From contig JAVKFY010000053.1 of the NCBI GenBank assembly GCA_040223615.1, forward strand, positions 395 to 64,394: a stretch of DNA of 64,000 nt, given 5' to 3'. Source of the DNA: Alphaproteobacteria bacterium (GTDB lineage Bacteria > Pseudomonadota > Alphaproteobacteria > GCA-2731375). The notes beneath the pieces are model-generated. The model was given only the letters and a program-made list of their open reading frames with translations. It searched no databases and was not told the origin of the DNA. The position numbers and the translations under genes are program-made. Positions 1-64,000 of this stretch are shown piece by piece. The stretch's first letter is position 1. Every line of letters starts with the position of its first letter.

Positions 1-1832
1 ACGGGCCCTGGGCCTATTTCAATCGTTTCCGCGAGGGCGGCCAGCATCCGCAATGGTGCCGTATCCCGCGCGATGGCGCGCCCGAGACCGACGCCACGCT
101 GCTGCTTGACGGTGACAAGGAGGCCGAGGGCCGGGACTTCTTCCGCATCGTCGCCGCCCGGCACAGCCCCGACCATCGCCTGCTCGCCTGGGCCACCGAC
201 ACAGCCGGCAACGAGCTCTATACGATCCGGGTCCGCGACCTGGACAGCGGCACCGACCTCGCCATCGCCATCGAGGGCAACAATGGCGGCTTCGCCTGGG
301 CCAACGACTCCAGGACCCTGTTCTACCTGCTGGTCGACGAAAATCACCGCGCCTCGTCGGTCTGGCGCCGCCGCGTCGACCGGCCGGACGAAGAGGCGGT
401 GCTGGTCTATCGGGAGGACGACCCCGGCTTCTTCCTCGGCGTGGCGCGTCTCGCCGCCGGCCGGTTCCTGGCGATCGACGCCCACCAGCGCAACACCTCG
501 GAGGTCTATCTGGTCGACGCCGACGACCCGGCATCGCCGCCACGCGTCGTCGCCGAACGCACCGAGGGCATCGAATATGCCGTGGAGCAGCACGGCGACC
601 GGCTGATCATCCGCACCAACGCCGACGACTGCGAAGACTACAAGCTGGTCACCGCGCCGCTGGCCGCGCCGGGGCGCGAGAACTGGGTCGACCTGGTGCC
701 GCACCGGCCCGGCTGCCTGATCCGCGGCTATGACCTGTTCGAGCAGCACCTGGTGCGGCTGGAAACCGAGAACGCACTGCCGCGCATCGTCGTGCGCGAC
801 CTGGCCAGCGACGCCGAGCACGCCATCGCCTTCGACGAGGCGGCCTACGCGCTCAACCTCGGCGGCGGCTTCGAGTACGCGACCACCGCCTTGCGCTTCG
901 GCTACAGCTCGATGACCACGCCGGCGCAGGTTTTCGACTACGACATGGCAAGCCGCGCGCGCACCTTGCGCAAGACCCAGAAGGTCCCCAGCGGGCACGA
1001 CCCGGCCGCCTACGTGACCCGCCGCATCACCGCCACGGCGAGCGACGGCACCGAGATCCCGGTCTCGATCCTGGCCCGCGCCGATGTCGCGCTCGACGGC
1101 ACCGCGCCGCTGCTGCTCTACGGCTATGGCAGCTACGGCATCTCGATGCCGGCCAGCTTCGGGACCAACCGGTTGAGCCTGGTCGACCGCGGCGTCGTCT
1201 ACGCCATCGCCCATATCCGTGGCGGCATGGAAGGCGGCTATCGCTGGTATCGCGAGGGCCGGCGCGAGGCCAAGACCAACACCTTCACCGACTACATCGC
1301 CTGCGCCGAGGCACTGATCGACGCCGGCTACACCGCCGTCGGCCGCATCGTCGGCCATGGCGGCAGCGCCGGCGGCATGCTGATGGGCGCGGTCGCCAAC
1401 CTGCGGCCCGACCTGTTCGCCGGCATCGTCGCCGAAGTGCCGTTCGTCGACGTGCTGAGCACCATGTGCGACGCCAGCCTGCCCCTGACGCCGCCGGAAT
1501 TTCCCGAGTGGGGCAACCCGATCGAAGACCCGGAGGTGTTCCGGCGCATCGCCGCCTATTCGCCCTACGACAACGTCGCCGCGCGGGCCTACCCGGCGAT
1601 GCTGGTCACCGCCGGCATCACCGACCCGCGCGTGACCTACTGGGAACCGGCGAAGTGGGTGGCGAGGCTGCGCGAGCTGAAAACCGACGATAGTCTGTTG
1701 CTGCTGAAGACCGAGATGGCGGCCGGCCACGCCGGCGCCGCCGGGCGGTTCGACAAGCTGGAGGAAGTGGCGCTGGCCTACACCTTCGCCCTGCTGACGG
1801 TGGGGCTGGCCGACAAGGAGTTGGATCGATGA
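1..1832 (+). CDS. ptrB: Oligopeptidase B (protease II, S9A prolyl-oligopeptidase family), 5'-partial
   Basis: Reading frame is open from position 3 (GPWAYFNRFREGGQHP...) and runs through ORF 399..1832. Catalytic-serine motif GHGGSAGGML and a C-terminal peptidase_S9 domain are recognisable. Confidence 0.85.
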   Translation, partial: GPWAYFNRFREGGQHPQWCRIPRDGAPETDATLLLDGDKEAEGRDFFRIVAARHSPDHRLLAWATDTAGNELYTIRVRDLDSGTDLAIAIEGNNGGFAWANDSRTLFYLLVDENHRASSVWRRRVDRPDEEAVLVYREDDPGFFLGVARLAAGRFLAIDAHQRNTSEVYLVDADDPASPPRVVAERTEGIEYAVEQHGDRLIIRTNADDCEDYKLVTAPLAAPGRENWVDLVPHRPGCLIRGYDLFEQHLVRLETENALPRIVVRDLASDAEHAIAFDEAAYALNLGGGFEYATTALRFGYSSMTTPAQVFDYDMASRARTLRKTQKVPSGHDPAAYVTRRITATASDGTEIPVSILARADVALDGTAPLLLYGYGSYGISMPASFGTNRLSLVDRGVVYAIAHIRGGMEGGYRWYREGRREAKTNTFTDYIACAEALIDAGYTAVGRIVGHGGSAGGMLMGAVANLRPDLFAGIVAEVPFVDVLSTMCDASLPLTPPEFPEWGNPIEDPEVFRRIAAYSPYDNVAARAYPAMLVTAGITDPRVTYWEPAKWVARLRELKTDDSLLLLKTEMAAGHAGAAGRFDKLEEVALAYTFALLTVGLADKELDR

Positions 1833-2821
1833 GTGAGTGGTATTTCTCCATCGACGGCAAGCAGAGCGAGCCGATGGACCACAGCGAGGCGGCGAACTAC
1901 GCCGCCGCGCATCCCGACGCCTATTGCTGGCGCGCCGGCTTCTCCGACTGGCAGCTCGTCAGCTCGGTGGGCGAACTGCAGGACAAGGTGCCGCCGCCGC
2001 CGATGGCGTCCGTCGCGGCGAGCCACCGCAGCCGCGCCGACGAGATCGACTACCGCATCCTCGGCCACGAGATGCAGTACGTGGAGGTCGAACTCGATCC
2101 CGGCGAGAGCGCCATCGCCGAGGCCGGATCGATGATGTACAAGGACGCCGACATCGAGATGACCACCATCTTCGGTGACGGCTCCGGCCAGGACAGCGGC
2201 TTTCTGAACAAGTTGATGGGTGCCGGCAAGCGGGTGCTGACCGGTGAATCCCTGTTCGCGACGGTGTTCACCCACCAGGGCGCCGGCAAGGCCCAGGTCG
2301 CCTTTGGCGCGCCCTTCCCCGGCACCATCCTGGCGCTGAACCTGGCGGAGAATAACGGTCGACTGATTTGCCAGAAGGACAGTTTCTTGGCCGCCGCCAA
2401 GGGCGTGCAGATCGGCATCCACTTCCAGCGCCGCATCCTCACCGGCCTGTTCGGCGGCGAAGGCTTCATCATGCAGAAGCTGGAGGGCGACGGCTGGGTC
2501 TTCGTGCACGCCGGCGGCACCCTGCACGAGCGCACGCTGCAGCCCGGCGAGCGCCTCCACGTCGACACTGGCTGCGTCGCCGCGATGACCGCCGATATCG
2601 ACTTCGACATCGTCCAGGCCGGCGGCATCAAGTCGATGCTGTTCGGCGGCGAGGGCCTGTTCTTCGCCAGCCTGACCGGGCCCGGCACGATCTGGCTGCA
2701 GAGCCTGCCATTCTCGCGCCTGGCCGGCCGCATGCTCGCCGCCGCCCCGCAACGCGGCGGCTCCAAGGGCGAAGGCTCGGTCCTCGGCGGCCTCGGCAAG
2801 CTGCTGGACGGGGATAACTAG
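1829..2821 (+). CDS. DUF4339 (GYF-like) N-domain fused to TIGR00266/AIM24-family protein
   Basis: ATG overlaps the ptrB stop (ATGA). The N-terminus (WYFSIDGKQSEPMDHSEAANYAA...DWQLVS) looks like DUF4339. The rest (HEMQYVEVELDPGESAIAEAGSMMY...) matches the AIM24/TIGR00266 pattern. Confidence 0.7.
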   Translation: MSEWYFSIDGKQSEPMDHSEAANYAAAHPDAYCWRAGFSDWQLVSSVGELQDKVPPPPMASVAASHRSRADEIDYRILGHEMQYVEVELDPGESAIAEAGSMMYKDADIEMTTIFGDGSGQDSGFLNKLMGAGKRVLTGESLFATVFTHQGAGKAQVAFGAPFPGTILALNLAENNGRLICQKDSFLAAAKGVQIGIHFQRRILTGLFGGEGFIMQKLEGDGWVFVHAGGTLHERTLQPGERLHVDTGCVAAMTADIDFDIVQAGGIKSMLFGGEGLFFASLTGPGTIWLQSLPFSRLAGRMLAAAPQRGGSKGEGSVLGGLGKLLDGDN

Positions 2822-2974
2822 GCGCCGGCGGCGCCGGATGCCCGAATCAAGACAAAGGGTGTCCGGTTAAGATTGGGGTGATTGTCCGTTTCCTGGTGCC
2901 GCTCAGGCGGTTGCGCCGCTTCGGGCGGCACCGGACAGAAGAACCGCGACCGATTGGTCCAGCTTCTGTACGTG

Positions 2975-3185
2975 GATGCCCCGAACAAGTCGGGGCATGA
3001 CGACCTTACTAAAAACATAGAAAACGCGTCATGGCCCGGCTTGTCCGGGCCATCCACGTCCCTGCACTTGCAAAGGCGTTGAGGGGGGCGCAGGACCGGA
3101 AGGACTTAACCGGACAGCCGTGGATCAAGTCCGGGCATGACGAGATTTGTTTCTGATCGTCATGGCCGGGCCTGATCCGGCCGTC
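2975..3185. repeat. Cluster of 3-4 REP-like palindromic units (ATGSCCSG-N5-CSGGSCAT type)
   Basis: Palindromes ATGCCCCGAACAAGTCGGGGCAT and ATGGCCCGGCTTGTCCGGGCCAT are visible in this intergenic tract, plus partial copies. They are related to the units at 28628-28661 and 55385-55460. Confidence 0.55.
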
Positions 3186-3187
3186 TC

Positions 3188-4039
3188 CTACCGTCTCAGC
3201 CACGGCTTCATCAGCCCGCCGAGGTCTCGTGACGAATGCGCCCGGGCGGCGAAGCCGAAGTCGCCGGCCTTGATCTCGGCCAGCGTGGCGTTGACGAAGG
3301 TCGATGCCGCCTGCATCAGGCTGCCGCCGAGGCTGACCCGGCGGACGCCGAGGTCGCGCAGTTCGGCCAGCGCCGGCATGGCGCGACCGGCCACGGTGTG
3401 TACGTTGAGCGGCCCGTCGATGGTCGTCACCAGCCGACTAATGGTCGCCGCGTCCTGCACGCCCGGCACGTAAACGCTCGGCGCGCCGGCGGCCAGGAAC
3501 GCATTGGCCCGGCGCACCGCCTCGGCGAAGTTCGCCTCCGCGTCGCCATGACCGACCAGGTAGGGGTCGGTACGCGCGTTCAGCACGAAGTCGACACCGG
3601 CCCCGCGCGCCGCCGCTACGCCGGCCTCGATCCGCGCCACCGCCAGCTCGAAGGGCATCAGTTCGCCCGAGCCGGGCACCACGTCCTCGATGTTGCAGCC
3701 AACCAGCCCCGCCGCGATCGCTTGCGCGACGGTCGCCGCAACCGCCTCCGGCTCGGTGCCGTAGCCGGCCTCGAGGTCGGCGGTGACCGGCAGGTCGGTG
3801 CGGTTCGCGATCCCGCCCGCGAAGCCGATCTGGAACGCGCGGCTCAGGTTTTCACCATCCGGCGCCCCGTTGGCGACGGCGACACCCGCCGAGGTGGTGG
3901 CGATGGCGGCGAAGCCGGCCGCCGCCATCAGCGCCGCGCTGGCGTGGTCCCAGCAGTTCGGCAGAAGCAGCACGTCGCCTTCGGTGTGCATGCGGTTGAA
4001 CGCGGCGGTCTTCTCTCGCTGCGCACTGCTGACGGTCAT
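3188..4039 (-). CDS. Isocitrate lyase/PEP mutase family protein (2-methylisocitrate lyase / carboxyvinyl-carboxyphosphonate phosphorylmutase-like)
   Basis: N-terminus FNRMHTEGDVLLLPNCWDHASAALMAAAGFAAIATTSAGVA is typical of the ICL/PEPM superfamily. Length is 283 aa. Confidence 0.8.
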   Translation of the reverse strand: MTVSSAQREKTAAFNRMHTEGDVLLLPNCWDHASAALMAAAGFAAIATTSAGVAVANGAPDGENLSRAFQIGFAGGIANRTDLPVTADLEAGYGTEPEAVAATVAQAIAAGLVGCNIEDVVPGSGELMPFELAVARIEAGVAAARGAGVDFVLNARTDPYLVGHGDAEANFAEAVRRANAFLAAGAPSVYVPGVQDAATISRLVTTIDGPLNVHTVAGRAMPALAELRDLGVRRVSLGGSLMQAASTFVNATLAEIKAGDFGFAARAHSSRDLGGLMKPWLRR

Positions 4040-4132
4040 CTGCGGTCTCCTTGGCTGTCATTCGCCGTATCCTCGCCTTGCCGACCTGATCCGTCCAATG
4101 CATAGTATGTAGAGACAACATCAGGAATTCTG

Positions 4133-5038
4133 ATGAACTCGACGGCCGAGATCGAAGCCTTCGTTGCCGTGGCGCGCCAGCAGGGCGTGACTCGCGCGGC
4201 GGCACACCTGAACCGTTCGCAGCCCGCGATCACCCGGCGCATCCGGCAGCTGGAAAAGGCGCTGGGCGCGCCGTTGATCGAGCGTGGGCCGGGCGGCGCG
4301 GTGCTGAGCGAGGCCGGCCGCGCCTTTCTGCCGCACGCCGAGGCGGCGCTGGCGGCGATCCGCGATGGCGCCGAGGCGGTGGCGGCGCTGTCGCGCGATG
4401 ACGCCGGCGTGGTGTCGCTCGCCATCGTTGGCACGCTTGCCGACTCGCCGCTCGTTGCGCACCTGCAGGCCTACCTGCGCCGCCACCCGGATCTGCGTCT
4501 CGACCTGCGCACCGCCAACAGTCAGGAGGTCAGCGCTCAGGTTCGCCGCGGCGAGGTGGCGCTGGGTCTGCGCTACTTCGCCGATGCCGGCGCCGATCTG
4601 GTGTCGCAGGACATCGGCGCCGAGCCGCTGATCCTGGTCTGCGCCGCCGACCATCGCTTCGCCGGCAAGCGGCCGCGTCCGCTGTCGCAGCTCGGCGACG
4701 AACGCTGGCTCGCTTTCCCGGCTGGCCGCAACCGGCCGCCGTCGTCCGGCCACCAGGTCGAAAACCAACTTGCCAAGGCCGGGCTCGGGGACGCCGAGAT
4801 GCTGACCGTCGACAGCCTGACGGCGCAAAAGCGCCTGGTCGAGGCTGGCTTCGGCATCGCACTGCTGCCGCGGAGTGCGATCCGCGAGGAACTCAGGCTC
4901 GGCACGCTGGCGACGATCGCCGCACCGAGCCTCGCCGCGATGCAGCCGGTCTGCGCCGTGCACCGGCGCAACGGCTACCTCAACGGCGCCTGCCGCGCCC
5001 TGCTCGACGATCTACGCTCGGCGAAGATCGCGTTCTAG
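4133..5038 (+). CDS. LysR-family transcriptional regulator
   Basis: HTH N-terminus IEAFVAVARQQGVTRAAAHLNRSQPAITRRIRQLE. Length is about 300 aa. It is divergent from the PEPM-family gene upstream. Confidence 0.85.
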   Translation: MNSTAEIEAFVAVARQQGVTRAAAHLNRSQPAITRRIRQLEKALGAPLIERGPGGAVLSEAGRAFLPHAEAALAAIRDGAEAVAALSRDDAGVVSLAIVGTLADSPLVAHLQAYLRRHPDLRLDLRTANSQEVSAQVRRGEVALGLRYFADAGADLVSQDIGAEPLILVCAADHRFAGKRPRPLSQLGDERWLAFPAGRNRPPSSGHQVENQLAKAGLGDAEMLTVDSLTAQKRLVEAGFGIALLPRSAIREELRLGTLATIAAPSLAAMQPVCAVHRRNGYLNGACRALLDDLRSAKIAF

Positions 5039-5892
5039 CCGCCCTTCTGCCATGCGGCCATCAGCTTGTTGGCCTCCGGGTGGCTCATCATGTTGCCGCC
5101 ATAGCCGAACGTGCCCTCGGCCTTCAGCGTCGCCAGGGCATCGCGCACAAGTCCCAGCGCCGCCAGCGCCAGGCTGCCGCCGATGGAAATCCGCGCCACC
5201 CCTAGCTTCTCGTACTCAGCCGCCGACAAGGTGCCGGGCCGGCCGGCCATCACGTTCATCGGACCGTCGATCGCGCTCGCGAGCTTGCCGACGGTGTCGG
5301 CGTCGACCGGCCCCGGCACGAAGGCCGAACCGGCACCGGCGGCGAGGTAGGCGTTGGCGCGCCGGATCGACTCGTCGAGGCAGGCCGACGGTTCGCCGAA
5401 GCCGCGCAGGTAGGGATCGACCCGGGCGTTGATCACGAAGTCCGGCAGGCCGGCCTTGTCGGCGGCCTCCGCGCCGGCATGGATGCGCGCCACCGCCAGG
5501 TCGAAATCCATCAGCTTGCCGCTTGCCTGGTCGCCGTCCTCGATGTTGCAGCCGGCCAGGCCGATGCCGATCGCCCGGGTCACCGTGTCGGCGACCGCCG
5601 CCGGCTCGCTGCCGAAACCGGCGACCAGGTCAGCGGTCACCGGCACGCTGGCATGCGCGGCGATGCTGGCAGCGATGCCCAGCATCCGGTCCTGGCCGAT
5701 ATGTTCGCCGTCGGGGAAGCCGACCGCGTTGGCGACGCCGGAACTGGTGGTGGCGATGGCCGGAAAGCCGGCGGCGACCATCAATGCCGCGCTGACCTCG
5801 TCCCAGGCGTTGGGCAGCACCAGCACCTGTGGGCCCCGGTGCAGCGCGCGGAATGTCTTCGCCTTGGCCTTGTGGTCGTCGCTGATCGCCAT
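5035..5892 (-). CDS. Isocitrate lyase/PEP mutase family protein, paralog of 3188..4039
   Basis: FRALHRGPQVLVLPNAWDEVSAALMVAAGFPAIATTSSGVA is collinear with the first paralog. Its stop overlaps the LysR stop convergently by 4 nt. Confidence 0.8.
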   Translation of the reverse strand: MAISDDHKAKAKTFRALHRGPQVLVLPNAWDEVSAALMVAAGFPAIATTSSGVANAVGFPDGEHIGQDRMLGIAASIAAHASVPVTADLVAGFGSEPAAVADTVTRAIGIGLAGCNIEDGDQASGKLMDFDLAVARIHAGAEAADKAGLPDFVINARVDPYLRGFGEPSACLDESIRRANAYLAAGAGSAFVPGPVDADTVGKLASAIDGPMNVMAGRPGTLSAAEYEKLGVARISIGGSLALAALGLVRDALATLKAEGTFGYGGNMMSHPEANKLMAAWQKGG

Positions 5893-6006
5893 GTCTCGCT
5901 CCTTTGCTCGCCGTCAGTGTGGCACCGCGGCGGCGGCCGTACCATTACCTGAAACGGAGGGGCCCGGCACCGGCCATTGCCGGCGCGTGGCCCGGGCCGG
6001 TTGCCG

Positions 6007-6474
6007 CTAGCGCGTCGCCGTGCCCTGGCGCGCCGCCAGCGCCGCTTCGCGTGCGCTGAGCTCGGCCTCGACCTCATCCAGCAGTTCGCGCACCCGCGCC
6101 TCGTTGGCGGCATAGTCGCGATACAGATCGGGCAGGTCGCGCAGGCGGCGTTCCAGGTTCTCGCGCGCGGGATCGTCGTCCGGCATCAGCCGATGTTCGT
6201 GTTTCAGCCGGTCGAGCTCGACCCTGGTAAAGCTCTGGTTCACCAGCAGGTTGTCGATGCCCCACAGATACTGCCGGCGCAAGGCGCGCAAGTAGGTCAG
6301 CTCACGCTGCTCGCGGGCCAGATCTTCCGCCGCCGCGGCACTCTCCACCGGTGGCAGCGGCTGCCGGTGCGGCGGCGGCGCGGTCGGCAGCGCGCCGGCC
6401 ATCAACGCCGTCAGCCCGAGCGCCAGCGCGGCCACCGCCAGACCCAGGGTCAGCTTGCGTTTCGATGTCGCCAT
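6007..6474 (-). CDS. Hypothetical secreted protein (signal peptide plus coiled-coil)
   Basis: N-terminal signal-like MATSKRKLTLGLAVAALALGLTALMAG. Codon usage is consistent with coding. No family recognised. Confidence 0.45.
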   Translation of the reverse strand: MATSKRKLTLGLAVAALALGLTALMAGALPTAPPPHRQPLPPVESAAAAEDLAREQRELTYLRALRRQYLWGIDNLLVNQSFTRVELDRLKHEHRLMPDDDPARENLERRLRDLPDLYRDYAANEARVRELLDEVEAELSAREAALAARQGTATR

Positions 6475-6563
6475 GGATCATCCACGCACCGACTCTACGG
6501 TGCGAGACCGGCCATCGACAACGCGCTAGACTGCGCCCGGCAATCACGGAGACGACAGCGACG

Positions 6564-7661
6564 ATGGACTTCGAAGCAGCGAAGGCGGCCGGATTCGAGA
6601 ACCTTCACGAGGTCGTGCGCCAGGCCCGGATCAACCTGAACGCGAATATCTGGGACTATCTGGTCGGCGGCACCGAGAGCGAGACCACGCTGCGCCGCAA
6701 CCGGCTGGCGCTGGATACCGTGGCGTTCCGGCCGCGCGTGCTGAACGACGTCTCCAAGGTCGACCTGACGTGCGAGTTCCTGGGCAAGCGGCTGGACCTG
6801 CCGGTCTGCGCTGCGCCGGTCGGCTCGCTGGAAAGCTTCCACGAGGAGGGCGGCGCCGCCATGGTCAAGGGCTGCGCCGAGGCCGGCACCGCGATGATGC
6901 TGAGTTCGGTGTCGCAGCCGGGCCTGGAGGCGGTGGCCAAGGCCGCGCCCGACGCGCTGCGCATCTTCCAGCTCTACGTGCGCGGCGACACCGGCTGGAT
7001 CGACGACATCGCCAAGCGCGCCATCGCCAACGACTACACCGCTTTTTGCCTCACCGTCGACACCGCGCACTACAGCCGGCGCGAGCGCGACATCGACAAG
7101 CGCTTCGACAAGCGCTGGCGCCGTGGCGACGAGTACATGGCGGCGACGCAAGCGGCGTTGAGCTGGTCGGAGGTCGAGCGCTTCAAGGGCAAGCACGATA
7201 TCCCGCTGATCCTGAAGGGCATCGCCACCGGAGAGGACGCGAAGATCGCGGTCGAGCATGGCGTCGAGGTGGTCTACGTCTCCAATCACGGCGGCCGACA
7301 GCTCGACCACGGGCGCGGCGCCATGGACGTGCTGCCGGAGGTGGTCGACGCGATCGCCGGGCGCGCCAAGATCATGGTCGACGGCAGCTTCCTGCGCGGC
7401 TCCGATATCGTGAAGGGCATTGCGGCCGGCGCCGACTGTATCGGCATCGGCCGCATGGCGGTGGCCGGCCTGGCCGGCGCCGGCCAGGCCGGCGTCGCGC
7501 GCGTCATGCACCTGCTGAAGCACGAGGCGTCGATCTGCTTCGGCCTGCTGGGCGTCACCGGCTGGGACCAGCTCACGACCGCGCACATCCATCGCGGCGC
7601 TCCCGCGGTCACCGACCCGTCGGTGTGGAGCGCCTTCCCGCTGCTCGACTCGCCGCGCTGA
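6564..7661 (+). CDS. FMN-dependent alpha-hydroxy acid dehydrogenase (L-lactate dehydrogenase / glycolate oxidase family)
   Basis: MDFEAAKAAGFENLHEVVRQARINLNANIWDYLVGGTESETTLRRNRLA is a typical family N-terminus. The ORF 6351..7661 has a spurious upstream extension that overlaps the preceding gene. Confidence 0.8.
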   Translation: MDFEAAKAAGFENLHEVVRQARINLNANIWDYLVGGTESETTLRRNRLALDTVAFRPRVLNDVSKVDLTCEFLGKRLDLPVCAAPVGSLESFHEEGGAAMVKGCAEAGTAMMLSSVSQPGLEAVAKAAPDALRIFQLYVRGDTGWIDDIAKRAIANDYTAFCLTVDTAHYSRRERDIDKRFDKRWRRGDEYMAATQAALSWSEVERFKGKHDIPLILKGIATGEDAKIAVEHGVEVVYVSNHGGRQLDHGRGAMDVLPEVVDAIAGRAKIMVDGSFLRGSDIVKGIAAGADCIGIGRMAVAGLAGAGQAGVARVMHLLKHEASICFGLLGVTGWDQLTTAHIHRGAPAVTDPSVWSAFPLLDSPR

Positions 7662-7691
7662 CCATAAGCAACATCACGAACAGGAAACCCG

Positions 7692-8300
7692 ATGAGCAAG
7701 CTGACGATCTACGGGACGCCGCAGGCGCGTCCCTACCGCACCTACTGGATGGCGCGCGAGCTGGGGCTCGACTACGAGGCCAAGCCCTGGAGCTTCCGCG
7801 GCGAAGAGCTGAAGAGCGACGCCTACAAGGAAATCAACCCGAACGTCCGCATCCCGGCGATCGATGACGACGGCTTCAAGCTCTGGGAGTCGATGGCGAT
7901 CAATCTCTATCTCGCCCGCAAGCACGGCGGCCCATTGCAACCCGCCGATCTGCAGGGCGAAGCGCAGGCGATGATGTGGTCCTTCTGGGTCATGACCGAG
8001 ATCGAGAAGCCGGTGCTGGCCTACCTGTTCCAGATGATGGGGCCGGAGGACAAGCGCGACCCGGCGGTGATGGAGACGTCGCTCGACGAACTGAAGCGGC
8101 CGCTCGCGGTGCTCGACGATCATCTCGCCAAGTCGCCCTACATCCTCGGCGGCGATTTCACCGTCGCCGACCTCAACGTCGCCGCGGTGCTGAGCTGGGC
8201 CAAGATGTCGAAGATCGACCTGTCTGCCTGGCCCAAGGTGAAGGACTGGCTCGACCGCTGCCTCGGCCGACCGGCCGCCAAGGCGGCGCGCGAAGGCTGA
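7692..8300 (+). CDS. Glutathione S-transferase
   Basis: GST N-domain pattern (LTIYGTPQARPYRTYWMARELGLDYEA...RIPAIDDDGFKLWESMAINLYLA). Length 202 aa. Confidence 0.85.
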   Translation: MSKLTIYGTPQARPYRTYWMARELGLDYEAKPWSFRGEELKSDAYKEINPNVRIPAIDDDGFKLWESMAINLYLARKHGGPLQPADLQGEAQAMMWSFWVMTEIEKPVLAYLFQMMGPEDKRDPAVMETSLDELKRPLAVLDDHLAKSPYILGGDFTVADLNVAAVLSWAKMSKIDLSAWPKVKDWLDRCLGRPAAKAAREG

Positions 8301-8359
8301 CGCGGTTGCCGCAGCCGGCGGATTGACACGGATTCGCCGGCTTCGGCATAAGGGCCGCC

Positions 8360-8713
8360 ATGTTTCACCACCGAACCGCGCGCAAGACCATCGACCGCCT
8401 GATCGAGGTCCTGGAGGAGATGGCGACCCGCCGCCAGTTCGGCCCGCCGGGAGGCGCGCCGGATGCCGCCCAGGCACTGTCGCTGGCGGAAAAGCTGCGC
8501 AGCGGCTTCGCCCGGAAGAAGTACGACATCGATGAGGCCGAGGCGCGCTTGCTGGTCGCCTATCTCGACGCCTACAACCTGACCGCGCCGTCCGGCACCG
8601 AGTGGGACAAGGGCGTCGACAAGCTGGCCCAGGACCTGCAGAAAGCCTTTGCTAAGTCCTTCTCCGGCACAGTGTACCCGCACGACAAGCCAGCCGGAGC
8701 TGCGGGGGAGTAG
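8360..8713 (+). CDS. Hypothetical protein
   Basis: 117-aa ORF with coding-like composition. No recognisable family. Confidence 0.45.
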   Translation: MFHHRTARKTIDRLIEVLEEMATRRQFGPPGGAPDAAQALSLAEKLRSGFARKKYDIDEAEARLLVAYLDAYNLTAPSGTEWDKGVDKLAQDLQKAFAKSFSGTVYPHDKPAGAAGE

Positions 8714-8782
8714 CTTAACTGGGAAAGCCCTGACCCGTTCGCGGGCCAGCAGATTCAGGTTCGACTCCTGACTCCTCCACCA
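8704..8782 (+). ncRNA. tRNA-like element / pseudo-tRNA (tRNA-Ala-like acceptor with G3:U70, canonical D and T arms, aberrant anticodon arm)
   Basis: The acceptor 5' strand GGGGGAG pairs with CTCCTCC, with a G3:U70 wobble. Discriminator is A and the 3' end is CCA. U8 is present. The D-arm is GCTT-AACTGGGA-AAGC, with A14, G18, G19 and A21. The T-arm is TCAGG-TTCGACT-CCTGA. The 26 nt between the D and T arms cannot form a 5-bp/7-nt anticodon arm. They form CCCG-TTCG-CGGG (a UUCG tetraloop hairpin) instead. Confidence 0.4.
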
Positions 8783-9056
8783 GCCAGCCACAGGGCTCTG
8801 ATTCCCTCCGCAAACGCTTACCAGCCTTCGATCGCGCGGCGTGCGCAGGCGGCCGCGTCAAAGCCACTCGGGCGAGGGCCGGCCGGTTGCCGCGAGCCGA
8901 AGCTCGGCAGATATGTCGGGAAACTTTACAGTTCAGAATTAGAGTGCATGAATTCAGCTCCAACCATCTGTCTAGGCGCGTTTGTCGTGGCCACGGGCCT
9001 GCCCTACCATCGCCGTGGCTGATTCGTCCGCCGGAGAAGGCAAGAGTACGCGCCGC

Positions 9057-10046
9057 ATGATCCTGCTCGTCGGTTCGCCCCGGTCCGGGACCACCTGGCT
9101 GGCGAAGATTTTTGATAGTCATCCGCGCGTGCTGTACCGGCATGAGCCGGATACGGTCGATCGTGGCCATGAGCTGCCGATCTACTGCGAGGGCGAGAAG
9201 ATCGAGCAGAACCTCGATACCGCCCGTGCCTATCTCGACCGCCTGGTTCGGGTGCGCAACACCAAGTCGACCGGCTCGCTGCCGATCTTTCCGAAGACCT
9301 ACCTGGCCGGTCCAAGCCTGGCCTTGCGCAAGGCCATGATCGTCGCCGCCAAGGCCGGCGAACGGCTGCCCCTGGTCGGCGATGGCTTCCGCCGCCTCGA
9401 CCTGCCCGATATGGCCGATCCCACCGCGCCCGACATCGAGATCGCGATCAAGTCGATCGGTGCGCTCGGCCGGGTGCGTCTGTTCCTGCGCGCCCGTCCC
9501 GACACCCGGGCGATCGTCATCGTGCGCCACCCGTGCGGCCACGTGTCGTCGGTGCTGCGCGGCATCGCCCGCAACATGTTCGACGACAACAAGCCGGCGA
9601 CCGAGGCACGCGGCATCTACGAGGACCTGGCGACCACCGAGCCGGCCAAGCGCCGCGGCCTGGACGCCGACGCCTTCATGGCGATGACGCCCGAGGCGCG
9701 GCTGACCTGGCGCTGGGCGATTCCGAACGAGCTGGCGATGGCGGCGGCCGACGACGCCGCCGGCCGGGTCCGCGTGGTGCGTTACGAGGATGTCTGCCGG
9801 GCGCCGGAAGCGCTGGCCCGCGAGCTGTTCGAGTTCGCAGGCCTGGATTGGCAGGACCAGACCGCCGGCTTCGTCGGCGCCTCGACCGCCGGCGGCGATG
9901 GCAACGAGAGCTACTATCAGCTGTTCCGCGACCCGCTGAAGTCGGCGATGAAATGGCAGCAGGAACTGTCCGACGAGCAGCAGGCGGCGATCCTGGCCGT
10001 CGCCGCCGAGACCGCGCCGGGGCGGCTGTTCACGGAAGCCGCTTGA
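9057..10046 (+). CDS. Sulfotransferase family protein (PAPS-dependent)
   Basis: 5'-PSB loop LLVGSPRSGTTWLAKIF and downstream RHPCGHVSSVLRG (3'-PB-like). Length about 330 aa. The upstream region is AT-rich. Confidence 0.75.
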   Translation: MILLVGSPRSGTTWLAKIFDSHPRVLYRHEPDTVDRGHELPIYCEGEKIEQNLDTARAYLDRLVRVRNTKSTGSLPIFPKTYLAGPSLALRKAMIVAAKAGERLPLVGDGFRRLDLPDMADPTAPDIEIAIKSIGALGRVRLFLRARPDTRAIVIVRHPCGHVSSVLRGIARNMFDDNKPATEARGIYEDLATTEPAKRRGLDADAFMAMTPEARLTWRWAIPNELAMAAADDAAGRVRVVRYEDVCRAPEALARELFEFAGLDWQDQTAGFVGASTAGGDGNESYYQLFRDPLKSAMKWQQELSDEQQAAILAVAAETAPGRLFTEAA

Positions 10047-11535
10047 GATAGACCTGGGCCGGCCCGACTGGCGGCCCGGATACCGGAAAGTCGACCGACA
10101 GCGGCGGCTGCGCGACGTAGCCGCGTGCCCGCGCCCAGTCGCGCAACGCCGTCTCCGCGACCGGCTCCATGCCGACCAGGATCGCCGGCGGATCGAAGCT
10201 CTCGTCGAGAGACATCGGTGCCAAGGCCGGCAGCGTCGCCGCGAGCTCGGCAGTGCCGGTGCGGAAGAAGAACGGGCCGCTGGCCAGTTCCGGCAGGATC
10301 GCGCCGCCGCCGTCCAGCACCAGAACCGGGCTCAGCGTAGCGACCGGCCCGGCGCCGGCCTGGGCCGCGATTGCCTGGGCGAGCGCGTGCAGCCGCGTCG
10401 GCACCCAGTCGGCCGGCGAGACCCACTGCTGGCTCAGCCGCGCCGTCTGCACCGCGACGGCGAGCCCGGCCAGGCCGGCGAAGACGTAGGCATGACGCCG
10501 CCGGTACCACACCGTCGGCAACGCCGCCGCGCCCAGGATCAGGAACGGCACCGCCGGTTGCAGGTAGTACTGCCACGGCGGCCGCGGCCCGAAATACGCC
10601 AGCGCGCCCAACGCCGCCGCGAGCAGCACGATCAGCCCGCCACGCCGGCGCAGCACCGCGTAGCTCGGCCGCACATGGCGGCGCAGCGCGATCAACCCGC
10701 CCAGCAGGAGCGCCAGCGCCGCCAGCAGCGCCGGGTCGGCGGACACCGCCCGGGCCAGGTAGGCCCATTGGAAACCATGGCTCAGCCATGCTTCGCGGCC
10801 GGTCGCCACGTACCAGTCGTACGGCGCCGTCAGGTGATAGGTGAAGCTGCCATAGACGAATGCGTCGGGCGCCAGCGCCGCCAGCACCGCCGTCGGCAGC
10901 AGCCCGGCCACCCCACCCAGCAGGTAGGCAGGCAGCAGACGCGGCACGATCCAGGCCAGCCCGATCATCACCGCCAGCCCGGCGAACCCGGCCGATAGCT
11001 TGGCCGACAGGGCCAGGGCCAACACCGCGCCGGCCAGCGCCACCAGACCATGGCCCCGCCGGTCCGATGCCTTCAGCGCCAGCCAGACGCCGAGCAGTGC
11101 CAGACAGATCGGCAGGATGTCGTTGCGCGCCGTCCCGAAGGCCGGCCACATCGTCGACGATGTGACGAACAACGCCGCCGCCACGCCGGCGACCAGTCGC
11201 CGCCCGGACAGCCGCCAGGCGACCGCGTGGACCAGCACCAGCGCGACGACGCCGAACGCCGCCGACGCCAGTCGCGCCAGCACGAACGGCGGCGCCTCGA
11301 CCGCCGCCAGCAGCGGCGCCAGCAGCAGCGGCTGCAATGGCGTCTGCAGGTACAGGAAGTCGCGATAGGGCAGCAGGTCGCGCGCCAGCACCGCCGCCGC
11401 GACATACTGCTCCTCGTCATGGTTGAACGGCTGGGTCAGCGCCTGTAGCGGCGGCACCAAGGCCAGCAACGTCAGCAGCAACGCCGGTGCCAGCCAATCG
11501 TTCGGCGCCCGCCCTGTCGTCGCTTGATCCCGCAT
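10030..11535 (-). CDS. Polytopic membrane protein, GT-C-fold glycosyltransferase-like (ArnT/PMT/DUF2029-like), alternatively Wzy-like
   Basis: 501 aa, at least 10 predicted TM segments. The first loop carries an NHDEEQY motif (DE motif of GT-C enzymes). Confidence 0.55.
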   Translation of the reverse strand: MRDQATTGRAPNDWLAPALLLTLLALVPPLQALTQPFNHDEEQYVAAAVLARDLLPYRDFLYLQTPLQPLLLAPLLAAVEAPPFVLARLASAAFGVVALVLVHAVAWRLSGRRLVAGVAAALFVTSSTMWPAFGTARNDILPICLALLGVWLALKASDRRGHGLVALAGAVLALALSAKLSAGFAGLAVMIGLAWIVPRLLPAYLLGGVAGLLPTAVLAALAPDAFVYGSFTYHLTAPYDWYVATGREAWLSHGFQWAYLARAVSADPALLAALALLLGGLIALRRHVRPSYAVLRRRGGLIVLLAAALGALAYFGPRPPWQYYLQPAVPFLILGAAALPTVWYRRRHAYVFAGLAGLAVAVQTARLSQQWVSPADWVPTRLHALAQAIAAQAGAGPVATLSPVLVLDGGGAILPELASGPFFFRTGTAELAATLPALAPMSLDESFDPPAILVGMEPVAETALRDWARARGYVAQPPLSVDFPVSGPPVGPAQVYLKRLP

Positions 11536-11540
11536 CGGTC

Positions 11541-12647
11541 TCAGCCCAGCAGCAGGCGCTCGTAGGTCTCGAACATCCGGTCCGGCGGGAAGCGCGTGCG
11601 CGCCGCCTCGCGGTTGGCGGCGCCGAGCGAGGCCCGCAAGGCCGCGTCGCCGGCCAGCACCAGCATCGCCTGCGCGAACGCGGCCTCGTCATCGCGCGGC
11701 ACGACGAAGCGCTGGTTCGCATCGGCCACCATCGAGCGCACGTCGCCGACGTCGACACTGGCCACCGGCTTGGCCGCCGCCATCGCCTCCAGCACCGACA
11801 GCGGCATCTGCTCGGTGTCGGAACTCAGCGCGAAAATATCGAACAGCGGCACCACGCGCGCCGGTTCGGCGATGTGTCCGGTGAAGATCACCGCGTCGCC
11901 GAGCCCCATGCCGGCGGCCTGTCGCTCAAGCTCGCCGCGCACCCGGCCATCGCCGACGATCGCCAGCCGCGACAACGGCAGGCTGGCATGCACGACCGCG
12001 AAGGCGCGCAGCAGCCGGCCGAGATTCTTCTCCGGCCGCAGCGCCGCGACCGTGCCGATCACCGGTCCCTCTGCGGCCGGCAACAGGCTGGCATCGCCGC
12101 CGCCGGTGAAGCGGTCGACGTCGATGCCGTTCGGCACGTAGTGGACTCGGTTCTGCGGCTGTCGCCAGATCTCGGTGGCGATGCGCTGCAAGGTGAGCGA
12201 CGGCACGATCAGTTGCCGCGTCCGGCGCAGCGCCAGGCGCCGGTACAGGACCCGACGCCGCAACTGCCGCTCCGCCTCTTCCGGCCCAAACCCGTCCTCG
12301 AAATGCACGTGCGGCGCGATCGGCGCGACGGCATTGGCCAGCGCCCAGTCGACCGCGCCCCAATTGTAGGTGACCAGCAAGTCCGGCCGCGCCTGGCGCA
12401 GCACGCGCCGAATCGTCGGCAGGTTGAGGGCGGACAGCTTCTTGTTGACCGGCGGCTCGATGAAGTCGGCCGCGAGTCCGGCCGGCAGCTTCTCGCGGGC
12501 CGCGAAATTGCCGCTGATCGACACCACCGAGTGCCGGGCGCGGTCGCCGATACGCTCGGCGATATGGGCGAAGCGGACTTGCGGGCCGCCGACCGCGAAG
12601 GTCGAGAAGACGTGGAACAGGTGGCGCTGTTCCGGCGCGTCGCTCAC
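11541..12647 (-). CDS. Glycosyltransferase family 4 (GT-B)
   Basis: C-terminal EX7E-like region (...LSVLEAMAAAKPVASVDVGDVRSMVA...). N-terminus HLFHVFSTFAVGGPQ. A GTG start at 12647 overlaps the TGA of the upstream gene; the ORF-track start at 12830 lies inside the upstream gene. Confidence 0.7.
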   Translation of the reverse strand: MSDAPEQRHLFHVFSTFAVGGPQVRFAHIAERIGDRARHSVVSISGNFAAREKLPAGLAADFIEPPVNKKLSALNLPTIRRVLRQARPDLLVTYNWGAVDWALANAVAPIAPHVHFEDGFGPEEAERQLRRRVLYRRLALRRTRQLIVPSLTLQRIATEIWRQPQNRVHYVPNGIDVDRFTGGGDASLLPAAEGPVIGTVAALRPEKNLGRLLRAFAVVHASLPLSRLAIVGDGRVRGELERQAAGMGLGDAVIFTGHIAEPARVVPLFDIFALSSDTEQMPLSVLEAMAAAKPVASVDVGDVRSMVADANQRFVVPRDDEAAFAQAMLVLAGDAALRASLGAANREAARTRFPPDRMFETYERLLLG

Positions 12648-14755
12648 TCGATCGGACCGTGCACGTCGATGGCACGGCGGACGAAGGTCGCGTGGTCGGA
12701 AACCGGCGACCAGCCCAGGTCGCGCTTGGCGTCGGCGCAGTCGAAGCGCGCCATCAGTCCGCGCGAGCGCAGGTCGGCGATGCTGGGATAGGGCGCGTCG
12801 CGTCGCCCGATCGCCTGCTTCACCAGCCACTTGAACACTTCCGTCGATTGCAGCCAGCCGACGCTGTGGCCATGGAAGCGCAGCGGACGGCGCAAGGCCT
12901 TGCCCAGCGCCTCGACATATGCGCGCGCCGAGAGCCGGACGTCGCCGACCAGATTGTAGGCCTTGCCGTTGGCTGCATCAGCGTTGTTCAGCGCGCCGGC
13001 CACGGCGGCGGCGACGTCCTCGACCAGCACGAAGGGCAGCGGATTGCGCCCCTGGTTCCAGCCCAGCGTGTGCCGCTCGCGGTTGAAGAACCCAAGGCCG
13101 CTGTGAAATGCCAGGCCACCCTCTCCGACCACCAGGCCGGGCCGCAGGATGCAAACCGGCAGACCTCGCTCGCGGTGCATCCGCAACAGCGCGTTGTCGG
13201 CCATGCCCTTGCCGCGCGAGTAGACCGCGCGCTTTTCCGGCTCCGGGTCGGTCGGCGTCTCGCCAGTGATCGTGGCCGAGGGGTCGCCGAGTTGCAGCGA
13301 CGCGATGGTGCCGGTGTGCACCAGCATCTCCACGCCCTTGTCCAGGCAGACCTCGCCGACCAGACAGGCGGAATCGATCATCGACTGCTGGATTTCGTCG
13401 GCCGAGCCGCCCTGTGCGCCCTGCGCCAGGTTGACCACCAGCCGGGCCTGGCCGATCGCGCGCTCGATGTCCTCGCGCCGGTGCACGTCGCCGGTGACGA
13501 TCGCCACGTCGGGGTCGGCGAAGACCGCGGCCGACGGGCTCGCCGATCGCGACATCACGCCGACCTTGTGGCCCTGCGCGCGCAACGCGGCGACGACATG
13601 CTGGCCGATGAAGCCGGTGCCGCCGAGCACGGCGACGTCCCAGCTCTCGGTGCGCGTCACGGCCGGCGCCGCGGCCGGCGGCTCGATGCCGGCGGCGTCG
13701 GCAATCTGCTCGCACAGGCCGATCAGGTCGCCGCCAAAGCGGCCGTCGCTTTGCAGCGCGCCGCCCTGACGGCTGGCATGGAACGCACCGATCGAGCCCT
13801 TCATGCTGACGAAGAACGGGTCGGACCGTCCGCGCAGCTTCAGCAGCGACAGCACGTCGCCGACCATGTTGCCGGTGGCCTGGCCCAGGCCGGACAGCGC
13901 CGGCATGGTGCCGCCCTGCCAGAAATCGAAGAACTCCGGCCAGCGCGACGCCCGCTCCACGGTGACCCGGTTCGCCAGCACGTCGGCATGGACGATCCCG
14001 TCGCGGCAGATCGCCTGCACCCGCCACGCCGGATAGTCCTGGCCGAAGGCAAACAGCGACTGTGCCGTCACCGTGCCGTGGCGGCTGGCGACCATGAACC
14101 GCTCGTAGAACGGCTGGCCCGGTCCCAGCTCGCGCGGCGGCGAAGCGGAGGCCGACAGTTCGTCGGCCGACCCCACCAGCGCCTGGATCAGCGACAGCGG
14201 ATGCACCGCCTGCTCCAGCAGGATGTTCTGCGGCGCCTGGAACATCCAGTGCCCGAACTGGCCGGCCGAAAGCTGGCGCAGCGGCATGTTGTAGACCAGG
14301 CCGAGATGGCGCAGCTCGCCGAGCTCGCCGCTGTCCAGGATCTTGCGCAGGCGCACGAAGGCCGGGTTGAAGACGAAATTCTGGTTCACGCCGAGCCGCG
14401 CCTTGCCGGCCTCGGCCGCGGCCAGCAGCGCCTCGCACTCGGCCGCGCTGACGCCCATCGGCTTTTCCAGCAGCACGTCGATGCCGGCTTCGAGCAGCGG
14501 TGCCGCCACCGCGCGGTGCGCCGCCGGCGGCACCAGCACGTGCGCGACATCGCACGCCCGCGCCGCGATCAGCGCGTCGACGTCACCGAATGTCTGCGGG
14601 ATCTTCCAGCGCCCGGCCAGCGCCTCGGCGCGTGCCGGATCGCGCTCGACCACGGCCGCCAGCGACACCGACGGCAGCCCGGCCAGCGCCTGCGCATGAA
14701 CATCGGAGATGAAACCGGCACCGACGAGCGCGACGCGAGCCGTCGCCGTGGACAT
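12644..14755 (-). CDS. Bifunctional Gfo/Idh/MocA-family oxidoreductase fused to an NAD-dependent epimerase/dehydratase (SDR) domain
   Basis: N-terminal half VALVGAGFISDVHAQAL...VLLEKPMG... matches Gfo/Idh/MocA. C-terminal half VAVLGGTGFIGQHVVAALRAQGHKV... matches an SDR Rossmann fold. It is a single uninterrupted ORF. Start placed at MSTATARVALVGAGF, just after the cysNC stop. Confidence 0.75.
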   Translation of the reverse strand: MSTATARVALVGAGFISDVHAQALAGLPSVSLAAVVERDPARAEALAGRWKIPQTFGDVDALIAARACDVAHVLVPPAAHRAVAAPLLEAGIDVLLEKPMGVSAAECEALLAAAEAGKARLGVNQNFVFNPAFVRLRKILDSGELGELRHLGLVYNMPLRQLSAGQFGHWMFQAPQNILLEQAVHPLSLIQALVGSADELSASASPPRELGPGQPFYERFMVASRHGTVTAQSLFAFGQDYPAWRVQAICRDGIVHADVLANRVTVERASRWPEFFDFWQGGTMPALSGLGQATGNMVGDVLSLLKLRGRSDPFFVSMKGSIGAFHASRQGGALQSDGRFGGDLIGLCEQIADAAGIEPPAAAPAVTRTESWDVAVLGGTGFIGQHVVAALRAQGHKVGVMSRSASPSAAVFADPDVAIVTGDVHRREDIERAIGQARLVVNLAQGAQGGSADEIQQSMIDSACLVGEVCLDKGVEMLVHTGTIASLQLGDPSATITGETPTDPEPEKRAVYSRGKGMADNALLRMHRERGLPVCILRPGLVVGEGGLAFHSGLGFFNRERHTLGWNQGRNPLPFVLVEDVAAAVAGALNNADAANGKAYNLVGDVRLSARAYVEALGKALRRPLRFHGHSVGWLQSTEVFKWLVKQAIGRRDAPYPSIADLRSRGLMARFDCADAKRDLGWSPVSDHATFVRRAIDVHGPIE

Positions 14756-14777
14756 CGCTGTGGCTCCCGATTGCGGC

Positions 14778-16673
14778 TCAGGCCGCGCCGCTCTTGGCCG
14801 ACTCATAGCGGAAGTTGCTCTTCACGTAATCGATGATGTGTTGCACGCAGTCGTCCACCGCATCGCGGCTGGTGTCGACCACCAGCTCGGCCTTCTCCGG
14901 CGGCTCGTAGGGCGCCGAGATGCCGGTGAACTCGGCGATCTCGCCGGCCCGGGCCTTCTTGTACAGGCCCTTCGGATCACGGTTCTCGCAGACTTCCAGG
15001 TCGGCCTTGACGTAGATCTCGTGGAACTTGTCGCCGGCCGCGGTTCGCGCCCGGTCGCGGTCCGACCGGTACGGCGAGATGAAGGCGGTGACGACGATCA
15101 TGCCGGACGCGCACATCAGTGCCGCGACCTCGCCGATGCGCCGGATGTTCTCCGCGCGATCTTCCGGACTGAAGCCCAGGTCGGCGCACAGGCCGGAGCG
15201 CACGTTGTCGCCGTCCAGCACGTAGACCTGGTAGCCCATGGCGTAGAGCCGCCGCTCGACCTCGACCGCCAGCGTCGACTTGCCGGCACCGGATAGCCCG
15301 GTAAACCACATCACGCCGCCCATGTGGCCGTTGCGCTGCGCCCGGGCGACGTCGGTGACGTCGTGCTCGACCGCGTAGATGTTGGTCGCGCGCACGGTGA
15401 TCAGTTGACGCTGGTCGGCATAGCCTTCCATCGAGATGATGCCGCCGCCGGCGATGTCGTAGCCATCGACCAGCACGAAACGGCCGAGCCGCTGGTCGTC
15501 GGCGAAGTCGTCCAGCGCGACGATGCGATCCGCCCGCATGGTGACCTCGGCGACCGCGTTGCGCGGCACCTCGGTACCGCTGGCATTGAGCGACAGGTCG
15601 TCGGTGTCGACCACCTGGTCGATCGACTGCACCCGCACCGGCACCACCGCCGTCGCCAGCTTCATCTTGAAGCGGTCGCCGACCTTCAGCGGTCGCTTGC
15701 CGAGCCAGAACACACGGCCGCGAAACACGTCGGTCTCCACTGGCGGCTCGACCTCCAGCGAACAGATCTCGCCGCGCTCGACGAAGAGTTGCTCGTCCAA
15801 CGTGATACCGACGCTCTCGCCGGCCGATGCCTCGGTCGGCTGCTCGCCGACGCTCCAGGCCTCGATCGAGGCGACCCGCGCGGTCTTGTTCGACGGCGAG
15901 AACAGCACCCGGTCGCCGACCTTGAGCCGCCCGCTCTCGATCCGGCCGGCGATGATCCGGCGCTGGTCGAACTTGTAGACCGCCTGAACCGGCATGCGCA
16001 GCGGCTGCTCGGTGGGCTGGGTCACGACCTGGAACTCGTCCAGCGCCTCAAGCACCGTCGGGCCGCGATACCAGTCCATGGCCGACGAACGGTCGGCGAC
16101 GTTGGCGCCCTCGCGGGCCGAGATCGGAATGAAGAACACCGGATGCACGCCGAGCCCGGCGAGGTATGCGGTGTACTCGCGCTCGATCTCCGCGAAACGC
16201 TCCTGGCTGTAGCCGACCAGGTCCATCTTGTTGACCACCACCGCGACCTGCCGCACGCCCAGCAGGTGCAGCAGGTAGCCGTGCCGGCGCGACTGTTCGC
16301 GCACGCCTTCCTCGGCGTCGATCAGCAGCAGCGCGGCGTCCGACGCGGCCGCGCCGGTGACCATGTTCTTGAGGAATTCCTTGTGCCCCGGCGCATCGAT
16401 GATCACGTATTCGCGCTTCTCGGTGCGGAACCAGATCTGCGACGTGTCGATGGTGATGCCCTGGTCGCGCTCGGCCTGCAGCGCGTCCATCAGGAAAGCG
16501 TACTCGAACGGCATGCCGCGCCGCTCGCACATCGCCTTGATCGACTCGTACTTGCCGTCGGGCAGCGAGCCGGTGTCGTGGAACAGCCGTCCGACCAGGG
16601 TCGACTTGCCGTGGTCGACGTGGCCGACGATGACGATCTTCATGTTCTCGCGGGTCTGGGTCATGGCCGCCAT
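14778..16673 (-). CDS. cysNC: Bifunctional sulfate adenylyltransferase subunit 1 / adenylylsulfate (APS) kinase (NodQ-like CysN-CysC fusion)
   Basis: GTPase G1 motif [15 protein letters not shown] with DAPGH and NKMD. The C-terminal APS-kinase P-loop is [13 protein letters not shown]. Confidence 0.9.
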
Positions 16674-16677
16674 TCCC

Positions 16678-17472
<795 letters not shown>

Positions 17473-17706
17473 CGATAAGCTACCAATCGTCTGTCCGGCG
17501 GACGAACGTCCGCGCGTATGTCCTTGGCCGCGCTGTGTAGGAGTCGCGATGCCAAGCGTCAACCCGCAGTCGAGTGACAACTTGACAACATCAGCCTACC
17601 GAAACGCTAACAGCCCTCCGGTCTTGGTTAAGCAAGCGACGGGCCAATTCATGTTGCAGTGCAGCACAACGCCACATGTATTGAATCGTTCCTGAGTTTC
17701 AACAGC

Positions 17707-18921
17707 TTATTTCCCGCGTGCCGCCAGCAGCTCAAGGAACAACGTTTCAACGCGGCGCGCGTTGCCGTCCCACGTGTAGTCGTGCACCGCAATGGCACGG
17801 GCCGCGGCGGCGCCGAGCCGCGTGCGCAGTTCGGAATCGGCACACAGCCGGTCGATGGCACCGCGGAAGGCGCCGGGCGCAGCGGGGTCGAACAGCAGCG
17901 CGCTGTCGTCGTGTTTCAGGATCTCACGGATATTCGGCTGGTCCGGCGCCACGATCGCCTTGCCCAGCGTCATGTATTCGAAGGCTTTCAGCGGCGAGGC
18001 GTAGTCGGTCACCTTCGGCTGCAATGCGACGTCGAAGGCGGCAACGTAGTGCGCCACCTGGTCGCGCTGCACCACGCCCAGCACGGTGACCTGGTCCGCC
18101 ACCCCGCGCTTGGCCGCGTGCGCCTCCAGTTCGGCCCGCGCCAGACCGTCGCCGACGATCAGGAAGTGCAGGTTCTCCCGGTTCGGGCTCTCCGCGATGG
18201 CATCGACCACGGCGTTGAGCCCGTGCCAGGCGCGCATGAAGCCGGTGAACCCGAGCACCACCTTGCCTTCAAGGCCAAGCTCGGCGCGCGCCGCGTCGCC
18301 GTTCAGGCTGGGCGGGAAGCGTCCCAGGTTGATGCCGTTGGGGATCACCCGGATATGCCCGTCGGGCACGCCACCGGCGCGGCAGAAGTCCGCCAGCACG
18401 TCGGTCACCGGCAGCACGTAGTCGGCCTGGCGCCAGGCCACGTGCTCCAGCCAGCGCGCGAAGCCGCGCATCGCCAGGTCGCCGTATTTCGCGCGCTCAT
18501 CGGCCAGCGGCGCGTTGACCTCCAGCAGGAATGGCAGGCGCGCGCGTTTCGCCAGCCAGCCGCCGGACAGCAGGAACAGGTTATTGCGCTCGTACAGCAC
18601 GTCGGGCCTGTGCTCGCGCCACGCCCGCGCCAGCCGGAAATAGGCCGGCACCGAGTAGCCAAGCTCAAGCAGCTCGTAGACCGGTGCCGGCAGCAGGCGC
18701 TTCAGCCAGCCGATTAAGCCGGCACCCTCGGCCGTCGCGTCGTCGCCAAAGGTGGCTTCGCGCATGCCGCCGGGCTCACACATGACGATCTCGTGCCCGC
18801 GCCGCTTCAGCGCCGCCGTCAGCTCCTCGATGTGGACATTCTGGCCGTCCTTGGATCGCGTGCGGTGGTGGTAGAGGATGCGCAACTTGCGGGGCGCGGG
18901 CTCAGGCTCGCTCGCGCTCAT
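17707..18921 (-). CDS. Glycosyltransferase family 4
   Basis: GT-B fold pattern (ILYHHRTRSKDGQNVHIEEL...). The C-terminal half is glycos_transf_1-like. Confidence 0.8.
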   Translation of the reverse strand: MSASEPEPAPRKLRILYHHRTRSKDGQNVHIEELTAALKRRGHEIVMCEPGGMREATFGDDATAEGAGLIGWLKRLLPAPVYELLELGYSVPAYFRLARAWREHRPDVLYERNNLFLLSGGWLAKRARLPFLLEVNAPLADERAKYGDLAMRGFARWLEHVAWRQADYVLPVTDVLADFCRAGGVPDGHIRVIPNGINLGRFPPSLNGDAARAELGLEGKVVLGFTGFMRAWHGLNAVVDAIAESPNRENLHFLIVGDGLARAELEAHAAKRGVADQVTVLGVVQRDQVAHYVAAFDVALQPKVTDYASPLKAFEYMTLGKAIVAPDQPNIREILKHDDSALLFDPAAPGAFRGAIDRLCADSELRTRLGAAAARAIAVHDYTWDGNARRVETLFLELLAARGK

Positions 18922-20105
18922 GGCGTCCGCCAGTCGGCCACGACACGCTCGAACAGGTCGCGCTGGCCGGCGCTGGTGTCGTCCCAGGAGAAGCCCTCGG
19001 CATAGGCCCGCGTCGCGGCCGGGTCCGGCATGTCGGCGAACAGGGCCTGCGCCGCCGCCACCACCCCGTCGGCGTCCAGCGTCGGCATCAGCCGGCCGGC
19101 CTCAGGCGCGGCGACCACCTCCGGCGTGCCCCAGACGTCGGACGCCACCACCGGCGTGCCGCAGGCCATCGCCTCCAGCAGAACGTTGGCCCAGCCCTCA
19201 CGGCTCGACGCCAGCACCAGCGCGTCGGCGGCCGCGTAATAGGCCGCGAGTTCGCTGTGCGGCACCCGGCCGAGCAGCGTCACCCGGTCGGCCACGCCCA
19301 GTCGTTCGGCCAGCGCCTCCAACCGGCCGCGCTCCGGGCCCTCGCCGGCGATCAGCAGCCGGCAGTCCGGCAGCTGTTGCAGCGCCTCGACGATCAGGTG
19401 GTGGCCCTTGCGCTCGATCAGCAGGCCGACCGACAGCAGCAGCCGGCCGCCGCCGGCATGGCGGGCGCGGACCTCCGATCCATCGACCGGCCGGAAGCCT
19501 TCCAGGTCGACGCCGTTGCGCAGCACCGTGACCCGCTCCGGTGCCACGCCGATGTCGACCAGCTCGTCCTTCAGCGCCTGGCACACGGTTATCATTGCCG
19601 CCGCCTGCCCGGTGACCCAGCGGATCATCCGGCGCGGCAGCGCGTAGTCGAGCATCAGGTTCAGGTCGCTGCCGCGCGCCGTTACCACGAAAGGCAGCCC
19701 GAAGCGGCGCGCCAGCAGCGCCGCCGCGACCCCGTCAGGATAGAAGAAATGCGCATCGATCACCTGCGCGTCATAGCCCGACGATAGTTGCTTTTCGATT
19801 GCCGGAATGCTCGCCCGATACAGAAACCACGGCGTCACATTCTGGCCAATCTTCGGCAGCACAATGTAGCGCGGATGGTCGATGTCGAAGCCGTGGCGGC
19901 TTTCGCGGCGCGGCGCGGCGGCGAACTTGGCATACTCGCCGAAGGCAGGCGAGGCGAAGGGAAACCACGGTACCGGCGCCACCACGTGGCTCTCCGCGGC
20001 GCCGGTCGCGACAAGATGGCGAAGCCGATTCTCGACGAACACCCCATGGTTAGGTTGTGCGAGATTTGGGTAAAGCGTAGTGTATGTGATCAATCGCACT
20101 GTCAT
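18918..20105 (-). CDS. Glycosyltransferase family 4 (exosortase-locus-type sugar transferase)
   Basis: MTVRLITYTTLYPNLAQPNHGVFVENRLRHL... is a GT-B fold. Stop/start overlaps the preceding GT4 gene. It is divergent from an AT-rich promoter region at 20106-20200. Confidence 0.75.
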   Translation of the reverse strand: MTVRLITYTTLYPNLAQPNHGVFVENRLRHLVATGAAESHVVAPVPWFPFASPAFGEYAKFAAAPRRESRHGFDIDHPRYIVLPKIGQNVTPWFLYRASIPAIEKQLSSGYDAQVIDAHFFYPDGVAAALLARRFGLPFVVTARGSDLNLMLDYALPRRMIRWVTGQAAAMITVCQALKDELVDIGVAPERVTVLRNGVDLEGFRPVDGSEVRARHAGGGRLLLSVGLLIERKGHHLIVEALQQLPDCRLLIAGEGPERGRLEALAERLGVADRVTLLGRVPHSELAAYYAAADALVLASSREGWANVLLEAMACGTPVVASDVWGTPEVVAAPEAGRLMPTLDADGVVAAAQALFADMPDPAATRAYAEGFSWDDTSAGQRDLFERVVADWRTP

Positions 20106-20224
20106 CGGCGATCATCATTACTATTTATACATGGTTTGGACTTAGGTCTTGGGGCCGGCGCGGTCCAAACTAGGCGCCTGTAGCTCGCAAGGCAATCCGA
20201 TTGGAGCGATCTCTCGCAGCCGAC

Positions 20225-21628
20225 ATGAATCTGGACTTCCTTGCGGACATAATCGGCGCCTTGCGCGCCGGCCTGTCGTTTTCGACCTACGACATCGCGG
20301 TGATGTCGCTGTCGGCCTTCGGCGTGGTGTTCGTGGCGCTGTTCGTGCTGCCGATCGGACTCCAACGGCTGGGCAGCTACCGCGAAACCAACCAACGGCT
20401 CAGCAGCCTGCGCCGCGACAAGGCCGAAGACAACAAGGTCTCGATGAGCGCGGTGATGAGCTGCTTCGCCGCCGCCGCGCACATGAGCAACGATGCGTCG
20501 AGCTACCTGCGCACCGTGCAGCGGCTGTCCAATCGCGGCGACGAGGGGCTGCCCGACTTCGGCACGTCGGAGGTGGCGCAGCGCTACTTCTCGACGGAGA
20601 AGCTTGGCCGCTCGGTGGTGCGCGATATGGCCTATGCGCTCGGCTTGCTGCTCACCGGCCTGGCGGTGATCTCGCTGGTTCTGAGCGCCATCGGCGGCAC
20701 CCGGCTGGCGCCGGACGGCAGCGATCTGGCGGCGATGGCGACCAATCCCTACACGGTGGCGGCGCCGGCCGTCGCCGCGCTGTTGCTGTTCGTGGCCGCG
20801 GAATCGATCTACCTCGCACAACGGCGCGAAATCCGCCGCATGTGCTGGATTCTGGACGAACTGTTCCTGGTGCCGGCCTCGCTGCTCACCGCGGAGCACC
20901 TGGTCGCTTCCCTGCGCGCCAGCGCCGACCGCCAGCGCGAGTCCATGTCCGGGCTGGCCGAGGACATCCGCCGCGCCATCGCCGACGGCCAGAACCGCTT
21001 CGCCGAGACGCTGCGCGCGCACGACGAGAGCTTTTTCGAGACCATGAGCGAGCGCCTGCGCGAGAGCCTCAAGGAGCCGACCAAGGCGCTGACCGACGCG
21101 GCCAAGGCCAACGCCAAGGATCAGACCGCCAAGGTCAAGGCGCTGGTCGAGGACCTGCTGAAGAACTACGTCGCCGAGCTGACCGCGATGGAGCGCAGCC
21201 AGCTCGAAGGCCTGAGGGACGTGCTCGCCGAGATGCTGACAGCGACCCAGGCGATCCACGATGCGTTCGACTCCGGCGCCGACCGTGTCGCCACCGACGC
21301 CGCCGAACGCGCCGCCGCCCTGACCCAACGCCTGGAGGACTTGATTTCCGAGGACTTCGGCCATTCCGTACGCGGCATCCGCACCGCCAGCGACAGCTTG
21401 CAGGAGGCCAGCGGCAGTCTGCGCGACACCGTGACGCAGCTCCAGGAGACGATCGCCGCGCTGCCGGCATCGATGCCGGCGCCAGCACCGGCGCCCGAGC
21501 CGGAACCGACTCGCCGAAGCAGTCGCTCTGCCGTCCCGGATCGACGCACCTCCAACGAGATTGCCGATATATTAGGCGAATTCCAAGAAGAGGCGGATAA
21601 GCTCTCGCGCTCGCTCGGCCGCCGTTGA
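20225..21628 (+). CDS. Hypothetical membrane protein with long coiled-coil region
   Basis: Predicted TM helices in the N-terminus (VMSLSAFGVVFVALFVLPIG and LGLLLTGLAVISLVLSAIG). The C-terminal half is Ala/Glu/Arg-rich and alpha-helical, with an acidic, Pro-rich tail. No family recognised. A TTG at 20201 is an alternative start. Confidence 0.5.
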   Translation: MNLDFLADIIGALRAGLSFSTYDIAVMSLSAFGVVFVALFVLPIGLQRLGSYRETNQRLSSLRRDKAEDNKVSMSAVMSCFAAAAHMSNDASSYLRTVQRLSNRGDEGLPDFGTSEVAQRYFSTEKLGRSVVRDMAYALGLLLTGLAVISLVLSAIGGTRLAPDGSDLAAMATNPYTVAAPAVAALLLFVAAESIYLAQRREIRRMCWILDELFLVPASLLTAEHLVASLRASADRQRESMSGLAEDIRRAIADGQNRFAETLRAHDESFFETMSERLRESLKEPTKALTDAAKANAKDQTAKVKALVEDLLKNYVAELTAMERSQLEGLRDVLAEMLTATQAIHDAFDSGADRVATDAAERAAALTQRLEDLISEDFGHSVRGIRTASDSLQEASGSLRDTVTQLQETIAALPASMPAPAPAPEPEPTRRSSRSAVPDRRTSNEIADILGEFQEEADKLSRSLGRR

Positions 21629-21799
21629 CCGGCGTCGAAATTCTTTACACTTTCGCGACCATCACCCTACCCCGCTCCGGATAACCTATTGAGCATCCTT
21701 ACTCGGACCCGCTTGGCCCGAATTATGCTTAATATCATTCGGTGAGGGCCGCGCCCGTCCTGGGTTTGCGGAAAACAATAAGGTGCGGAGCGAACTATC

Positions 21800-22135
21800 G
21801 TGCCTCAAACTATCGGTCTCAACACGCGTAAGCCGGTCGAAATCGGCGCACCGGACCTGGCCGCCGAATTGGCGGAACGCTTCATCAACGTCCTGGCCGA
21901 GAAGAGCTGGGCGGAGCGGCTGGACGTGCTGATGGAACTGCACGATCAACTACGCGACGATATCGAGAATTTCGCGATGTTTTGCGAAGTCTTCCCGATG
22001 TTCATCGGCAAGCTTGTCGAGCAACTGGGCGGCGGCGTGATCAATTCGCAAGAGCAGGCGCACGTCTACGCCAATTCCGCAGTCGCCGGGCATCGGCAGG
22101 CCGCCGGCGACTGGTTTCGCGCCAACGCCGCATAG
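21800..22135 (+). CDS. Hypothetical small protein (GTG start)
   Basis: 111-aa ORF after an AT-rich intergenic tract. No family recognised. Confidence 0.4.
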   Translation: MPQTIGLNTRKPVEIGAPDLAAELAERFINVLAEKSWAERLDVLMELHDQLRDDIENFAMFCEVFPMFIGKLVEQLGGGVINSQEQAHVYANSAVAGHRQAAGDWFRANAA

Positions 22136-22171
22136 CGGCTGCTCGGCGCAGGCAACGCGGATGGGTCTGGA

Positions 22172-23272
22172 TTAGCCCCAGACCCGCTGACTCAGCGCGA
22201 CCGTCAGGTCGAGCTTGCGGCGCTGGTCGTCGGCCGTCAGGGCGTTGCCGTGATAGGTGCTGGAAAAGCCGCATTGCGGGCTCAGGCACAGCCGGTCCAG
22301 CGGCACGTGGCGGCTGGCCTCGTCCAGCCGGCGCACGATCCGGTCCGGATCTTCCAGTTCCGGCGTCTTCGATGTGATCAGCCCGACGACCACCAGCGTC
22401 TCCGGGCGCACGAAACGCAGCGGTTCAAAACCGCCGGCGCGGTCACTGTCATATTCGAGGAACAGCCCGTCGACCTTCAGGCCGCCGAACACCGCCTCGG
22501 CGACCGCCTCGTAGCCGCCTTGCGCCACCCAGCTCGACTTGAAGTTGCCACGACACATGTGCGTGGTGACCACCAGATCCGGCGGCCGGTCGGCGATCAC
22601 CCGGTTGATCAGGTCGACATAGAGTGCGCAGGTCGCGTCCGGATCGTCGCCGCGCGCCTCCAGTGAATTGCGCATCGTCGCGTCGCACAGATAGGCGAAG
22701 CTGACGTCGTCGATCTGCAGGTAGCGCAGCCCCAGGTCGTAGAGCGCCTGGATCTCCGCCCGATAGGCCACGACCACGTCGTCCCAGAACCTATCCAGGT
22801 CGGGATAGATCGACGCGTCGATGCCGGCCCGTCCGGGACGCAGGTGATACAGTGCCGGACCCGGAATGGTCAGCTTCGCGGTTCCCGACGTCGCCGCCGC
22901 GAGGAACTTGAAGGGTTCGGTGAAGATGCCGTGGCCGTGGCGCACCTTGCCGACGACCTTGGTCACCGGCGGCCGCTCGCCGCTGGCGAAGCTCGGCGCG
23001 GCGGTCTCGTAGGCAAGCTCGATGCCCTCGAAGCCGGCCAGGAAATCCAGGTGCCACCAGTCGCGCCGGAACTCACCGTCGGTGATGCCCTGCAAGCCGG
23101 CCGCGGCCTGCAGCGCCACCGCCTCGCGCACCGCCTCGTCCTCAACCTCGCGCAACTCGTCGCTGGTCACCTCGCCCTGGCGCCAGCCCTCGCGCAGTTC
23201 CAGCAATGATCGCGGCCGCAGCAGGCTGCCGACGTGATCGGCCCGAAATGGCGGCTTATCGCGTTGGCTCAT
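22172..23272 (-). CDS. Cobalamin-independent methionine synthase (MetE) C-terminal-domain-like methyltransferase, single-domain form
   Basis: DHVGSLLRP... and the C-terminal ...CLSPQCGFSS... (Zn-binding Cys) resemble the MetE/UROD-like family. Length 366 aa. Confidence 0.7.
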   Translation of the reverse strand: MSQRDKPPFRADHVGSLLRPRSLLELREGWRQGEVTSDELREVEDEAVREAVALQAAAGLQGITDGEFRRDWWHLDFLAGFEGIELAYETAAPSFASGERPPVTKVVGKVRHGHGIFTEPFKFLAAATSGTAKLTIPGPALYHLRPGRAGIDASIYPDLDRFWDDVVVAYRAEIQALYDLGLRYLQIDDVSFAYLCDATMRNSLEARGDDPDATCALYVDLINRVIADRPPDLVVTTHMCRGNFKSSWVAQGGYEAVAEAVFGGLKVDGLFLEYDSDRAGGFEPLRFVRPETLVVVGLITSKTPELEDPDRIVRRLDEASRHVPLDRLCLSPQCGFSSTYHGNALTADDQRRKLDLTVALSQRVWG

Positions 23273-23284
23273 GCGGATGCCCCC

Positions 23285-24121
23285 TCAGGCCGTCAGGAAC
23301 GGGCGGTCGCCGCTGATCGTCACCCGGTGACCCTTGCGCTCGTCCGGCCAGTAGTCCCAGATCGCATGGTGTTGCAGGCAGCGGTTGTCCCACAGCGCCA
23401 CGTCGTTCGGTGCCCAGCGGAACCGGCACATGAACCGCGGCTGCTCCAGGTGCCGGAACAGGAAATCGAGCAGCGCCCGGCTCTCCGCCGGCGCCAGGTC
23501 CTCGATGCGGGTGGTGAACGAGCTGTTCACGTAGAGCGCCTTGCGGCCGGTCTCCGGGTGCGTGCGCACCACTGGATGCGACGCGCTGGGATACTCACGG
23601 CCGCCGTCGTCGACGCCCCGGTCAGCATAGCGGCCACGGTAGATATGCTCCGACTCGTGCCGCGCGGTCAGTGTGCAAAGAAACCGCTGCAACGCCGGCG
23701 ACAGCGCCTCGTAGGCGGCATACATCGACGCGAACAGCGTATCGCCGCCGGACGCCGGCAAGAGGTGCAGCTGCAGCATGGTCGCGGCCGGCGGTTCGGT
23801 ATCGCAGCTCACGTCGGTGTGCCAGGCATTGCCGTTGGCGATCTTCGAGCCCTTGTGGGCGTGAATCACGAACACCTCGGGCATGCCGTCCAGGTGCGGC
23901 GCGGCAGGATGCACGTGCAGGTCGCCGAACATCCGGCCAACCTCGACCTGGCGCTGCGGCGTCATCGGCGTCTGGTCCTTGAAGAACAGCACCTGGTTGT
24001 CGAGGAAGGCGCGGTGCACCTGCTCGAACTCGGCCTGGCTCAGACCCTTGGCCAGGTCAACGCCACGGATTTCGGCGCCGAGCGTCGGCGTCACCTTGCT
24101 GACCTGGATGTTGCCGCCCAT
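23285..24121 (-). CDS. TauD/TfdA-family Fe(II)/2-oxoglutarate-dependent dioxygenase
   Basis: ...VHPAAPHLDGMPEVFVIHAHKGSKIANGNAWHTDVSCDTEPPAATML... carries the HxD...H facial triad and the WHTD motif. Start is taken at MGGNIQ (ATG 24121). Confidence 0.8.
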   Translation of the reverse strand: MGGNIQVSKVTPTLGAEIRGVDLAKGLSQAEFEQVHRAFLDNQVLFFKDQTPMTPQRQVEVGRMFGDLHVHPAAPHLDGMPEVFVIHAHKGSKIANGNAWHTDVSCDTEPPAATMLQLHLLPASGGDTLFASMYAAYEALSPALQRFLCTLTARHESEHIYRGRYADRGVDDGGREYPSASHPVVRTHPETGRKALYVNSSFTTRIEDLAPAESRALLDFLFRHLEQPRFMCRFRWAPNDVALWDNRCLQHHAIWDYWPDERKGHRVTISGDRPFLTA

Positions 24122-24132
24122 GACCTTGCTCC

Positions 24133-24954
24133 TCAAACCGGCCGGTCGCCCTTGACGGTGACCCGATGGCCGCTGCGGGTTTCGGGATAGTAGTCCCACA
24201 TCGCATGATGCTGGGCGCAGCGATTGTCCCACATCGCGACCGAGTTCAGCCGCCATCGGAACCGGCACTGGAACTGCGGCTTGGCGGCATGCGCGAACAG
24301 GAAGCGCAGGATCGCGTCGCTCTCGTCCCTCGGCACGCCGTCGACATGGGTGGTGAAGACACTGTTGACGAACAGCGCCCTGCGGCCGGTCTCCGGATGG
24401 GTACGGACCATCGGGTGCGACGCGGCGGGATACTCGCGCGCCGGATCGAGCCGGCCGGCGCGGCGTGCGCGGTCGCGATAGTTCGGCCCGCCGTCGTGCG
24501 TCGCCGTCATCCCCTCCAGGTAGCGTTTCATCGGCGCCGACAGCGCCTCGTAGGCCGCGTACATCGACGCGAACAGCGTGTCGCCGCCATTCTCCGGCAC
24601 CACGTGCAGCTTCAGAATCGAGGCCATCGGCGGCTCGTCGTCGCAGCTCACGTCGGAATGCCAAGCGTCGCCGGCGGTGCGCGAGGTCTTGTCGTCGGCG
24701 TGGATCACCAGGATTTCCGGATGATCCTCGATCGCGGTGTCCAGACCCGTCGGATGGATGTGCAGCGCGCCGAACCGCCGCCCGAAGGCCTTGTGCTGGT
24801 CGATCGAGATGTCCTGGTCGCGGAAGAACAGCACCTGGTGGTCCAGCAGCGCTTGATGCACCGCGTCAAAGCCGGCGTCGTCCAGCGCACCGAGGTCGAC
24901 ACCCTCGATCTCGGCGCCGATCACGGGTGTCAGCGGCCGGCATGCGATCGCCAT
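24133..24954 (-). CDS. TauD/TfdA-family Fe(II)/2-oxoglutarate-dependent dioxygenase, tandem paralog
   Basis: ...IHPTGLDTAIEDHPEILVIHADDKTSRTAGDAWHSDVSCDDEPPMASIL... is collinear with the neighbouring paralog. Start taken at MAIACRPLTP. Confidence 0.8.
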   Translation of the reverse strand: MAIACRPLTPVIGAEIEGVDLGALDDAGFDAVHQALLDHQVLFFRDQDISIDQHKAFGRRFGALHIHPTGLDTAIEDHPEILVIHADDKTSRTAGDAWHSDVSCDDEPPMASILKLHVVPENGGDTLFASMYAAYEALSAPMKRYLEGMTATHDGGPNYRDRARRAGRLDPAREYPAASHPMVRTHPETGRRALFVNSVFTTHVDGVPRDESDAILRFLFAHAAKPQFQCRFRWRLNSVAMWDNRCAQHHAMWDYYPETRSGHRVTVKGDRPV

Positions 24955-25148
24955 CGCGATCTCCTCCCGCATGTTCTGATTGCCGACACTGTACCGGGTC
25001 GGCCGCGCCCGGCCAATTCGCCGCCGCCGGCCACCGACATGCGGAATTTTTTCCATTCGGCTAACGTAAGCGTGATCGGGGCGTCACGCGCGACGGGACA
25101 GACCGCGTCAGGCTGCGTCCCAGAACCATCGACAAAGGGGAAGTCCAC

Positions 25149-25943
25149 ATGTTCCGCAAGCTATTCGGCCCGCTGCTGGGCGGGTTGGCGCTGGCCGCGT
25201 TCGCGCTCGGCGCCGCGACGGCGGCCGAGGTCACCTGGTACGGCCAGGCCGCGTTCAAGATCGTCTCGCCGGGTGGCAAGGTCATCGTGATCGATCCGTT
25301 CATCACCAAGAACCCGAAGACCCCGGCCGACATGAAAGACCTGTCCAAGATCGGCAAGGTCGACCTGATCCTGGTCACGCACGGCCATTTCGACCACACC
25401 GCCGACGTCGTCGAGTTGGCCAAACTGACGGGCGCCAAGGTGGCGATGAACGCCGACATGGGCACCACCTACGAGACCCTGGAACTGCTGGCGAAGGAGC
25501 AGCTGATCCGCTTCAACAAGGGCAACGGCCTGCAGCCGATCGAAGGCGTCACGGTCTACATGACCCGCGCCGAGCACAGCTCCACAGTGCTGCATAAGGG
25601 CGTGGCGCATCCCGGCGGCGAGCCGGTCGGCTACGTCATCGAACTGGAGGACGGCAAGAAGATCTACCACTCTGGCGATACCGGCGTGTTCGGCGACATG
25701 GGCTGGATCGGCAGCTACTACGGCATCGACCTGGCGCTGATCTGCATCGGCGGCCACTTCACCATGGATCCGAAACATGCCGCCTACGCCACCAGGGAGA
25801 TGCTGAAGCCGAAGGTCGTGATGCCGATGCACTACGGCACCTTCGGCCTGCTGAAGGGCACGCCGGAGCAGTTCAAGGCGGCGCTCGGCGACTGGTCAGG
25901 CGAGGTCGTGGTGATGCAGCCGGGCGACACCCGCACCTTCTGA
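25149..25943 (+). CDS. Metallo-beta-lactamase-fold metal-dependent hydrolase (UPF0173/UlaG-like), secreted
   Basis: Signal peptide MFRKLFGPLLGGLALAAFALGAATAA. The MBL motif is present as LILVTHGHFDHTADV. Confidence 0.8.
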   Translation: MFRKLFGPLLGGLALAAFALGAATAAEVTWYGQAAFKIVSPGGKVIVIDPFITKNPKTPADMKDLSKIGKVDLILVTHGHFDHTADVVELAKLTGAKVAMNADMGTTYETLELLAKEQLIRFNKGNGLQPIEGVTVYMTRAEHSSTVLHKGVAHPGGEPVGYVIELEDGKKIYHSGDTGVFGDMGWIGSYYGIDLALICIGGHFTMDPKHAAYATREMLKPKVVMPMHYGTFGLLKGTPEQFKAALGDWSGEVVVMQPGDTRTF

Positions 25944-26071
25944 GCCGGACCGCCAGACATGGCGATCCGAACGTAAGTCCAGTAGCCACAAAACGTACGG
26001 TCCAACAGGGGCGGTCCGGTCAAACGGGCCGCCCTTTTTCGTAGACTTGCGGAACCAGCCAGGAGCCGCCG

Positions 26072-27703
26072 ATGTCCGCCACCACGATCCTTTCCGCCCG
26101 CAAGATCATCACCATGAACCCGAACCGGCCGGAGGTGAGCCACGTCGCCATCCGCGACGGCCGCATCCTTGGCGCCGGGTCGTTGGCGGAACTGGAGGGC
26201 TGGGGCGACTACGCCATCGACGACCGCTTCGCCGACAAGGTGCTGATGCCCGGCTTCGTGGAGGGCCACAGCCACCTGATGGAGGGCAGCATCTGGAAAT
26301 ACGCCTACTGCGGCTACATGCCCCGCATCGGCCCGGACGGCACCCGCTATGACGGCCTGGAGAACATCGAGGCCGTGGTCGACTGGCTGCAGCGCTGCGA
26401 GGCCAGGCTGACCGACCCGGACGAGCCGCTGGTCGGCTGGGGCTTCGATCCGATCTACTTCGCCGGCCGGCGCATGGTGAAGGCCGACCTCGATCGCGTC
26501 TCCACCACCCGGCCGATCGTCATCATCCACTCCAACTTCCACCTGGTCAGCGTCAACTCGCTGCTGCTGGAGCGCTCCAACATCACCGCCGCGACCAACG
26601 TCGACGGCGTCGCCAAGGACGCCGATGGCGAGCCCAACGGCGAACTGCAGGAAATGGCGGCCAAGTTCATGGCGCTCGACACCATCGGCCTGAACTACGC
26701 CGCCGAGACCGCCCAGGCCCAGGGCTTGCGCAACTTCGCCAACATCGCGGTGCGTACCGGCACCACCACGGCGACCGATCTGGTCAACACGCTGACCGAC
26801 GACATCCTCGCCGCCCTGCTGGCGGTGACCGGCGCTGACGACTATCCGGTCCGCCTGGTGCCGGCCTTCCACGGCGACAGCCTGCCACCGGCGGAAGGTG
26901 CCGCGCGCGCCGTGGCGCTGAAGCGCAAGACCACCGACAAGCTCAAGCTCGGCATCGTCAAGCTGGTCACCGACGGCTCGATTCAGGGCTTCACCGGCCG
27001 GCTGCGCTGGCCCGGCTACTACAACGGCGCCGCCAACGGCGTCTGGAATGTCGGCCCGGACCGGCTGGAGGCCGTGGTCGCCGCCTACCACGACGCCGGC
27101 TGCCAGGTCTTCATCCATACCAACGGCGACGAGGCCATCGAAGTCGCCATCGACGCCGTCGAGGCGGTGACCCGGCGCAACCCGTGGGGCGACCACCGCC
27201 ACACATTGCAACACTGCCAGATGGCCGACGCGGCGCAGTTCCGGCGCATGGCCAGCCTGGGCATGTGCGCCAACCTGTTCGCCAACCACCTGTACTACTG
27301 GGGCGACCAGCACTATGGCGTGACCATGGGGCCGGAGCGGGCCGACCGCATGGACGGCTGCGCCACGGCGATGGCCAGCGGTGTCCCGTTCGCGATCCAC
27401 TCCGACGCGCCGGTCACGCCGCTCGGCCCGTTGTTCACCGCCTGGTGCGCGGTCAACCGCACCACCGTGTCGGGCCGCGTGCTCGGCGAGGCGGAGCGCA
27501 TCCCGGTCGCCGACGCCCTGCGCGCGATCACGCTCGGCGCCGCCTACACGTTGAGACTGGACCACGAGATCGGCTCCATCGAGGTCGGCAAGCAGGCCGA
27601 CTTCGCGGTGCTGGACGACGATCCGCTCGGCGTCGCACCCGAGGTGCTCAAGGACGTGCCGGTGTGGGGCACCATCGTCGGCGGCCACGCGTTCCAGGCA
27701 TGA
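26072..27703 (+). CDS. Amidohydrolase-family protein (Amidohydro_3 / YtcJ-like metal-dependent hydrolase)
   Basis: ...LMPGFVEGHSHLMEGS... is the HxH metal site. Length 543 aa. Later motifs ...IHTNGDEAIEVAIDA... and ...FAIHSDAPV... also fit. Confidence 0.8.
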   Translation: MSATTILSARKIITMNPNRPEVSHVAIRDGRILGAGSLAELEGWGDYAIDDRFADKVLMPGFVEGHSHLMEGSIWKYAYCGYMPRIGPDGTRYDGLENIEAVVDWLQRCEARLTDPDEPLVGWGFDPIYFAGRRMVKADLDRVSTTRPIVIIHSNFHLVSVNSLLLERSNITAATNVDGVAKDADGEPNGELQEMAAKFMALDTIGLNYAAETAQAQGLRNFANIAVRTGTTTATDLVNTLTDDILAALLAVTGADDYPVRLVPAFHGDSLPPAEGAARAVALKRKTTDKLKLGIVKLVTDGSIQGFTGRLRWPGYYNGAANGVWNVGPDRLEAVVAAYHDAGCQVFIHTNGDEAIEVAIDAVEAVTRRNPWGDHRHTLQHCQMADAAQFRRMASLGMCANLFANHLYYWGDQHYGVTMGPERADRMDGCATAMASGVPFAIHSDAPVTPLGPLFTAWCAVNRTTVSGRVLGEAERIPVADALRAITLGAAYTLRLDHEIGSIEVGKQADFAVLDDDPLGVAPEVLKDVPVWGTIVGGHAFQA

Positions 27704-28593
27704 CCCCGCTCACCGTCATCGGCGGCTTTCTCGGCGCCGGCAAGACGACGTTGCTGAACAACCTGCTGCGCGCCCGGACCGGCGTGCGGCTGGCGGTGCT
27801 GGTGAACGACTTCGGCGACCTGGCGATCGACGGCGACCTGATCGCCGCGCACGACGGCGACACCATCACGCTGGCCAACGGCTGCGTCTGCTGTTCGATG
27901 GGCGACGACCTGCTGCGCGGGTTGATGACGGTGATGGCGCGACCCGAGCCGCCGGAGCAGATCCTGATCGAGGCGTCCGGCGTCGCCGACCCGAAGCCGA
28001 TCTCCGATGTCGGCGAACTGCACCCGAAGCTCACCCGCGACCTGGTGATCGTGCTGGCCGACGCGGAGACCCTGGCCGAACGGCACGCCGACCGGCGGCT
28101 GAACGACACCGTCGAACGCCAACTGCGCGCCGCCGACCTGGTGTTGCTGAACAAGTGCGACGTCGCCAGCGATGCCGCCAAGGACGCCGCCCGCGCCCTG
28201 ATCGCGCGGCTGGCGCCGGCCGCCAAGCTGGTCGAGACCAGCCAGGCCGCGCTCGATCCGGCAGTGCTGACGCTGCCGGCGCTGCCGCACCAGCCGGCGC
28301 CGCCGCACCATCACGACCAGCAGTTCAGCACCGTGACGCTGCGCCGCGACGCTCCCTACGCCCGCGCCGATCTCGAAGCGAAGCTGGCGGACCTGCCCGA
28401 CGCGGTGTTGCGTGCCAAGGGTCCGGTGCGGCTGGACGATGGCCGGACCTGGCTGGCGCAGCGCGCCGGCCGCCGCCTCGACCTGTCCGCCTGGCCCGGC
28501 GCGCCCAGCCGCACCCGCCTGGTCATCATCGGCACCGCCGACATGCCGGATGTGAACTGGTTCGCGCGCACATTTGACGCCGAGGTCGATTGA
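27700..28593 (+). CDS. CobW/COG0523-family G3E GTPase (metallochaperone)
   Basis: MTPLTVIGGFLGAGKTTLLNNLL is the P-loop. A GCVCCS (CxCC) metal motif is present. The ATG overlaps the amidohydrolase stop (ATGA). The ORF-track start at 27184 is an in-frame upstream extension. Confidence 0.8.
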   Translation: MTPLTVIGGFLGAGKTTLLNNLLRARTGVRLAVLVNDFGDLAIDGDLIAAHDGDTITLANGCVCCSMGDDLLRGLMTVMARPEPPEQILIEASGVADPKPISDVGELHPKLTRDLVIVLADAETLAERHADRRLNDTVERQLRAADLVLLNKCDVASDAAKDAARALIARLAPAAKLVETSQAALDPAVLTLPALPHQPAPPHHHDQQFSTVTLRRDAPYARADLEAKLADLPDAVLRAKGPVRLDDGRTWLAQRAGRRLDLSAWPGAPSRTRLVIIGTADMPDVNWFARTFDAEVD

Positions 28594-28627
28594 CGCAAGT
28601 TCGCGGCGCCCTGCGACCCACCGGCGC

Positions 28628-28661
28628 CGTCATGCCGGCCTTGAGCCGGCATCCATGTCGA
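28628..28661 (-). repeat. REP-like palindromic unit (exact reverse complement of 55427-55460)
   Basis: CGTCATGCCGGCCTTGAGCCGGCATCCATGTCGA here is the reverse complement of TCGACATGGATGCCGGCTCAAGGCCGGCATGACG at 55427-55460. Confidence 0.6.
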
Positions 28662-28741
28662 AGACGTAGTCGGGCAAATCGTCGCTGACGCCCTACCGGC
28701 GTCACCATGGCCCACGGTTCAAGTCCGGGGTGCCGACGAAC

Positions 28742-29416
28742 CTATCGCGGCTGCGGCTGTGCCTGCTGCGGGTCGATGGCGAAGAAGAAGAGCTGCACCA
28801 GGCGGCCGTTCTCCTTGTTGTCGCCGAAGGAGAGACCGGCGGTGTGCCATAGCCAGGGACGCAGCAGGATCAGCCGGTTGAACCGCATCGGGATCGTCAT
28901 CAAGTGCTCCCACTTGTCGGGATCCCTGCTGTCCGCGTCCATGATGCGGTCGGCGGCTTGCGGATAGTTGGCGGCGCCGAACTTCTTCAGCTCCGGCTCG
29001 TAGAGCGGCGCCCGGTCCATGCCGGTCGGCTTGTGCCGGTAGAACTCGGTCCCGCCTTGGCAATGTTCCGGCAAGGTCAGGTAGACGATGCCCGACCAGT
29101 AAAGCGTCGGCGCGGCGCCTTCGGCGTTCATCAGCACGTCGCTGTGCACGTTGGAGCGCCGCTGCGCGTCGTCACCGGCCAGCGATACCCGAAAGCGCCC
29201 GTGCGACGACGGGTTCGCCTTGAACGCGACCAGCGGCTCGCTGACGATCCGGCTGATGCCCTGGTCGAGGCCGCCGACCTCCATGACCTGCGCGGAGTTG
29301 CGGCCGGGGAAATTCTCGACGACCTCGGGCTCGGGATAGTCCATCGAGAGCGCGATCCGCCGTACTTCGTGCGGGTCGTCGTAGAAGTCGTCGATCACCA
29401 TGAATGAAGCGTACAT
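28742..29416 (-). CDS. DUF6445-like hypothetical protein
   Basis: MYASFMVIDDFYDDPHEVRRIAL... resembles the N-terminus I associate with the DUF6445 family. The assignment is from memory only. Confidence 0.45.
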   Translation of the reverse strand: MYASFMVIDDFYDDPHEVRRIALSMDYPEPEVVENFPGRNSAQVMEVGGLDQGISRIVSEPLVAFKANPSSHGRFRVSLAGDDAQRRSNVHSDVLMNAEGAAPTLYWSGIVYLTLPEHCQGGTEFYRHKPTGMDRAPLYEPELKKFGAANYPQAADRIMDADSRDPDKWEHLMTIPMRFNRLILLRPWLWHTAGLSFGDNKENGRLVQLFFFAIDPQQAQPQPR

Positions 29417-29451
29417 GGCGCAGCCTTAGCACGATTCGCCGCCGAGGTGGG

Positions 29452-31386
29452 CTACCCCGCGGCACGCACCTGCTGGTCGGCCAGGGCCGACTTGCCGGTA
29501 TCGTGCACCTGGCGCAGGAAGCCGTCGAACATCAGCAGGTTCCACAGGCCGGTGGCGTGGTCCCAGCGGCCGGACTGGTGCTCGTCGACCAGCCGCGCCA
29601 CGGCGGCCGGTTCGAAGATGCCGCTGTCGGCCAGTGCCGGACTGGCGGCGACGGCGCGGATGCGGTCGGCCAGCGGACCGCGGAACCAGTCAGCCAGCGG
29701 GATCGAGAAACCCATCTTCGGCCGGTACAGGATGTCGGCCTCGATGTGCGGCTCCATCGCCTTCTTCAGCAGGTACTTGCCCTCGCGGCCGCGCAGCTTC
29801 ATGTCGGCCGGCAGGGTCGCCGCCCACTCGACGAACTCGTGGTCCAGCAGCGGCGCCCGGGTCTCCAGCGAGGCCGCCATCGAGGCGCGGTCGACCTTGA
29901 CCATCATCCGCCCCGGCAGCCAAGTCTTCAGGTCGGCATACTGCGCCTGCAGCAGCGGCACGTCGGTGTCCGCCTCCTCCATCGCCCCGCGCAGCACCTC
30001 GCAGGCGTGATAGCCGGCCAGCTCGCGCTTGAAGCCGGACGAATAGATCTGGTCGCGATGCGCGTCGGTCATCGCCGAGACCGAGACGAAGAAACCACCG
30101 ACCGCGTCCAGCGCCAGTTCCTGCAACGTGGTCTTGGCGCGCAGCGGCCGCGGCGCCCAGTCGAGTTTCGGGTAGAGCCGCCCCAGCGCGCCGAAGACTG
30201 GCCCGCGCAAGGCCGCCGGCAGCAGGTGACGTACCCGCTCTTCGTTCACGTGCCAGGGATAGCGTCGGTAGCCGGCCAGCACCTCGTCGCCGCCGTCGCC
30301 GCTGAGCGCCACGGTGACGTTCTCGCGTGCCACTGCGCTGACCCGGTAGGTCGGCATCGCCGAGCTGTCGCCGAACGGCTCGTCGTAGATCGACGCCAGC
30401 CGGTCGATCAGATCGAACTCCTCGGCCGCGACGATTCGGGTGAAGTGGTTGGTGTGATAGCGCGCGGCGTGGCGCGCGGCATATTCGCTTTCGTCGAACT
30501 TCGGGTTGTCGAAGCCGATCGAGAAGGTGTTCACCGGGTCGGTCGACTGCTGCGCCATCAGTGCCACCACGGCCGAGGAGTCGACGCCGCCGGACAGGAA
30601 CGCGCCGATCGGCACGTCGGAGACGCGGCGGATGTCGACCGCGACGCGCAACCGCTCCGCCAGCTCGGCCGCCGCTTCGGCCTCGCCGCGCGCCCGCGGG
30701 TCGAAGCGCACCGACCAGTAGGTTACCGGTGCCGGCACCGGCCGCCCGCTGGTCACCGTCAGGGTCGTCGCCGGCGGCAGCTTGGCGACGTCGCGATAGA
30801 TCGAGCGCGGGTCCGGCACGTAGCCGTAGGCCATGTAGTCCTCGACCGCTCGCGGGTCGATGCGGCGCGGCAGATCAGGCAGCACCAGCAGCGCCTTCAG
30901 CTCCGAGGCGAAGGCGAGCCGGCCATCGGGCAACTCGGTGTAGTAGAGCGGCTTCTTGCCGAGCCGGTCGCGGGCCAGGAACAGGCATTGCTTGTTGGCG
31001 TCGTGCAGCGCGATGGCGAACATGCCGCGCAGCCGCTCGACGAAGTCCGCTCCCCATTCCTCCCAGGCATGCACCATCACCTCGGTGTCGGAGACGGTGC
31101 GGAAGGTGTGGCCCAGCGCCTGCAGCTCGGCCATCAGCTCGCGGTAATTGTAGATCTCGCCGTTCTGGATGACCGCGACGCTGCGGTCTTCGTTATAGAT
31201 CGGCTGGTCGCCGGTGGTCAGGTCGATGATCGCCAGCCGGCGATGACCCAGGCACACGCCCGGCGCGGTGTGAAAGCCGTCGCCGTCCGGGCCGCGATGC
31301 GCGATCGCGTCCGTCATCACGGCGACGGCGCGCGGATCGATCGGCCGCAAGCCTTTCGTGTCGAACTGTCCGGCCAGCCCGCACAT
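29452..31386 (-). CDS. asnB: Asparagine synthase (glutamine-hydrolysing), exosortase-A-system-associated amidotransferase type
   Basis: MCGLAGQF... (N-terminal nucleophile Cys2) and ...SGGVDSSAVVALMAQ (PP-loop). Length 644 aa. It is directly upstream of XrtA on the same strand. Confidence 0.85.
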   Translation of the reverse strand: MCGLAGQFDTKGLRPIDPRAVAVMTDAIAHRGPDGDGFHTAPGVCLGHRRLAIIDLTTGDQPIYNEDRSVAVIQNGEIYNYRELMAELQALGHTFRTVSDTEVMVHAWEEWGADFVERLRGMFAIALHDANKQCLFLARDRLGKKPLYYTELPDGRLAFASELKALLVLPDLPRRIDPRAVEDYMAYGYVPDPRSIYRDVAKLPPATTLTVTSGRPVPAPVTYWSVRFDPRARGEAEAAAELAERLRVAVDIRRVSDVPIGAFLSGGVDSSAVVALMAQQSTDPVNTFSIGFDNPKFDESEYAARHAARYHTNHFTRIVAAEEFDLIDRLASIYDEPFGDSSAMPTYRVSAVARENVTVALSGDGGDEVLAGYRRYPWHVNEERVRHLLPAALRGPVFGALGRLYPKLDWAPRPLRAKTTLQELALDAVGGFFVSVSAMTDAHRDQIYSSGFKRELAGYHACEVLRGAMEEADTDVPLLQAQYADLKTWLPGRMMVKVDRASMAASLETRAPLLDHEFVEWAATLPADMKLRGREGKYLLKKAMEPHIEADILYRPKMGFSIPLADWFRGPLADRIRAVAASPALADSGIFEPAAVARLVDEHQSGRWDHATGLWNLLMFDGFLRQVHDTGKSALADQQVRAAG

Positions 31387-31389
31387 GGC

Positions 31390-32946
31390 CTAGGGCGCCT
31401 TCGCCCGTGCCGCCGCCAGCGTCGGCGCCAGCGGACCGAGCTTGTCGACAAAGGCGCGTAGCGTCGCCAGCGCCGCTTCCGGATCGTTCCCGGCCTCAGT
31501 GGCGACCGCGATCTGCGCCGCCGCCACCTGCCCGGTGAGCAGGCGGGCGCTGACCTGCGCCAGCTTGGCGCGCAGCCGGCTGGCGGTGAAATGTCCGTCG
31601 ACCCAGTAGAACGGCAGCACGACCAGGCTGCCACCAGCGTATTGAAGCCGTTCGCCGCGCACCTGCAACACCGTGCCGTCCGGCGCCAGCGTGCCGTTCA
31701 GGCTGGCGACCCGTTTCCAGGTCTCGTCGTCGTACAGCCGGTTGTTGTGCGAGATCAGCTCGGCCCCCTCACGCTCGTAGGCATAGTAGGCGATCTCGAG
31801 TTGAACCAGCTTGCCATCGGCCTCGTAGGACTGTGACAACATCGCGTCGGGATGGCGGTGCACGATGTGCCAGCCGCCCAGGTCGCGCGTCGTGGGCCGC
31901 CATGGTGCCGCGACGGGCGGGGCCTGCAACGCGACCGCCGTGGTGGCAGGTTGGCCGACGATATAGGTGGCATAAGCCGGCCCGGACACGACCAGCAGCG
32001 CCGCGATCGCGCCCGTCAGCACCATCGCGAACGGCGTGCCGGCGATCGGCGCCGGACCCGCCGGCGCGGCGCGTTCGGTTTTCTCCGCCTCGATGTCCTC
32101 GCGGAAGCCGAAGCCGATCCACGTCAGCAGGGCCAGAACGAAGGCAAAGAAGAACCAGCCGTAGACCAGGTGGTCGGCGGCAATCGCCATCTGGTTATCG
32201 GTGACGTGCGAGAGGTAGATGATACCGAGCGCGCGGAAACCGTTGGCGATCAGCGGCACGACGAAGGACAGCGCCACGAAGACCAGCCGGCGTTGCCATG
32301 ACCGGTAGACCATGTAGGCGAACAGCAGGCCGTAGGCGATCGACGCGATCAGGAAGCGCAGGCCCGCGCAGGCTTCCGCGACCCTGAAGTTACCGTTCGG
32401 AATGGTGATGAAGATGCCGTCGTGCAGCGTCGGAATGCCGAGCAGGCGCAGGGCGCCGACCGAGAAGTCGGCGGTGAAATCCTGTAGCACCGGCACCAGC
32501 CACTCGCCGGACGGCACCAACAGGAACAGGTACAGGAACGGGAACCAGGCGACCCGGTAGACCGACCAGCCGAGCACCGCCAGCAGCACCACCTGAGCCA
32601 TGGCGACGATCGCGAGCTGCTCCAGTTCCAACACGCCGGCCACGTCGCCGATCAGGCGCACCACCAGCAGCGGCAGCAGCAGGACCAGCACCCACGGCAT
32701 CGGCTTCGGCGCCACGCGCGCCAACGCCGCGCGGTTGTCCCACAGCAGGTAGAGCGAGACCGGCAGGATCAGATAGCAGTGGGTGAAGGTCTCCGAGCGG
32801 TTCCACACCCGGATCGCACCGGACACCGCGTCGAAGAACAGCCAGCCCATCAACGCGAACACCGCCAGCACCGTCGCCGTCGCCAGCATCCAGGCGCGAC
32901 GGTCGACCGCCGGCGTTGTGTCCTTCTCGAACGTCATTGCGACCAC
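31390..32946 (-). CDS. xrtA: Exosortase A (XrtA/EpsH) fused to a C-terminal EpsI-family domain
   Basis: The polytopic N-terminal ~290 aa carry the exosortase motifs ...FRVAEACAGLRFL... (Cys) and ...IANGFRALGIIYL... (N-G-x-R). The C-terminal ~220 aa are soluble and EpsI-like. Confidence 0.75.
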   Translation of the reverse strand: MVAMTFEKDTTPAVDRRAWMLATATVLAVFALMGWLFFDAVSGAIRVWNRSETFTHCYLILPVSLYLLWDNRAALARVAPKPMPWVLVLLLPLLVVRLIGDVAGVLELEQLAIVAMAQVVLLAVLGWSVYRVAWFPFLYLFLLVPSGEWLVPVLQDFTADFSVGALRLLGIPTLHDGIFITIPNGNFRVAEACAGLRFLIASIAYGLLFAYMVYRSWQRRLVFVALSFVVPLIANGFRALGIIYLSHVTDNQMAIAADHLVYGWFFFAFVLALLTWIGFGFREDIEAEKTERAAPAGPAPIAGTPFAMVLTGAIAALLVVSGPAYATYIVGQPATTAVALQAPPVAAPWRPTTRDLGGWHIVHRHPDAMLSQSYEADGKLVQLEIAYYAYEREGAELISHNNRLYDDETWKRVASLNGTLAPDGTVLQVRGERLQYAGGSLVVLPFYWVDGHFTASRLRAKLAQVSARLLTGQVAAAQIAVATEAGNDPEAALATLRAFVDKLGPLAPTLAAARAKAP

Positions 32947-33096
32947 GAAGCGCCTCTCGACCAGCCGGGCTGTGCCAAAGTCGTCGCGATGGTCAGGGGC
33001 GGGCCGAAACGGCGCAACCCGGCCATCGATAACGATTGCGTGGTCGACATATGAGCAAGAAGCATGCCGCCCGAGCCCATGGCGATGCCGGCCCGG

Positions 33097-34152
33097 CTAC
33101 CCAAGGCTTCGCACCAGGTGCGGCCCGACCGCGTTCGCCACCGCCACCGGCAGGCGTTGCCAGGCGGCGATGAACAGGCGGTATTTCGGGTTGTTCGGGT
33201 TGTTGTCCGGTACTTCCCGACCTGGCCGCAGGTTGAACTCATAGCGCAACGGACGCGGCGCGAACCCCCAGTTGACCTTGAAGTCGAACGAGCCGGTGCC
33301 GCGCTTGGACCGGCCGAAGTCGAACCGGGAAAGCCCGCGCTCGGCGGCACGGCCGATCAGCCGCCAGTACATGTAGCTCTGTGCCCCGGTCTCGCGTGCG
33401 GCCGCCATGCCGCCGGCATAGTAGGGCGCGATGGTGTCGCGATGGACGAAACTCATCACCGTCGCCAGTGGCGCGCCGGCGCCGTCCAGCACCGTCAGGA
33501 GCTCGCAGTCGTCGCCGAAGGTCGCCTTCAGGTCCCGGAAATAGCCGCGCGGAAAGGCCGGCGTGCCATGGTCGCGCAGGCTGGTCGAATAGACGTGGAA
33601 GTGACGGTCGAGGTCGTCGTCCAGTATCGCGCCGAGCTTCAGGTCTTTCACTGCCCGGCGGATCACCTGGCGCTGCGCTTCCGGCACGGCCAGAAGGTTC
33701 GCCGCCGGCGAAGCCGATATGTCCTTGGCGAAGGTGACATACAGGTCGTCCTTCACCGCCCAGTCCGGCCGCTGCCGCTCGATCTCGCGGAACTCCACGA
33801 AGTCGGCGCCGAGCCGGTCGCGCAATGCCAGCGCGTGGTCGTCGAGCGCGCGCCGCGCCGGCTCGTCATCGGCCACAGGCCCACCGTAGACGCAAAATGG
33901 CGTTGAGATCAGCCCATTGGCGTTGAACAGCCGGCTCTTCACGTGCGCCAGCGGCAGCACGCCGCAGACCCGCCCGTCGCGCTCGGCATAGGCGTAGTGG
34001 GTCGCCAGCCCGAAGCTGCGCTCGATCAGCCCGGCCCAACCGGCGCGGTGGCAGAAGCTGGCCTGCGGATGCTGGACGACGTAGTCGTCCCAGGCGGCCC
34101 GCGCATGCGCGTCAAGCGCCTTGACCACGACCGGCGCCATCGGTCCGGACAT
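33097..34152 (-). CDS. FemAB-family / CelD-like acyltransferase, PEP-CTERM-system-associated type
   Basis: 351 aa. ...SFCHRAGWAGLIE... and the C-terminal ...MYWRLIGRAAERGLSRFDFGRS... match the Acetyltransf_6/FemAB-like fold found in XrtA loci. Confidence 0.65.
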   Translation of the reverse strand: MSGPMAPVVVKALDAHARAAWDDYVVQHPQASFCHRAGWAGLIERSFGLATHYAYAERDGRVCGVLPLAHVKSRLFNANGLISTPFCVYGGPVADDEPARRALDDHALALRDRLGADFVEFREIERQRPDWAVKDDLYVTFAKDISASPAANLLAVPEAQRQVIRRAVKDLKLGAILDDDLDRHFHVYSTSLRDHGTPAFPRGYFRDLKATFGDDCELLTVLDGAGAPLATVMSFVHRDTIAPYYAGGMAAARETGAQSYMYWRLIGRAAERGLSRFDFGRSKRGTGSFDFKVNWGFAPRPLRYEFNLRPGREVPDNNPNNPKYRLFIAAWQRLPVAVANAVGPHLVRSLG

Positions 34153-34165
34153 CAGCGGCGCGCCG

Positions 34166-34996
34166 TCACTTGCCGTCGATGGCGGCGGCGAAGGCCTGGT
34201 CCATGCGGCCCCAGCGGAAGTCGCGCAGCAGGCGCGTCAGGCGCGGCTGCATCCGCGCCAGGCCGACATAATGGCGAAAGCGGCTCTTGGCGCTGATGCC
34301 GCGCTGCCGCGGCTGGTCGGGGTCGACTTCCCAGGGGTGCATGTAGAACACGCCCGGCTGGCCGTCGACCCGGTTCACCCGGGACAGCAGCGCGCGCGAC
34401 AGCGCATAGGGGAACAAACGGAAATAGCCGCCGCCGCTGCACTGTACGTTGCGTCCGCGCAGGCGCACCGTGGTCATCGGGATCTCGACCAGGCTGTTGC
34501 CGGGCCGCGGCCGATAGGCGAAGCGCGGCGCGTCGGGAATGCCGTAGAAGTCGTGCTTCACCGGATAGATCGACGAGCTGTAGGCGTGGCCTTCCTCGGC
34601 CAGCACGTCGAACGCCCACAGGTTGTGACTGTTGATCGAGAAGGTCGCCGCGCGGTAGCCGCGAACCGGCGCGCCGCCGGTGTCCTCCAGCAGCTTGCGG
34701 GCCTGCCGGATGTCGGCGCGGAACGCGTCCGGCGACTGCGTGTCGACGCGAACGTGCGCCATGCCATGGCTGGCCAGCTCGTGGCCCTCGTCGACGATCC
34801 GCCGGACCAGAGCGGGATAGCGCTCCGCGACCCAGCCCAGGGTGAAGAAGGTCGCCTTCACGCCGGCCTCGTCGAACATGCCGAGCAGCAGGTCGACGTT
34901 GCGCTCGACCCGGCACGGCAGGCTGTCCCAATCGGCCCGGTCGATATTCTGCGAGAAGGCGTGGACCTGAAAATAGTCCTCCACATCGACCGACAT
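34166..34996 (-). CDS. Polysaccharide deacetylase (NodB/CE4), PEP-CTERM-locus subfamily
   Basis: MSVDVEDYFQVHAF... is the CE4 motif-1 (TxDDx-like). HGMAHV follows. The alternative ATG at 35128 would overlap the upstream gene by 35 nt. Confidence 0.8.
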   Translation of the reverse strand: MSVDVEDYFQVHAFSQNIDRADWDSLPCRVERNVDLLLGMFDEAGVKATFFTLGWVAERYPALVRRIVDEGHELASHGMAHVRVDTQSPDAFRADIRQARKLLEDTGGAPVRGYRAATFSINSHNLWAFDVLAEEGHAYSSSIYPVKHDFYGIPDAPRFAYRPRPGNSLVEIPMTTVRLRGRNVQCSGGGYFRLFPYALSRALLSRVNRVDGQPGVFYMHPWEVDPDQPRQRGISAKSRFRHYVGLARMQPRLTRLLRDFRWGRMDQAFAAAIDGK

Positions 34997-35093
34997 CGCG
35001 TTCAGCAGCCGGCCGGCGCCGTCGACACGCGCCGGCGCGCCCGGCGCAGGAGCCGCCCTCGACTCCGCCGGCGCGGTGCGCAGCGTGGCGAGA

Positions 35094-36230
35094 TCAGCGG
35101 ACGTCGGAGTCGTGCTCGTGCTCGTCATCACGGCGTCCTTGTAGGTACTGCACGGCGATGCCGAGCGCCTTCTTGATGATGCGCTCGTGCAGGCCGACAT
35201 AGTCTTCCAGCACGTCGATCCGGCGCAGCACGTCGTCGATCTCGGCGCGGTCGACGCCGCTGCCGCCTGCGCCGCCATTGGCCGCCGCGCCGGACGGCCC
35301 ATTGGCCGGCCCGTTGGTCGGCACCTTGACCGTGATCGGGCCCATCTGCGCTTCACCCGGCCGTGGCCCGCTGGCCACCGTTTCGACCAGGTCATCGACG
35401 CTGTCGTCGAGGATCTGCCGGGTCTCGTGCTCATGCTCCTCGGCGACCTGATGCACGATGGCGCCGTCGATCCGGTGGATCTCTTCCAGGAAGCCGTATA
35501 GCAGCAGGCGCGAGCACAGCGTGTTGATGATGCGCGGCACGCCGCCGGTATGCTCGTAGATCGCGGTGAAGGCGTCGTCGGTGAAACTCGGGTCGTTCTG
35601 CCAGTCGGCGAGCTTCAGCCGGTGCTCGATATAGTCGCGCGTCTCGCGCTCGTTAAGCGGGCCGAGGTGATATGAGGCAATCACCCGCTGGCGCAACTGG
35701 TCCAGATCCTTCGACGCGAGCAGCGCGCGGAACTGCGGCTGGCCGAGCAAGAAGCACTGCAGCGGCGTGCGGCCCTCGATCTGGAAGTTGGACAGCATCC
35801 GCAGCTCTTCCAGCGTCGGGATCGACAGGTTCTGCGCCTCGTCGACCACCAGCAGCGCGTGCTTGCCCTCGTTGTGGTACGCAGTCAGCAGCGTCTCCAG
35901 CCGACGCAGCAGCGACGCCTTGTCGATACCCTCCGCCTCGATGCCGTAGGCCGAGCAGACCATGCGCAACATGTCGTCGGCGTTGAGCTGCGTGGTGACG
36001 ATCTTGGCGGCGACGATCTCGTCCGGGTCCAGCGTTGCCAGCAGGTGCCCGACCATCGTGGTCTTACCCGCGCCGACCTCGCCGGTGATGATGATGAAGC
36101 CTTCGCCCTGGCCGATGCCGTAGGTCAGGTGCGCCAGCGCGCGGCTGTGCACACTGCTGCCAAAGAAGAAGCGCGGATCAGGCGTCAGCTGGAACGGGAG
36201 CGTCGATAGCCTGTAAAAATCCGCATACAT
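35094..36230 (-). CDS. XrtA/EpsI-associated AAA ATPase (GspA/ExeA-like)
   Basis: P-loop ITGEVGAGKTTMV. Walker B is ...LLVVDEAQNL. Acidic C-terminal tail. Confidence 0.75.
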   Translation of the reverse strand: MYADFYRLSTLPFQLTPDPRFFFGSSVHSRALAHLTYGIGQGEGFIIITGEVGAGKTTMVGHLLATLDPDEIVAAKIVTTQLNADDMLRMVCSAYGIEAEGIDKASLLRRLETLLTAYHNEGKHALLVVDEAQNLSIPTLEELRMLSNFQIEGRTPLQCFLLGQPQFRALLASKDLDQLRQRVIASYHLGPLNERETRDYIEHRLKLADWQNDPSFTDDAFTAIYEHTGGVPRIINTLCSRLLLYGFLEEIHRIDGAIVHQVAEEHEHETRQILDDSVDDLVETVASGPRPGEAQMGPITVKVPTNGPANGPSGAAANGGAGGSGVDRAEIDDVLRRIDVLEDYVGLHERIIKKALGIAVQYLQGRRDDEHEHDSDVR

Positions 36231-36239
36231 TATGTTCTA

Positions 36240-37757
36240 CTAAAATGTCTTCCTTACAGTGACAACGACAGAATTCTCGGTCAGCTCGTTGTCGCCGGGC
36301 CCTTCGGTGGTTCGATTCAAGTGCCGAACCGTCAAGCCGGTATTCAACGTATCGCTCAGGCTGTAGTTGAGCGACGTGCTGATCTGGTACCGCCGACTGT
36401 CGGCGGCTGCATTGTCGGCCGTATCGGAGAAAGATCCGTTAACGGACAGGCTCAAATCCGGCCAAAGGCGCCGCGAGAAGCTCCCCGAAACGCCGACTGT
36501 CGACGTATCGCGCGGCGTCGCGCTGCCGTCGGTGTCGCGGCGGCTCAGGAACCACGACAAACTATACGTATTGCGCAGTCGCGAGCCAGACAACCCCATG
36601 CGGAAAATGCGCGAGCGAAAAACCACATCGGTGAAGCTCTGGTCGAAGGCCTCTTCGCCCGGCGTGATCGGCAGGCCGGTGCGGGTATCGATCAGGATGC
36701 CCGTGATCGGATCGGTGGCGACGAACTCGAACGGCTCGGATTCCAGTTCCTGTTGCGTCGTCACCGATTCGCTATAGCTGCCCCTGAGATTCAATGCTGA
36801 CGAGAACCGATAGCTGAACGATCCGTCGTAGCTGACCGATTGGAAGCGCCGGCCGACGCCGAAGCTCAACGTGGTACGCGGCCCCGGCCGCAGGTCGGCG
36901 CCGAAAAGGAAGAAGGCCCCATCGCGGTTGTCGCCGGTCAGCGAGACGTCGCTGAACCCATCGGCGCCGAACCGCACGTAGGGCGTCGCCCAGCGAGTGA
37001 CCGCGTAGCTGACCCGGCCCTGGACGTTGCTTCGCTTGAAGGTGTTGCCCGATGCGGCGTTGTTGCCGCCGCTGTCGCGCCGTGTGCGGGTATGCGAGCC
37101 GCTGAGCGACCAAGCGAACTTGCCGAACCTGTTGCCCGAAGAGATCGTCTCCGACACCCCAAAGGTCGTCGAATCGGATGTCGAGTCGGCCGCCGGGTCG
37201 TCATTCTCGTCCAAAACGTCATACATCGACCGCGAAGCGGTTAGTCGCGTCTGCGAGCGGGCCCAGCGGCCAAAGCCAAATTGCAGGGACGGACTCAGCC
37301 GGACGTTGAACACGTCCGACTGGTTGCTGCCGAGGTCTCGACCGGACCCGGATATCGCACCGTTTCGATTGAGGGTTGATCGGCGATAAGACGATGAAGC
37401 ATCGAGAAACAGGTGGTCCTCGAACAACTCCGCATTGGCTGCGCCGGTGATCTGCGGTGTGTAGCCGCCAAGACCGTCGGTTTCGGCGTAGTGCTCTGCG
37501 CTGACCGATGCGCTCAGATTCAATCTGAGCCGGCCCCCGGTGCCCCGCAGCTGGAAACCCGGCCGCGCGGTGAACACCAGATCCGATTCGGCCCCCGAAT
37601 TTACGCCGCGGACATTGTCGGTGTATTCGACGCTACCCGAGATCGACGGATCCAGGCGCCATGTCGCCGCGGTGCTAGCGCCGCATCCCAACACCGTCGC
37701 CGCCAGCGCCACAATCGCGCCAGATACGAGCCCTCGCCCCCAGAACATGCCTCGCAT
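36240..37757 (-). CDS. Outer-membrane beta-barrel protein, PEP-CTERM-system-associated type
   Basis: Signal peptide. Alternating hydrophobic beta-strand pattern rich in S/T/G/N/Y/F. Locally lower GC than neighbours, judged by eye. Confidence 0.6.
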   Translation of the reverse strand: MRGMFWGRGLVSGAIVALAATVLGCGASTAATWRLDPSISGSVEYTDNVRGVNSGAESDLVFTARPGFQLRGTGGRLRLNLSASVSAEHYAETDGLGGYTPQITGAANAELFEDHLFLDASSSYRRSTLNRNGAISGSGRDLGSNQSDVFNVRLSPSLQFGFGRWARSQTRLTASRSMYDVLDENDDPAADSTSDSTTFGVSETISSGNRFGKFAWSLSGSHTRTRRDSGGNNAASGNTFKRSNVQGRVSYAVTRWATPYVRFGADGFSDVSLTGDNRDGAFFLFGADLRPGPRTTLSFGVGRRFQSVSYDGSFSYRFSSALNLRGSYSESVTTQQELESEPFEFVATDPITGILIDTRTGLPITPGEEAFDQSFTDVVFRSRIFRMGLSGSRLRNTYSLSWFLSRRDTDGSATPRDTSTVGVSGSFSRRLWPDLSLSVNGSFSDTADNAAADSRRYQISTSLNYSLSDTLNTGLTVRHLNRTTEGPGDNELTENSVVVTVRKTF

Positions 37758-37800
37758 CGCCTATCGGTGGTTCCAAGCAGCAGTCTAGGACCAGCCGCTA

Positions 37801-38886
37801 CTAGTACCCGTAGGCATAGGAGCCGAACTGATCCCCCGCACTGTCCGATGTCGCCTTGTTTAACACAAGTGAGATGTTGGGGCACGCACTTAACATGGAA
37901 AGTGAGGTTTCCACGTTCTTCTGTGCGGTCTCCTCCGCCTCCACGACGAACACGATCTGGCCAACATGCATGGCCAGCACCGAGGCCTCAGACGCGGCGA
38001 GCACCGGCGGCGTGTCGATCACGATGATGCGGTCGGCGTAGCGCCGCGCCATCTCGGTTACCACGTGGTCCATCCGCTGGCTGGCGAACAGCTCGGTCGG
38101 GTTTGGCCGCGGCTGTCCGGCCGGCAGCAGCGTCAGGTTCGGCACGTTGGTACGCAGCAGCACGTCGGCCAGGTCGCGCTTCTGGTCGGCCAGGACGTCG
38201 AGCAGGCCCGGACGCGGCATCGGCACGCCGAGCACCGACATCGCCGAATGGCCGGCCTCGGCGCGGTGCATGTCGGCGTCGACCAGCAGAACGTTGAGGT
38301 CGCGCTCGCTGGCGATGCTCATCGCCAGGTTCACCGCGGTGAAGGTCTTGCCTTCGCGCGGTTGGCTGGAGGTGACCATGATCAGGTTGCCGTTGCGCAG
38401 CCGGTCGCTGCCCGTGGCCAGCGCCTTCAGCAACAGCGGCCGCTTGATGATCCGGTATTCCTCCAGGATGCGCGAACGCTCGCCGGCTGGCGTGACCATG
38501 CCGGCCAGCTGCATCTTGACCAGTTCCAGATCGACGTAGTTCTCCGCGTCCCGGTCTTCCGGTTCCGGCGAGCGCGCCACCGGGGCCGCCGGGCGCGGCG
38601 CCGGCTCGGCAGCGGCTTGCGGTGCCGGCTGCCGCGGCGCTGGGGCCGCCTTGGCTTCGGCCGGCTTCGGTGACGCCGGTGCGGCGGCCTCCGGCGCCGG
38701 CTTCGGCTGTACCGGAGCCGGTCGCGGCGCAGGCGGGTTGGCCGTGGCCGCCCCGTTCTGCGCGAACCGCTTGGCCGCTTTTTCGATCAGGCTGCCGCCT
38801 TCCGCGCGGTTCATGCGCTCGGCCGCTTTCTGAATCAGATCCGGAGTATCTTTGGTACTCATGGCTTCGACCGCATTGGTTGTCAT
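37801..38886 (-). CDS. Chain-length-determinant tyrosine autokinase (BY-kinase, exosortase-locus type)
   Basis: Walker A MVTSSQPREGKTFTAVNLA, Walker A' VLLVDADMH and Walker B IIVIDTPP. The N-terminal region is Ala/Pro-rich. The ATG at 38886 forms an ATGA overlap with the upstream stop. Confidence 0.75.
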   Translation of the reverse strand: MTTNAVEAMSTKDTPDLIQKAAERMNRAEGGSLIEKAAKRFAQNGAATANPPAPRPAPVQPKPAPEAAAPASPKPAEAKAAPAPRQPAPQAAAEPAPRPAAPVARSPEPEDRDAENYVDLELVKMQLAGMVTPAGERSRILEEYRIIKRPLLLKALATGSDRLRNGNLIMVTSSQPREGKTFTAVNLAMSIASERDLNVLLVDADMHRAEAGHSAMSVLGVPMPRPGLLDVLADQKRDLADVLLRTNVPNLTLLPAGQPRPNPTELFASQRMDHVVTEMARRYADRIIVIDTPPVLAASEASVLAMHVGQIVFVVEAEETAQKNVETSLSMLSACPNISLVLNKATSDSAGDQFGSYAYGY

Positions 38887-40508
38887 AGCAAGTTCTCGAA
38901 TTGAGCAATGATACTGGCCACGTTCACGCGCGGTTCCAGCAGGACAAGTGCCCCATAGATCGCCACCAGGACGGCGCAAACCGAGGCGAATCCGCCGATC
39001 TCGGCCAGCCGTAGCCGGGATCGGCCACTTTGGACGATTTTCGACACCGCCCCCAGAACTGGCAATCCGAACGACTGACGCAGGTTATTGGTTGCGACGA
39101 ACGACGTATCGAGCTGCATCAACAGGAAGATGAAACCGCCACCGACGCCAAGGCCGGCCGCCAGCACCATCGACAGCATCAGGGGCCGGTTCGGCGCCGT
39201 CGGCAGGGTCGGCAGCTTCGGCGGATCGACGATGCGGAACTGGATATCGGTCTCCGCGTCCACCGCCTGGGCGATCTTCGCCGACTCGCGCCGCGACAGC
39301 AGTTGCTCGTAGTTGCGCTTGATGATCGAGTAGTCGCGGTTCAGGTTGGACATCGCGGCTTCGATCTGCGGCGCCTGCGCCGCCATCGATTCCAGCTCGA
39401 CCAGCTGTTCCTTGATCTTGCCGACCCGGCGCTCGGACTTCGCGACATTCGACTCGGCGTCGACAAGGCGCAACTTGACGTGCTCGTAGAGGGCGTTCGG
39501 GATGCGCTGCTTGCCGCCACCCGTCGTGGTGCTGCCACCGCCGCCACCGCTGGTGCCTTCCGCCGCGACCCGTTCTTTCTCGCTCTCCAGCTGTACCTGC
39601 AACGCCTCCAGCGTGCGCCGCGAGGCGATCACGTCGGGATGCTGATCGGTGTATTTCAGCAGCATCGAGTCCAGGTTGCTCTGCAGGTTGCCGATGCGGC
39701 TCTGCAGGCTGGAGATCGCCGGATCGATCTGTCGCGAATTGTTGTTCAGCACGACCTGGGGTGCCACGTCGACTTCGAGATACTGCGGCACGGTCTCAAG
39801 CTGCGTGCGCAGCTGGTCGCGTGTCAGGATCGCCTCTTCCATCAGCGAGCGGGCATCGCGCAGTTCGCGCTGCATGTCTTCGGCCTTGGCGACGTAGCTG
39901 CCTTCGCGCGACAGCAGCTTGCCATTCTCCGCCCGGAAATCGGCGAGACGCTTTTCCGCCTCCTGCAGTTGGCGCTCGTAGTCCAGCACCTGGCCTTCCA
40001 GGAAAGCGCGCGCCGACTCCATCTCCTGCCGGTTCTCGCCGACATTGTTCTCCACGAAGATGGTCAGCAACGACTGCACCACGCGCTGCGCCACTTTCGG
40101 ATCGGTATGGCTGTAGCTGATCGTGAACAGGTTCGGGCCGGATGCCTTGACATTGATCCCTGCCAGCGTGCTGGCGATCAGCCGATCCATCTCGCGTTCC
40201 GACGCGATGCCGAGGTCGAGATCCGCCATCCGGATGACCTGCGCCACGTTCGGCCCGCTGAGCAGGGTCTGATTGATCACCCGAACCTGGTCGCGGATGT
40301 TCGGGTTGACCGCAATGCCCTTCAGCAATGGCGTCAGCAGCGTCTCGGTATCGACGTAGATGCGGGTCGACGCGTCGTATTTGTCCGGCATTGCCGCGAC
40401 GGCGAACCAGCCGCCCAAGCAGACCAGCCACGCCATTGCGATCCCAAGCCAGCGGCGGCGCCATAACCCGCGCAGCCACACAGAAATCAAGGATTTTGTG
40501 TCTTCCAT
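38883..40508 (-). CDS. Polysaccharide chain-length determinant protein (Wzz/PCP, exosortase-locus type)
   Basis: An N-terminal TM segment, a long periplasmic coiled-coil with a Gly-rich insert (GGGGGSTTTGGG), and a C-terminal TM segment. Confidence 0.75.
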   Translation of the reverse strand: MEDTKSLISVWLRGLWRRRWLGIAMAWLVCLGGWFAVAAMPDKYDASTRIYVDTETLLTPLLKGIAVNPNIRDQVRVINQTLLSGPNVAQVIRMADLDLGIASEREMDRLIASTLAGINVKASGPNLFTISYSHTDPKVAQRVVQSLLTIFVENNVGENRQEMESARAFLEGQVLDYERQLQEAEKRLADFRAENGKLLSREGSYVAKAEDMQRELRDARSLMEEAILTRDQLRTQLETVPQYLEVDVAPQVVLNNNSRQIDPAISSLQSRIGNLQSNLDSMLLKYTDQHPDVIASRRTLEALQVQLESEKERVAAEGTSGGGGGSTTTGGGKQRIPNALYEHVKLRLVDAESNVAKSERRVGKIKEQLVELESMAAQAPQIEAAMSNLNRDYSIIKRNYEQLLSRRESAKIAQAVDAETDIQFRIVDPPKLPTLPTAPNRPLMLSMVLAAGLGVGGGFIFLLMQLDTSFVATNNLRQSFGLPVLGAVSKIVQSGRSRLRLAEIGGFASVCAVLVAIYGALVLLEPRVNVASIIAQFENLL

Positions 40509-40656
40509 CGGACGATCCCGGGTCAATGCCCTTTAGCTAGGTCGCGGCTCAGCCGCGACGGCCCTCGACACGGTCCCTGGCGGAACCGCTCGCGACCCAT
40601 TACGGCACAACTTTCACCGACGCCGCGGTCGCGACGGGAGTTCTGCAAGAAGCGTG

Positions 40657-41277
40657 CTAGAACCAGCTTTGCGGGATGATCAACACGTCGCCGGGCAGCA
40701 TTTCCACGTTTGCCGCCACATCGCCGTCCTTCACCAGGTCGTCGAGACGCACCCGATAGCTCTTCTCGCTGCCATCAACCTGCCGCACGATCACCGCGTC
40801 GTTGCCGGCGGCGAATTCGGTAAGCCCGCCGACCGCGATCATCACGTCGAGAATCGACATGTTTTCCCGATATGGGATGCCCTGCGGCCGTGCCGCCTCG
40901 CCGACCACGCGAATTTGCTGGTCGAACGGACCCTGGAAGCCCGTCACCAGAACGCTGACGATCGGATCCTGGATGAACTTGGCCAGTTCCACTTCCAGGT
41001 CGCGCGCCAATTCGGTCGGCGTCTTGCCGGCGACCGGGACGTCGTCGATCAGCGGCACCGTCAGGCGGCCGTCGGGCCGCACCGGCAACGTCACCGACAG
41101 TTCCGGGTTGCGCCAGACGAAAATGTTCAGATTGTCGCCGGGGCCAATTCGATAGGCCGGGGTCGGAAAGTCGCCGGCGTCGGCCGGTGCCAGATCACGC
41201 TGCGCGCAGCCGGCCAAGACCAGCATGCCGATCGCCGCAATGCCCACCAGCAGTCCGTGGAGTCGCTTCGCCATCAC
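40657..41277 (-). CDS. Polysaccharide export outer-membrane lipoprotein (Wza-like, exosortase-locus type)
   Basis: Lipobox LVLAGC. YRIGPGDNLNIFVW is the Poly_export PES motif. Length 206 aa. Confidence 0.8.
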   Translation of the reverse strand: MMAKRLHGLLVGIAAIGMLVLAGCAQRDLAPADAGDFPTPAYRIGPGDNLNIFVWRNPELSVTLPVRPDGRLTVPLIDDVPVAGKTPTELARDLEVELAKFIQDPIVSVLVTGFQGPFDQQIRVVGEAARPQGIPYRENMSILDVMIAVGGLTEFAAGNDAVIVRQVDGSEKSYRVRLDDLVKDGDVAANVEMLPGDVLIIPQSWF

Positions 41278-41376
41278 CGGATTCCTATCGCCCGTCGGAT
41301 GTCGTATTCATCTGCTCTACTCATTATCAGTGCCCGTGAGTCAAATCAACCATGCACCCCAGAGCTTAACCCGGTC
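41278..41376 (-). promoter_or_regulatory. AT-rich putative promoter/leader for the xrtA-locus operon (export gene first)
   Basis: A ~100-nt comparatively AT-rich tract lies upstream of the first gene of a long co-directional gene string (40657 down to 29452). Confidence 0.3.
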
Positions 41377-42492
41377 CTAATCGATCATGCCTTTACTTGG
41401 CGACAAACTGCCGCGCAGGTGGTCGGAAAGCGGGCGGCGCAGCTCGATCCAGTTCAGCCGGCCGCTTGGCCTGGCCCCGAGATCGGTCTTGTAGCGCTGC
41501 GCTCCAGCCATGAAATCATAGTGCTGCCGGCCCGCCTTGGCGTGCGCCTCGATGCACAGGTGATGGCTCACCAGGCCAGGGCGGGCACGGTTGTCATCGA
41601 AGTATCGCAGGCCGCTTTGATAGAAATAGACCCGGTCGCCATAAATAAAGTTGTAAAGATACCCGATGTCTTCGTCGCCGGCCGCGACCCGGACCAGTTC
41701 AACATGACCCTTGTCGAAATTCTCTTCGATCAGCCGACGATGAAAGGTCTCGAAGAAGGGTTCGGCGAACGCGCCGGCGCGGCCGCGTCGGCGCCACGAG
41801 GCCTGGTGCAGCACCTTCAGCCGGGCCATGTAGGCCAGCGCCTCGTCGACGCTCCCCGCCACCGTCAACGCCGGCGGGCGAGCGTAGAAGCGCAGCGAGC
41901 GCCGGATGTGCTGGCGCACGTTGCGGCTCAACATCGCCAGGTGCCGGTTCGGCGCGTCGAGGTCGGTCAGCGCCAGGCTGAAAACCTCTTTCGAGTCGCG
42001 TTCATATACCCGCCAGCCGAGCGACCGGGCCAGGTCGGCATAGACCGACGGCACCCCGCCCAGCAGGAACCGGTCCAGCCACGGCCGCGCCCGCGCCTGC
42101 AGAAAGCTCAACGTCGCTCGGCGGATCGCATCGTCATGGCCATGCATGGCCAGCACGCCATTATATTCGATGTAGACGCGGTCATAGCGCTCGTCGCCGA
42201 GTTCGCTCAGTGCCAGCCGGCGCTGCCACGGCAGTGCCACCGGCCCCTCGAACCAGGCCGCGAGACCGACCAGCCGCTCGCCGTCGCGCACCGACATCAC
42301 CTGCGGCGTGCGTCCGGTGGCGCGCGCCAGGCAGCCGATCCAGCTCCACGACTGGAAGAACGAATGCGGACAGTCGCGCTGCAACGTCCGCCACGCCGCA
42401 CCCAACGCCTCCAGGTCCGGCTGCGGCGCCAGGTGCGCCGTCAGTCGTCCGATCGCGGCGCCGGCCTGCGGCTCGGCTGACCCGGAATGCAT
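41377..42492 (-). CDS. CelD/FemAB-like GNAT acyltransferase (Acetyltransf_6 family)
   Basis: ...PHSFFQSWSWIGCL... N-terminus and ...IGYLYNFIYGDRVYFYQSG... core match the CelD-like family. Length 371 aa. Confidence 0.65.
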   Translation of the reverse strand: MHSGSAEPQAGAAIGRLTAHLAPQPDLEALGAAWRTLQRDCPHSFFQSWSWIGCLARATGRTPQVMSVRDGERLVGLAAWFEGPVALPWQRRLALSELGDERYDRVYIEYNGVLAMHGHDDAIRRATLSFLQARARPWLDRFLLGGVPSVYADLARSLGWRVYERDSKEVFSLALTDLDAPNRHLAMLSRNVRQHIRRSLRFYARPPALTVAGSVDEALAYMARLKVLHQASWRRRGRAGAFAEPFFETFHRRLIEENFDKGHVELVRVAAGDEDIGYLYNFIYGDRVYFYQSGLRYFDDNRARPGLVSHHLCIEAHAKAGRQHYDFMAGAQRYKTDLGARPSGRLNWIELRRPLSDHLRGSLSPSKGMID

Positions 42493-43584
42493 GTCGCCGC
42501 GTACCCGTCGCTAGATGCGCTGCCGGCCGGCTTCCAGGCCCTGCTGGAGGCAAGCGGCGCCAGGGACTTTCAGAATGGCCGCGCCTGGTACGCGAATTTC
42601 ATGGCGACTTGCCTCGATCCGGGCGACCGACCGGTTCTGGTTGCGGTGACGGGCGATGACGGTGCTCCCCTTGTTCTTTTGCCGTTGCGCCATTTGGGAC
42701 ACAAGCAGCATGCCAGCATCGGGCGGGAGTTGGCGAGCCTCGCCAACTTCTACACCTGCACGTTCCGCCCGGCCATGGCGCCGATGCCGCCGGCCGAACA
42801 GGCCCGCGCCGTGGCCGCCGCGTTGACCGGTGTCCGCGACCGGTTCGACGTGGTGGACCTGAATACGCTGCCGGCCGACGAACCGCTGTATCAGGCGCTG
42901 CCGACGGCGCTGGCGGACGCAGGCATGTGGCACCAGGCCTATGAACATTTCGGTAACTGGTACGAAGCCATGCCGGCGGAGCCTGACGCCTACCTGGCGG
43001 CGCGGCCGTCGAGCCTGCGCAACACCGTGACCCGCAAGGGCCGGCGCCTGGCGCGCGATGGCAATGCCCGATTCGAGATTGCCCGCGACCGGGCGGCGCT
43101 TGCACCGGCGCTCGCCGCCTATCAGCGGATCTACGCCGCGAGCTGGAAGGAGCCGGAGCCCTACCCCGACTTCACCGCCGGGCTGGCGCACGCCGCCGCC
43201 GATGCCGGCGCGCTGCGGCTTGGCCTGTGCTGGATCGACGACCAGCCGGCCGCCGCCCAGCTCTGGCTGACCCAGGACGGCCGCGCGACGATCTTCAAGC
43301 TGGCCTACGACGAGCGTTTCAAGGCGGCCTCGGCCGGCTCGCTGCTGACCTGGCACATGGTGCGGGCAGCGATTGTCGACGACGGCGTCACCGAGATCGA
43401 CTACGGCCGCGGCGACCACGCCTACAAGCGCGACTGGCTCGACCAGCGCCGCGCCCGCGGCGGCCTGCTGGTGTTCAACCCTTCGACCCCGGCCGGCTGG
43501 CTATCGGCCGCGCGCCACCTCGGCGGCGTCTGGCTGCGTCGCCGGCTGCGCGGCGCCCGGGCCGACACCCCGGCCAACGATTGA
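42487..43584 (+). CDS. CelD/FemAB-like GNAT acyltransferase (Acetyltransf_6 family), divergent paralog
   Basis: ...AAAQLWLTQDGRATIFKLAYDERFKAASAGSLLTWHMVRAAI... is a CelD-like core. Its start codon is back-to-back with that of the neighbouring gene (ATGCAT). Confidence 0.65.
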   Translation: MHVAAYPSLDALPAGFQALLEASGARDFQNGRAWYANFMATCLDPGDRPVLVAVTGDDGAPLVLLPLRHLGHKQHASIGRELASLANFYTCTFRPAMAPMPPAEQARAVAAALTGVRDRFDVVDLNTLPADEPLYQALPTALADAGMWHQAYEHFGNWYEAMPAEPDAYLAARPSSLRNTVTRKGRRLARDGNARFEIARDRAALAPALAAYQRIYAASWKEPEPYPDFTAGLAHAAADAGALRLGLCWIDDQPAAAQLWLTQDGRATIFKLAYDERFKAASAGSLLTWHMVRAAIVDDGVTEIDYGRGDHAYKRDWLDQRRARGGLLVFNPSTPAGWLSAARHLGGVWLRRRLRGARADTPAND

Positions 43585-43616
43585 CGGGTTTCCATCGCGC
43601 CGACAATCGGGCATCT

Positions 43617-44447
43617 ATGCGCACCGCTGTACCGGGAGCTTCGATGCGCGTTTCCGCCGTCATCCTGTCGTTCAACTCCGCCGGCTATCTTGAGAGCTGC
43701 CTGAACGCGCTGATCGCCGCGCTCGGCGACCACGATGACGCGGACGAGATCGTTGTCGTCGAGAATGGCTCGAGCGACAGCAGCGCCGACATCCTGCGCC
43801 GCTTCGAGGCCGACCATCCCGGACTGGTGCACGGCATCTACAATGACGAGAATCTCGGCACCACGGTCTCGCGCAACCAGGCGCTGCGCCGTGCCACCGG
43901 GCGCTACGTGCTGATCCTGGACTCCGATGCGACGGTGGCGCCGGACATGCTGGAACCGTTGATGGCCCGGCTCGACGCCGATTCCACCATCGGCCTGGTG
44001 GCCCCGAAGCTGACCTATCCGGACGGCCGGTTGCAGATGTCGACCGACGTGTTCCCGACGCTGACCCGCAAGGTGCAGCGCTTCTTCGCGCTGAAGGCGA
44101 TGGAGAACGCCGCCGACGCCGCGCCGGTCGAGGCGGTCGAGGTCGACTACGCGATCTCCGCCTTCTGGCTGCTGCCGCGCGCGGCGGTGGACAGGGTCGG
44201 CCTGTTCGACGAGGCGATCTTCTACTCGCCCGAGGACGTCGACTATTGCTTGCGCATCTGGGCCGCTGGCTTCCGTATCGTCTATGACCCGACCGTCTCC
44301 GCGGTGCACGACGCCCAGGAACTGTCGCGCGGCGCCAAGCTGTCGTCTTTCGCGCTGCGCCACATCGGCGGCCTGTTCTACCTGTTCCGCAAGCACCGCT
44401 ACATGTTCTCGCGGCGCGGCCTGTACCGCCGCTTCGGGCGGCGCTAG
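43617..44447 (+). CDS. Glycosyltransferase family 2
   Basis: VSAVILSFNSAGYLESCLNAL...IVVVENGSSDSS...LILDSDATV carries the DxD motif. The ATG at 43644 is an alternative start. Confidence 0.8.
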   Translation: MRTAVPGASMRVSAVILSFNSAGYLESCLNALIAALGDHDDADEIVVVENGSSDSSADILRRFEADHPGLVHGIYNDENLGTTVSRNQALRRATGRYVLILDSDATVAPDMLEPLMARLDADSTIGLVAPKLTYPDGRLQMSTDVFPTLTRKVQRFFALKAMENAADAAPVEAVEVDYAISAFWLLPRAAVDRVGLFDEAIFYSPEDVDYCLRIWAAGFRIVYDPTVSAVHDAQELSRGAKLSSFALRHIGGLFYLFRKHRYMFSRRGLYRRFGRR

Positions 44448-44469
44448 GCCGCTTCGCTTTCTGCCACGC

Positions 44470-46419
44470 TCAGAGGTTCTCGATCTCGACCGGGTCGATG
44501 TCGCCGGCCGGCTCGAAACCGAAGATCCGGCCGTAGAAGAACAACTCGCCTTCCAGCGCGCGCTTGATGTTCTCCGCGCGGCGGAAGCCATGGCCCTCGC
44601 CCTCGAACGGCACGTAGGCCACCGGCAGGCCCTTGGCGCGCAACGCCGCCACCATTGCCTCGGCCTGGTTCGGCGGCACCACCTTGTCGTCCAGCCCCTG
44701 GAAAAAGATCACCGGACAGTTGAGCTGGTCGGTGAAGTGGATCGGCGAGCGCTCGCGATAGACCGGCTCGGCCGCCGGCAGCGGTCCGACCAGGCGGTCG
44801 AGATAGCGGCTTTCGAACTTGTGCGTGTCGCGCGCCAGCGCCATCAGGTCGCCGATGCCGTAGTGGCTGGCGCCGGCCTGGAACACGTCGTGGAAGGTCA
44901 GCGCCGCCAGCGTGGTGAAGCCGCCGGCGCTGCCGCCGCGGATCGCCAGGCGGTCGGCGTCGACCAGGTCGGCCTCCACCAGGTGGCGCGCGGCGGCGAT
45001 GCAGTCGAGCACGTCGACCACGCCCCACCGGTTGTCAAGTCGCTGGCGATAGGCGCGCCCGAAACCGGTTGAGCCGCCATAGTTCACGTCGACCACGGCG
45101 AAGCCCCGGCTGGTCCAGTACTGGATCGCCAGCGACAGACCGGAGCCGGCCGCCGCGGTCGGCCCGCCATGGCTGCGCACGATCAGCGGCGGCAGCTCGC
45201 CGACCGGCGCCCGGTAGTCGCGGTTCGCCGGTGCGTAGAAAAAGGCATGCGCGGTGCGGCCGTCCTCGGTCGGAAACTCGACCGGCATCGCCACCGAGAT
45301 GTAGTCGGGATCGATCAACGTTTCCGACGCGGCGCGCACCACGTCGATCTCGCGCCCGTCCATCGCCAGCAACGCCAGCCGCGACTGTCGCCGCGTGGTG
45401 GCGCCGATCAGCGCCCAGCCGTCCTCGTAGCGATACGGCACGCTGGCCTCCGCGAAGCCGGACTCGAATGGCACCAGCGTGCCGTCGACCACCAGTTGCA
45501 GGCTCGGCAGCCCGTCGCGCACCATCGTCGCCACCAGCCGGTTCGGCGCCAGCACGCGATAGCTGCGCATGCCGAGCTGCCAGAGCGGAAAGCCGAACTC
45601 GGCCTCGGTCGGGCACACCGGCTCTACCCGGCCGTCGCGCCAGCAGTAGAGATTCGACCAGCCGGACCGGTCGGAGATGAAAAACAGGCTGCCGTCGCTG
45701 GCCCACTCCGGCTGCAGCACCGACTCGGCTGCGCCGCCGGCGATCCGGTGCGCAGTGCCGATAACGCCGTCCTCGTCCACCTCGGCAAGCCAAAGCTCGC
45801 TGCCGTCCCACGGCATGTTGGGGTGGTCCCAGGTGATCCAGGCCAGGTGGCGGCCGTCCGGCGACAGCGTCGGGTAGGCGAAGAAGTCGTGGCCCTCGGC
45901 GATCACCGCGCCGTCCTGGTCGCTGCCGTCCAGTGCCAGCGCGACCAACGCATTGCTCGGCTCGCCCGCTCTGCGATGGTCCTCGCGGATCGCATAGACG
46001 CGGCCGCGCGGCAGATCGAAATCGAGATCGGCGAAGCGCAACGCCGCCGCGACGGTCAGCGGCCGGACTGCCTTTCCGGGCTCTATCAGATGGACTCGTT
46101 GATCGGCGAAGTCGACATAGCAGACCCTGCCATCGGCGGCGGCCGCATAGGCACCGCCGCCATATTCGTGCACCCGGCTGCGCACGTTCGCCGGCGCTGG
46201 CGTCAGCTCGACGATGTCGCCGCCGGCCGGGCGGCACATCAGGGTCGTGCGCCCGCCCTCTGTCGGCCGCGATTCCAGCCAGTAGAGCTGCTCGCCGAGC
46301 ACGGTCAGCCCGCCCAGCCCGATCGTGCCGGCGACGATCAGGTCGCTGGTGATCGGCGAGGCCCAGGTGCCGAACCGCGCCTCGCTCGCGTCCGGTCGCG
46401 CGGAGGTGTCGTTATTCAA
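44470..46419 (-). CDS. S9-family serine peptidase (prolyl oligopeptidase/acylaminoacyl-peptidase-like) with N-terminal beta-propeller
   Basis: C-terminal ...RLAIRGGSAGGFTTLAAL... (GxSxGG) and ...FFQGLDDKVVP...GEGHGF (Asp/His of the triad). Confidence 0.8.
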   Translation of the reverse strand: MNNDTSARPDASEARFGTWASPITSDLIVAGTIGLGGLTVLGEQLYWLESRPTEGGRTTLMCRPAGGDIVELTPAPANVRSRVHEYGGGAYAAAADGRVCYVDFADQRVHLIEPGKAVRPLTVAAALRFADLDFDLPRGRVYAIREDHRRAGEPSNALVALALDGSDQDGAVIAEGHDFFAYPTLSPDGRHLAWITWDHPNMPWDGSELWLAEVDEDGVIGTAHRIAGGAAESVLQPEWASDGSLFFISDRSGWSNLYCWRDGRVEPVCPTEAEFGFPLWQLGMRSYRVLAPNRLVATMVRDGLPSLQLVVDGTLVPFESGFAEASVPYRYEDGWALIGATTRRQSRLALLAMDGREIDVVRAASETLIDPDYISVAMPVEFPTEDGRTAHAFFYAPANRDYRAPVGELPPLIVRSHGGPTAAAGSGLSLAIQYWTSRGFAVVDVNYGGSTGFGRAYRQRLDNRWGVVDVLDCIAAARHLVEADLVDADRLAIRGGSAGGFTTLAALTFHDVFQAGASHYGIGDLMALARDTHKFESRYLDRLVGPLPAAEPVYRERSPIHFTDQLNCPVIFFQGLDDKVVPPNQAEAMVAALRAKGLPVAYVPFEGEGHGFRRAENIKRALEGELFFYGRIFGFEPAGDIDPVEIENL

Positions 46420-46497
46420 CGCTGCTGCCCATTTTCCGGGGGCATTTGACCCCGTTGGACATTAACGCCTTCCTACCGGCCAGGACCAGACCCGGCC

Positions 46498-47715
46498 CTA
46501 ACCACCGGCCTGTGACAACCGATGGTACTGCGCCAGCGGCACCAGCAGCCGCCCGGCGAACAGCCGCATCGCCTTGTCCGAACTCTCCATCAACGGCGCG
46601 CGCAACGCCATCAGCACCTGGCCGGCGCTGGTCTCGCCCCAGAACCAGTCGGCCACCTGGCGCGCCGAGGCGCGCTGCTGGCCCGGCCGTGCGGTCGCCG
46701 CCTCCATGTAGAAGGCTTTCAGGTCGGTGCAGGCGAAGCGCAGTTCGTCCGCCGATGGCGCGCCCTCCGGTTCGCGCAACACTTCGGCCAACAGCCGCGC
46801 GCAATCCGCCGGCGCCCTGCCGCTCAGCCGCGCGGTCGAGCGCTGCCGGTCGCGTTGCGCCACCGCGTGCCACGGCAGCAATCGCTCGATCTCGGCCAGC
46901 AGCGCGGCTTCGGTGGCATCGCCCGGCGGCGTCGGCGGCGGCAGCGGGATCGGGCAGGCCCAGCCCTCGGCCGGCGCCGCGTCCGGCGCTTGATCGGGAA
47001 AATCCTCCAGAACCGGTCCCGACGGCGCCGCCAGCAGCGCCAGCGCGGCGCGGAGCACCCGGGTCTGGAACGCGGCGTCGTCCGGCGTGCCCAGCGGCCG
47101 GCCCAGATCGAATGGCACCCACAGCGCGCGCGGCGGCCGGATTTCCACCGAATGCTCGCGCACCAGGCTGACCTGCGTCGTTGCCAGTCCCTCGTCCTCG
47201 AATACGTGTGCCAGCCCGCCCACGGCGCGCGTGCAAAACGGTCAGACGGGGACCAGGAACACCGTGTTCACGCCATCGGCGCGCATCAGGCCGGCAAGCT
47301 CGCGCGCCGCCGGCGCCATCGCCTGCGGCGGCGTCGAGCCCATGAAGGCGTAGTGGTGGTTCGCCACCCCGGCAATCTCGCCCGCCGCCGCCAGTTCCTT
47401 CAGCCGGTCGAGCGGGAACACCACGTTCAGGTCCTGCTCGAAGCCGGTGCGGTCGAAGTTGGTGGAGATGTGGCTCATCACCAGGTCGCCCGGCGCATCG
47501 TCGGCGGCGATCACCCGATAGCCGGCCTCGCCGACGGCGAATGGCGGATCGTCGCGCCGCTGCAGCGCCGCCGTCGACACGATGGCGATGCGCGCCTCGC
47601 TCAGCGGCGGCGCTGTCGTCCACGGCGTCGTCGTGTAACCGGCGCAGTCCAGGTGCCGCAGATGGTCTGCGGCCTCCGGCGCCATGTCGGCAAGTCGGAC
47701 CATGTCGCGTCTCAT
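46498..47715 (-). CDS. Candidate selenoprotein, glycine/sarcosine/betaine/D-proline reductase selenoprotein-B (GrdB/PrdB) family, with in-frame TGA (Sec) at 47242-47244
   Basis: ORFs 47242..47715 and 46498..47223 are in the same frame. They are separated only by TGA plus 6 sense codons, and the track's GTG 'start' of the second ORF is in frame. The read-through product is ...VNTVFLVPV-U-PFCTRAVGGLAH..., a UxxC motif. The upstream part (VMSHISTNFDRTGFEQDLNVVFPLDRLKELAAAGEIAGVANHHYAFMG) resembles the PrdB/GrdB core as I recall it. A SECIS hairpin was not folded. Confidence 0.5.
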
Positions 47716-47752
47716 TATCGTTGTCGCTGGCGGCGCAGCTTAAGAGGCGCGG

Positions 47753-48994
47753 GTGAACCTGTCACCGATTGGCCCTACACTGCGACGCCATGATCCCCCA
47801 GATGCTTGGTGCAGAGCGTCCGTGAAGCGTCCACCGTTGTTGTTGCTGGTGCTGGTGTCGACCGTGGCGCCGGTGTCGATGAACATGTTCCTGCCGTCGA
47901 TGCCGGGCATGGTCCGCGCGCTCGACACCGAGCTGCATTCGGTGCAGCTCGCGCTCAGCCTGTTCATTGCTGGCCTGGCCGTCGGCCAGCTGATCTACGG
48001 CCCGCTCTCCGACCGCTTCGGTCGCCGGCCCACCCTGCTCGCCGGGCTGGCGCTTTTCGTCGCCGCCAGCGCGTGTTCGGCGCTGGCGCCGACCATCGAC
48101 CTGCTGATCGTCGCGCGCGTGGCCCAGGCGATGGGCGGCTGCGCCGGCATGGTGCTGACCCGCGCCATCGTGCGCGACGTGTTCCCGCGCGACCGGGCCG
48201 CCGCCGCGCTCGGGTACGTCACCATGGGCATGGCGGTCGGGCCGATGCTGGCGCCGTCGATCGGCGGCCAGCTCGACCTGTGGTTCGGCTGGCGCGGCGG
48301 CTTCGTCTTCGTCACCGTCTTCGGCGCCCTGCTCCTGCTGGCCTCATGGCCATGGCTGCACGAGACCAACCCGGGCCGCAACCGGGCGCCGCTGCTGATG
48401 TCGCTGGTCGGCGGCTATCGGCGCCTGCTCGGCTCGCGGGTGTTCCTGGCCAACCTGTGCGCCTTCGCCTTCACCAGCGGCTGCTTCTTCATCTTCGCCA
48501 GCGCCGCGCCCTATCTGGTGGTCGAGACCCTGGGCGGCAGCCCGCGCGACTACGGCCTGTTCTTCATCTGCCTGCCGACCGGCTACATGACCGGCTCGTT
48601 CATCGTCGCCCGGCTGGCCACCCGGTTCGGCAGCGAGCGCATGCTGCTGTTCGGGCTGGCGATCACGGTCAGCGGCGTGGCGTTGCTGGCCGCGGTCAAC
48701 GTGAGCCTGCCGCTCAGCCTGCCGGTGCTGTTCGGGCCGATGCTGCTGGTCACCATGGGCAACGGCATCACCATGCCGAACGCGATTGCCGGTGGCGTCT
48801 CGGTGGCGCCGGAACTGGCCGGCACCGCCTCGGGCCTGATCGGCTTCTGCCAGATGGCCCTGGCCGGATTGCTCACCTTGCTGGTCGGCGCGCTACACGA
48901 CGGCACGCCGTGGCCGCTGGTCGGCCTGATGGCGGCGGTGGTCTCGGTTGCCATCGTCGCCGGCGCCGTGGTGTGGAAATCGCGCGCGACCTAG
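47753..48994 (+). CDS. MFS transporter, Bcr/CflA drug-resistance subfamily
   Basis: 12-TM pattern. MFS motif LSDRFGRRPTLL. Bcr-like N-terminus. Confidence 0.8.
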   Translation: MNLSPIGPTLRRHDPPDAWCRASVKRPPLLLLVLVSTVAPVSMNMFLPSMPGMVRALDTELHSVQLALSLFIAGLAVGQLIYGPLSDRFGRRPTLLAGLALFVAASACSALAPTIDLLIVARVAQAMGGCAGMVLTRAIVRDVFPRDRAAAALGYVTMGMAVGPMLAPSIGGQLDLWFGWRGGFVFVTVFGALLLLASWPWLHETNPGRNRAPLLMSLVGGYRRLLGSRVFLANLCAFAFTSGCFFIFASAAPYLVVETLGGSPRDYGLFFICLPTGYMTGSFIVARLATRFGSERMLLFGLAITVSGVALLAAVNVSLPLSLPVLFGPMLLVTMGNGITMPNAIAGGVSVAPELAGTASGLIGFCQMALAGLLTLLVGALHDGTPWPLVGLMAAVVSVAIVAGAVVWKSRAT

Positions 48995-50682
48995 CTGGCG
49001 GCCAGCATCTCCTCGCGCACCGTCGGCTTCATGATCTTGCCGTTGGCGTTGCGCGGCAGCGGTGTGTCGCGAACGTCGATGCGCACCGGAATCTTGAACG
49101 CCGCCAGCTTGCCTTTCAGGTAGGCCTGTAGCTCCGCCTGGTTCAGCGCCGCGCCGGGCGCGACCTGCACCGCCGCGCCGACTTCCTCGCCCAGCACCCG
49201 GTGCGGCAGGCCGACCACGGTCGCGTCCATCACCGCCGGGTGGCTGTAGAGCGCGTTCTCGACCTCGGAACAGTAGACATTCTCGCCGCCGCGGATCAGC
49301 ACGTCCTTCACCCGGTCGACGATATAGATGAAGCCCTCGTCGTCGAGCCGCGCCAGGTCGCCGGAGCGCAGCCAGCCGTCGACGAAGCTGGCGGCCGTTT
49401 CCGCCGGCTTGTTCCAGTACCCTTGCACGATGTTGGGTCCGTAGATCAGCAGTTCGCCGACCGCGCCGACCGGCAACGTCTCGCCGGCCTCGCCGATCAC
49501 CCGTACGTCGCAAACCGGCACCGCCGGCCCGCAACTGTCGGGGTGGTCGACATAATCCTCCGCCGAGATTTGCGTCGTCACCGACGACGTCTCGGTCAGG
49601 CCGTAGCCCTGTCCCGGCTGGCCCTGCGGGAAGCCCTGGCGCAGCCGCTTCACCAGCTCCGGCGCCGACGGCGCGCCGCCATAGCCGATGGAGAGGATCG
49701 ACGAGGTGTCGCGCTTGGCGAAATCCGGCGACTCCAGCACCTGCCACGCCATGCCGGGCACGCCGCCGAAGGCCGTGACCCGCTCGCGCTCGATCAGTTC
49801 CAGCGCCTGTTCCGGGTTCCAGCGGTACATCAGCACGAGCTTTCCGCCGCCGATCATCGTCGGCAGCAGCGTGGAGTGGCAGCCGGTGACGTGGAAGAAC
49901 GGCACCGACAGCAGCACGCAGCCCTTCGGTGGCGCCGGCCCGCCCAGCGCCGCCGGCACCCGGCCGTGGCGCAGGTCGGTGCGCGCCCGGCCGAAAGCCA
50001 GCGAGTGCGCGTTGGTGGCGATGTTGCGATGCGTGCCGAGCGCACCCTTGGGAAACCCGGTGGTGCCGGAGGTGTAGAAGATCGTCGCCGGATCGTCCGG
50101 GTCGATCGCGACGTCGGGCAGCCCCGCCTCGCCTTCGGTGAGCTCGGCGAACCGCACCGTGCCCTCCGGATGCACCGCAGTTCCGACCAGGATCACGGTT
50201 TCAAGGTCCGTCAGCTCCGACCGGCGCGGCCGCGCCCGTTCCCAGCGCTGGGCATCGGCGATCAACACCTTCGCGCCGGAGTCCGCCAGCCCGTAGTGCA
50301 GCTCCGGCCCGGTCCACCAGCCGTTCAGCGGCACCGCGACGGCGCCGATGGCAGTGGCCGCGAAGAAACTGACCGGCCACTCGGGAAGGTTGCGCATCGC
50401 GATGGCGACGCGATCGCCCTTGGCCACGCCGAACTGACCTTGCAGTGCCGCCGCCAGCGCGTTCACCCGGCGCCGGAACTCGCCGTAGCTGACACGCTCG
50501 TCCTGATAGACGATGAACTCGTCGTCGCCGAACGCCTCGGCCGCCAGCAACGGTTCGCGCAGGTTCGATGCCGCGTACTTCCACAGCCGCATGCGGCGCC
50601 CGAGCGCCTCGCCCTCGACCATCTCGAACGGCGCGCCCGGCGCGGTCAGCCGCGCCGTCGTCTCCGCCAGGCTCAGCGGCAT
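48991..50682 (-). CDS. AMP-dependent synthetase/ligase (acyl-CoA synthetase)
   Basis: AMP-binding motif IFYTSGTTGFPKGA. C-terminal ...GYGLTETS... and ...RNANGKIMK. Confidence 0.85.
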   Translation of the reverse strand: MPLSLAETTARLTAPGAPFEMVEGEALGRRMRLWKYAASNLREPLLAAEAFGDDEFIVYQDERVSYGEFRRRVNALAAALQGQFGVAKGDRVAIAMRNLPEWPVSFFAATAIGAVAVPLNGWWTGPELHYGLADSGAKVLIADAQRWERARPRRSELTDLETVILVGTAVHPEGTVRFAELTEGEAGLPDVAIDPDDPATIFYTSGTTGFPKGALGTHRNIATNAHSLAFGRARTDLRHGRVPAALGGPAPPKGCVLLSVPFFHVTGCHSTLLPTMIGGGKLVLMYRWNPEQALELIERERVTAFGGVPGMAWQVLESPDFAKRDTSSILSIGYGGAPSAPELVKRLRQGFPQGQPGQGYGLTETSSVTTQISAEDYVDHPDSCGPAVPVCDVRVIGEAGETLPVGAVGELLIYGPNIVQGYWNKPAETAASFVDGWLRSGDLARLDDEGFIYIVDRVKDVLIRGGENVYCSEVENALYSHPAVMDATVVGLPHRVLGEEVGAAVQVAPGAALNQAELQAYLKGKLAAFKIPVRIDVRDTPLPRNANGKIMKPTVREEMLAAS

Positions 50683-50692
50683 GGACGAAGGA

Positions 50693-51301
50693 TCAGGCCT
50701 TGGCGCTCGGCCGGCCGGACACGTCGGCGTGCCAGCGCGCCAGGTTCTTGTGCTGCTCGCCGATGCGCAGCTTGATGACGCGGGCGAAATCCACGGTGAT
50801 CAGCGCGCTGATGTCGGCAATGGAGAAGTAGTCGCCGACGAAATACTTGCTGTCGCCGAGCGAGGCATCGAGGAAATCGAACATTTCCGGCGCCCGACGC
50901 TGGTTCACCTCGGCCCAGCCGGCGACCTGCTCCTCTCTCTCCGCCATGCCCGGATTGCCGTGCCGGAAAGCCGCCGCGACGGCATTGTAGACGTTGAGCT
51001 CGACGCGCCGGTTCCACATCTCGACCAGCGCCTTTTCCTTCGGGTCGCGCCCGAACAGCGGCGGCTCGGGCTGCGTCTCCTCGAAATAGCGGCAGATCGC
51101 CATCGACTCGGAGATGCAGGTGCCGTCGTCCAGTTCCAGCACCGGCACCCGCATCAGCGGGTTCAATTTCACGAACGCGTCGGACTTGTGCGCCATGTTG
51201 CCCAGGTCGACCTGCTCCATGGGCACCTCGATGCCCTTCTCGGCCAGGTAGATGCGTACGCGGCGCGGGTTCGGGGCCATCGTCGTGTCGTAAAGCTTCA
51301 T
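50693..51301 (-). CDS. Glutathione S-transferase
   Basis: MKLYDTTMAPNPRRVRIYLAEKGIEVP...RVPVLELDDGTCISESMAICRYF is a GST N-domain. Confidence 0.85.
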   Translation of the reverse strand: MKLYDTTMAPNPRRVRIYLAEKGIEVPMEQVDLGNMAHKSDAFVKLNPLMRVPVLELDDGTCISESMAICRYFEETQPEPPLFGRDPKEKALVEMWNRRVELNVYNAVAAAFRHGNPGMAEREEQVAGWAEVNQRRAPEMFDFLDASLGDSKYFVGDYFSIADISALITVDFARVIKLRIGEQHKNLARWHADVSGRPSAKA

Positions 51302-51338
51302 TGCGATCCTCCCATTTGCAGGGAGCATAGAGTGGGCG

Positions 51339-51635
51339 CTAGTTCCGACGCCAGAGGGCACAGACGACCGCCGCGAGCGCGGCGGGTATGCTGGCGACCA
51401 GCCACGCCGGCCATTGCAGCAGGGTCACGATCGCCGGGTCCCACAGCCACGGTGCCAGGTAGCGCTGCGTGACCGCCTGCACCAGGTTCAGGCTCTCCAC
51501 GTCCAGGCGAAACCACAGCTCGCCGGCGCTGGCCGCGCCGCTCGCGAACGCCGAGACCGGCAACACCGCCAGCAGCAACGGCACCAGCCAGCAGCGGCCG
51601 GGACGAACGAAGCGCGGCAAGGTCATGGCTGTCAT
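51339..51635 (-). CDS. Hypothetical small membrane protein
   Basis: 98 aa with two hydrophobic segments. Weak call. Confidence 0.3.
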   Translation of the reverse strand: MTAMTLPRFVRPGRCWLVPLLLAVLPVSAFASGAASAGELWFRLDVESLNLVQAVTQRYLAPWLWDPAIVTLLQWPAWLVASIPAALAAVVCALWRRN

Positions 51636-51728
51636 GGCAAATTCCTTCCATGACAGAGATGGGCATCACTCGCCTTCACGGCCAATCACCACTATGTCAG
51701 GAACAGCGGCCGGCCCGGAGGACCCCAC

Positions 51729-52574
51729 GTGACGCGCTTCGCCCTTGTTTTCGCCGTCGTGGCGAGCCTGACACTGACCGCCTGCTCGCCATTCGACGTG
51801 CTGAACGCGACCTCGTCGGAAGACGGCTACGTGAAGACCGAAGCCGTGGCCTACGGCGCGGGCGAGCGTCGGAAACTCGACATCTACCGCCCGGCCGGCG
51901 CCGAAGGCGCGTTGAAGACCGTGGTGTTCTTTTACGGCGGCTCGTGGAAATGGGGCAGCCGCGACGACTATGCCTTCGCGGCGGAGGCGCTGGCCTCGAA
52001 GGGCTGGCTGGTGGTGGTGCCGGACTACCGGCTCTATCCCGAGGTGCGCTTCCCCGGCTTCATCGAGGACGGCGCCCGGGCCGTGGCCTGGGTCAAGTCG
52101 AACATCGCCGACTACGGAGGCGACCCGGACCAGCTCTATCTGATGGGCCACTCAGCCGGCGGGCACATTGCGCTGATGCTGACGCTGGACGAACACTTCC
52201 TGGCCGACGCCGGCATGTCGACCAGGGACATCCGCGCCACCGCGACCCTGGCCGCGCCGGCGGCGTTCGATCCGCTGAAGTACAAGAGCGTCCGCGCGGT
52301 CTTCGAACAGATGCCCGACCCGAACCAGGCACGGCCGATCGAGTTCGTCGATGGGTCGGAACCGCCGCTGTTGTTGCTGCACGGCCTGGACGACGACACC
52401 GTGTTCCCGTCGAATTCCGAGAACCTGACCGCCGCCGTGCAGGCCGCCGGCGGCGAGGTTCGCTACGTCACCTACCCGGAAAAAGGCCACATCGGCCTGG
52501 TCCTGGCACTGTCGTCGGTGCTGCGCGACGACGCCGTCCTGGACGAGATCGCCGCGTTCATCGCCGCGCACTAG
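51729..52574 (+). CDS. Alpha/beta-hydrolase (esterase/lipase, HGG-type) lipoprotein
   Basis: Lipobox LTLTAC. VVFFYGGSW is the oxyanion-hole HGG-like motif. GHSAGG is the nucleophile elbow. Confidence 0.8.
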   Translation: MTRFALVFAVVASLTLTACSPFDVLNATSSEDGYVKTEAVAYGAGERRKLDIYRPAGAEGALKTVVFFYGGSWKWGSRDDYAFAAEALASKGWLVVVPDYRLYPEVRFPGFIEDGARAVAWVKSNIADYGGDPDQLYLMGHSAGGHIALMLTLDEHFLADAGMSTRDIRATATLAAPAAFDPLKYKSVRAVFEQMPDPNQARPIEFVDGSEPPLLLLHGLDDDTVFPSNSENLTAAVQAAGGEVRYVTYPEKGHIGLVLALSSVLRDDAVLDEIAAFIAAH

Positions 52575-52580
52575 CGCCGA

Positions 52581-53522
52581 TCAGGCCTGCAGCAATTCCT
52601 TCTTCAGCACGCAGTGCACGCCCTTGTTGCCGTTGACGAGTTGGGTGATGCGCATGTCGGCGGCCAGCGAGCACAGCGTATAGGCGTCCTCGCGGCTCAG
52701 GTTGGTGCGGCTCGTGATCAGCACGATCATCTCGCGCAGCGCCTGTTTCGCGGCATCGTCGAGGTCCTCGTCGATGCCCATGGTGATGTAGTCGCCCGTC
52801 GTCTCCGCGCGTGGCCAGCTCTGCCCGGTGGCCTTGTGCAGGTGGAACTCGAAGGTGCCGGACAGGCAGCATTCGATGGCCGTGACGCAGACCTCGCCGT
52901 CGCCCTGCACCGCGTGGCCGTCGCCGGCGGAAAACAGCGCGCCCGGCACAAACACCGGCAGGAACAGGGTCGACCCGGCGTGCAGCTCCTTGTTGTCCAG
53001 GTTGCCGCCGAAGGCGCGCGGCTGGATCGACGAACACACGCCCCAGTTCGGCGGCGGCGCCACGCCCATCACCCCGAAGAAGGGCTTGAGCGGCAGGTCC
53101 AGCCCCCACGGCAGCTTGCCGACATTCCGGTCGCGGTCGATCGGGATCACGATCTTGCGCATCTCGTCGAAGTCGTGCGGCAGCGCGCCGGACAGCGGCC
53201 GGATCATGTTCCAGCCCCAGTCGACCGGGAACGACACGTCGATGATGCGCACCTCCAGCGTGTCGCCGGGCTCGGCGCCCTCGATCGCCACAGGACCGGT
53301 CAGCGTGTGGCCAGGGATCATCCGCTTGGTCACCTTGGCCAGGATCTCGCGGTGCGCGTGCAGCACTTCGAAGCCGTCGGCCGGCGTGATGCCCTCGTCG
53401 CCGGATACCGTCGTCAGCCGCACCCGCTCGCCCGGCTTCACGGTCACCGCCGGTGCCAGGTCCGGCGCGAAGTAGCCCCAGTGCACGGTTTCGGGTGACG
53501 CGTTCAGGTCATGTGTCGTCAT
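52581..53522 (-). CDS. Acetamidase/formamidase family protein (FmdA_AmdA)
   Basis: MTTHDLNASPETVHWGYF... and ...GGNLDNKELHAGSTLFLPV... match the family. The ORF track adds a spurious N-terminal extension. Confidence 0.8.
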   Translation of the reverse strand: MTTHDLNASPETVHWGYFAPDLAPAVTVKPGERVRLTTVSGDEGITPADGFEVLHAHREILAKVTKRMIPGHTLTGPVAIEGAEPGDTLEVRIIDVSFPVDWGWNMIRPLSGALPHDFDEMRKIVIPIDRDRNVGKLPWGLDLPLKPFFGVMGVAPPPNWGVCSSIQPRAFGGNLDNKELHAGSTLFLPVFVPGALFSAGDGHAVQGDGEVCVTAIECCLSGTFEFHLHKATGQSWPRAETTGDYITMGIDEDLDDAAKQALREMIVLITSRTNLSREDAYTLCSLAADMRITQLVNGNKGVHCVLKKELLQA

Positions 53523-53652
53523 CGGTGCCCTCCGCCCGGTGCTGCAATGCAAAAATGTAGCCCGGATGCAGCGCCAGCGTAATCCACGAAAGTCGTTCGG
53601 GTGCCACCATCGTCCCGGATTGCGCTTGGCTTCATCCGGGCTACGGTGCGCC

Positions 53653-54366
53653 ATGGGAACCCGCCTGCCCGGCCTGGACGTGCTGCGCGGCATCGCGATC
53701 ATCGCGATGGCCGCCTATCACTTCTCGTGGGATCTGGACATCGTCGGTCTGGCCGAGGTGCCGCTGTTGACGCATCCTTTCTGGCTGGCGGCACGCGCGG
53801 TGATCCTGTCGAGCTTCCTGGTGCTGGTCGGGGTCGGCCAGGCGCTGGCCCATCGCGCCGGCCAACCGCCGAAACGCGCCGGCTGGCGGCTGGCCAAGAT
53901 CGCCAGCGCGGCGGCGCTGGTCAGCCTCGGCAGCTATCTCGCCTTCCCCGGGGCCTGGATCTTCTTCGGCGTGCTGCACCACATCGCCGTCGCCAGCCTG
54001 CTCTGCATGGCGCTGGTCCGGCTGCCCAGATGGGCATTGCTCGCGCTGGCCGCAAGCTGTTTGGCGCTGCCGCTGGTGGTGAGCTCACCGGTGTTCGCGC
54101 AAGCTTGGTTGCTATGGGCCGGGCTGGCGCCGTGGCCGCCGGTGACCAACGACTACGTGCCGCTGTTTCCGTGGTTCGGCGTCGTGCTGCTCGGGCTGGC
54201 ATGGCCGGAGCCTGTCGTCGCGCTGGCCGCCCGCCTGGATGTCAGCCGCGCGCTGGCCTGGGCCGGCCGCCACGCACTGCCGATCTATCTCCTGCACCAG
54301 CCGGTGCTGCTCGGCCTTCTCGGCCTCTATGCCTGGGCCACCGGTCGGGGCGTGCCGTTGTGGTGA
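53653..54366 (+). CDS. DUF1624/heparan-alpha-glucosaminide N-acetyltransferase-like membrane protein
   Basis: ...LPGLDVLRGIAIIAMAAYHFSWD... is a typical DUF1624 start. Polytopic. Confidence 0.6.
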   Translation: MGTRLPGLDVLRGIAIIAMAAYHFSWDLDIVGLAEVPLLTHPFWLAARAVILSSFLVLVGVGQALAHRAGQPPKRAGWRLAKIASAAALVSLGSYLAFPGAWIFFGVLHHIAVASLLCMALVRLPRWALLALAASCLALPLVVSSPVFAQAWLLWAGLAPWPPVTNDYVPLFPWFGVVLLGLAWPEPVVALAARLDVSRALAWAGRHALPIYLLHQPVLLGLLGLYAWATGRGVPLW

Positions 54367-54411
54367 GAGATTTGCTATGATCGACGCAACAGTTCCAAGG
54401 GAGATTGCCCG

Positions 54412-55365
54412 ATGAAGTCCGGAATCGATATCGAAGTCCGCGAAGTCGGCATGCGCGACGGCCTGCAGATCATCCCGACCTTCTTCGCCACTGAGGGCAA
54501 GAAGGCCTGGATCGAGGCGGAGGCCGCCGCCGGCGTGCCGGAGATCGAGGTCTGCTCCTTCGTGCCGCCGAAGGTCTCCGCGCAGTTCGTCGACCACGCC
54601 GAGATCATCCCGGTCGCCCTGGCGCAGCCGGGCCTGGAGGTCTCCGCCCTGGTGCCGAACCTGAAGGGCGCCGAGCGCGGCTTCCAGATGGGCGTGCACA
54701 AGATGAACTTCGTGCTCAGCGCGTCGGAGAGCCACAACATGGCCAACGTGCGCTGCACCACCGACGAGTCCCTGGAACGCCTGCGCCAGATCATGGAGCT
54801 GCGCGACTCCAGCCCCGAGAACAAGAAGGTGCGCATCGGTTCCGGCATCTCCACCGCGCTGGGCTGCACCATCGAGGGCCGGGTCGAACCGAAGCAGGTC
54901 TACCGCATCGCCGAAGCCATGCTGGCGATGGGCGTCGACGAGATCGCGGTGGCCGACACCGTCGGCTACGCCAACCCGAACCTGGTGCGCGAGGTCTTCA
55001 CCGAGATGATGAAGATCTGCGGCGACGTGCCGGTCGCCTCGCACTTCCACGACACCCGCGGGCTTGGCCTGGCCAACGTGCTGGCGGCGCTGGAGACCGG
55101 CTGCCGGCGCTTCGACGCCTCGCTGGCGGGCCTGGGCGGCTGTCCCTTCGCGCCGGGCGCCACCGGGAACGTGGTGATGGACGACATGGTGTTCCTGTTC
55201 GAGTCGATGGGCCTGAAGACCGGCGTCGACCTGGAAAAGCTGGTCGCCGTGCGCCAGATCATTGCCGACAACCTACCCGAGGAGTCGCTGCACGGCGGGG
55301 TGGCCCAGGCCGGCCTGCCCAAGGGCTACCGGCCGGCCAGCGCGATGATGCAGGCGGCGGAGTAG
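54412..55365 (+). CDS. Hydroxymethylglutaryl-CoA lyase family
   Basis: IEVREVGMRDGLQ... matches the HMGL-like TIM-barrel. C-terminal ...GGCPFAPGATGNV... also fits. Confidence 0.85.
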   Translation: MKSGIDIEVREVGMRDGLQIIPTFFATEGKKAWIEAEAAAGVPEIEVCSFVPPKVSAQFVDHAEIIPVALAQPGLEVSALVPNLKGAERGFQMGVHKMNFVLSASESHNMANVRCTTDESLERLRQIMELRDSSPENKKVRIGSGISTALGCTIEGRVEPKQVYRIAEAMLAMGVDEIAVADTVGYANPNLVREVFTEMMKICGDVPVASHFHDTRGLGLANVLAALETGCRRFDASLAGLGGCPFAPGATGNVVMDDMVFLFESMGLKTGVDLEKLVAVRQIIADNLPEESLHGGVAQAGLPKGYRPASAMMQAAE

Positions 55366-55384
55366 CGATACACCAATCGTCGCC

Positions 55385-55460
55385 CCGGACTTGATCCGGG
55401 GTCCATGTCGATGACGAGCGTGAGGTCGACATGGATGCCGGCTCAAGGCCGGCATGACGA
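55385..55460. repeat. Two REP-like palindromic units (CCCCGGACTTGATCCGGGG, and a 34-nt unit identical to the reverse complement of 28628-28661)
   Basis: Perfect hairpins lie in the convergent intergenic region between the HMG-CoA lyase and dehydratase genes. They are likely a bidirectional terminator or REP. Confidence 0.6.
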
Positions 55461-55480
55461 CTGCGGTGTTTTTCGTTTCC

Positions 55481-57295
55481 TCAGTGGTTGTTCCGCGGCG
55501 TGCTCTTGTGGGCGACGTCGCGATACTTCACCGCGGTTTCCAGCACCATGCCGTCGGCCATCTGGCCGATCAGGCCGCGCTGGATCTCCTGCCACGGGGT
55601 CTGGCTCTGCGGCACGTATTTCAGACCGCCGTTGGCCAGCTTCTTGGCGATCGCCTTCTTTCGCTTGGCCAGCTCGGCCTTGCTGATCAGGATGTCGGCG
55701 GTGCGCTTGTTCAGGTCGATGCGGACCTTGTCGCCGGTCTTCAGCAACGCCAGCCCGCCGCCGACCGCCGCCTCCGGCGAGGCGTTCAGGATCGACGGCG
55801 AGCCGGACGTGCCGGACTGCCGCCCGTCGCCGATGCACGGCAGCGAGGTGATGCCCTTCTTCAGCAGCGCCTTCGGCGGGTCCATGTTGACGATCTCGGC
55901 CGCGCCCGGATAGCCGACCGGCCCGGCGCCGCGGATGAACAGCAGCGTGTGCGCGTCGATCTTCAGCTTCGGGTCGTCGATCCGCGCGTGATAGTCCTCG
56001 CGGCCGTCGAACACCACCGCCCGGCCCTCGAACGCGTTCAGGTCCTTCGGGTTGGACAGGAAACGCTCGCGGAAGTCGGCCGAGATCACAGATGTCTTCA
56101 TGATCGCCGAGTCGAACAGATTGCCCTTCAGGTTGAGGAACCCGGCGGCGTCCAGGATCGGCTCCTTCCAGCTCCTCACCACCTCGCGGTCGCCGGTGAA
56201 CTGGCCCTTGCAGTTCTGGCCGATGGACTTGCCGTTCACCGTCTTCGCGTTCGGGTTCGGCAGCAGCTTGGCGTCGATCAGCTCGGCGACCACCGCCGGC
56301 ACGCTGCCGGCGCGGTGGAAGTCCTCGCCCAGGAAACGGCCGGCCGGCTGCATGTCGACCATCAACGGGATCTTGTGACCGATCTTCTCCCAGTCATTGT
56401 TGTTCAGCTTCACGCCGAGATGACGCGCGACGGCATTGAGATGGATCGGCGCGTTGGTCGAGCCGCCGATCGCCGAACACACCACGATGGCGTTCTCGAA
56501 CGCCTCGCGGGTCATGATATCGGTCGGCTTCAGGTCCTCCCAGACCATCTCCACGATGCGCTTGCCGGACAGGTAGGCCATCTGCCCGCGCTCCTTGGGC
56601 ACGGCCGGGATCGCCGCCGAGCCGGGCAGCATCATGCCCAGGGCTTCCGCCAGCGAATTCATCGTCGTCGCCGTGCCCATGGTGTTGCAGAAGCCGGGCG
56701 AGGGCGCCGATGAGGCGACCAGTTCGACATATTCCGGCCAGTCGATCTGGCCGGCCGAGAGCTGTCGCTTGGCCTCCCACTTGATCGTGCCCGAGCCCGT
56801 CCGCCGGCCCTTGTACCAGCCGTTCAGCATCGGTCCGACCGACAGCGCGATGGCCGGGATGTTCACCGTGGCGGCGGCCATGAGCTGCGACGGCGTGGTC
56901 TTGTCGCAGCCGGTAGTCAGCACGACACCATCCAGCGGATAGCCGAACAGCGTCTCGACCAGGCCGAGATAGGCCAGGTTGCGGTCCAGCGCCGCGGTCG
57001 GTCGCTTGCCGGTCTCCTGGATCGGGTGCACCGGGAATTCGAAGGCGATGCCGCCGGCCTCGCGGATACCCTCGCGCACGCGCTTGGCCAGTTCGAGGTG
57101 CTGGCGGTTGCAGGGCGAGAGGTCGTTGCCGGACTGCGCGATGCCGATGATCGGCTTGCCGGACTGCAACTCCTCGCGGGTCAGGCCCCAGTTCATGTAG
57201 CGCTCGATGTACAGCGCGGTCATGTCCTGGTCGTCCGGATTGGCGAACCAGAGTTGCGAACGCAGCTTCGCTTTCTTCGACTTGTTGGCGGCCAT
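55481..57295 (-). CDS. Dihydroxy-acid dehydratase family (IlvD/EDD; possibly sugar-acid dehydratase)
   Basis: ...[19 protein letters not shown]... (Cys ligand) and ...TDGRFSGGS-like ...[18 protein letters not shown]... in the C-terminus. Length 604 aa. Confidence 0.85.
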
Positions 57296-57367
57296 GGGTT
57301 CCCTCGCTCCCTGAATCTACGTGTTGGCGCGATCATCACATTCGCCGGGGCCGGCGCGCCAGCCCCG

Positions 57368-57874
57368 TCAGACGCGCAGCACCATGGCGCAGCGCCACGA
57401 CCGGTCGTGGCCGCGCGATATCTCGTCGTCGAGATGCGCCCGCAACGCCGCCGGCACCTCGTCATCGTCCAGCAGCATGAAGCCGTAGCGTTCGTAGAAC
57501 GGCCGGTTCCAGGCAATCGTGCGGTCGGTGGTCAGGCTGACGCCGGCCAGACCGCGTCGCCGCGCTTCCGCCACCACCGCGTCGAGCAGCGCCCGGCCGT
57601 GGCCTCGGCCCTGGTGGTCGAGCGCGACATCGAGCTCGTGGATGTAGAGGTAGCCGCCCTCTTCCGACGTGGCGGCGAAACCGATGGCCGTGTCGGCGGC
57701 GTCGGTCGCGACCCAGAGATTGCCGGCCTCGATCATCGGCTCCAGGTCGTGGCCACCGCCGGACTCGGTGTCGAGCATGGGTTCGATGTGCGTGCCGAGA
57801 AAACGCCGTCCCGCGTCGTCCTCGATCGCCGGGATCAGCACCGCCTCGTCGCGCCGTGCCAGCCTCACGGCCAT
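57368..57874 (-). CDS. GNAT-family N-acetyltransferase
   Basis: ...HELDVALDHQGRGHGRALLDAVV... is the acetyl-CoA binding motif (Q/RxxGxG/A). The ORF-track N-terminal extension overlaps the GDPD gene. Confidence 0.7.
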   Translation of the reverse strand: MAVRLARRDEAVLIPAIEDDAGRRFLGTHIEPMLDTESGGGHDLEPMIEAGNLWVATDAADTAIGFAATSEEGGYLYIHELDVALDHQGRGHGRALLDAVVAEARRRGLAGVSLTTDRTIAWNRPFYERYGFMLLDDDEVPAALRAHLDDEISRGHDRSWRCAMVLRV

Positions 57875-58680
57875 TGCCCGCGCTCCTGCAATACGCGTTT
57901 CAGCAGTTTGGTCTCGTCGCTGACGATGCCGTCGACGCCGACGTCGAGCAAGCGACGCATGCTCGCCTCGTCGTTGATCGTCCAGACGTGGACCTTCAGG
58001 CCCCGCGCGTGCGCCGCGCGCACGAAGGCGCGGTCGGGCAGATGGATGCCGTAGCCCTTCTCCGGCACCTGCGCGCAGTTCGCCGCGAACCGGCCGGTCG
58101 GCAGGCCCCAGCTCGCGAAGCGCAGCCGCGCCACGTCCCACGGCCCCATCGACGTACACAGGCCCGGCCCCAGCGCCGCGCGCAGCCGTCCAAGACGGGC
58201 GCCGGAAAACGAGCCGATGCAGATCCGATCAAGCGCGTCCGCCCGTTGCAGCGCCTCGATCAGCGGGCCTTCGGCATTGTCCGCCTTGGGGTCGATATTG
58301 AGCCGCAGGTCGGGCCAGGCATTGAGCAACTCGTCGAAAGTCGGAATCGGATGGGTGCCGTCGACTCGCGCCAGCTTCACCTCCGCGTAGGGCAGCTCGG
58401 CGATCACCCCGACGCGGTCGGTGACCCGGTCCAGCTTGTCGTCATGAAACGCCAGCAGCACGCCGTCGGCGGTCGCGTGCACGTCGGTCTCGACGTAGCG
58501 ATAGCCCAGCTCCACGGCATGCGCGAACGCCGCCATGGTGTTCTCCGGCGCCCCGTCCATGCCGCCCCGATGCGCCAGCGCGATCGGGAACTCACTTTGA
58601 AGATAGGGATGAATCTCTCCACCCCCTCTTCGCCCCTGGGGGCGGAGAGGGTTGGGGCGAGGTGGGGGACCGGCGGCCAT
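57865..58680 (-). CDS. Glycerophosphodiester phosphodiesterase family
   Basis: ...PIALAHRGG...PENTMAAF...ETDVHATADG... is the GDPD catalytic core. The only in-frame ATG upstream of HRGG is at 58680. The first ~20 codons (MAAGPPPRPNPLRPQGRRGGG) are encoded by a palindromic repeat copy. Confidence 0.7.
   Translation of the reverse strand: MAAGPPPRPNPLRPQGRRGGGEIHPYLQSEFPIALAHRGGMDGAPENTMAAFAHAVELGYRYVETDVHATADGVLLAFHDDKLDRVTDRVGVIAELPYAEVKLARVDGTHPIPTFDELLNAWPDLRLNIDPKADNAEGPLIEALQRADALDRICIGSFSGARLGRLRAALGPGLCTSMGPWDVARLRFASWGLPTGRFAANCAQVPEKGYGIHLPDRAFVRAAHARGLKVHVWTINDEASMRRLLDVGVDGIVSDETKLLKRVLQERGQWP
58614..58667. repeat. Left copy of ~45-bp inverted repeat (internal palindrome CCTCTTCGCCCC/GGGGCGGAGAGG)
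   Basis: Its reverse complement matches 58985-59035 with about 4 mismatches over 42 nt. Confidence 0.55.
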
Positions 58681-58964
58681 CACGACCGTGCAGCCTGACG
58701 GTTCTCGAGTTCGTCGATGATCACCATCACGACCGCCTCGATATTCTCGATCACGTCGTTGTTCCAAAACCGCATCGCACGCCAGCCCCGGTCTTCGAGG
58801 AACTGCGTGCGCTTGGTATCGGCCTCCACGCGACCGACCGGGTGCTGGCGTCGGAACTTCCAGTCCGTCATCGCCTCACCCAAGGCACGCCACAGGCGTC
58901 TTTCCGCGTAGGTCGCGTCCTTGCGGAGCGGGCGCGCATGGGCTGCGGGAGGTCTGGCTACCAT
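58680..58964 (-). CDS. DUF559 (Vsr-like endonuclease fold) domain protein, truncated (internal region missing)
   Basis: MVARPPAAHARPLRKDATYAERRLWRALG...KFRRQHPVGR...RTQFLEDRGWRAMRFWNNDVIENIEAVV matches the DUF559 ends. The central block found in family members (~...YIxDFxC...LxIExDGxxH...) is missing. The upstream part of track ORF 58680..59831 is Arg/Gly-rich shadow. Confidence 0.55.
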   Translation of the reverse strand: MVARPPAAHARPLRKDATYAERRLWRALGEAMTDWKFRRQHPVGRVEADTKRTQFLEDRGWRAMRFWNNDVIENIEAVVMVIIDELENRQAARS

Positions 58965-58984
58965 GAGCGTACGATCGCGGCCGT

Positions 58985-59035
58985 TCTCCCACCTCACCCC
59001 AACCCTCTCCGTCCCTAGGGGCGGAGAGGGAGCGG
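58985..59035. repeat. Right copy of ~45-bp inverted repeat (internal palindrome CCCTCTCCGTCCC/GGGGCGGAGAGGG)
   Basis: TCTCCCACCTCACCCCAACCCTCTCCGTCCCTAGGGGCGGAGAGGGAGCGG. It is the partner of 58614-58667 in inverted orientation. Confidence 0.55.
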
Positions 59036-60715
59036 TTAAGCCGAGCCGTGCCTTAGAACACGACCGGGCAACTTGCCGTCGGGAGCGATCTTGTCCTGGC
59101 CGTCGCGGCGCAGGACGGTTCCGTTCACCACCACGGCGGCGATGCCTTCGGCCTCGCTGACCAGGCGGTCGGCACCGGCCGGCAGGTCGTTGACCCGGCG
59201 CAGCGGGCCCGCCGCGATCGTCGCCGGGTCGAACACCACGATGTCGGCCGGCACGCCCTGTTTCAGCGTCCCCCGGTCGGTGATGCCCATCAGCGCGGCC
59301 GGCTCCGAGGTCAGGCGTTGCACCGCCCGCTCCAGGCCGAGCGTGCCCTTGTCGCGCACCCAGTGGCCCAGCAGGTGCGTCGAGTAGCAGGCATCGCAGA
59401 GCTGGCTGGCGTGCGCGCCGGCATCCGACAGCGACACGATGCAGTTCTCGTCGGCGATCAGCTCCGCCACTTCGTTCTCGTCGTTGTTCAGGATGCCGAA
59501 GCGGAAGCGTGCTTCCAGATCGCTCTCCAGCGACAGGTCCAGCGCCAGGTCGATGGCCGACTTGCCCTCGGCCTCGGCGACCTCGGTCAGCGGCCGCTCT
59601 TCCCAGTCGGCGTGGCCCGGGGCGATCGAGATCGTCGCCCGCTCCGCCCAGCCGGCCAGCGCGTTCTTCTGCCCCGGCTGCGTGTCCTCCTTGAAGGCAC
59701 GGCGGAACTCGGGATCGGCGTAGATCGCCCGCTTCTCCGCCGCGTTGGCTTTCAGGGTCGGCTTGAACAGCGGGCGGACCTCGAACGGGAACGGCTCGGC
59801 GAACTGGAAGTCGAAGTTGATCGGCCGGCAAGCGACCTGCGGCACGATATTTAGCCCCTCCGCGTGCTGCTTGGCGGCGCGGTCGAGGTAGCGCCGGTGC
59901 GAGCCCGGCCCGGTCATCCCGGCGAGCAGCGCGGTCCAGGTCACCGACACGTCGTGCTTGCGCGCCAGCTCCTCGAACTCGTCGTTCAGCAGCGTGCGGC
60001 CGATGGTGGCCTGCATCACGCCGCCCTTGCCGACGGCGCCGACCAGCGCGTCGATCTCCTCGAACTCGGCCAACCGGCTCGGCACCGGGTAGCCGTCGAA
60101 GCCGTTATGCGTGGCAGCATGCGACGTGGCGAAGCCCAGCGCGCCGGCCTGCATCGCCTCGCCGACCAGGTCGCGCATCTGCACGATCTCGTCGCCGCGC
60201 GCCGCGCGCTTCACCGCGTCCTCGCCCATCACGTAGAGCCGCAGCGGCGTGTGGCCGAACAGCACGCCGACATTGATTGCCGTACCGCCGCTCTCCAGCG
60301 TGTCGAGATATTCCGGGAAGCTCTCGAACGCCCAGTCCGAGCCCAGCCCGGCGCGCAGTGCGTCCAGGCTCATACCCTCGACCTTCTCCAGCGTGCGCGC
60401 GATCAGATCGCGGTGCGGCGGCCGCGTCGGCGCCACGCCGAAGCCGCAATTGCCGATCACCACGGTGGTCACGCCATGCCACGGCGAGATCGTCATCATC
60501 CGGTCCCAGATCACCTGGGCGTCGTAGTGCGTGTGGATGTCGACGAAGCCCGGCGCGACCACCTTGCCGGTAGCATCGATGGTCTCCGCCGCCTCGCCCT
60601 CGACCTTGCCGAGCGCGACGATCTTGCCGTCCTTGACCGCGACATCGCCGCGATAGCCGGGTTGGCCGCTGCCATCCACGATGGTGCCGCCGGTGATCTT
60701 CAGGTCATAGGTCAT
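59036..60715 (-). CDS. N-acyl-D-amino-acid deacylase family amidohydrolase (D-aminoacylase-like)
   Basis: MTYDLKITGGTIVDGSG...APGFVDIHTHYD... is the D-aminoacylase pattern. Length about 560 aa. Confidence 0.8.
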   Translation of the reverse strand: MTYDLKITGGTIVDGSGQPGYRGDVAVKDGKIVALGKVEGEAAETIDATGKVVAPGFVDIHTHYDAQVIWDRMMTISPWHGVTTVVIGNCGFGVAPTRPPHRDLIARTLEKVEGMSLDALRAGLGSDWAFESFPEYLDTLESGGTAINVGVLFGHTPLRLYVMGEDAVKRAARGDEIVQMRDLVGEAMQAGALGFATSHAATHNGFDGYPVPSRLAEFEEIDALVGAVGKGGVMQATIGRTLLNDEFEELARKHDVSVTWTALLAGMTGPGSHRRYLDRAAKQHAEGLNIVPQVACRPINFDFQFAEPFPFEVRPLFKPTLKANAAEKRAIYADPEFRRAFKEDTQPGQKNALAGWAERATISIAPGHADWEERPLTEVAEAEGKSAIDLALDLSLESDLEARFRFGILNNDENEVAELIADENCIVSLSDAGAHASQLCDACYSTHLLGHWVRDKGTLGLERAVQRLTSEPAALMGITDRGTLKQGVPADIVVFDPATIAAGPLRRVNDLPAGADRLVSEAEGIAAVVVNGTVLRRDGQDKIAPDGKLPGRVLRHGSA

Positions 60716-61815
60716 GGCAGGTTCAGCCCGTAAAGCTCGGCGCAATTGTCGCGCAGGATACGATTGCGGTCGTGTTCGCTCATGTCGGCGGTGTGCTCGG
60801 CCAACAGCGCCTGGCTGTGCGGCCAGGTCGCGTCGCTATGCGGAAAGTCGTTGGCCCACATCAGCCGCTCGACGTTCATGTGCTCGCGGAAGGTGAATGC
60901 CGTCCAGTCGTCCTGGAACGTCATGTAGACATTCTCCTTGAAGTACTCGCTCGGCAGTCGCTCAAGCTCATCGCATTTCATCCAGTAGCGATGGCGCTGG
61001 TAGGCGTGGTCCATGCGGTACATGAAGTGCGGTGCCCAGCCGGCATCGGCCTCGACGCAGACCAGCTTCAATTCCGGGTGACGCTGGAACACGCCGCCGA
61101 AGATGAACGTGCCGATGATGTCCTGGTTGCCGCGGATGATCGACTGGAAGCTGTTGATCTTCGGCCCGCGGTAGGTGCGCATCTCGTTCTTGCCGCTGGT
61201 CAGGATGTGGAAGCACAGCGGCATGCCCATCTCCACGACGGCGTCGTAGAACCGGTCGTAGTCCGGGTGGTGGTAGTCCTCGTGGCCCGGCACGCCGGCG
61301 AGCATCAGGCCCTTGAAGCCCATCTGCTTGGCCTTGCGGGCCTCCTCGATGCCGGACTCGGGCGTCGCCATGGCGATCTGCGGCATCCCGAACAGCCGGT
61401 TCGGCAACCCGTCGCAGAAGTCCTTGAGCCAGCGGTTGTAGGCATCGAAGCAGGCCTGCTTGTAGGCCATGTCGGGATGGTTCGCGAGCATCATGCCGAC
61501 CGACGGATAGATGATCTCCGCCGCGACGCCGTCGCGATCCTGTTCGGCGGCGCGGGCCTTGGAGTCCCAGCCGCCCGGATGCAGCTGGTCATAGCCGGTC
61601 CCCTTCATCGACAGCTCGGAAGGCTCCTTGCCGGCCGCCGCGACCAGCCCCATCGGGATGGCGACGTCGAGGCCGGGGATCTGATAGACCTCGCCGCGTT
61701 TCGGGTCGGTCACCAGGCGGGGCGCCGTGTCCCGGTAGGTCGGCTCGATGTAATCAACGTAGAGCGTCGGCGGCTCGGTGACGTGGCTGTCGGCCGAGAT
61801 CGGTCGCAGGTCCAT
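60712..61815 (-). CDS. Amidohydrolase-2 family (ACMSD-like TIM-barrel metal-dependent hydrolase/decarboxylase)
   Basis: ...ISADSHVTEPP... N-terminus (HxH-like metal site), ...CFHIL... and ...DFPHSD... in the C-terminus. ATGA overlap with the downstream gene. Confidence 0.8.
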   Translation of the reverse strand: MDLRPISADSHVTEPPTLYVDYIEPTYRDTAPRLVTDPKRGEVYQIPGLDVAIPMGLVAAAGKEPSELSMKGTGYDQLHPGGWDSKARAAEQDRDGVAAEIIYPSVGMMLANHPDMAYKQACFDAYNRWLKDFCDGLPNRLFGMPQIAMATPESGIEEARKAKQMGFKGLMLAGVPGHEDYHHPDYDRFYDAVVEMGMPLCFHILTSGKNEMRTYRGPKINSFQSIIRGNQDIIGTFIFGGVFQRHPELKLVCVEADAGWAPHFMYRMDHAYQRHRYWMKCDELERLPSEYFKENVYMTFQDDWTAFTFREHMNVERLMWANDFPHSDATWPHSQALLAEHTADMSEHDRNRILRDNCAELYGLNLP

Positions 61816-61837
61816 GGGCTGTGCTCCGGCTTGTGTA

Positions 61838-62629
61838 TCAGCGTCCGGCGAAAACCGGCGCGCGCTTCTCGGCGAAGGCCTTGGCGGCGTTCTTGTGGTC
61901 CTCGGTCTGGCTGCAGCGCGCGTGGTGCGCCGCCTCCAGGTCGAAGCACGCTGCCAGGCCCTGGGTCTCGGCCGCGTTCATGTTCTTCTTCATGTAGCCC
62001 AGCGCGATGCGTGGCCCGTTGGCGATTTTCCTCGCCACTTCCATGGTTTCCGCCTCCAGGGCATCGGCTGCGAACACCTGGTTGACGATGCCCAGCCCCT
62101 GCGCTTCCTCCGCCGTCAGCACGGCGGCGGTGTAGTACAGTTCGCGCGCCTTGGCGGTGCCGACCAGGTGGCTGAGGAAATAGCTGCCGCCGAAGTCGCC
62201 CGAGAAGCCCACATTGGCGAAGGCGGTGGTCATCTTGGCGCCGGCGGCCGCGTAGCGCAGGTCGCAGGCCAGCGCCATCGACAGCCCGGCGCCGGCGGCC
62301 GCGCCCGGCAGCATGGCGATGGTCGGCTTGCCCATCTCGTGCAGCCAGCGCGAGGTCTCCATGCCCTGGCGCAGGCGCTGAATACGCGGCTCCAGCCCCA
62401 GGTCGCCATCGTCGCGCTCGGCCATCGCCTTCACGTCGCCGCCGGCGCAGAAGGCGCTGCCGGCCCCGGTCAGCACCACGCAGCCGACCGAATTGTCATT
62501 CGCCAGCCGTGGCAGCGCCTCGGCCAGCGCCTCCATCATGTCGGCTGACATCGCATTGCGCCGCTCCGGACGGTTCATCGTCAGCACCGCGACGCCGTCG
62601 TCGACGCGTTCCAGCAGATCCTGGCTCAT
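61838..62629 (-). CDS. Enoyl-CoA hydratase/isomerase (crotonase) family
   Basis: ...VAVLTMNRPERRNAMS... and ...VVLTGAGSAFCAGGDVKAM... are the crotonase signatures. Confidence 0.85.
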   Translation of the reverse strand: MSQDLLERVDDGVAVLTMNRPERRNAMSADMMEALAEALPRLANDNSVGCVVLTGAGSAFCAGGDVKAMAERDDGDLGLEPRIQRLRQGMETSRWLHEMGKPTIAMLPGAAAGAGLSMALACDLRYAAAGAKMTTAFANVGFSGDFGGSYFLSHLVGTAKARELYYTAAVLTAEEAQGLGIVNQVFAADALEAETMEVARKIANGPRIALGYMKKNMNAAETQGLAACFDLEAAHHARCSQTEDHKNAAKAFAEKRAPVFAGR

Positions 62630-62685
62630 GGCTCATTTCCTCGCGCTAGACTGTTCGCCCAAAGTTAGCACGTGGGAGGGCGCAG

Positions 62686-63603
62686 ATGACGACATTCACC
62701 GAAGTCACGGCAGGGTTGCGTTTTCCGGAGGGTCCGATCGCGCTACCCGACGGCGACGTGCTGGTGGTCGAGATCGCCCGCGGCACGCTCAGCCGTGTGA
62801 AGCCGGACGGCACCATCGAGGTGGTGGCAGAGACCGGCGGCGGCCCGAACGGCGCCGCCATCGGCCCGGACGGTGCCTGCTACGTCTGCAACAACGGCGG
62901 CTATCCGTTCCACGAGCGCGATGGCCGGCTGTATCCCGACCTGCACGAGGGTTCCGCCGGGCGCATCGAACGCGTCGACCTGGCAACGGGACGGGTCGAC
63001 GTCCTCTACACCGCATGCGACGGCGAGCCGCTGCGCGCGCCCAACGACCTGGTGTTTGACGACCGGGGCGGCTTCTGGTTCACCGACCACGGCCACCGTC
63101 GGCGCCGATCCAAGGACCGCACCGGGGTGTATTACGCCGCCGCCGACGGCGACTTCATCCGCGAGGCCATCTTCCCGGTCGACGAGCCGAACGGCGTCGG
63201 CCTGTCGCCGGACGGCAAGACGCTCTATGTCGCCGAGACCTATTCCGGCCGCGTCTTCGCCTACGACATCGTCGGCAGGGGCGAGGTCGACCGCAAGCAG
63301 CGCGCGCTGCCCTGGATGGTCGGCCGATTGCTGTTCGGCTCGTCGAACCTGCAGATGTTCGACTCCCTGGCGGTGGAGGCCAACGGCAACATCTGTGTCG
63401 CCACCATCGGCCCCGGCGGCATCACCGTGATCGCCCCCGACGGCGTCCTTGTCGAGCACGTCGCGCTGCCCGACGTCATCACCACCAACATCTGCTTCGG
63501 CGGCCCCGACCTGAGAACCGCCTACATCACGCTCTCGTCGACCGGCCGCCTGGTGCGCATGGACTGGCCGCGGCCCGGACTGGCCCTGCATTACCCCAAC
63601 TAA
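62686..63603 (+). CDS. SMP-30/gluconolactonase/LRE-family protein
   Basis: ...GLRFPEGPIALPDGDVLVVEI... and ...PNDLVFDDRGGFWFTD...PNGVGLSPDGKTLYVAET... are six-bladed propeller lactonase motifs. Confidence 0.85.
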   Translation: MTTFTEVTAGLRFPEGPIALPDGDVLVVEIARGTLSRVKPDGTIEVVAETGGGPNGAAIGPDGACYVCNNGGYPFHERDGRLYPDLHEGSAGRIERVDLATGRVDVLYTACDGEPLRAPNDLVFDDRGGFWFTDHGHRRRRSKDRTGVYYAAADGDFIREAIFPVDEPNGVGLSPDGKTLYVAETYSGRVFAYDIVGRGEVDRKQRALPWMVGRLLFGSSNLQMFDSLAVEANGNICVATIGPGGITVIAPDGVLVEHVALPDVITTNICFGGPDLRTAYITLSSTGRLVRMDWPRPGLALHYPN

Positions 63604-63726
63604 TGACCCGATTTCCGATATTTCATGTAATATGATACTACAGGGTGTGATGGTTGTTAGGGGTGTCTTTCCCCCCGATCCCTAACTTGTCGCTGCGAAT
63701 TTGCGTCGAAGGATGACCGAGGCGAC

Positions 63727-64000
63727 ATGGCCGAGAACGACGACACGCTGGCTGCGGGCCTGACCGACAGCGCCGATCCGGCCGAAACGGGCGCCGACGC
63801 GGCCCCGACGATCGACCTAGAGGCGTTGCAGCCGACGGTGGTGCCGGTCACCGTCGGCGAGGTCGTCGACTTCTCCGCCATCGACCTGGAAACCGCGACG
63901 CTGGTGCCGCAGGGTTCAGACTTGCTGGTCATCCTTGCCGACGGCAGCGCGTTCCTGTTCCTCGACTTCATCGCCCTGGTTTCCGAAGGCGAGATCCCGA
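63727..64000 (+). CDS. Hypothetical protein, 3'-partial (possibly N-terminus of a large secreted/adhesin-like protein)
   Basis: ATG at 63727 follows an AT-rich tract. The N-terminus is acidic, Ala/Thr-rich and low-complexity. The ORF continues to the window end. Confidence 0.4.
   Translation, partial: MAENDDTLAAGLTDSADPAETGADAAPTIDLEALQPTVVPVTVGEVVDFSAIDLETATLVPQGSDLLVILADGSAFLFLDFIALVSEGEIP

Follow-up and report, generated by a model that had tools for sequence, protein, structure and literature searches.

Gene content of the block

The block studied here (positions 9057–20105) belongs to a 64-kb stretch of DNA from Alphaproteobacteria bacterium GCA_040223615.1, below called the window. Genes were called by a GC3-based procedure, and domains were assigned with Pfam and NCBIfam profile scans. 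The genes named in a preliminary description of the block (a sulfotransferase, cysD, a cysN–cysC fusion, GT4 glycosyltransferases, and a Gfo/Idh/MocA–SDR fusion) all lie where it had placed them, and all pass the HMM tests.

The gene at 9057–10046 (plus strand) encodes a putative cytoplasmic PAPS-dependent sulfotransferase of 329 aa from an uncurated subfamily of PF13469. Its proposed identity agrees with the Pfam scan, which gives 65.3 bits for PF13469 (Sulfotransfer_3; cutoff 27, E=1.2e-17) and 29.3 bits for PF00685 (Sulfotransfer_1; cutoff 22), and with the structure model (pLDDT 93), which has the sulfotransferase alpha/beta fold. Both motifs noted earlier are present, PRSGTTW (5'-PSB loop) at residues 8–14 and RHPCGHVSS (3'-phosphate-binding) at residues 157–165; in an alignment of 38 sequences, R157 and S165 are invariant, while R9, S10, G11, and T12 are at least 90% conserved. 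By profile, motifs, and modelled fold, the protein is a member of the PAPS-dependent sulfotransferase superfamily and is predicted to carry out sulfuryl transfer from PAPS. The solved structures closest to the model are protein-tyrosine sulfotransferases, not carbohydrate sulfotransferases; identity to TPST is about 20% and TM about 0.5, as is typical for PF13469 overall. Glu at position 30, also invariant, lies 21 residues past the P-loop Arg; its counterpart in TPST is the second Glu of the 'GEET' segment, the catalytic base of that enzyme. The sequence has no signal peptide. No NCBIfam model covers the family, and the NoeE model (NF052394) reaches 18.1 bits (cutoff 500), aligning with the 5'-PSB loop only. 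The best match in the genome collection searched with this protein is 50% identical.

The sulfotransferase gene is on the strand opposite to the GT/cys operon, convergent with a GT-C-like gene that it overlaps by 17 nt, and 4.7 kb separate its end from that of cysNC, the distance given earlier. The operon is part of a run of seven minus-strand genes, where, as had been described, cysD and cysN–cysC are placed between GT4 genes and the Gfo–SDR fusion. The run starts with the glycosyltransferases GT4c (18918–20105), assigned by HMM, and GT4b (17707–18921), followed by a gap of 234 nt (17473–17706) upstream of cysD. No other gap of the run is sizeable; this one might hold an internal promoter, with no consensus promoter found in it. 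From cysD to the GT-C gene, the spacing is an overlap, then 22, –4, and 5 nt.

The cysD gene (16678–17472) encodes the short, 264-aa form of the ATP sulfurylase small subunit, with matches to PF01507 (E=1.4e-36) and NF003587 (350.7 bits, cutoff 195), and scores below the stricter cutoffs of TIGR02039 (252.2 against 396.6) and NF009214 (263.9 against 413). A far-upstream TTG was rejected as its start codon; the start is near 17472, homologues being 264 aa long. The cysNC gene (14778–16673, with the start codon probably at 16673 or 16664) is a fusion of the ATP sulfurylase GTPase subunit and APS kinase. It matches GTP_EFTU (E=1.2e-45) and APS_kinase (E=1.2e-66) in Pfam, exceeds the cutoffs of TIGR02034 (372.5 against 336.1) and TIGR00455 (257.3 against 138.7), and falls under that of the bifunctional model NF004035 (634.9 against 715); the G1, G3, and G4 motifs of the GTPase, the kinase P-loop, and LDGDNVR are intact. 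Together, the products would form a heterodimeric ATP sulfurylase with a fused APS kinase, predicted to make APS and then PAPS. CysD is 76–82% and CysNC 68–72% identical to copies in core-genome contexts; judged by its sequence, the pair appears to fall within the common alphaproteobacterial lineage, with nothing to suggest a specialised paralogue. Hence, it may simply be a housekeeping copy, and may be the only one in the genome. The term 'NodQ-like' applied to it earlier is thus valid for the fusion architecture, but not for the lineage.

The remaining genes of the run encode a 703-aa Gfo/Idh/MocA oxidoreductase–SDR epimerase/dehydratase fusion (12644–14755), identified by HMM as nucleotide-sugar modifying; the glycosyltransferase GT4a (11541–12647); and, as the last operon gene, a multi-pass membrane protein of 501 aa (10030–11535), tentatively a GT-C-type glycosyltransferase of the PMT/PMT_2 kind. 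The latter matches PMT with E=3e-4 and 20.8 bits, under the cutoff of 22.7; its orthologue at L004 has weak GT87/PMT_2 matches, and a PMT_2 protein is found again at the sulfotransferase loci L093 and L094. The best NCBIfam models are stp2 (TIGR03088) for GT4a (165.5, cutoff 409), stp3 (TIGR04063) for GT4b (132.8, cutoff 442), and TuaC for GT4c (141.4, cutoff 550), GT4c scoring 121.4 with stp3; none of these cutoffs is reached. No Polysacc_synt, Wzy, or Bac_transf match, that is, no Wzx, Wzy, or priming phosphoglycosyl transferase, was found in the 64-kb window, and the genes within it do not assign the block to a Wzx/Wzy-dependent pathway.

The XrtA locus and conserved gene neighbourhoods

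An exosortase-A (XrtA) locus is indeed present in the window: its core at 28742–43584 gives matches above cutoff to nine curated XrtA-system models. Here, on the minus strand, are the XrtA/PEP-CTERM amidotransferase, an asparagine-synthase homologue (29452–31386; TIGR03108, 968.4 against 816.9); exosortase A fused with an EpsI domain (31390–32946; TIGR03109, 314.6 against 208; TIGR02914, 110.8 against 42.8); and, at 33097–41277, genes for a FemAB-family protein, polysaccharide deacetylase, ATPase, outer-membrane beta-barrel protein, tyrosine autokinase, chain-length determinant, and OPX export protein (TIGR03019, TIGR03006, TIGR03015, TIGR03016, TIGR03018, TIGR03007, and TIGR03027, all above cutoff). 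At the far edge of the locus are two more FemAB-like (Acetyltransf_6) genes, at 41377–42492 (minus strand) and 42487–43584 (plus strand), and a putative GT2-type glycosyltransferase gene at about 43620–44447 (plus strand), the last assigned by reading the translation alone. The core begins 8.6 kb beyond the GT block, with five unrelated genes (22172–28593) in between; hence, the earlier statement that the block is embedded in the XrtA locus is correct as to the presence of the locus, but loose as to the position of the block. A regular-expression scan of all ORFs of the 64-kb window yielded no PEP-CTERM proteins, which are often encoded in other parts of a genome.

We compared 49 loci of sulfotransferase homologues whose flanks were complete, using a cutoff of 10 kb for proximity to XrtA. 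The sulfotransferase does travel with XrtA: XrtA-core genes lie within this distance of the homologue at 18 loci, and an XrtA-type amidotransferase at five more. At eight loci, cysD–cysNC is directly downstream of the homologue on the same strand, and at nine there are other GT or EPS genes. Overall, XrtA, EPS, GT, or cys genes are nearby in 39/49 cases, and none of the window's genes in 10/49. One 50%-identical homologue adjoins homogentisate-catabolism genes, and some others are beside PhyH dioxygenase genes or in contexts without GT genes.

The recurrent co-oriented gene order is PDA–FemAB–XrtA–GT–amidotransferase–SulfoT–GT4c–GT4b, with GT4c and GT4b 47–57% identical to those of the window. 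Orthologues of GT4c (50–63%) begin about 20–400 nt after the sulfotransferase gene at 17 loci; in gammaproteobacterial XrtA operons, GT4b orthologues (47–52%) come after SulfoT–GT4c, and the XrtA amidotransferase gene is directly upstream of the sulfotransferase homologue. About 18 species-level genomes, belonging to several orders, have orthologues of the sulfotransferase, GT4c, and GT4b co-operonic with XrtA, amidotransferase, FemAB, and deacetylase genes. Orthologues of GT4a (49–52%) are beside the sulfotransferase homologues at L006, L054, L085, and L092, and full-length Gfo–SDR orthologues at L006 (56%) and L092 (47%); at L093 and L094, the Gfo and SDR domains are separate genes, adjacent and overlapping. 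In two alphaproteobacterial loci, L054 and L085, block genes are contiguous with XrtA-system genes, and the independent L085 combines all the elements, that is, XrtA, GT4a/b orthologues, and SulfoT–cysD–cysNC. An 88%-identical relative keeps the SulfoT, GT-C, GT4a, and cysNC genes together with a different upstream flank. Since the association recurs in many unrelated genomes, it is far beyond chance.

Gene fusions were also observed. Two independent proteins, encoded on several contigs that come from different samples, join Wzx (Polysacc_synt_3) to the sulfotransferase, and one joins the sulfotransferase to APS kinase. The fusion locus L092 holds orthologues of GT4c (59%), GT4b (48%), GT4a (49%), and the full-length Gfo–SDR protein (47%); it is, with L093 and L094, among the polysaccharide loci that carry sulfotransferase homologues with no XrtA gene in the 20 kb examined.

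Proposed pathway and alternative explanations

From gene content and synteny, we consider it fairly probable that 9057–20105 is a conserved sulfated-surface-glycan module, most likely serving the neighbouring XrtA exopolysaccharide system. The preliminary reading of the locus as one for a sulfated EPS or glycoconjugate is thereby favoured by HMMs, fold, synteny, and fusions, while the sulfation itself is what we infer from them. In the cytoplasm, CysD and CysN–CysC would make APS from sulfate and ATP, and PAPS from APS; their genes are presumably co-transcribed with those of the nucleotide-sugar-tailoring Gfo/Idh/MocA–SDR protein, a GT4, and the GT-C-like protein, two more GT4 genes being just upstream. 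On the inner side of the membrane, the glycosyltransferases would assemble a lipid-linked oligosaccharide repeat unit, and the sulfotransferase, devoid of a signal peptide, would then sulfate one of the sugars in this unit, with PAPS as donor, before flipping. Given the Wzx fusions and the set of GT4a/b/c and Gfo–SDR orthologues at L092, the likely acceptor is such a lipid-linked repeat unit, sulfated in the cytoplasm. Completion and export of the polymer would follow, probably via the PCP, tyrosine-kinase, and OPX proteins of the XrtA locus. Several observations count against the XrtA-linked module: the core is 8.6 kb away, beyond five unrelated genes, and Wzx, Wzy, priming transferase, and PEP-CTERM genes are missing from the window; the sulfotransferase gene and the operon are on different strands; the cys pair is of ordinary lineage; 10/49 loci have none of the window's genes nearby; the nearest structures are tyrosine sulfotransferases; and the three GT4 proteins score under the cutoffs of curated XrtA-system GT families.

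The block might make a separate sulfated glycan (O-antigen, capsule, or glycolipid) that has no functional tie to XrtA and merely shares its contig. The intervening five genes and 8.6 kb, the GT4 scores under the stp2/stp3 cutoffs, the XrtA-less polysaccharide loci such as L092–L094, and the GT-C/ArnT-like membrane protein, more typical of lipid or protein glycosylation, fit this well; still, we think it unlikely in view of the co-operonic GT4c, GT4b, and sulfotransferase orthologues in the XrtA operons of several orders and of the contiguous arrangement in L054 and L085. Coincidental adjacency, with a housekeeping cysD–cysNC caught in a GT operon and a convergent sulfotransferase acting on a non-glycan small molecule, seems decidedly improbable: cysD–cysNC splits a GT4b/Gfo–SDR/GT4a set that is conserved with the sulfotransferase elsewhere, cysNC is 22 nt from the next sugar gene, the arrangement is retained in the 88%-identical relative, 39/49 homologues have XrtA, EPS, GT, or cys genes near, and the family includes fusions with Wzx flippases and an APS kinase; however, the 68–82% identity of CysD/CysNC to copies standing alone in core-genome neighbourhoods, the strand of the sulfotransferase, and the homologues next to homogentisate-pathway or PhyH genes, or away from GT genes, are all as coincidence would have it.

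Even harder to credit is a TPST/RaxST-like enzyme that sulfates tyrosines of PEP-CTERM proteins or of an exported peptide. PEP-CTERM proteins are exported, whereas the enzyme has no signal peptide; the window encodes neither a precursor peptide nor a peptidase-containing ABC exporter, and PEP-CTERM genes are absent from it as well; the family has a Wzx oligosaccharide flippase as its fusion partner and GT4 genes as constant neighbours; and the similarity to TPST does not exceed that of PF13469 in general. This explanation would account for the invariant E30 and for the association with XrtA, a protein-sorting system, and it has a precedent in Xanthomonas RaxST with RaxP/RaxQ (PMC6637879); CysD/CysNC would supply PAPS as RaxPQ do.

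Returning to the XrtA-linked module, the occurrence of the sulfotransferase family within XrtA operons, or fused to a flippase, in other genomes suggests that XrtA biofilm systems in many bacteria probably make sulfated polymers.

Comparison with known systems

The presence of PAPS genes and sulfotransferases in polysaccharide clusters is already published, whereas the link to XrtA and the family of the 9057–10046 sulfotransferase appear undescribed. The literature searched contained no paper tying XrtA/PEP-CTERM to sulfation, in line with the earlier remark that such loci are not known to be characterised as making sulfated polymers.

Vibrio sp. KMM 8419 has a capsule whose sulfation was verified chemically and which is marked by PAPS genes and sulfotransferases in its polysaccharide cluster (PMC11641403). 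The same hallmark, PAPS genes and a sulfotransferase clustered with glycosyltransferases, is seen in our block, and the gene content is alike (cysD, cysN, cysC, sulfotransferases, and GTs in one cluster); however, the Vibrio capsule is of the ABC-transporter (Kps) type, not linked to XrtA, and there the cys genes proved to be second copies. The genetically dissected xss cluster for synechan of Synechocystis sp. PCC 6803 (PMC8205485), of Wzx/Wzy type with eight GTs and two PAPS-type sulfotransferases, is similar in the type of sulfotransferase; its product is a sulfated EPS exported by PCP/OPX proteins, as is proposed for our block. It differs in being cyanobacterial, with no exosortase and no PAPS-synthesis genes reported in the cluster, and in having its own Wzx and Wzy, both lacking from the window; the same paper claims that sulfated EPS is exclusive to cyanobacteria. 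With the canonical EPS loci of the XrtA/PEP-CTERM system, as described by Haft et al. (2006, PMC1569441) and for the zooglan type (bioRxiv 10.64898/2025.12.21.693542), the window shares the nine curated proteins above cutoff and GT4 genes; unlike in these, the GT block is detached from the core by five genes. Neither source mentions sulfation or a sulfotransferase.

At the level of architecture, the block resembles the rhizobial NodPQ system in having CysD and a CysN–CysC fusion beside a putative carbohydrate sulfotransferase. In rhizobia, NodP and NodQ, a CysD homologue and a CysN–CysC fusion, supply PAPS to the carbohydrate sulfotransferase NodH or NoeE, and the acceptor is a lipo-chitooligosaccharide signal. 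The window differs in that its cysD–cysNC pair is of the common alphaproteobacterial lineage and its sulfotransferase matches the NoeE model at the 5'-PSB loop only. RaxST is TPST-like and relies on a cysD/cysNC pair that also serves general sulfur metabolism; it sulfates a tyrosine of RaxX, a peptide that has its own dedicated ABC exporter. Genes for a peptide and exporter of this type are absent from the 64-kb window, where the fusions and neighbours point instead to a glycan, but RaxST/RaxPQ does show, as a model, how PAPS could come from a shared supply instead of a dedicated one.

The sulfotransferase and the adjoining glycosyltransferase/cys block

Genes were called by third-position GC (the window is ~68% G+C) and identified with Pfam and NCBIfam models, and all genes named in the preliminary description (the sulfotransferase, cysD, the cysN-cysC fusion, GT4 glycosyltransferases, and the Gfo-SDR fusion) were found in the window. 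The 329-aa protein of the ORF at 9057–10046 (+), hereafter SulfoT, scores above the Pfam cutoffs of both Sulfotransfer_3 (E=1.2e-17; 65.3 bits vs. 27) and Sulfotransfer_1 (29.3 bits vs. 22), which confirms the sulfotransferase proposed there. The 5'-phosphosulfate loop MILLVGSPRSGTTW lies right at the N-terminal start, and RHPCGHVSS occupies residues 157–165. Since a PDB sequence search yielded only marginal matches (E >= 0.1), the fold was examined in a structure model, which settles the enzyme class and leaves the acceptor unspecified. The invariant E30, 21 residues past the P-loop arginine, corresponds in the alignment to the second Glu of the 'GEET' segment in TPST. That Glu is the TPST catalytic base, and heparan-sulfate sulfotransferases likewise employ a Glu as base.

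SulfoT is convergent with a GT-C-like gene, the 3' ends overlapping by 17 nt (10030–10046), and no terminator-like site was found between these ends. The GT-C-like gene (10030–11535, –) closes a run of seven minus-strand genes from 20105 to 10030: the glycosyltransferases GT4c (18918–20105) and GT4b (17707–18921), cysD (16678–17472), cysN-cysC (cysNC, 14778–16673), a Gfo/Idh/MocA-SDR fusion (Gfo-SDR, 12644–14755), the glycosyltransferase GT4a (11541–12647), and the GT-C-like gene itself, whose 501-aa product is a membrane protein weakly similar to PMT/GT-C. Between GT4c and GT4b there is a 4-nt overlap; 234 nt ahead of cysD form the sole real gap; and, with corrected starts, the junctions within the run of five from cysD through the GT-C-like gene are, in order, an overlap, 22 nt, –4 nt, and 5 nt. 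The cysD start is placed near 17472 (264-aa protein) by its N-terminal sequence and by the lengths of its homologues. A far-upstream ATG was rejected as the CysNC start; an exact-sequence look-up of CysNC read from there matched nothing because this start is wrong. The CysN G-domain motifs, the APS-kinase P-loop, and the LDGDN motif are intact.

A consensus scan of 8300–21800 found no promoter-like sites, and terminator-like sites there showed no excess, their count equalling the shuffled expectation. An Rfam scan of the entire window matched nothing, hence, it gave no sulfur-related riboswitch hinting at cysD regulation. Relaxed Pfam scans shed no light on the GT-C-like protein, on small ORFs upstream of SulfoT, or on a 475-aa protein divergent from GT4c (20201–21628, +); the latter has N-terminal membrane segments, a long coiled coil, no Pfam family, and weak ZorA/MotA-like NCBIfam matches (41.9 bits vs. 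cutoff 250).

Genomic contexts and fusions of SulfoT homologues

The SulfoT family is well defined and mostly unnamed: a profile of 38 members, searched against 1.84 billion representatives, retrieves 724 representative clusters at E<=1e-30 (~700, 50% identity), and no NCBIfam model was found for the window's SulfoT or for seven homologues from XrtA (exosortase A), cys, and GT contexts. In a neighbour-joining tree without support values, which shows only that context tracks clades, genomic context of the homologues follows the clades.

A scan of species-representative genomes with SulfoT gave 80 loci (38–50% identity), which were searched with the window's own proteins; contexts were counted within 10 kb of the SulfoT homologue for the 49 loci whose flanks each extend 8 kb or more. 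XrtA-core genes are present in 18 of the 49, one of them also with cysD-cysNC; another 5/49 have an XrtA-type amidotransferase only. Seven carry cysD-cysNC directly downstream on the same strand without the XrtA core (eight loci with cysD-cysNC in total), other GT or EPS genes occur in 9/49, and none of the window's proteins is found nearby in the remaining 10/49. The one-strand order deacetylase–FemAB–XrtA–GT–amidotransferase–SulfoT–GT4c–GT4b is seen in Rhodanobacteraceae, Lysobacteraceae, Sedimenticola, Lentisalinibacter, Thiohalobacter, and others, with gaps down to 20–60 nt in several loci; its closing two genes are 47–57% identical to the window's GT4c and GT4b. In the comparison across XrtA genomes that had been suggested, co-travel of SulfoT with glycosyltransferases is borne out as XrtA-operon synteny; L085, an independent alphaproteobacterial locus, combines XrtA, GT4a and GT4b orthologues, and, at its edge, SulfoT-cysD-cysNC.

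SulfoT, GT-C, GT4a, and cysNC also stay together in an 88%-identical relative (L004), despite a different upstream flank. There, a PhyH-family dioxygenase gene (L004 6747–7580) lies directly upstream of SulfoT; downstream of the 50%-identical SulfoT, which adjoins homogentisate-pathway genes (HPPD, HgmA, FAH), a 44%-identical PhyH is encoded three genes away (L002 14279–15103; L003 9192–10016). No PhyH gene was found in the window. Two PEP_mutase/isocitrate-lyase-family paralogues flank a divergent LysR regulator at 3188–5892 of the window, and this layout is conserved in L004.

A Wzx-type flippase domain (Polysacc_synt_3; E ~1e-61 and ~1e-65) precedes SulfoT in two distinct representative proteins of 878 and 890 aa, each type of fusion being encoded on contigs of more than one sample. 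One fusion locus (L092) has orthologues of GT4c (59%), GT4b (48%), GT4a (49%), and the full-length Gfo-SDR fusion (47%); in the loci of the other (L093/L094), Gfo and SDR are separate genes that adjoin and overlap, accompanied by a PMT_2 GT-C protein, a deacetylase, and three FemAB-like genes. These contents identify SulfoT, GT4a, GT4b, GT4c, and Gfo-SDR, sometimes with the GT-C-like protein, as a recurring gene set, inside which cysD-cysNC has been placed in the window's lineage. In L093/L094, a second, different sulfotransferase gene (7494–8450 in both) lies 1.5 kb from the Wzx-SulfoT fusion, and several methyltransferases and acyltransferases there suggest a heavily decorated glycan. A 558-aa SulfoT–APS kinase fusion (P0268; L095 1938–3614) is seen on a single 4.3-kb metagenomic contig.

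Lineage of the cys pair and the exosortase-A locus

The window's CysD is 76–82% identical to the 264-aa CysD of many Alphaproteobacteria, including Parvibaculum. In two such genomes, with CysNC 68–72% identical, cysD-cysNC stands alone among core genes such as gyrA, tgt, greA, and rpmE; its neighbours there include an epimerase and GlmS immediately beside it or, nearby, a UDP-glucose dehydrogenase. CysD/CysNC of the SulfoT-cysD-cysNC cassettes are only 36–40% identical to the window's pair. Such divergent cassettes occur in Acetobacteraceae and other alphaproteobacterial MAGs (L086 10001–13893, L020, L024, L025, L031, L033, L037, and L046); that of L086, the one locus read with full annotation, stands alone among unrelated genes. 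Given close relatives in core contexts and cassettes this divergent, the window's pair appears to be the ordinary lineage relocated into a glycan operon; in view of the close relatives in core contexts, a NodPQ-type specialised paralogue was rejected. The pair could be the sole copy and, like RaxPQ in Xanthomonas, supply assimilation as well as sulfation.

Within 29.4–41.3 kb, nine curated models of the XrtA system exceed their cutoffs: exosortase A (EpsI fusion), the XrtA amidotransferase, a FemAB-family protein, a deacetylase, an ATPase, an outer-membrane protein, a tyrosine autokinase, a chain-length determinant, and an export protein. Exosortase A and EpsI form a single 518-aa fusion (31390–32946, –; TIGR03109 and TIGR02914); on the exosortase W model this fusion reaches 228.8 bits, short of the 425 cutoff. 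At the edge of the XrtA core (28742–43584), directly downstream of the amidotransferase, lies a DUF6445 protein gene (28742–29416, –) without an NCBIfam match; at the outer edge, a GT2-type glycosyltransferase gene missed by the GC3 filter (~43620–44447, +) was called solely by reading its translation (VILSFNSAGYL...DSD). Distant from the EPS genes, 53539–54366 (+) encodes an HGSNAT_cat membrane acyltransferase (heparan-alpha-glucosaminide N-acetyltransferase-like, E=6.5e-66).

The block had been described as embedded in an XrtA locus. The presence of the XrtA system on the same contig holds; contiguity, however, does not, as five unrelated-looking genes (22172–28593) intervene: a MetE-like methyltransferase, a TauD-family dioxygenase, an MBL-fold hydrolase, an amidohydrolase, and, by translation reading only, a CobW/G3E GTPase. 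This set has a sulfur- or metal-starvation flavour. The best-matching models are the XrtA-system stp2/stp3 for GT4a and GT4b, and TuaC for GT4c; all three proteins score below the TuaC or stp2/stp3 cutoffs concerned, and well below in the case of stp2/stp3. HMM scans found no flippase, polymerase, or priming transferase in the window, and a regular-expression tail scan found no PEP-CTERM protein, its one match (antisense ORF 21166–21666) being judged spurious.

Proposed sulfation route and known systems

From the observed gene identities, spacing, synteny, and fusions we infer sulfation itself, its acceptor, the order of steps, and the link to the XrtA exporter. CysD/CysNC would produce PAPS; the GT4 enzymes would build a lipid-linked repeat unit with a sugar tailored by the Gfo-SDR enzyme; cytoplasmic SulfoT would sulfate this unit ahead of Wzx flipping; polymerisation and export would then follow, most likely via the PCP/kinase/OPX proteins of the XrtA locus. 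We regard this route, from PAPS through SulfoT to probable XrtA-locus export, as probable. The sulfated EPS or glycoconjugate originally proposed is thereby upheld as a genomic inference from gene content, with added support from XrtA-operon synteny and the Wzx fusions, and qualified by the detachment of the block from the XrtA core and the housekeeping look of the cys lineage.

That detachment would suit a sulfated glycan unrelated to XrtA, and the XrtA operons containing SulfoT in other genomes would not; we consider this unlikely. Coincidental adjacency, with SulfoT acting on a small molecule, would accord with the homologues that lack the window's proteins nearby and would leave the recurring gene set unaccounted for; we hold it to be quite improbable. 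TPST-like protein sulfation, to which the alignment of E30 might point, with tyrosine as acceptor, is down-weighted because of the Wzx-SulfoT fusions and seems very improbable here.

To our knowledge, the polymer chemistry of XrtA/PEP-CTERM systems is little documented, as are bacterial sulfated polysaccharides beyond cyanobacteria and a few marine isolates; sulfate esters alter how biofilm polymers are charged and hydrated, how they bind metals, and how readily they are degraded. Returning to the sulfated-glycan route, it is possible, if somewhat short of likely, that, across a broad range of Proteobacteria from soil, sediment, and sludge, XrtA/PEP-CTERM matrix systems make sulfated exopolymers via this uncurated family, dedicated to the task and acting on the lipid-linked repeat unit together with Wzx. 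Floc and biofilm formation have been tied to XrtA/PEP-CTERM systems, and the Pontiella paper states that it is unknown which organisms make the sulfated polymers of granular sludge; if the generalisation is true, such XrtA organisms would be among the producers of the sulfated 'glycosaminoglycan-like' polymers of granular sludge and environmental biofilms. With members placed within the XrtA operons of many genomes, Wzx fusions elsewhere, and a tie to PAPS synthesis in the window's lineage, the SulfoT family would provide a concrete marker for sulfated EPS producers and a candidate enzyme class for bacterial sulfated polysaccharides. Cultured strains that allow testing are among its carriers: Lentisalinibacter salinarum X77 (L057), where the homologue is XrtA-embedded, Halieaceae bacterium WSDMB12 (L050), and Roseomonas sp. 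CAU 1739 (L062).

In open-access papers and bioRxiv, to which the search was limited, we could not find a link between XrtA/PEP-CTERM and sulfation: co-mentions of 'exosortase' and 'sulfotransferase' there concern other subjects, and the link is absent from Haft 2006 (PMC1569441) and the epsSMASH preprint (bioRxiv 10.64898/2025.12.21.693542). Clustering of PAPS-synthesis genes with sulfotransferases and GTs, by comparison, has already been published as the hallmark of making sulfated polysaccharides (Vibrio KMM 8419, PMC11641403), and for synechan a sulfated-EPS pathway, the xss cluster, has been dissected genetically, in a 2021 paper that still termed sulfated polysaccharides exclusive to cyanobacteria (PMC8205485).

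Follow-up and report, generated by a model that had tools for sequence, protein, structure and literature searches.

The best-described relatives of the gene reported here are the selenocysteine (Sec) subunits of two amino acid reductases. PrdB, from the D-proline reductase of Clostridium sticklandii and Clostridioides difficile (NCBIfam TIGR04483), is a single-domain protein of about 240 residues (238 model positions) with Sec in a UxxC motif. GrdB, together with GrdF and GrdH (PF07355, TIGR01917/TIGR01918), is larger, with about 430 residues and a two-half architecture. In the proline and glycine reductases, a pyruvoyl subunit activates the amine substrate. The chemistry described for PrdB is a selenolate attack, after which a selenenyl-sulfide is reduced by a dithiol, and the motif of GrdB has been given as UxxCxxC (PMC13188914).

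Selenoproteins called PrdB have also been catalogued in marine bacteria. The Sargasso Sea selenoproteome of 2005 (Zhang, Fomenko & Gladyshev, PMC1088965) contained 42 "proline reductase PrdB" selenoproteins, represented in its supplement by NTVFLVPVuPFCTRAVSVLAHFFE…DLQAFYTE…WFWEKTKAG…, and the GOS study (Zhang & Gladyshev 2008, PMC2398784) counted 235 Sec and 110 Cys forms, with the family among the most abundant. A "proline reductase" was listed as well for the non-Stickland bacteria Anaeromyxobacter and Geobacter (PMC1794560), and the PrdB label has been kept in later reviews (including PMC13188914). The gene analysed here is of the same family as the marine "PrdB" selenoproteins (PMC1088965, PMC2398784), with which it shares the UxxC motif, PF07355 and a long C-terminal part. 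Nothing structural sets it apart from them; it adds one more member, found in an alphaproteobacterial metagenome-assembled genome (MAG). The family entered the selenoprotein catalogues in 2005 and so is not new, and the gene is a mis-annotated further member of it. Both PMC1088965 and PMC2398784 count the family as PrdB and leave the lack of a PrdA partner, the additional domain and the link to sel genes unaddressed.

We have analysed a 64-kb stretch of the MAG (the window). Conceptual translation of the minus-strand frame running from 47715 to 46498 revealed a sole interruption, the TGA at 47244-47242. The original prediction had joined two open reading frames, 47242..47715 and 46498..47223, across this codon. 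They do share one frame, and the TGA is parted from the GTG at 47223 by six sense codons, CCG TTT TGC ACG CGC GCC (PFCTRA). The GTG, taken for a start by the gene caller, proved to be in frame, as had been proposed, and specifies the Val that is conserved in TRAVGG. Translation also confirmed the read-through product, ...NTVFLVPV-U-PFCTRAVGGLAHVFEDEGL..., and its UxxC motif; the context of the TGA in this product is FLVPV-U-PFC-TRAVGGLAH. The proposed gene span of 46498-47715 held in that the frame is uninterrupted but for one TGA, and was revised at its 5' end. Starting at the in-frame ATG at 47715 would add four residues to the 401-aa product, and the start is more likely the ATG at 47703 (MVRLADM...), which is the one found in homologues and in the NCBI gene model. 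Nearly all of the N-terminal homologue fragments listed are 153 aa long, and they begin with MVRL; among 80 genes, no fewer than 90% conserve Met5. The features of the locus are collected in Table 1.

Table 1. Coordinates of the features of the selenoprotein locus and its surroundings in the 64-kb window
Feature	Coordinates	Strand	Description
Predicted complete selenoprotein gene	46498..47703	-	401 aa including Sec; stop TAG 46500-46498; single internal TGA
In-frame TGA, predicted to be read as selenocysteine	47242..47244	-	Residue 158 from ATG 47715; residue 154 from ATG 47703
U-P-F-C redox motif (Sec158, Cys161)	47233..47244	-	Both residues invariant in 80 genes
Candidate bacterial SECIS hairpin	47209..47235	-	UGC-ACGCGCGCC-GUG-GGCGGGCU-GCA; MFE fold
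GTG used as gene-caller start of "hypothetical protein" (P0001, RIM84_18460)	47221..47223	-	Val165; also the hairpin apical loop
PrdB/GrdB-like alpha/beta domain	47032..47613	-	Residues 35-228; includes the Sec codon
Family-specific C-terminal helical domain	46501..47010	-	Residues 236-405; motifs GWxCP, DLKAxYxEA..AQPG, DWFWxET
Cys254 of the GWACP motif	46954..46956	-	Third conserved redox-capable residue; Cys in 78/80 genes
Divergent MFS transporter	47753-48994	+	Flanks the gene
S9 peptidase	44470-46419	-	Downstream, on the strand of the gene
Acyl-CoA synthetase and GST			Farther upstream of the gene in the window

Both sides of the TGA have a coding-type composition, with GC3 values of 0.90 and 0.88 and GC2 values of 0.50 and 0.56 for the upstream and downstream halves, respectively, in a 68% GC genome. 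When the window was scanned in six frames, the only TGAs with coding signal on both sides were the one at 47244-47242 and one ordinary gene boundary. Compared with the closest relative (L004, 92% identical), dN/dS was 0.09 for the part before the TGA and 0.18 for the part after it, and the downstream part contains many motifs conserved in at least 90% of the 80 genes. These values indicate that both halves are under purifying selection. No frame decay was seen downstream of the TGA, in line with the original prediction. Among the ordinary stops of the window TGA is the most frequent, terminating 24 of the 44 predicted genes. Hence, a genome-wide reassignment of TGA was ruled out, and any read-through must be site-specific.

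We have then compared the codon across homologues, using one genome per GTDB species. At least 595 species carry a homologue, and the codon was examined in the 80 best loci. TGA occupied the homologous position in all 80 of these species loci, within the context PV-U-PxC-T(R)AV, and the TGA-bearing loci belong mainly to Alphaproteobacteria, with others from Desulfobacterota, Myxococcota, Binatia and Dehalococcoidia. The residues after Cys161 are a conserved Thr-Arg-Ala, encoded by codons 162-164. Forms with Cys at the Sec site are rare and comprise the continuous proteins P0002 (CLLC) and P0003 (CPAC) and the loci L001-L003, which have TGC. Between the Cys form L001 and the Sec form L016, only 2 nt differ in 1110, both at or beside the Sec codon. 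The TGA thus aligns with Sec codons throughout and with Cys in the rare exceptions, an outcome in favour of the original prediction.

The protein databases hold this gene in two pieces. Searching 5.8 billion proteins with the full query gave 812 matches, nearly all of them fragments of about 245 aa starting with MGGLAH, an artefactual start. The N-terminal query gave 1519 matches, and of the matches listed nearly all are 153 aa long with the same end point. NCBI names the upstream fragment [quoted passage not shown] (P0121) and the downstream one "hypothetical protein RIM84_18460" (P0001), in a MAG labelled Alphaproteobacteria bacterium. The conserved TGA, the Cys forms, and the coding signal and selection downstream supported the view that this is a genuine selenoprotein gene split by ORF callers. 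Recoding of the UGA at 47244-47242 to selenocysteine is strongly supported by these comparisons, and it is very likely that we are dealing with one gene, divided by annotation, that encodes a selenoprotein of about 43 kDa in the GrdB/PrdB superfamily.

Two other explanations of the interrupted frame were weighed against this one. The TGA could be a nonsense mutation, or a sequencing error, in a former Cys-type GrdB-family gene whose downstream part is untranslated. Such a pseudogene would agree with the output of annotation pipelines, where a "GrdB family protein" cut short at 153 aa stands beside a separate "hypothetical protein", and with the lack of Sec machinery within the window. However, the identical TGA recurs in 80/80 independent species genomes, and the 247 downstream codons keep their coding composition, their low dN/dS (0.18) and dozens of invariant residues. 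Conservation effectively refutes the pseudogene reading, whose probability we regard as negligible. The other explanation has translation stopping at the TGA and restarting at the GTG at 47223, so that 17-kDa and 26-kDa subunits would be made separately and assemble. The six codons left untranslated in that case encode an invariant Cys and the conserved Thr-Arg-Ala, and the Cys-form homologues P0002, P0003 and P0256 are single continuous proteins. Moreover, the match to the PrdB profile runs through the Sec site, and in the modelled fold the strand leading up to the site and the helix that follows form a single unit. It is true that gene finders call both ORFs across hundreds of metagenomes and that most homologues have an in-frame GTG or ATG at the Val165 codon; but residue 165 is Val in the continuous forms too, so the "GTG start" would simply be a Val codon. 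We consider two separate polypeptides extremely improbable. Neither the pseudogene nor the two-gene model can explain the conservation and selection seen here; in particular, the six codons left untranslated in the two-gene model include that of the invariant Cys161. The reading of a single, recoded gene is the one followed below.

The RNA 3' of the TGA was folded. In the bacterial SECIS model of Zhang and Gladyshev, the UGA is reportedly followed at once by a stem-loop whose apical loop contains a G and lies about 16-37 nt beyond the UGA. The MFE structure contained a GC-rich hairpin (UGC / CGCGCC - GUG - GGCG(G/C)G / GCA) that begins 6-11 nt past the UGA, with its core stem at 47230-47214 and its GUG apical loop at 47223-47221, 18 nt after the UGA. 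Across 76 distinct sequences, the stem was paired in 81.2% of cells, versus 28-61% with one arm slid. No significant stem covariation was detected in these 76 sequences (81.2% paired vs. 81.0% in shuffles), and Rfam at gathering thresholds gave no match. Folding behind the TGA, as asked for in the original prediction, gave a candidate hairpin with its GUG loop at +18 nt, and a fold energy no better than that of dinucleotide shuffles of this 68% GC sequence (z = 0.35).

Codon usage gave a further signal. At the third positions of fourfold-degenerate codons for conserved amino acids (78 sites), the entropy of codons 162-164 (Thr-Arg-Ala) was 0.67, 0.29 and 0.61 bit, respectively, compared with 1.2-1.9 elsewhere in the gene. 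These are the three lowest-entropy sites of the 78, and their positions coincide exactly with the stem's 5' arm. The pattern indicates an RNA-level constraint at codons 162-164, added to the protein constraint. The candidate SECIS assignment is supported by position, conservation and synonymous constraint, and is not proven by covariation. SelB-GTP-Sec-tRNA(Sec) would bind this hairpin, with the GUG loop 18 nt after the UGA.

Neither tRNA-Sec (tRNA scan) nor selA, selB or selD (tblastn with SelA, SelB and SelD) was found within the 64-kb window. The only tblastn match, a SelB-like one at 15858-16637, corresponded to CysNC and not to SelB. The Sec-decoding capacity of the genome itself we infer from its relatives: about 16 of 76 related loci have tRNA-Sec and/or selD, selA or selB no more than 8 kb from the gene. 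When the neighbours were clustered and compared with NCBIfam, SelD was recognised beside the gene in 13 of the 76 loci (523 bits), SelB in 10 (462 bits) and SelA in 8 (567 bits), and ARAGORN found tRNA-Sec in 13 of the 60 loci scanned. Four loci (L006, L010, L017 and L029) have selD immediately upstream of the gene in the same orientation. SelD (AIRS/AIRS_C) is also the most frequent single Pfam family among 143 immediate neighbours.

Family membership was examined by searching profiles with the read-through protein, Cys being placed at the Sec position. Pfam GRDB (PF07355) was matched with 29.9 bits over residues 80-155 (cut-off 22), and the Cys homologue P0002 matched the same family with 35 bits. 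The best match was to the D-proline reductase PrdB profile TIGR04483, spanning the TGA (residues 35-228, 85.2 bits, E 4.7e-24), with an equivalog cut-off of 300. Lower scores were obtained for GrdH (NF040795, residues 39-228, 51.7 bits, E 6.3e-14, cut-off 775), GrdF (NF040794, residues 79-225, 40.5 bits, E 1.3e-10, cut-off 800) and TIGR01918 (residues 38-222, 35.4 bits, cut-off 65.45). Judged from these profiles, the homology to the GrdB/PrdB superfamily is real. Because the protein passes the PF07355 threshold and fails those of TIGR04483 and TIGR01918, it is a superfamily member and not PrdB or GrdB proper by the curated thresholds. The original prediction, which had assigned the gene to the GrdB/PrdB family, is thus upheld for the superfamily homology on either side of the TGA; it does not extend to PrdB or GrdB themselves, given the scores below both cut-offs and the different architecture.

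The differences in architecture are considerable. With clostridial PrdB, the protein shares an alpha/beta domain of about 195 residues in which the Sec of UxxC has an equivalent place, but it has 401 residues in total, with an additional C-terminal helical domain of 170 residues that contains a conserved Cys. With respect to GrdB, GrdF and GrdH, the homology is to their C-terminal half (model positions ~221-419 of 431-435), whereas the N-terminal ~220 residues are absent; the TIGR01918 match covers model positions 221-409 only. The motif differs as well, being UxxC only (U-P-F-C-T-R-A, with Ala at residue +6) instead of UxxCxxC. Residues 236-405 have no Pfam match. The C-terminal domain alone, searched against 1.84 billion representatives, returned 577 clusters, and 149 of the best 150 fit this one architecture. 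The remaining match among those 150 is a 4350-residue repetitive protein that looks spurious.

To place these regions in a fold, we have used the AlphaFold model of the Cys homologue P0002, which is 52% identical (pLDDT 87.7, pTM 0.85). In this model, the Sec-equivalent Cys121 sits in the alpha/beta domain, where a beta-strand passes into the N-terminal end of a long helix. The GWACP motif falls in the loop linking the two domains, a part modelled with lower confidence, and the C-terminal domain is predicted to be all-helical with high confidence. Foldseek searches with the P0002 model found no similar solved structure; the best E value was 0.013, with TM scores of at most 0.27, to generic Rossmann-like or B12-binding-like alpha/beta folds. 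A sequence search of the PDB gave spurious repeat-protein matches only.

No Grd or Prd components were found in the window, and PrdA, GrdE, GrdA and PrdC were absent from the recurrent neighbour families of the 76 loci and from the commonest Pfams of the 143 immediate neighbours. Window and 76-locus neighbourhoods thus agree with the earlier statement that no other genes of a Grd/Prd complex are nearby. In particular, the gene has neither prdA (pyruvoyl proprotein) nor a prdC-F operon close to it, unlike the clostridial prdB, and no grdA, grdE, grdC or grdD. Neither a conserved operon partner nor an electron donor was detected, the 143 immediate neighbours being spread over 116 Pfam families. 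A recurring set of ECH, QOR and acyl-CoA ligase genes was considered as a partner and rejected, as it occurs in few closely related genomes only and is regarded as lineage synteny. Scans for promoters and terminators around the gene gave nothing. Several genomes contain two copies of the gene, either in tandem (L014, L018, L028 and L044) or at separate loci.

With these data we could ask how well the name PrdB fits. The protein might be a bona fide D-proline reductase PrdB, or a B subunit of glycine/betaine reductase, whose PrdA/GrdE partner and electron-transfer proteins have their genes at other genomic sites. Its best profile match is indeed the PrdB equivalog (TIGR04483, E 4.7e-24), JGI names homologues "D-proline reductase (dithiol) PrdB", and the literature places the family under PrdB. 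Yet 85 bits stand against an equivalog cut-off of 300, and 35 bits against the 65 of TIGR01918; a 401-aa protein with a private 170-aa domain is compared with a PrdB profile of 238 positions; and PrdA, GrdE, GrdA and PrdC are missing both among the recurrent neighbours of 76 loci and in the window. In addition, the carriers are mostly Alphaproteobacteria of oxic marine and soil settings and not Stickland fermenters, whereas clostridial PrdB belongs to amino-acid fermenters. A bona fide PrdB or GrdB is, in our judgement, very unlikely. Because architecture and gene context give it no support, the label PrdB is doubtful, and "proline reductase PrdB" is probably ill-suited to the family. The lack of an accompanying pyruvoyl subunit (PrdA/GrdE) suggests that the substrate is probably not D-proline. 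Most likely, the enzyme is a self-contained reductase rather than a D-proline reductase.

By analogy only, from PrdB/GrdB chemistry (PMC13188914) and the strand-U-x-x-C-helix geometry, we infer a catalytic cycle and a substrate class for such a reductase. The selenolate would attack an electrophilic atom of a small substrate, in a reductive C-X cleavage or in an attack on an oxidised sulfur or selenium centre. Cys161 would then resolve the adduct, giving a selenenyl-sulfide. A dithiol donor, from the thioredoxin or the glutathione system, would regenerate the enzyme, and Cys254 might serve as a relay.

Bringing these observations together leads to a more speculative proposal, which we put forward tentatively and consider rather unlikely as a whole. 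The "proline reductase" label would be wrong, and the protein would be a single-subunit Sec reductase in which the C-terminal helical domain and the Cys of GWxCP replace the pyruvoyl subunit. Its siting beside selD, tRNA-Sec and selAB would reflect the handling of selenium or sulfur compounds, for example the supply or recycling of reduced selenium, and not amino-acid fermentation.

What the present analysis adds to the catalogued family is descriptive: the failed PrdB and GrdB equivalog tests, the C-terminal domain private to the family, with its third conserved Cys, the lack of a conserved partner and the frequent linkage to sel genes. As for the databases, the truncated "GrdB family protein" and the "hypothetical protein" should be merged into one selenoprotein entry. 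Hundreds of database clusters appear to be split in this way, the members listed being nearly all fragments of 153 aa and of about 245 aa. The family is widespread, with homologues in no fewer than 595 species genomes and a rank among the foremost families of ocean selenoproteomes, and the presence of the gene predicts Sec decoding by the host organism. If the tentative proposal of a single-subunit reductase for selenium or sulfur compounds were true, one of the selenoproteins that are most abundant in bacteria of the oxic ocean would be given a function.

A pairwise comparison of two loci of the selenoprotein gene revealed 99.8% identity across 1110 nt between a Cys form (L001:6001-7110) and a Sec form (L016:8100-9210). 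The two sequences differed at only two nucleotides, located in the Sec codon and in the codon after it (TGA CCC in the Sec form vs. TGC CTC in the Cys form). The hairpin was still intact in the Cys form, which was likewise found at L002 and L003, the Cys allele being present on three contigs. The pair has the appearance of a natural exchange between Sec and Cys that took place very recently. The MAG contig carrying the Sec form is labeled Enterobacteriaceae and that of another homologous locus, L013, Nitrosopumilus sp. Both labels are implausible for this selenoprotein family, the close relatives of which are alphaproteobacterial, and binning contamination is likely.

The Val codon directly preceding the UGA (window 47245-47247) was GTC in 63 of 75 genes, with an entropy of 0.83 bit vs. 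~1.5. This prevalence and low entropy suggest that the nucleotide context just 5' of the recoded codon is under constraint. In one database homologue, P0004 (368 aa, from a JGI contig of 19,886 bp), a segment of ~35 residues surrounding the position of Sec was missing (…HYSFMG-CTRAVCALAH…), corresponding either to a real deletion removing Sec or to a gene-model artefact.

The Sargasso Sea supplement contains, in AACY01424071, a second and shorter "PrdB" subtype (…LLVPSuGLCNQTVGLVQRE…), which extends about 120 aa past Sec and has no long C-terminal domain (PMC1088965). Since this subtype carries the same name, the PrdB label, as judged from the sequences, spans at least two distinct orphan groups.

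Other genes of the window included a sulfate-activation pair, whose CysNC member was the sole SelB-like match within the 64 kb, and a polysaccharide cluster. The latter encodes a Wzz/GNVR chain-length determinant, a Poly_export/SLBB protein, an AAA_22 ATPase and a ParA-like ATPase, together with three Acetyltransf_6 (FemAB-like GNAT) genes.

Coordinates of other window genes and of tandem selenoprotein paralogues
Feature	Location	Position	Strand	Remark
CysNC fusion (GTP_EFTU + APS_kinase, 649 aa), then CysD (PAPS_reduct, 300 aa)	window	14778-17580	-	
Polysaccharide biosynthesis and export cluster	window	33097-43584		
Tandem paralogues	L014	4959 and 6192		own TGA in each
Tandem paralogues	L018	8460 and 9689		own TGA in each
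Tandem paralogues	L028	8460 and 9689		own TGA in each
Tandem paralogues	L044	8460 and 9691		own TGA in each

The selenoprotein gene was also found duplicated, either in tandem or, in two MAGs, as copies at separate loci (L012 and L079; L064 and L080). In the second tandem copy, the hairpin differs and is longer (GCGCGCGGUCGGUGCGGCCGCGC). An ORF of ~515 aa lies upstream of the tandem pairs, and five immediate neighbors of selenoprotein loci matched Pfam Pyr_redox_2. The ~515-aa ORFs are probably among these five and, if they indeed encode Pyr_redox_2 proteins, their products would be possible electron donors.
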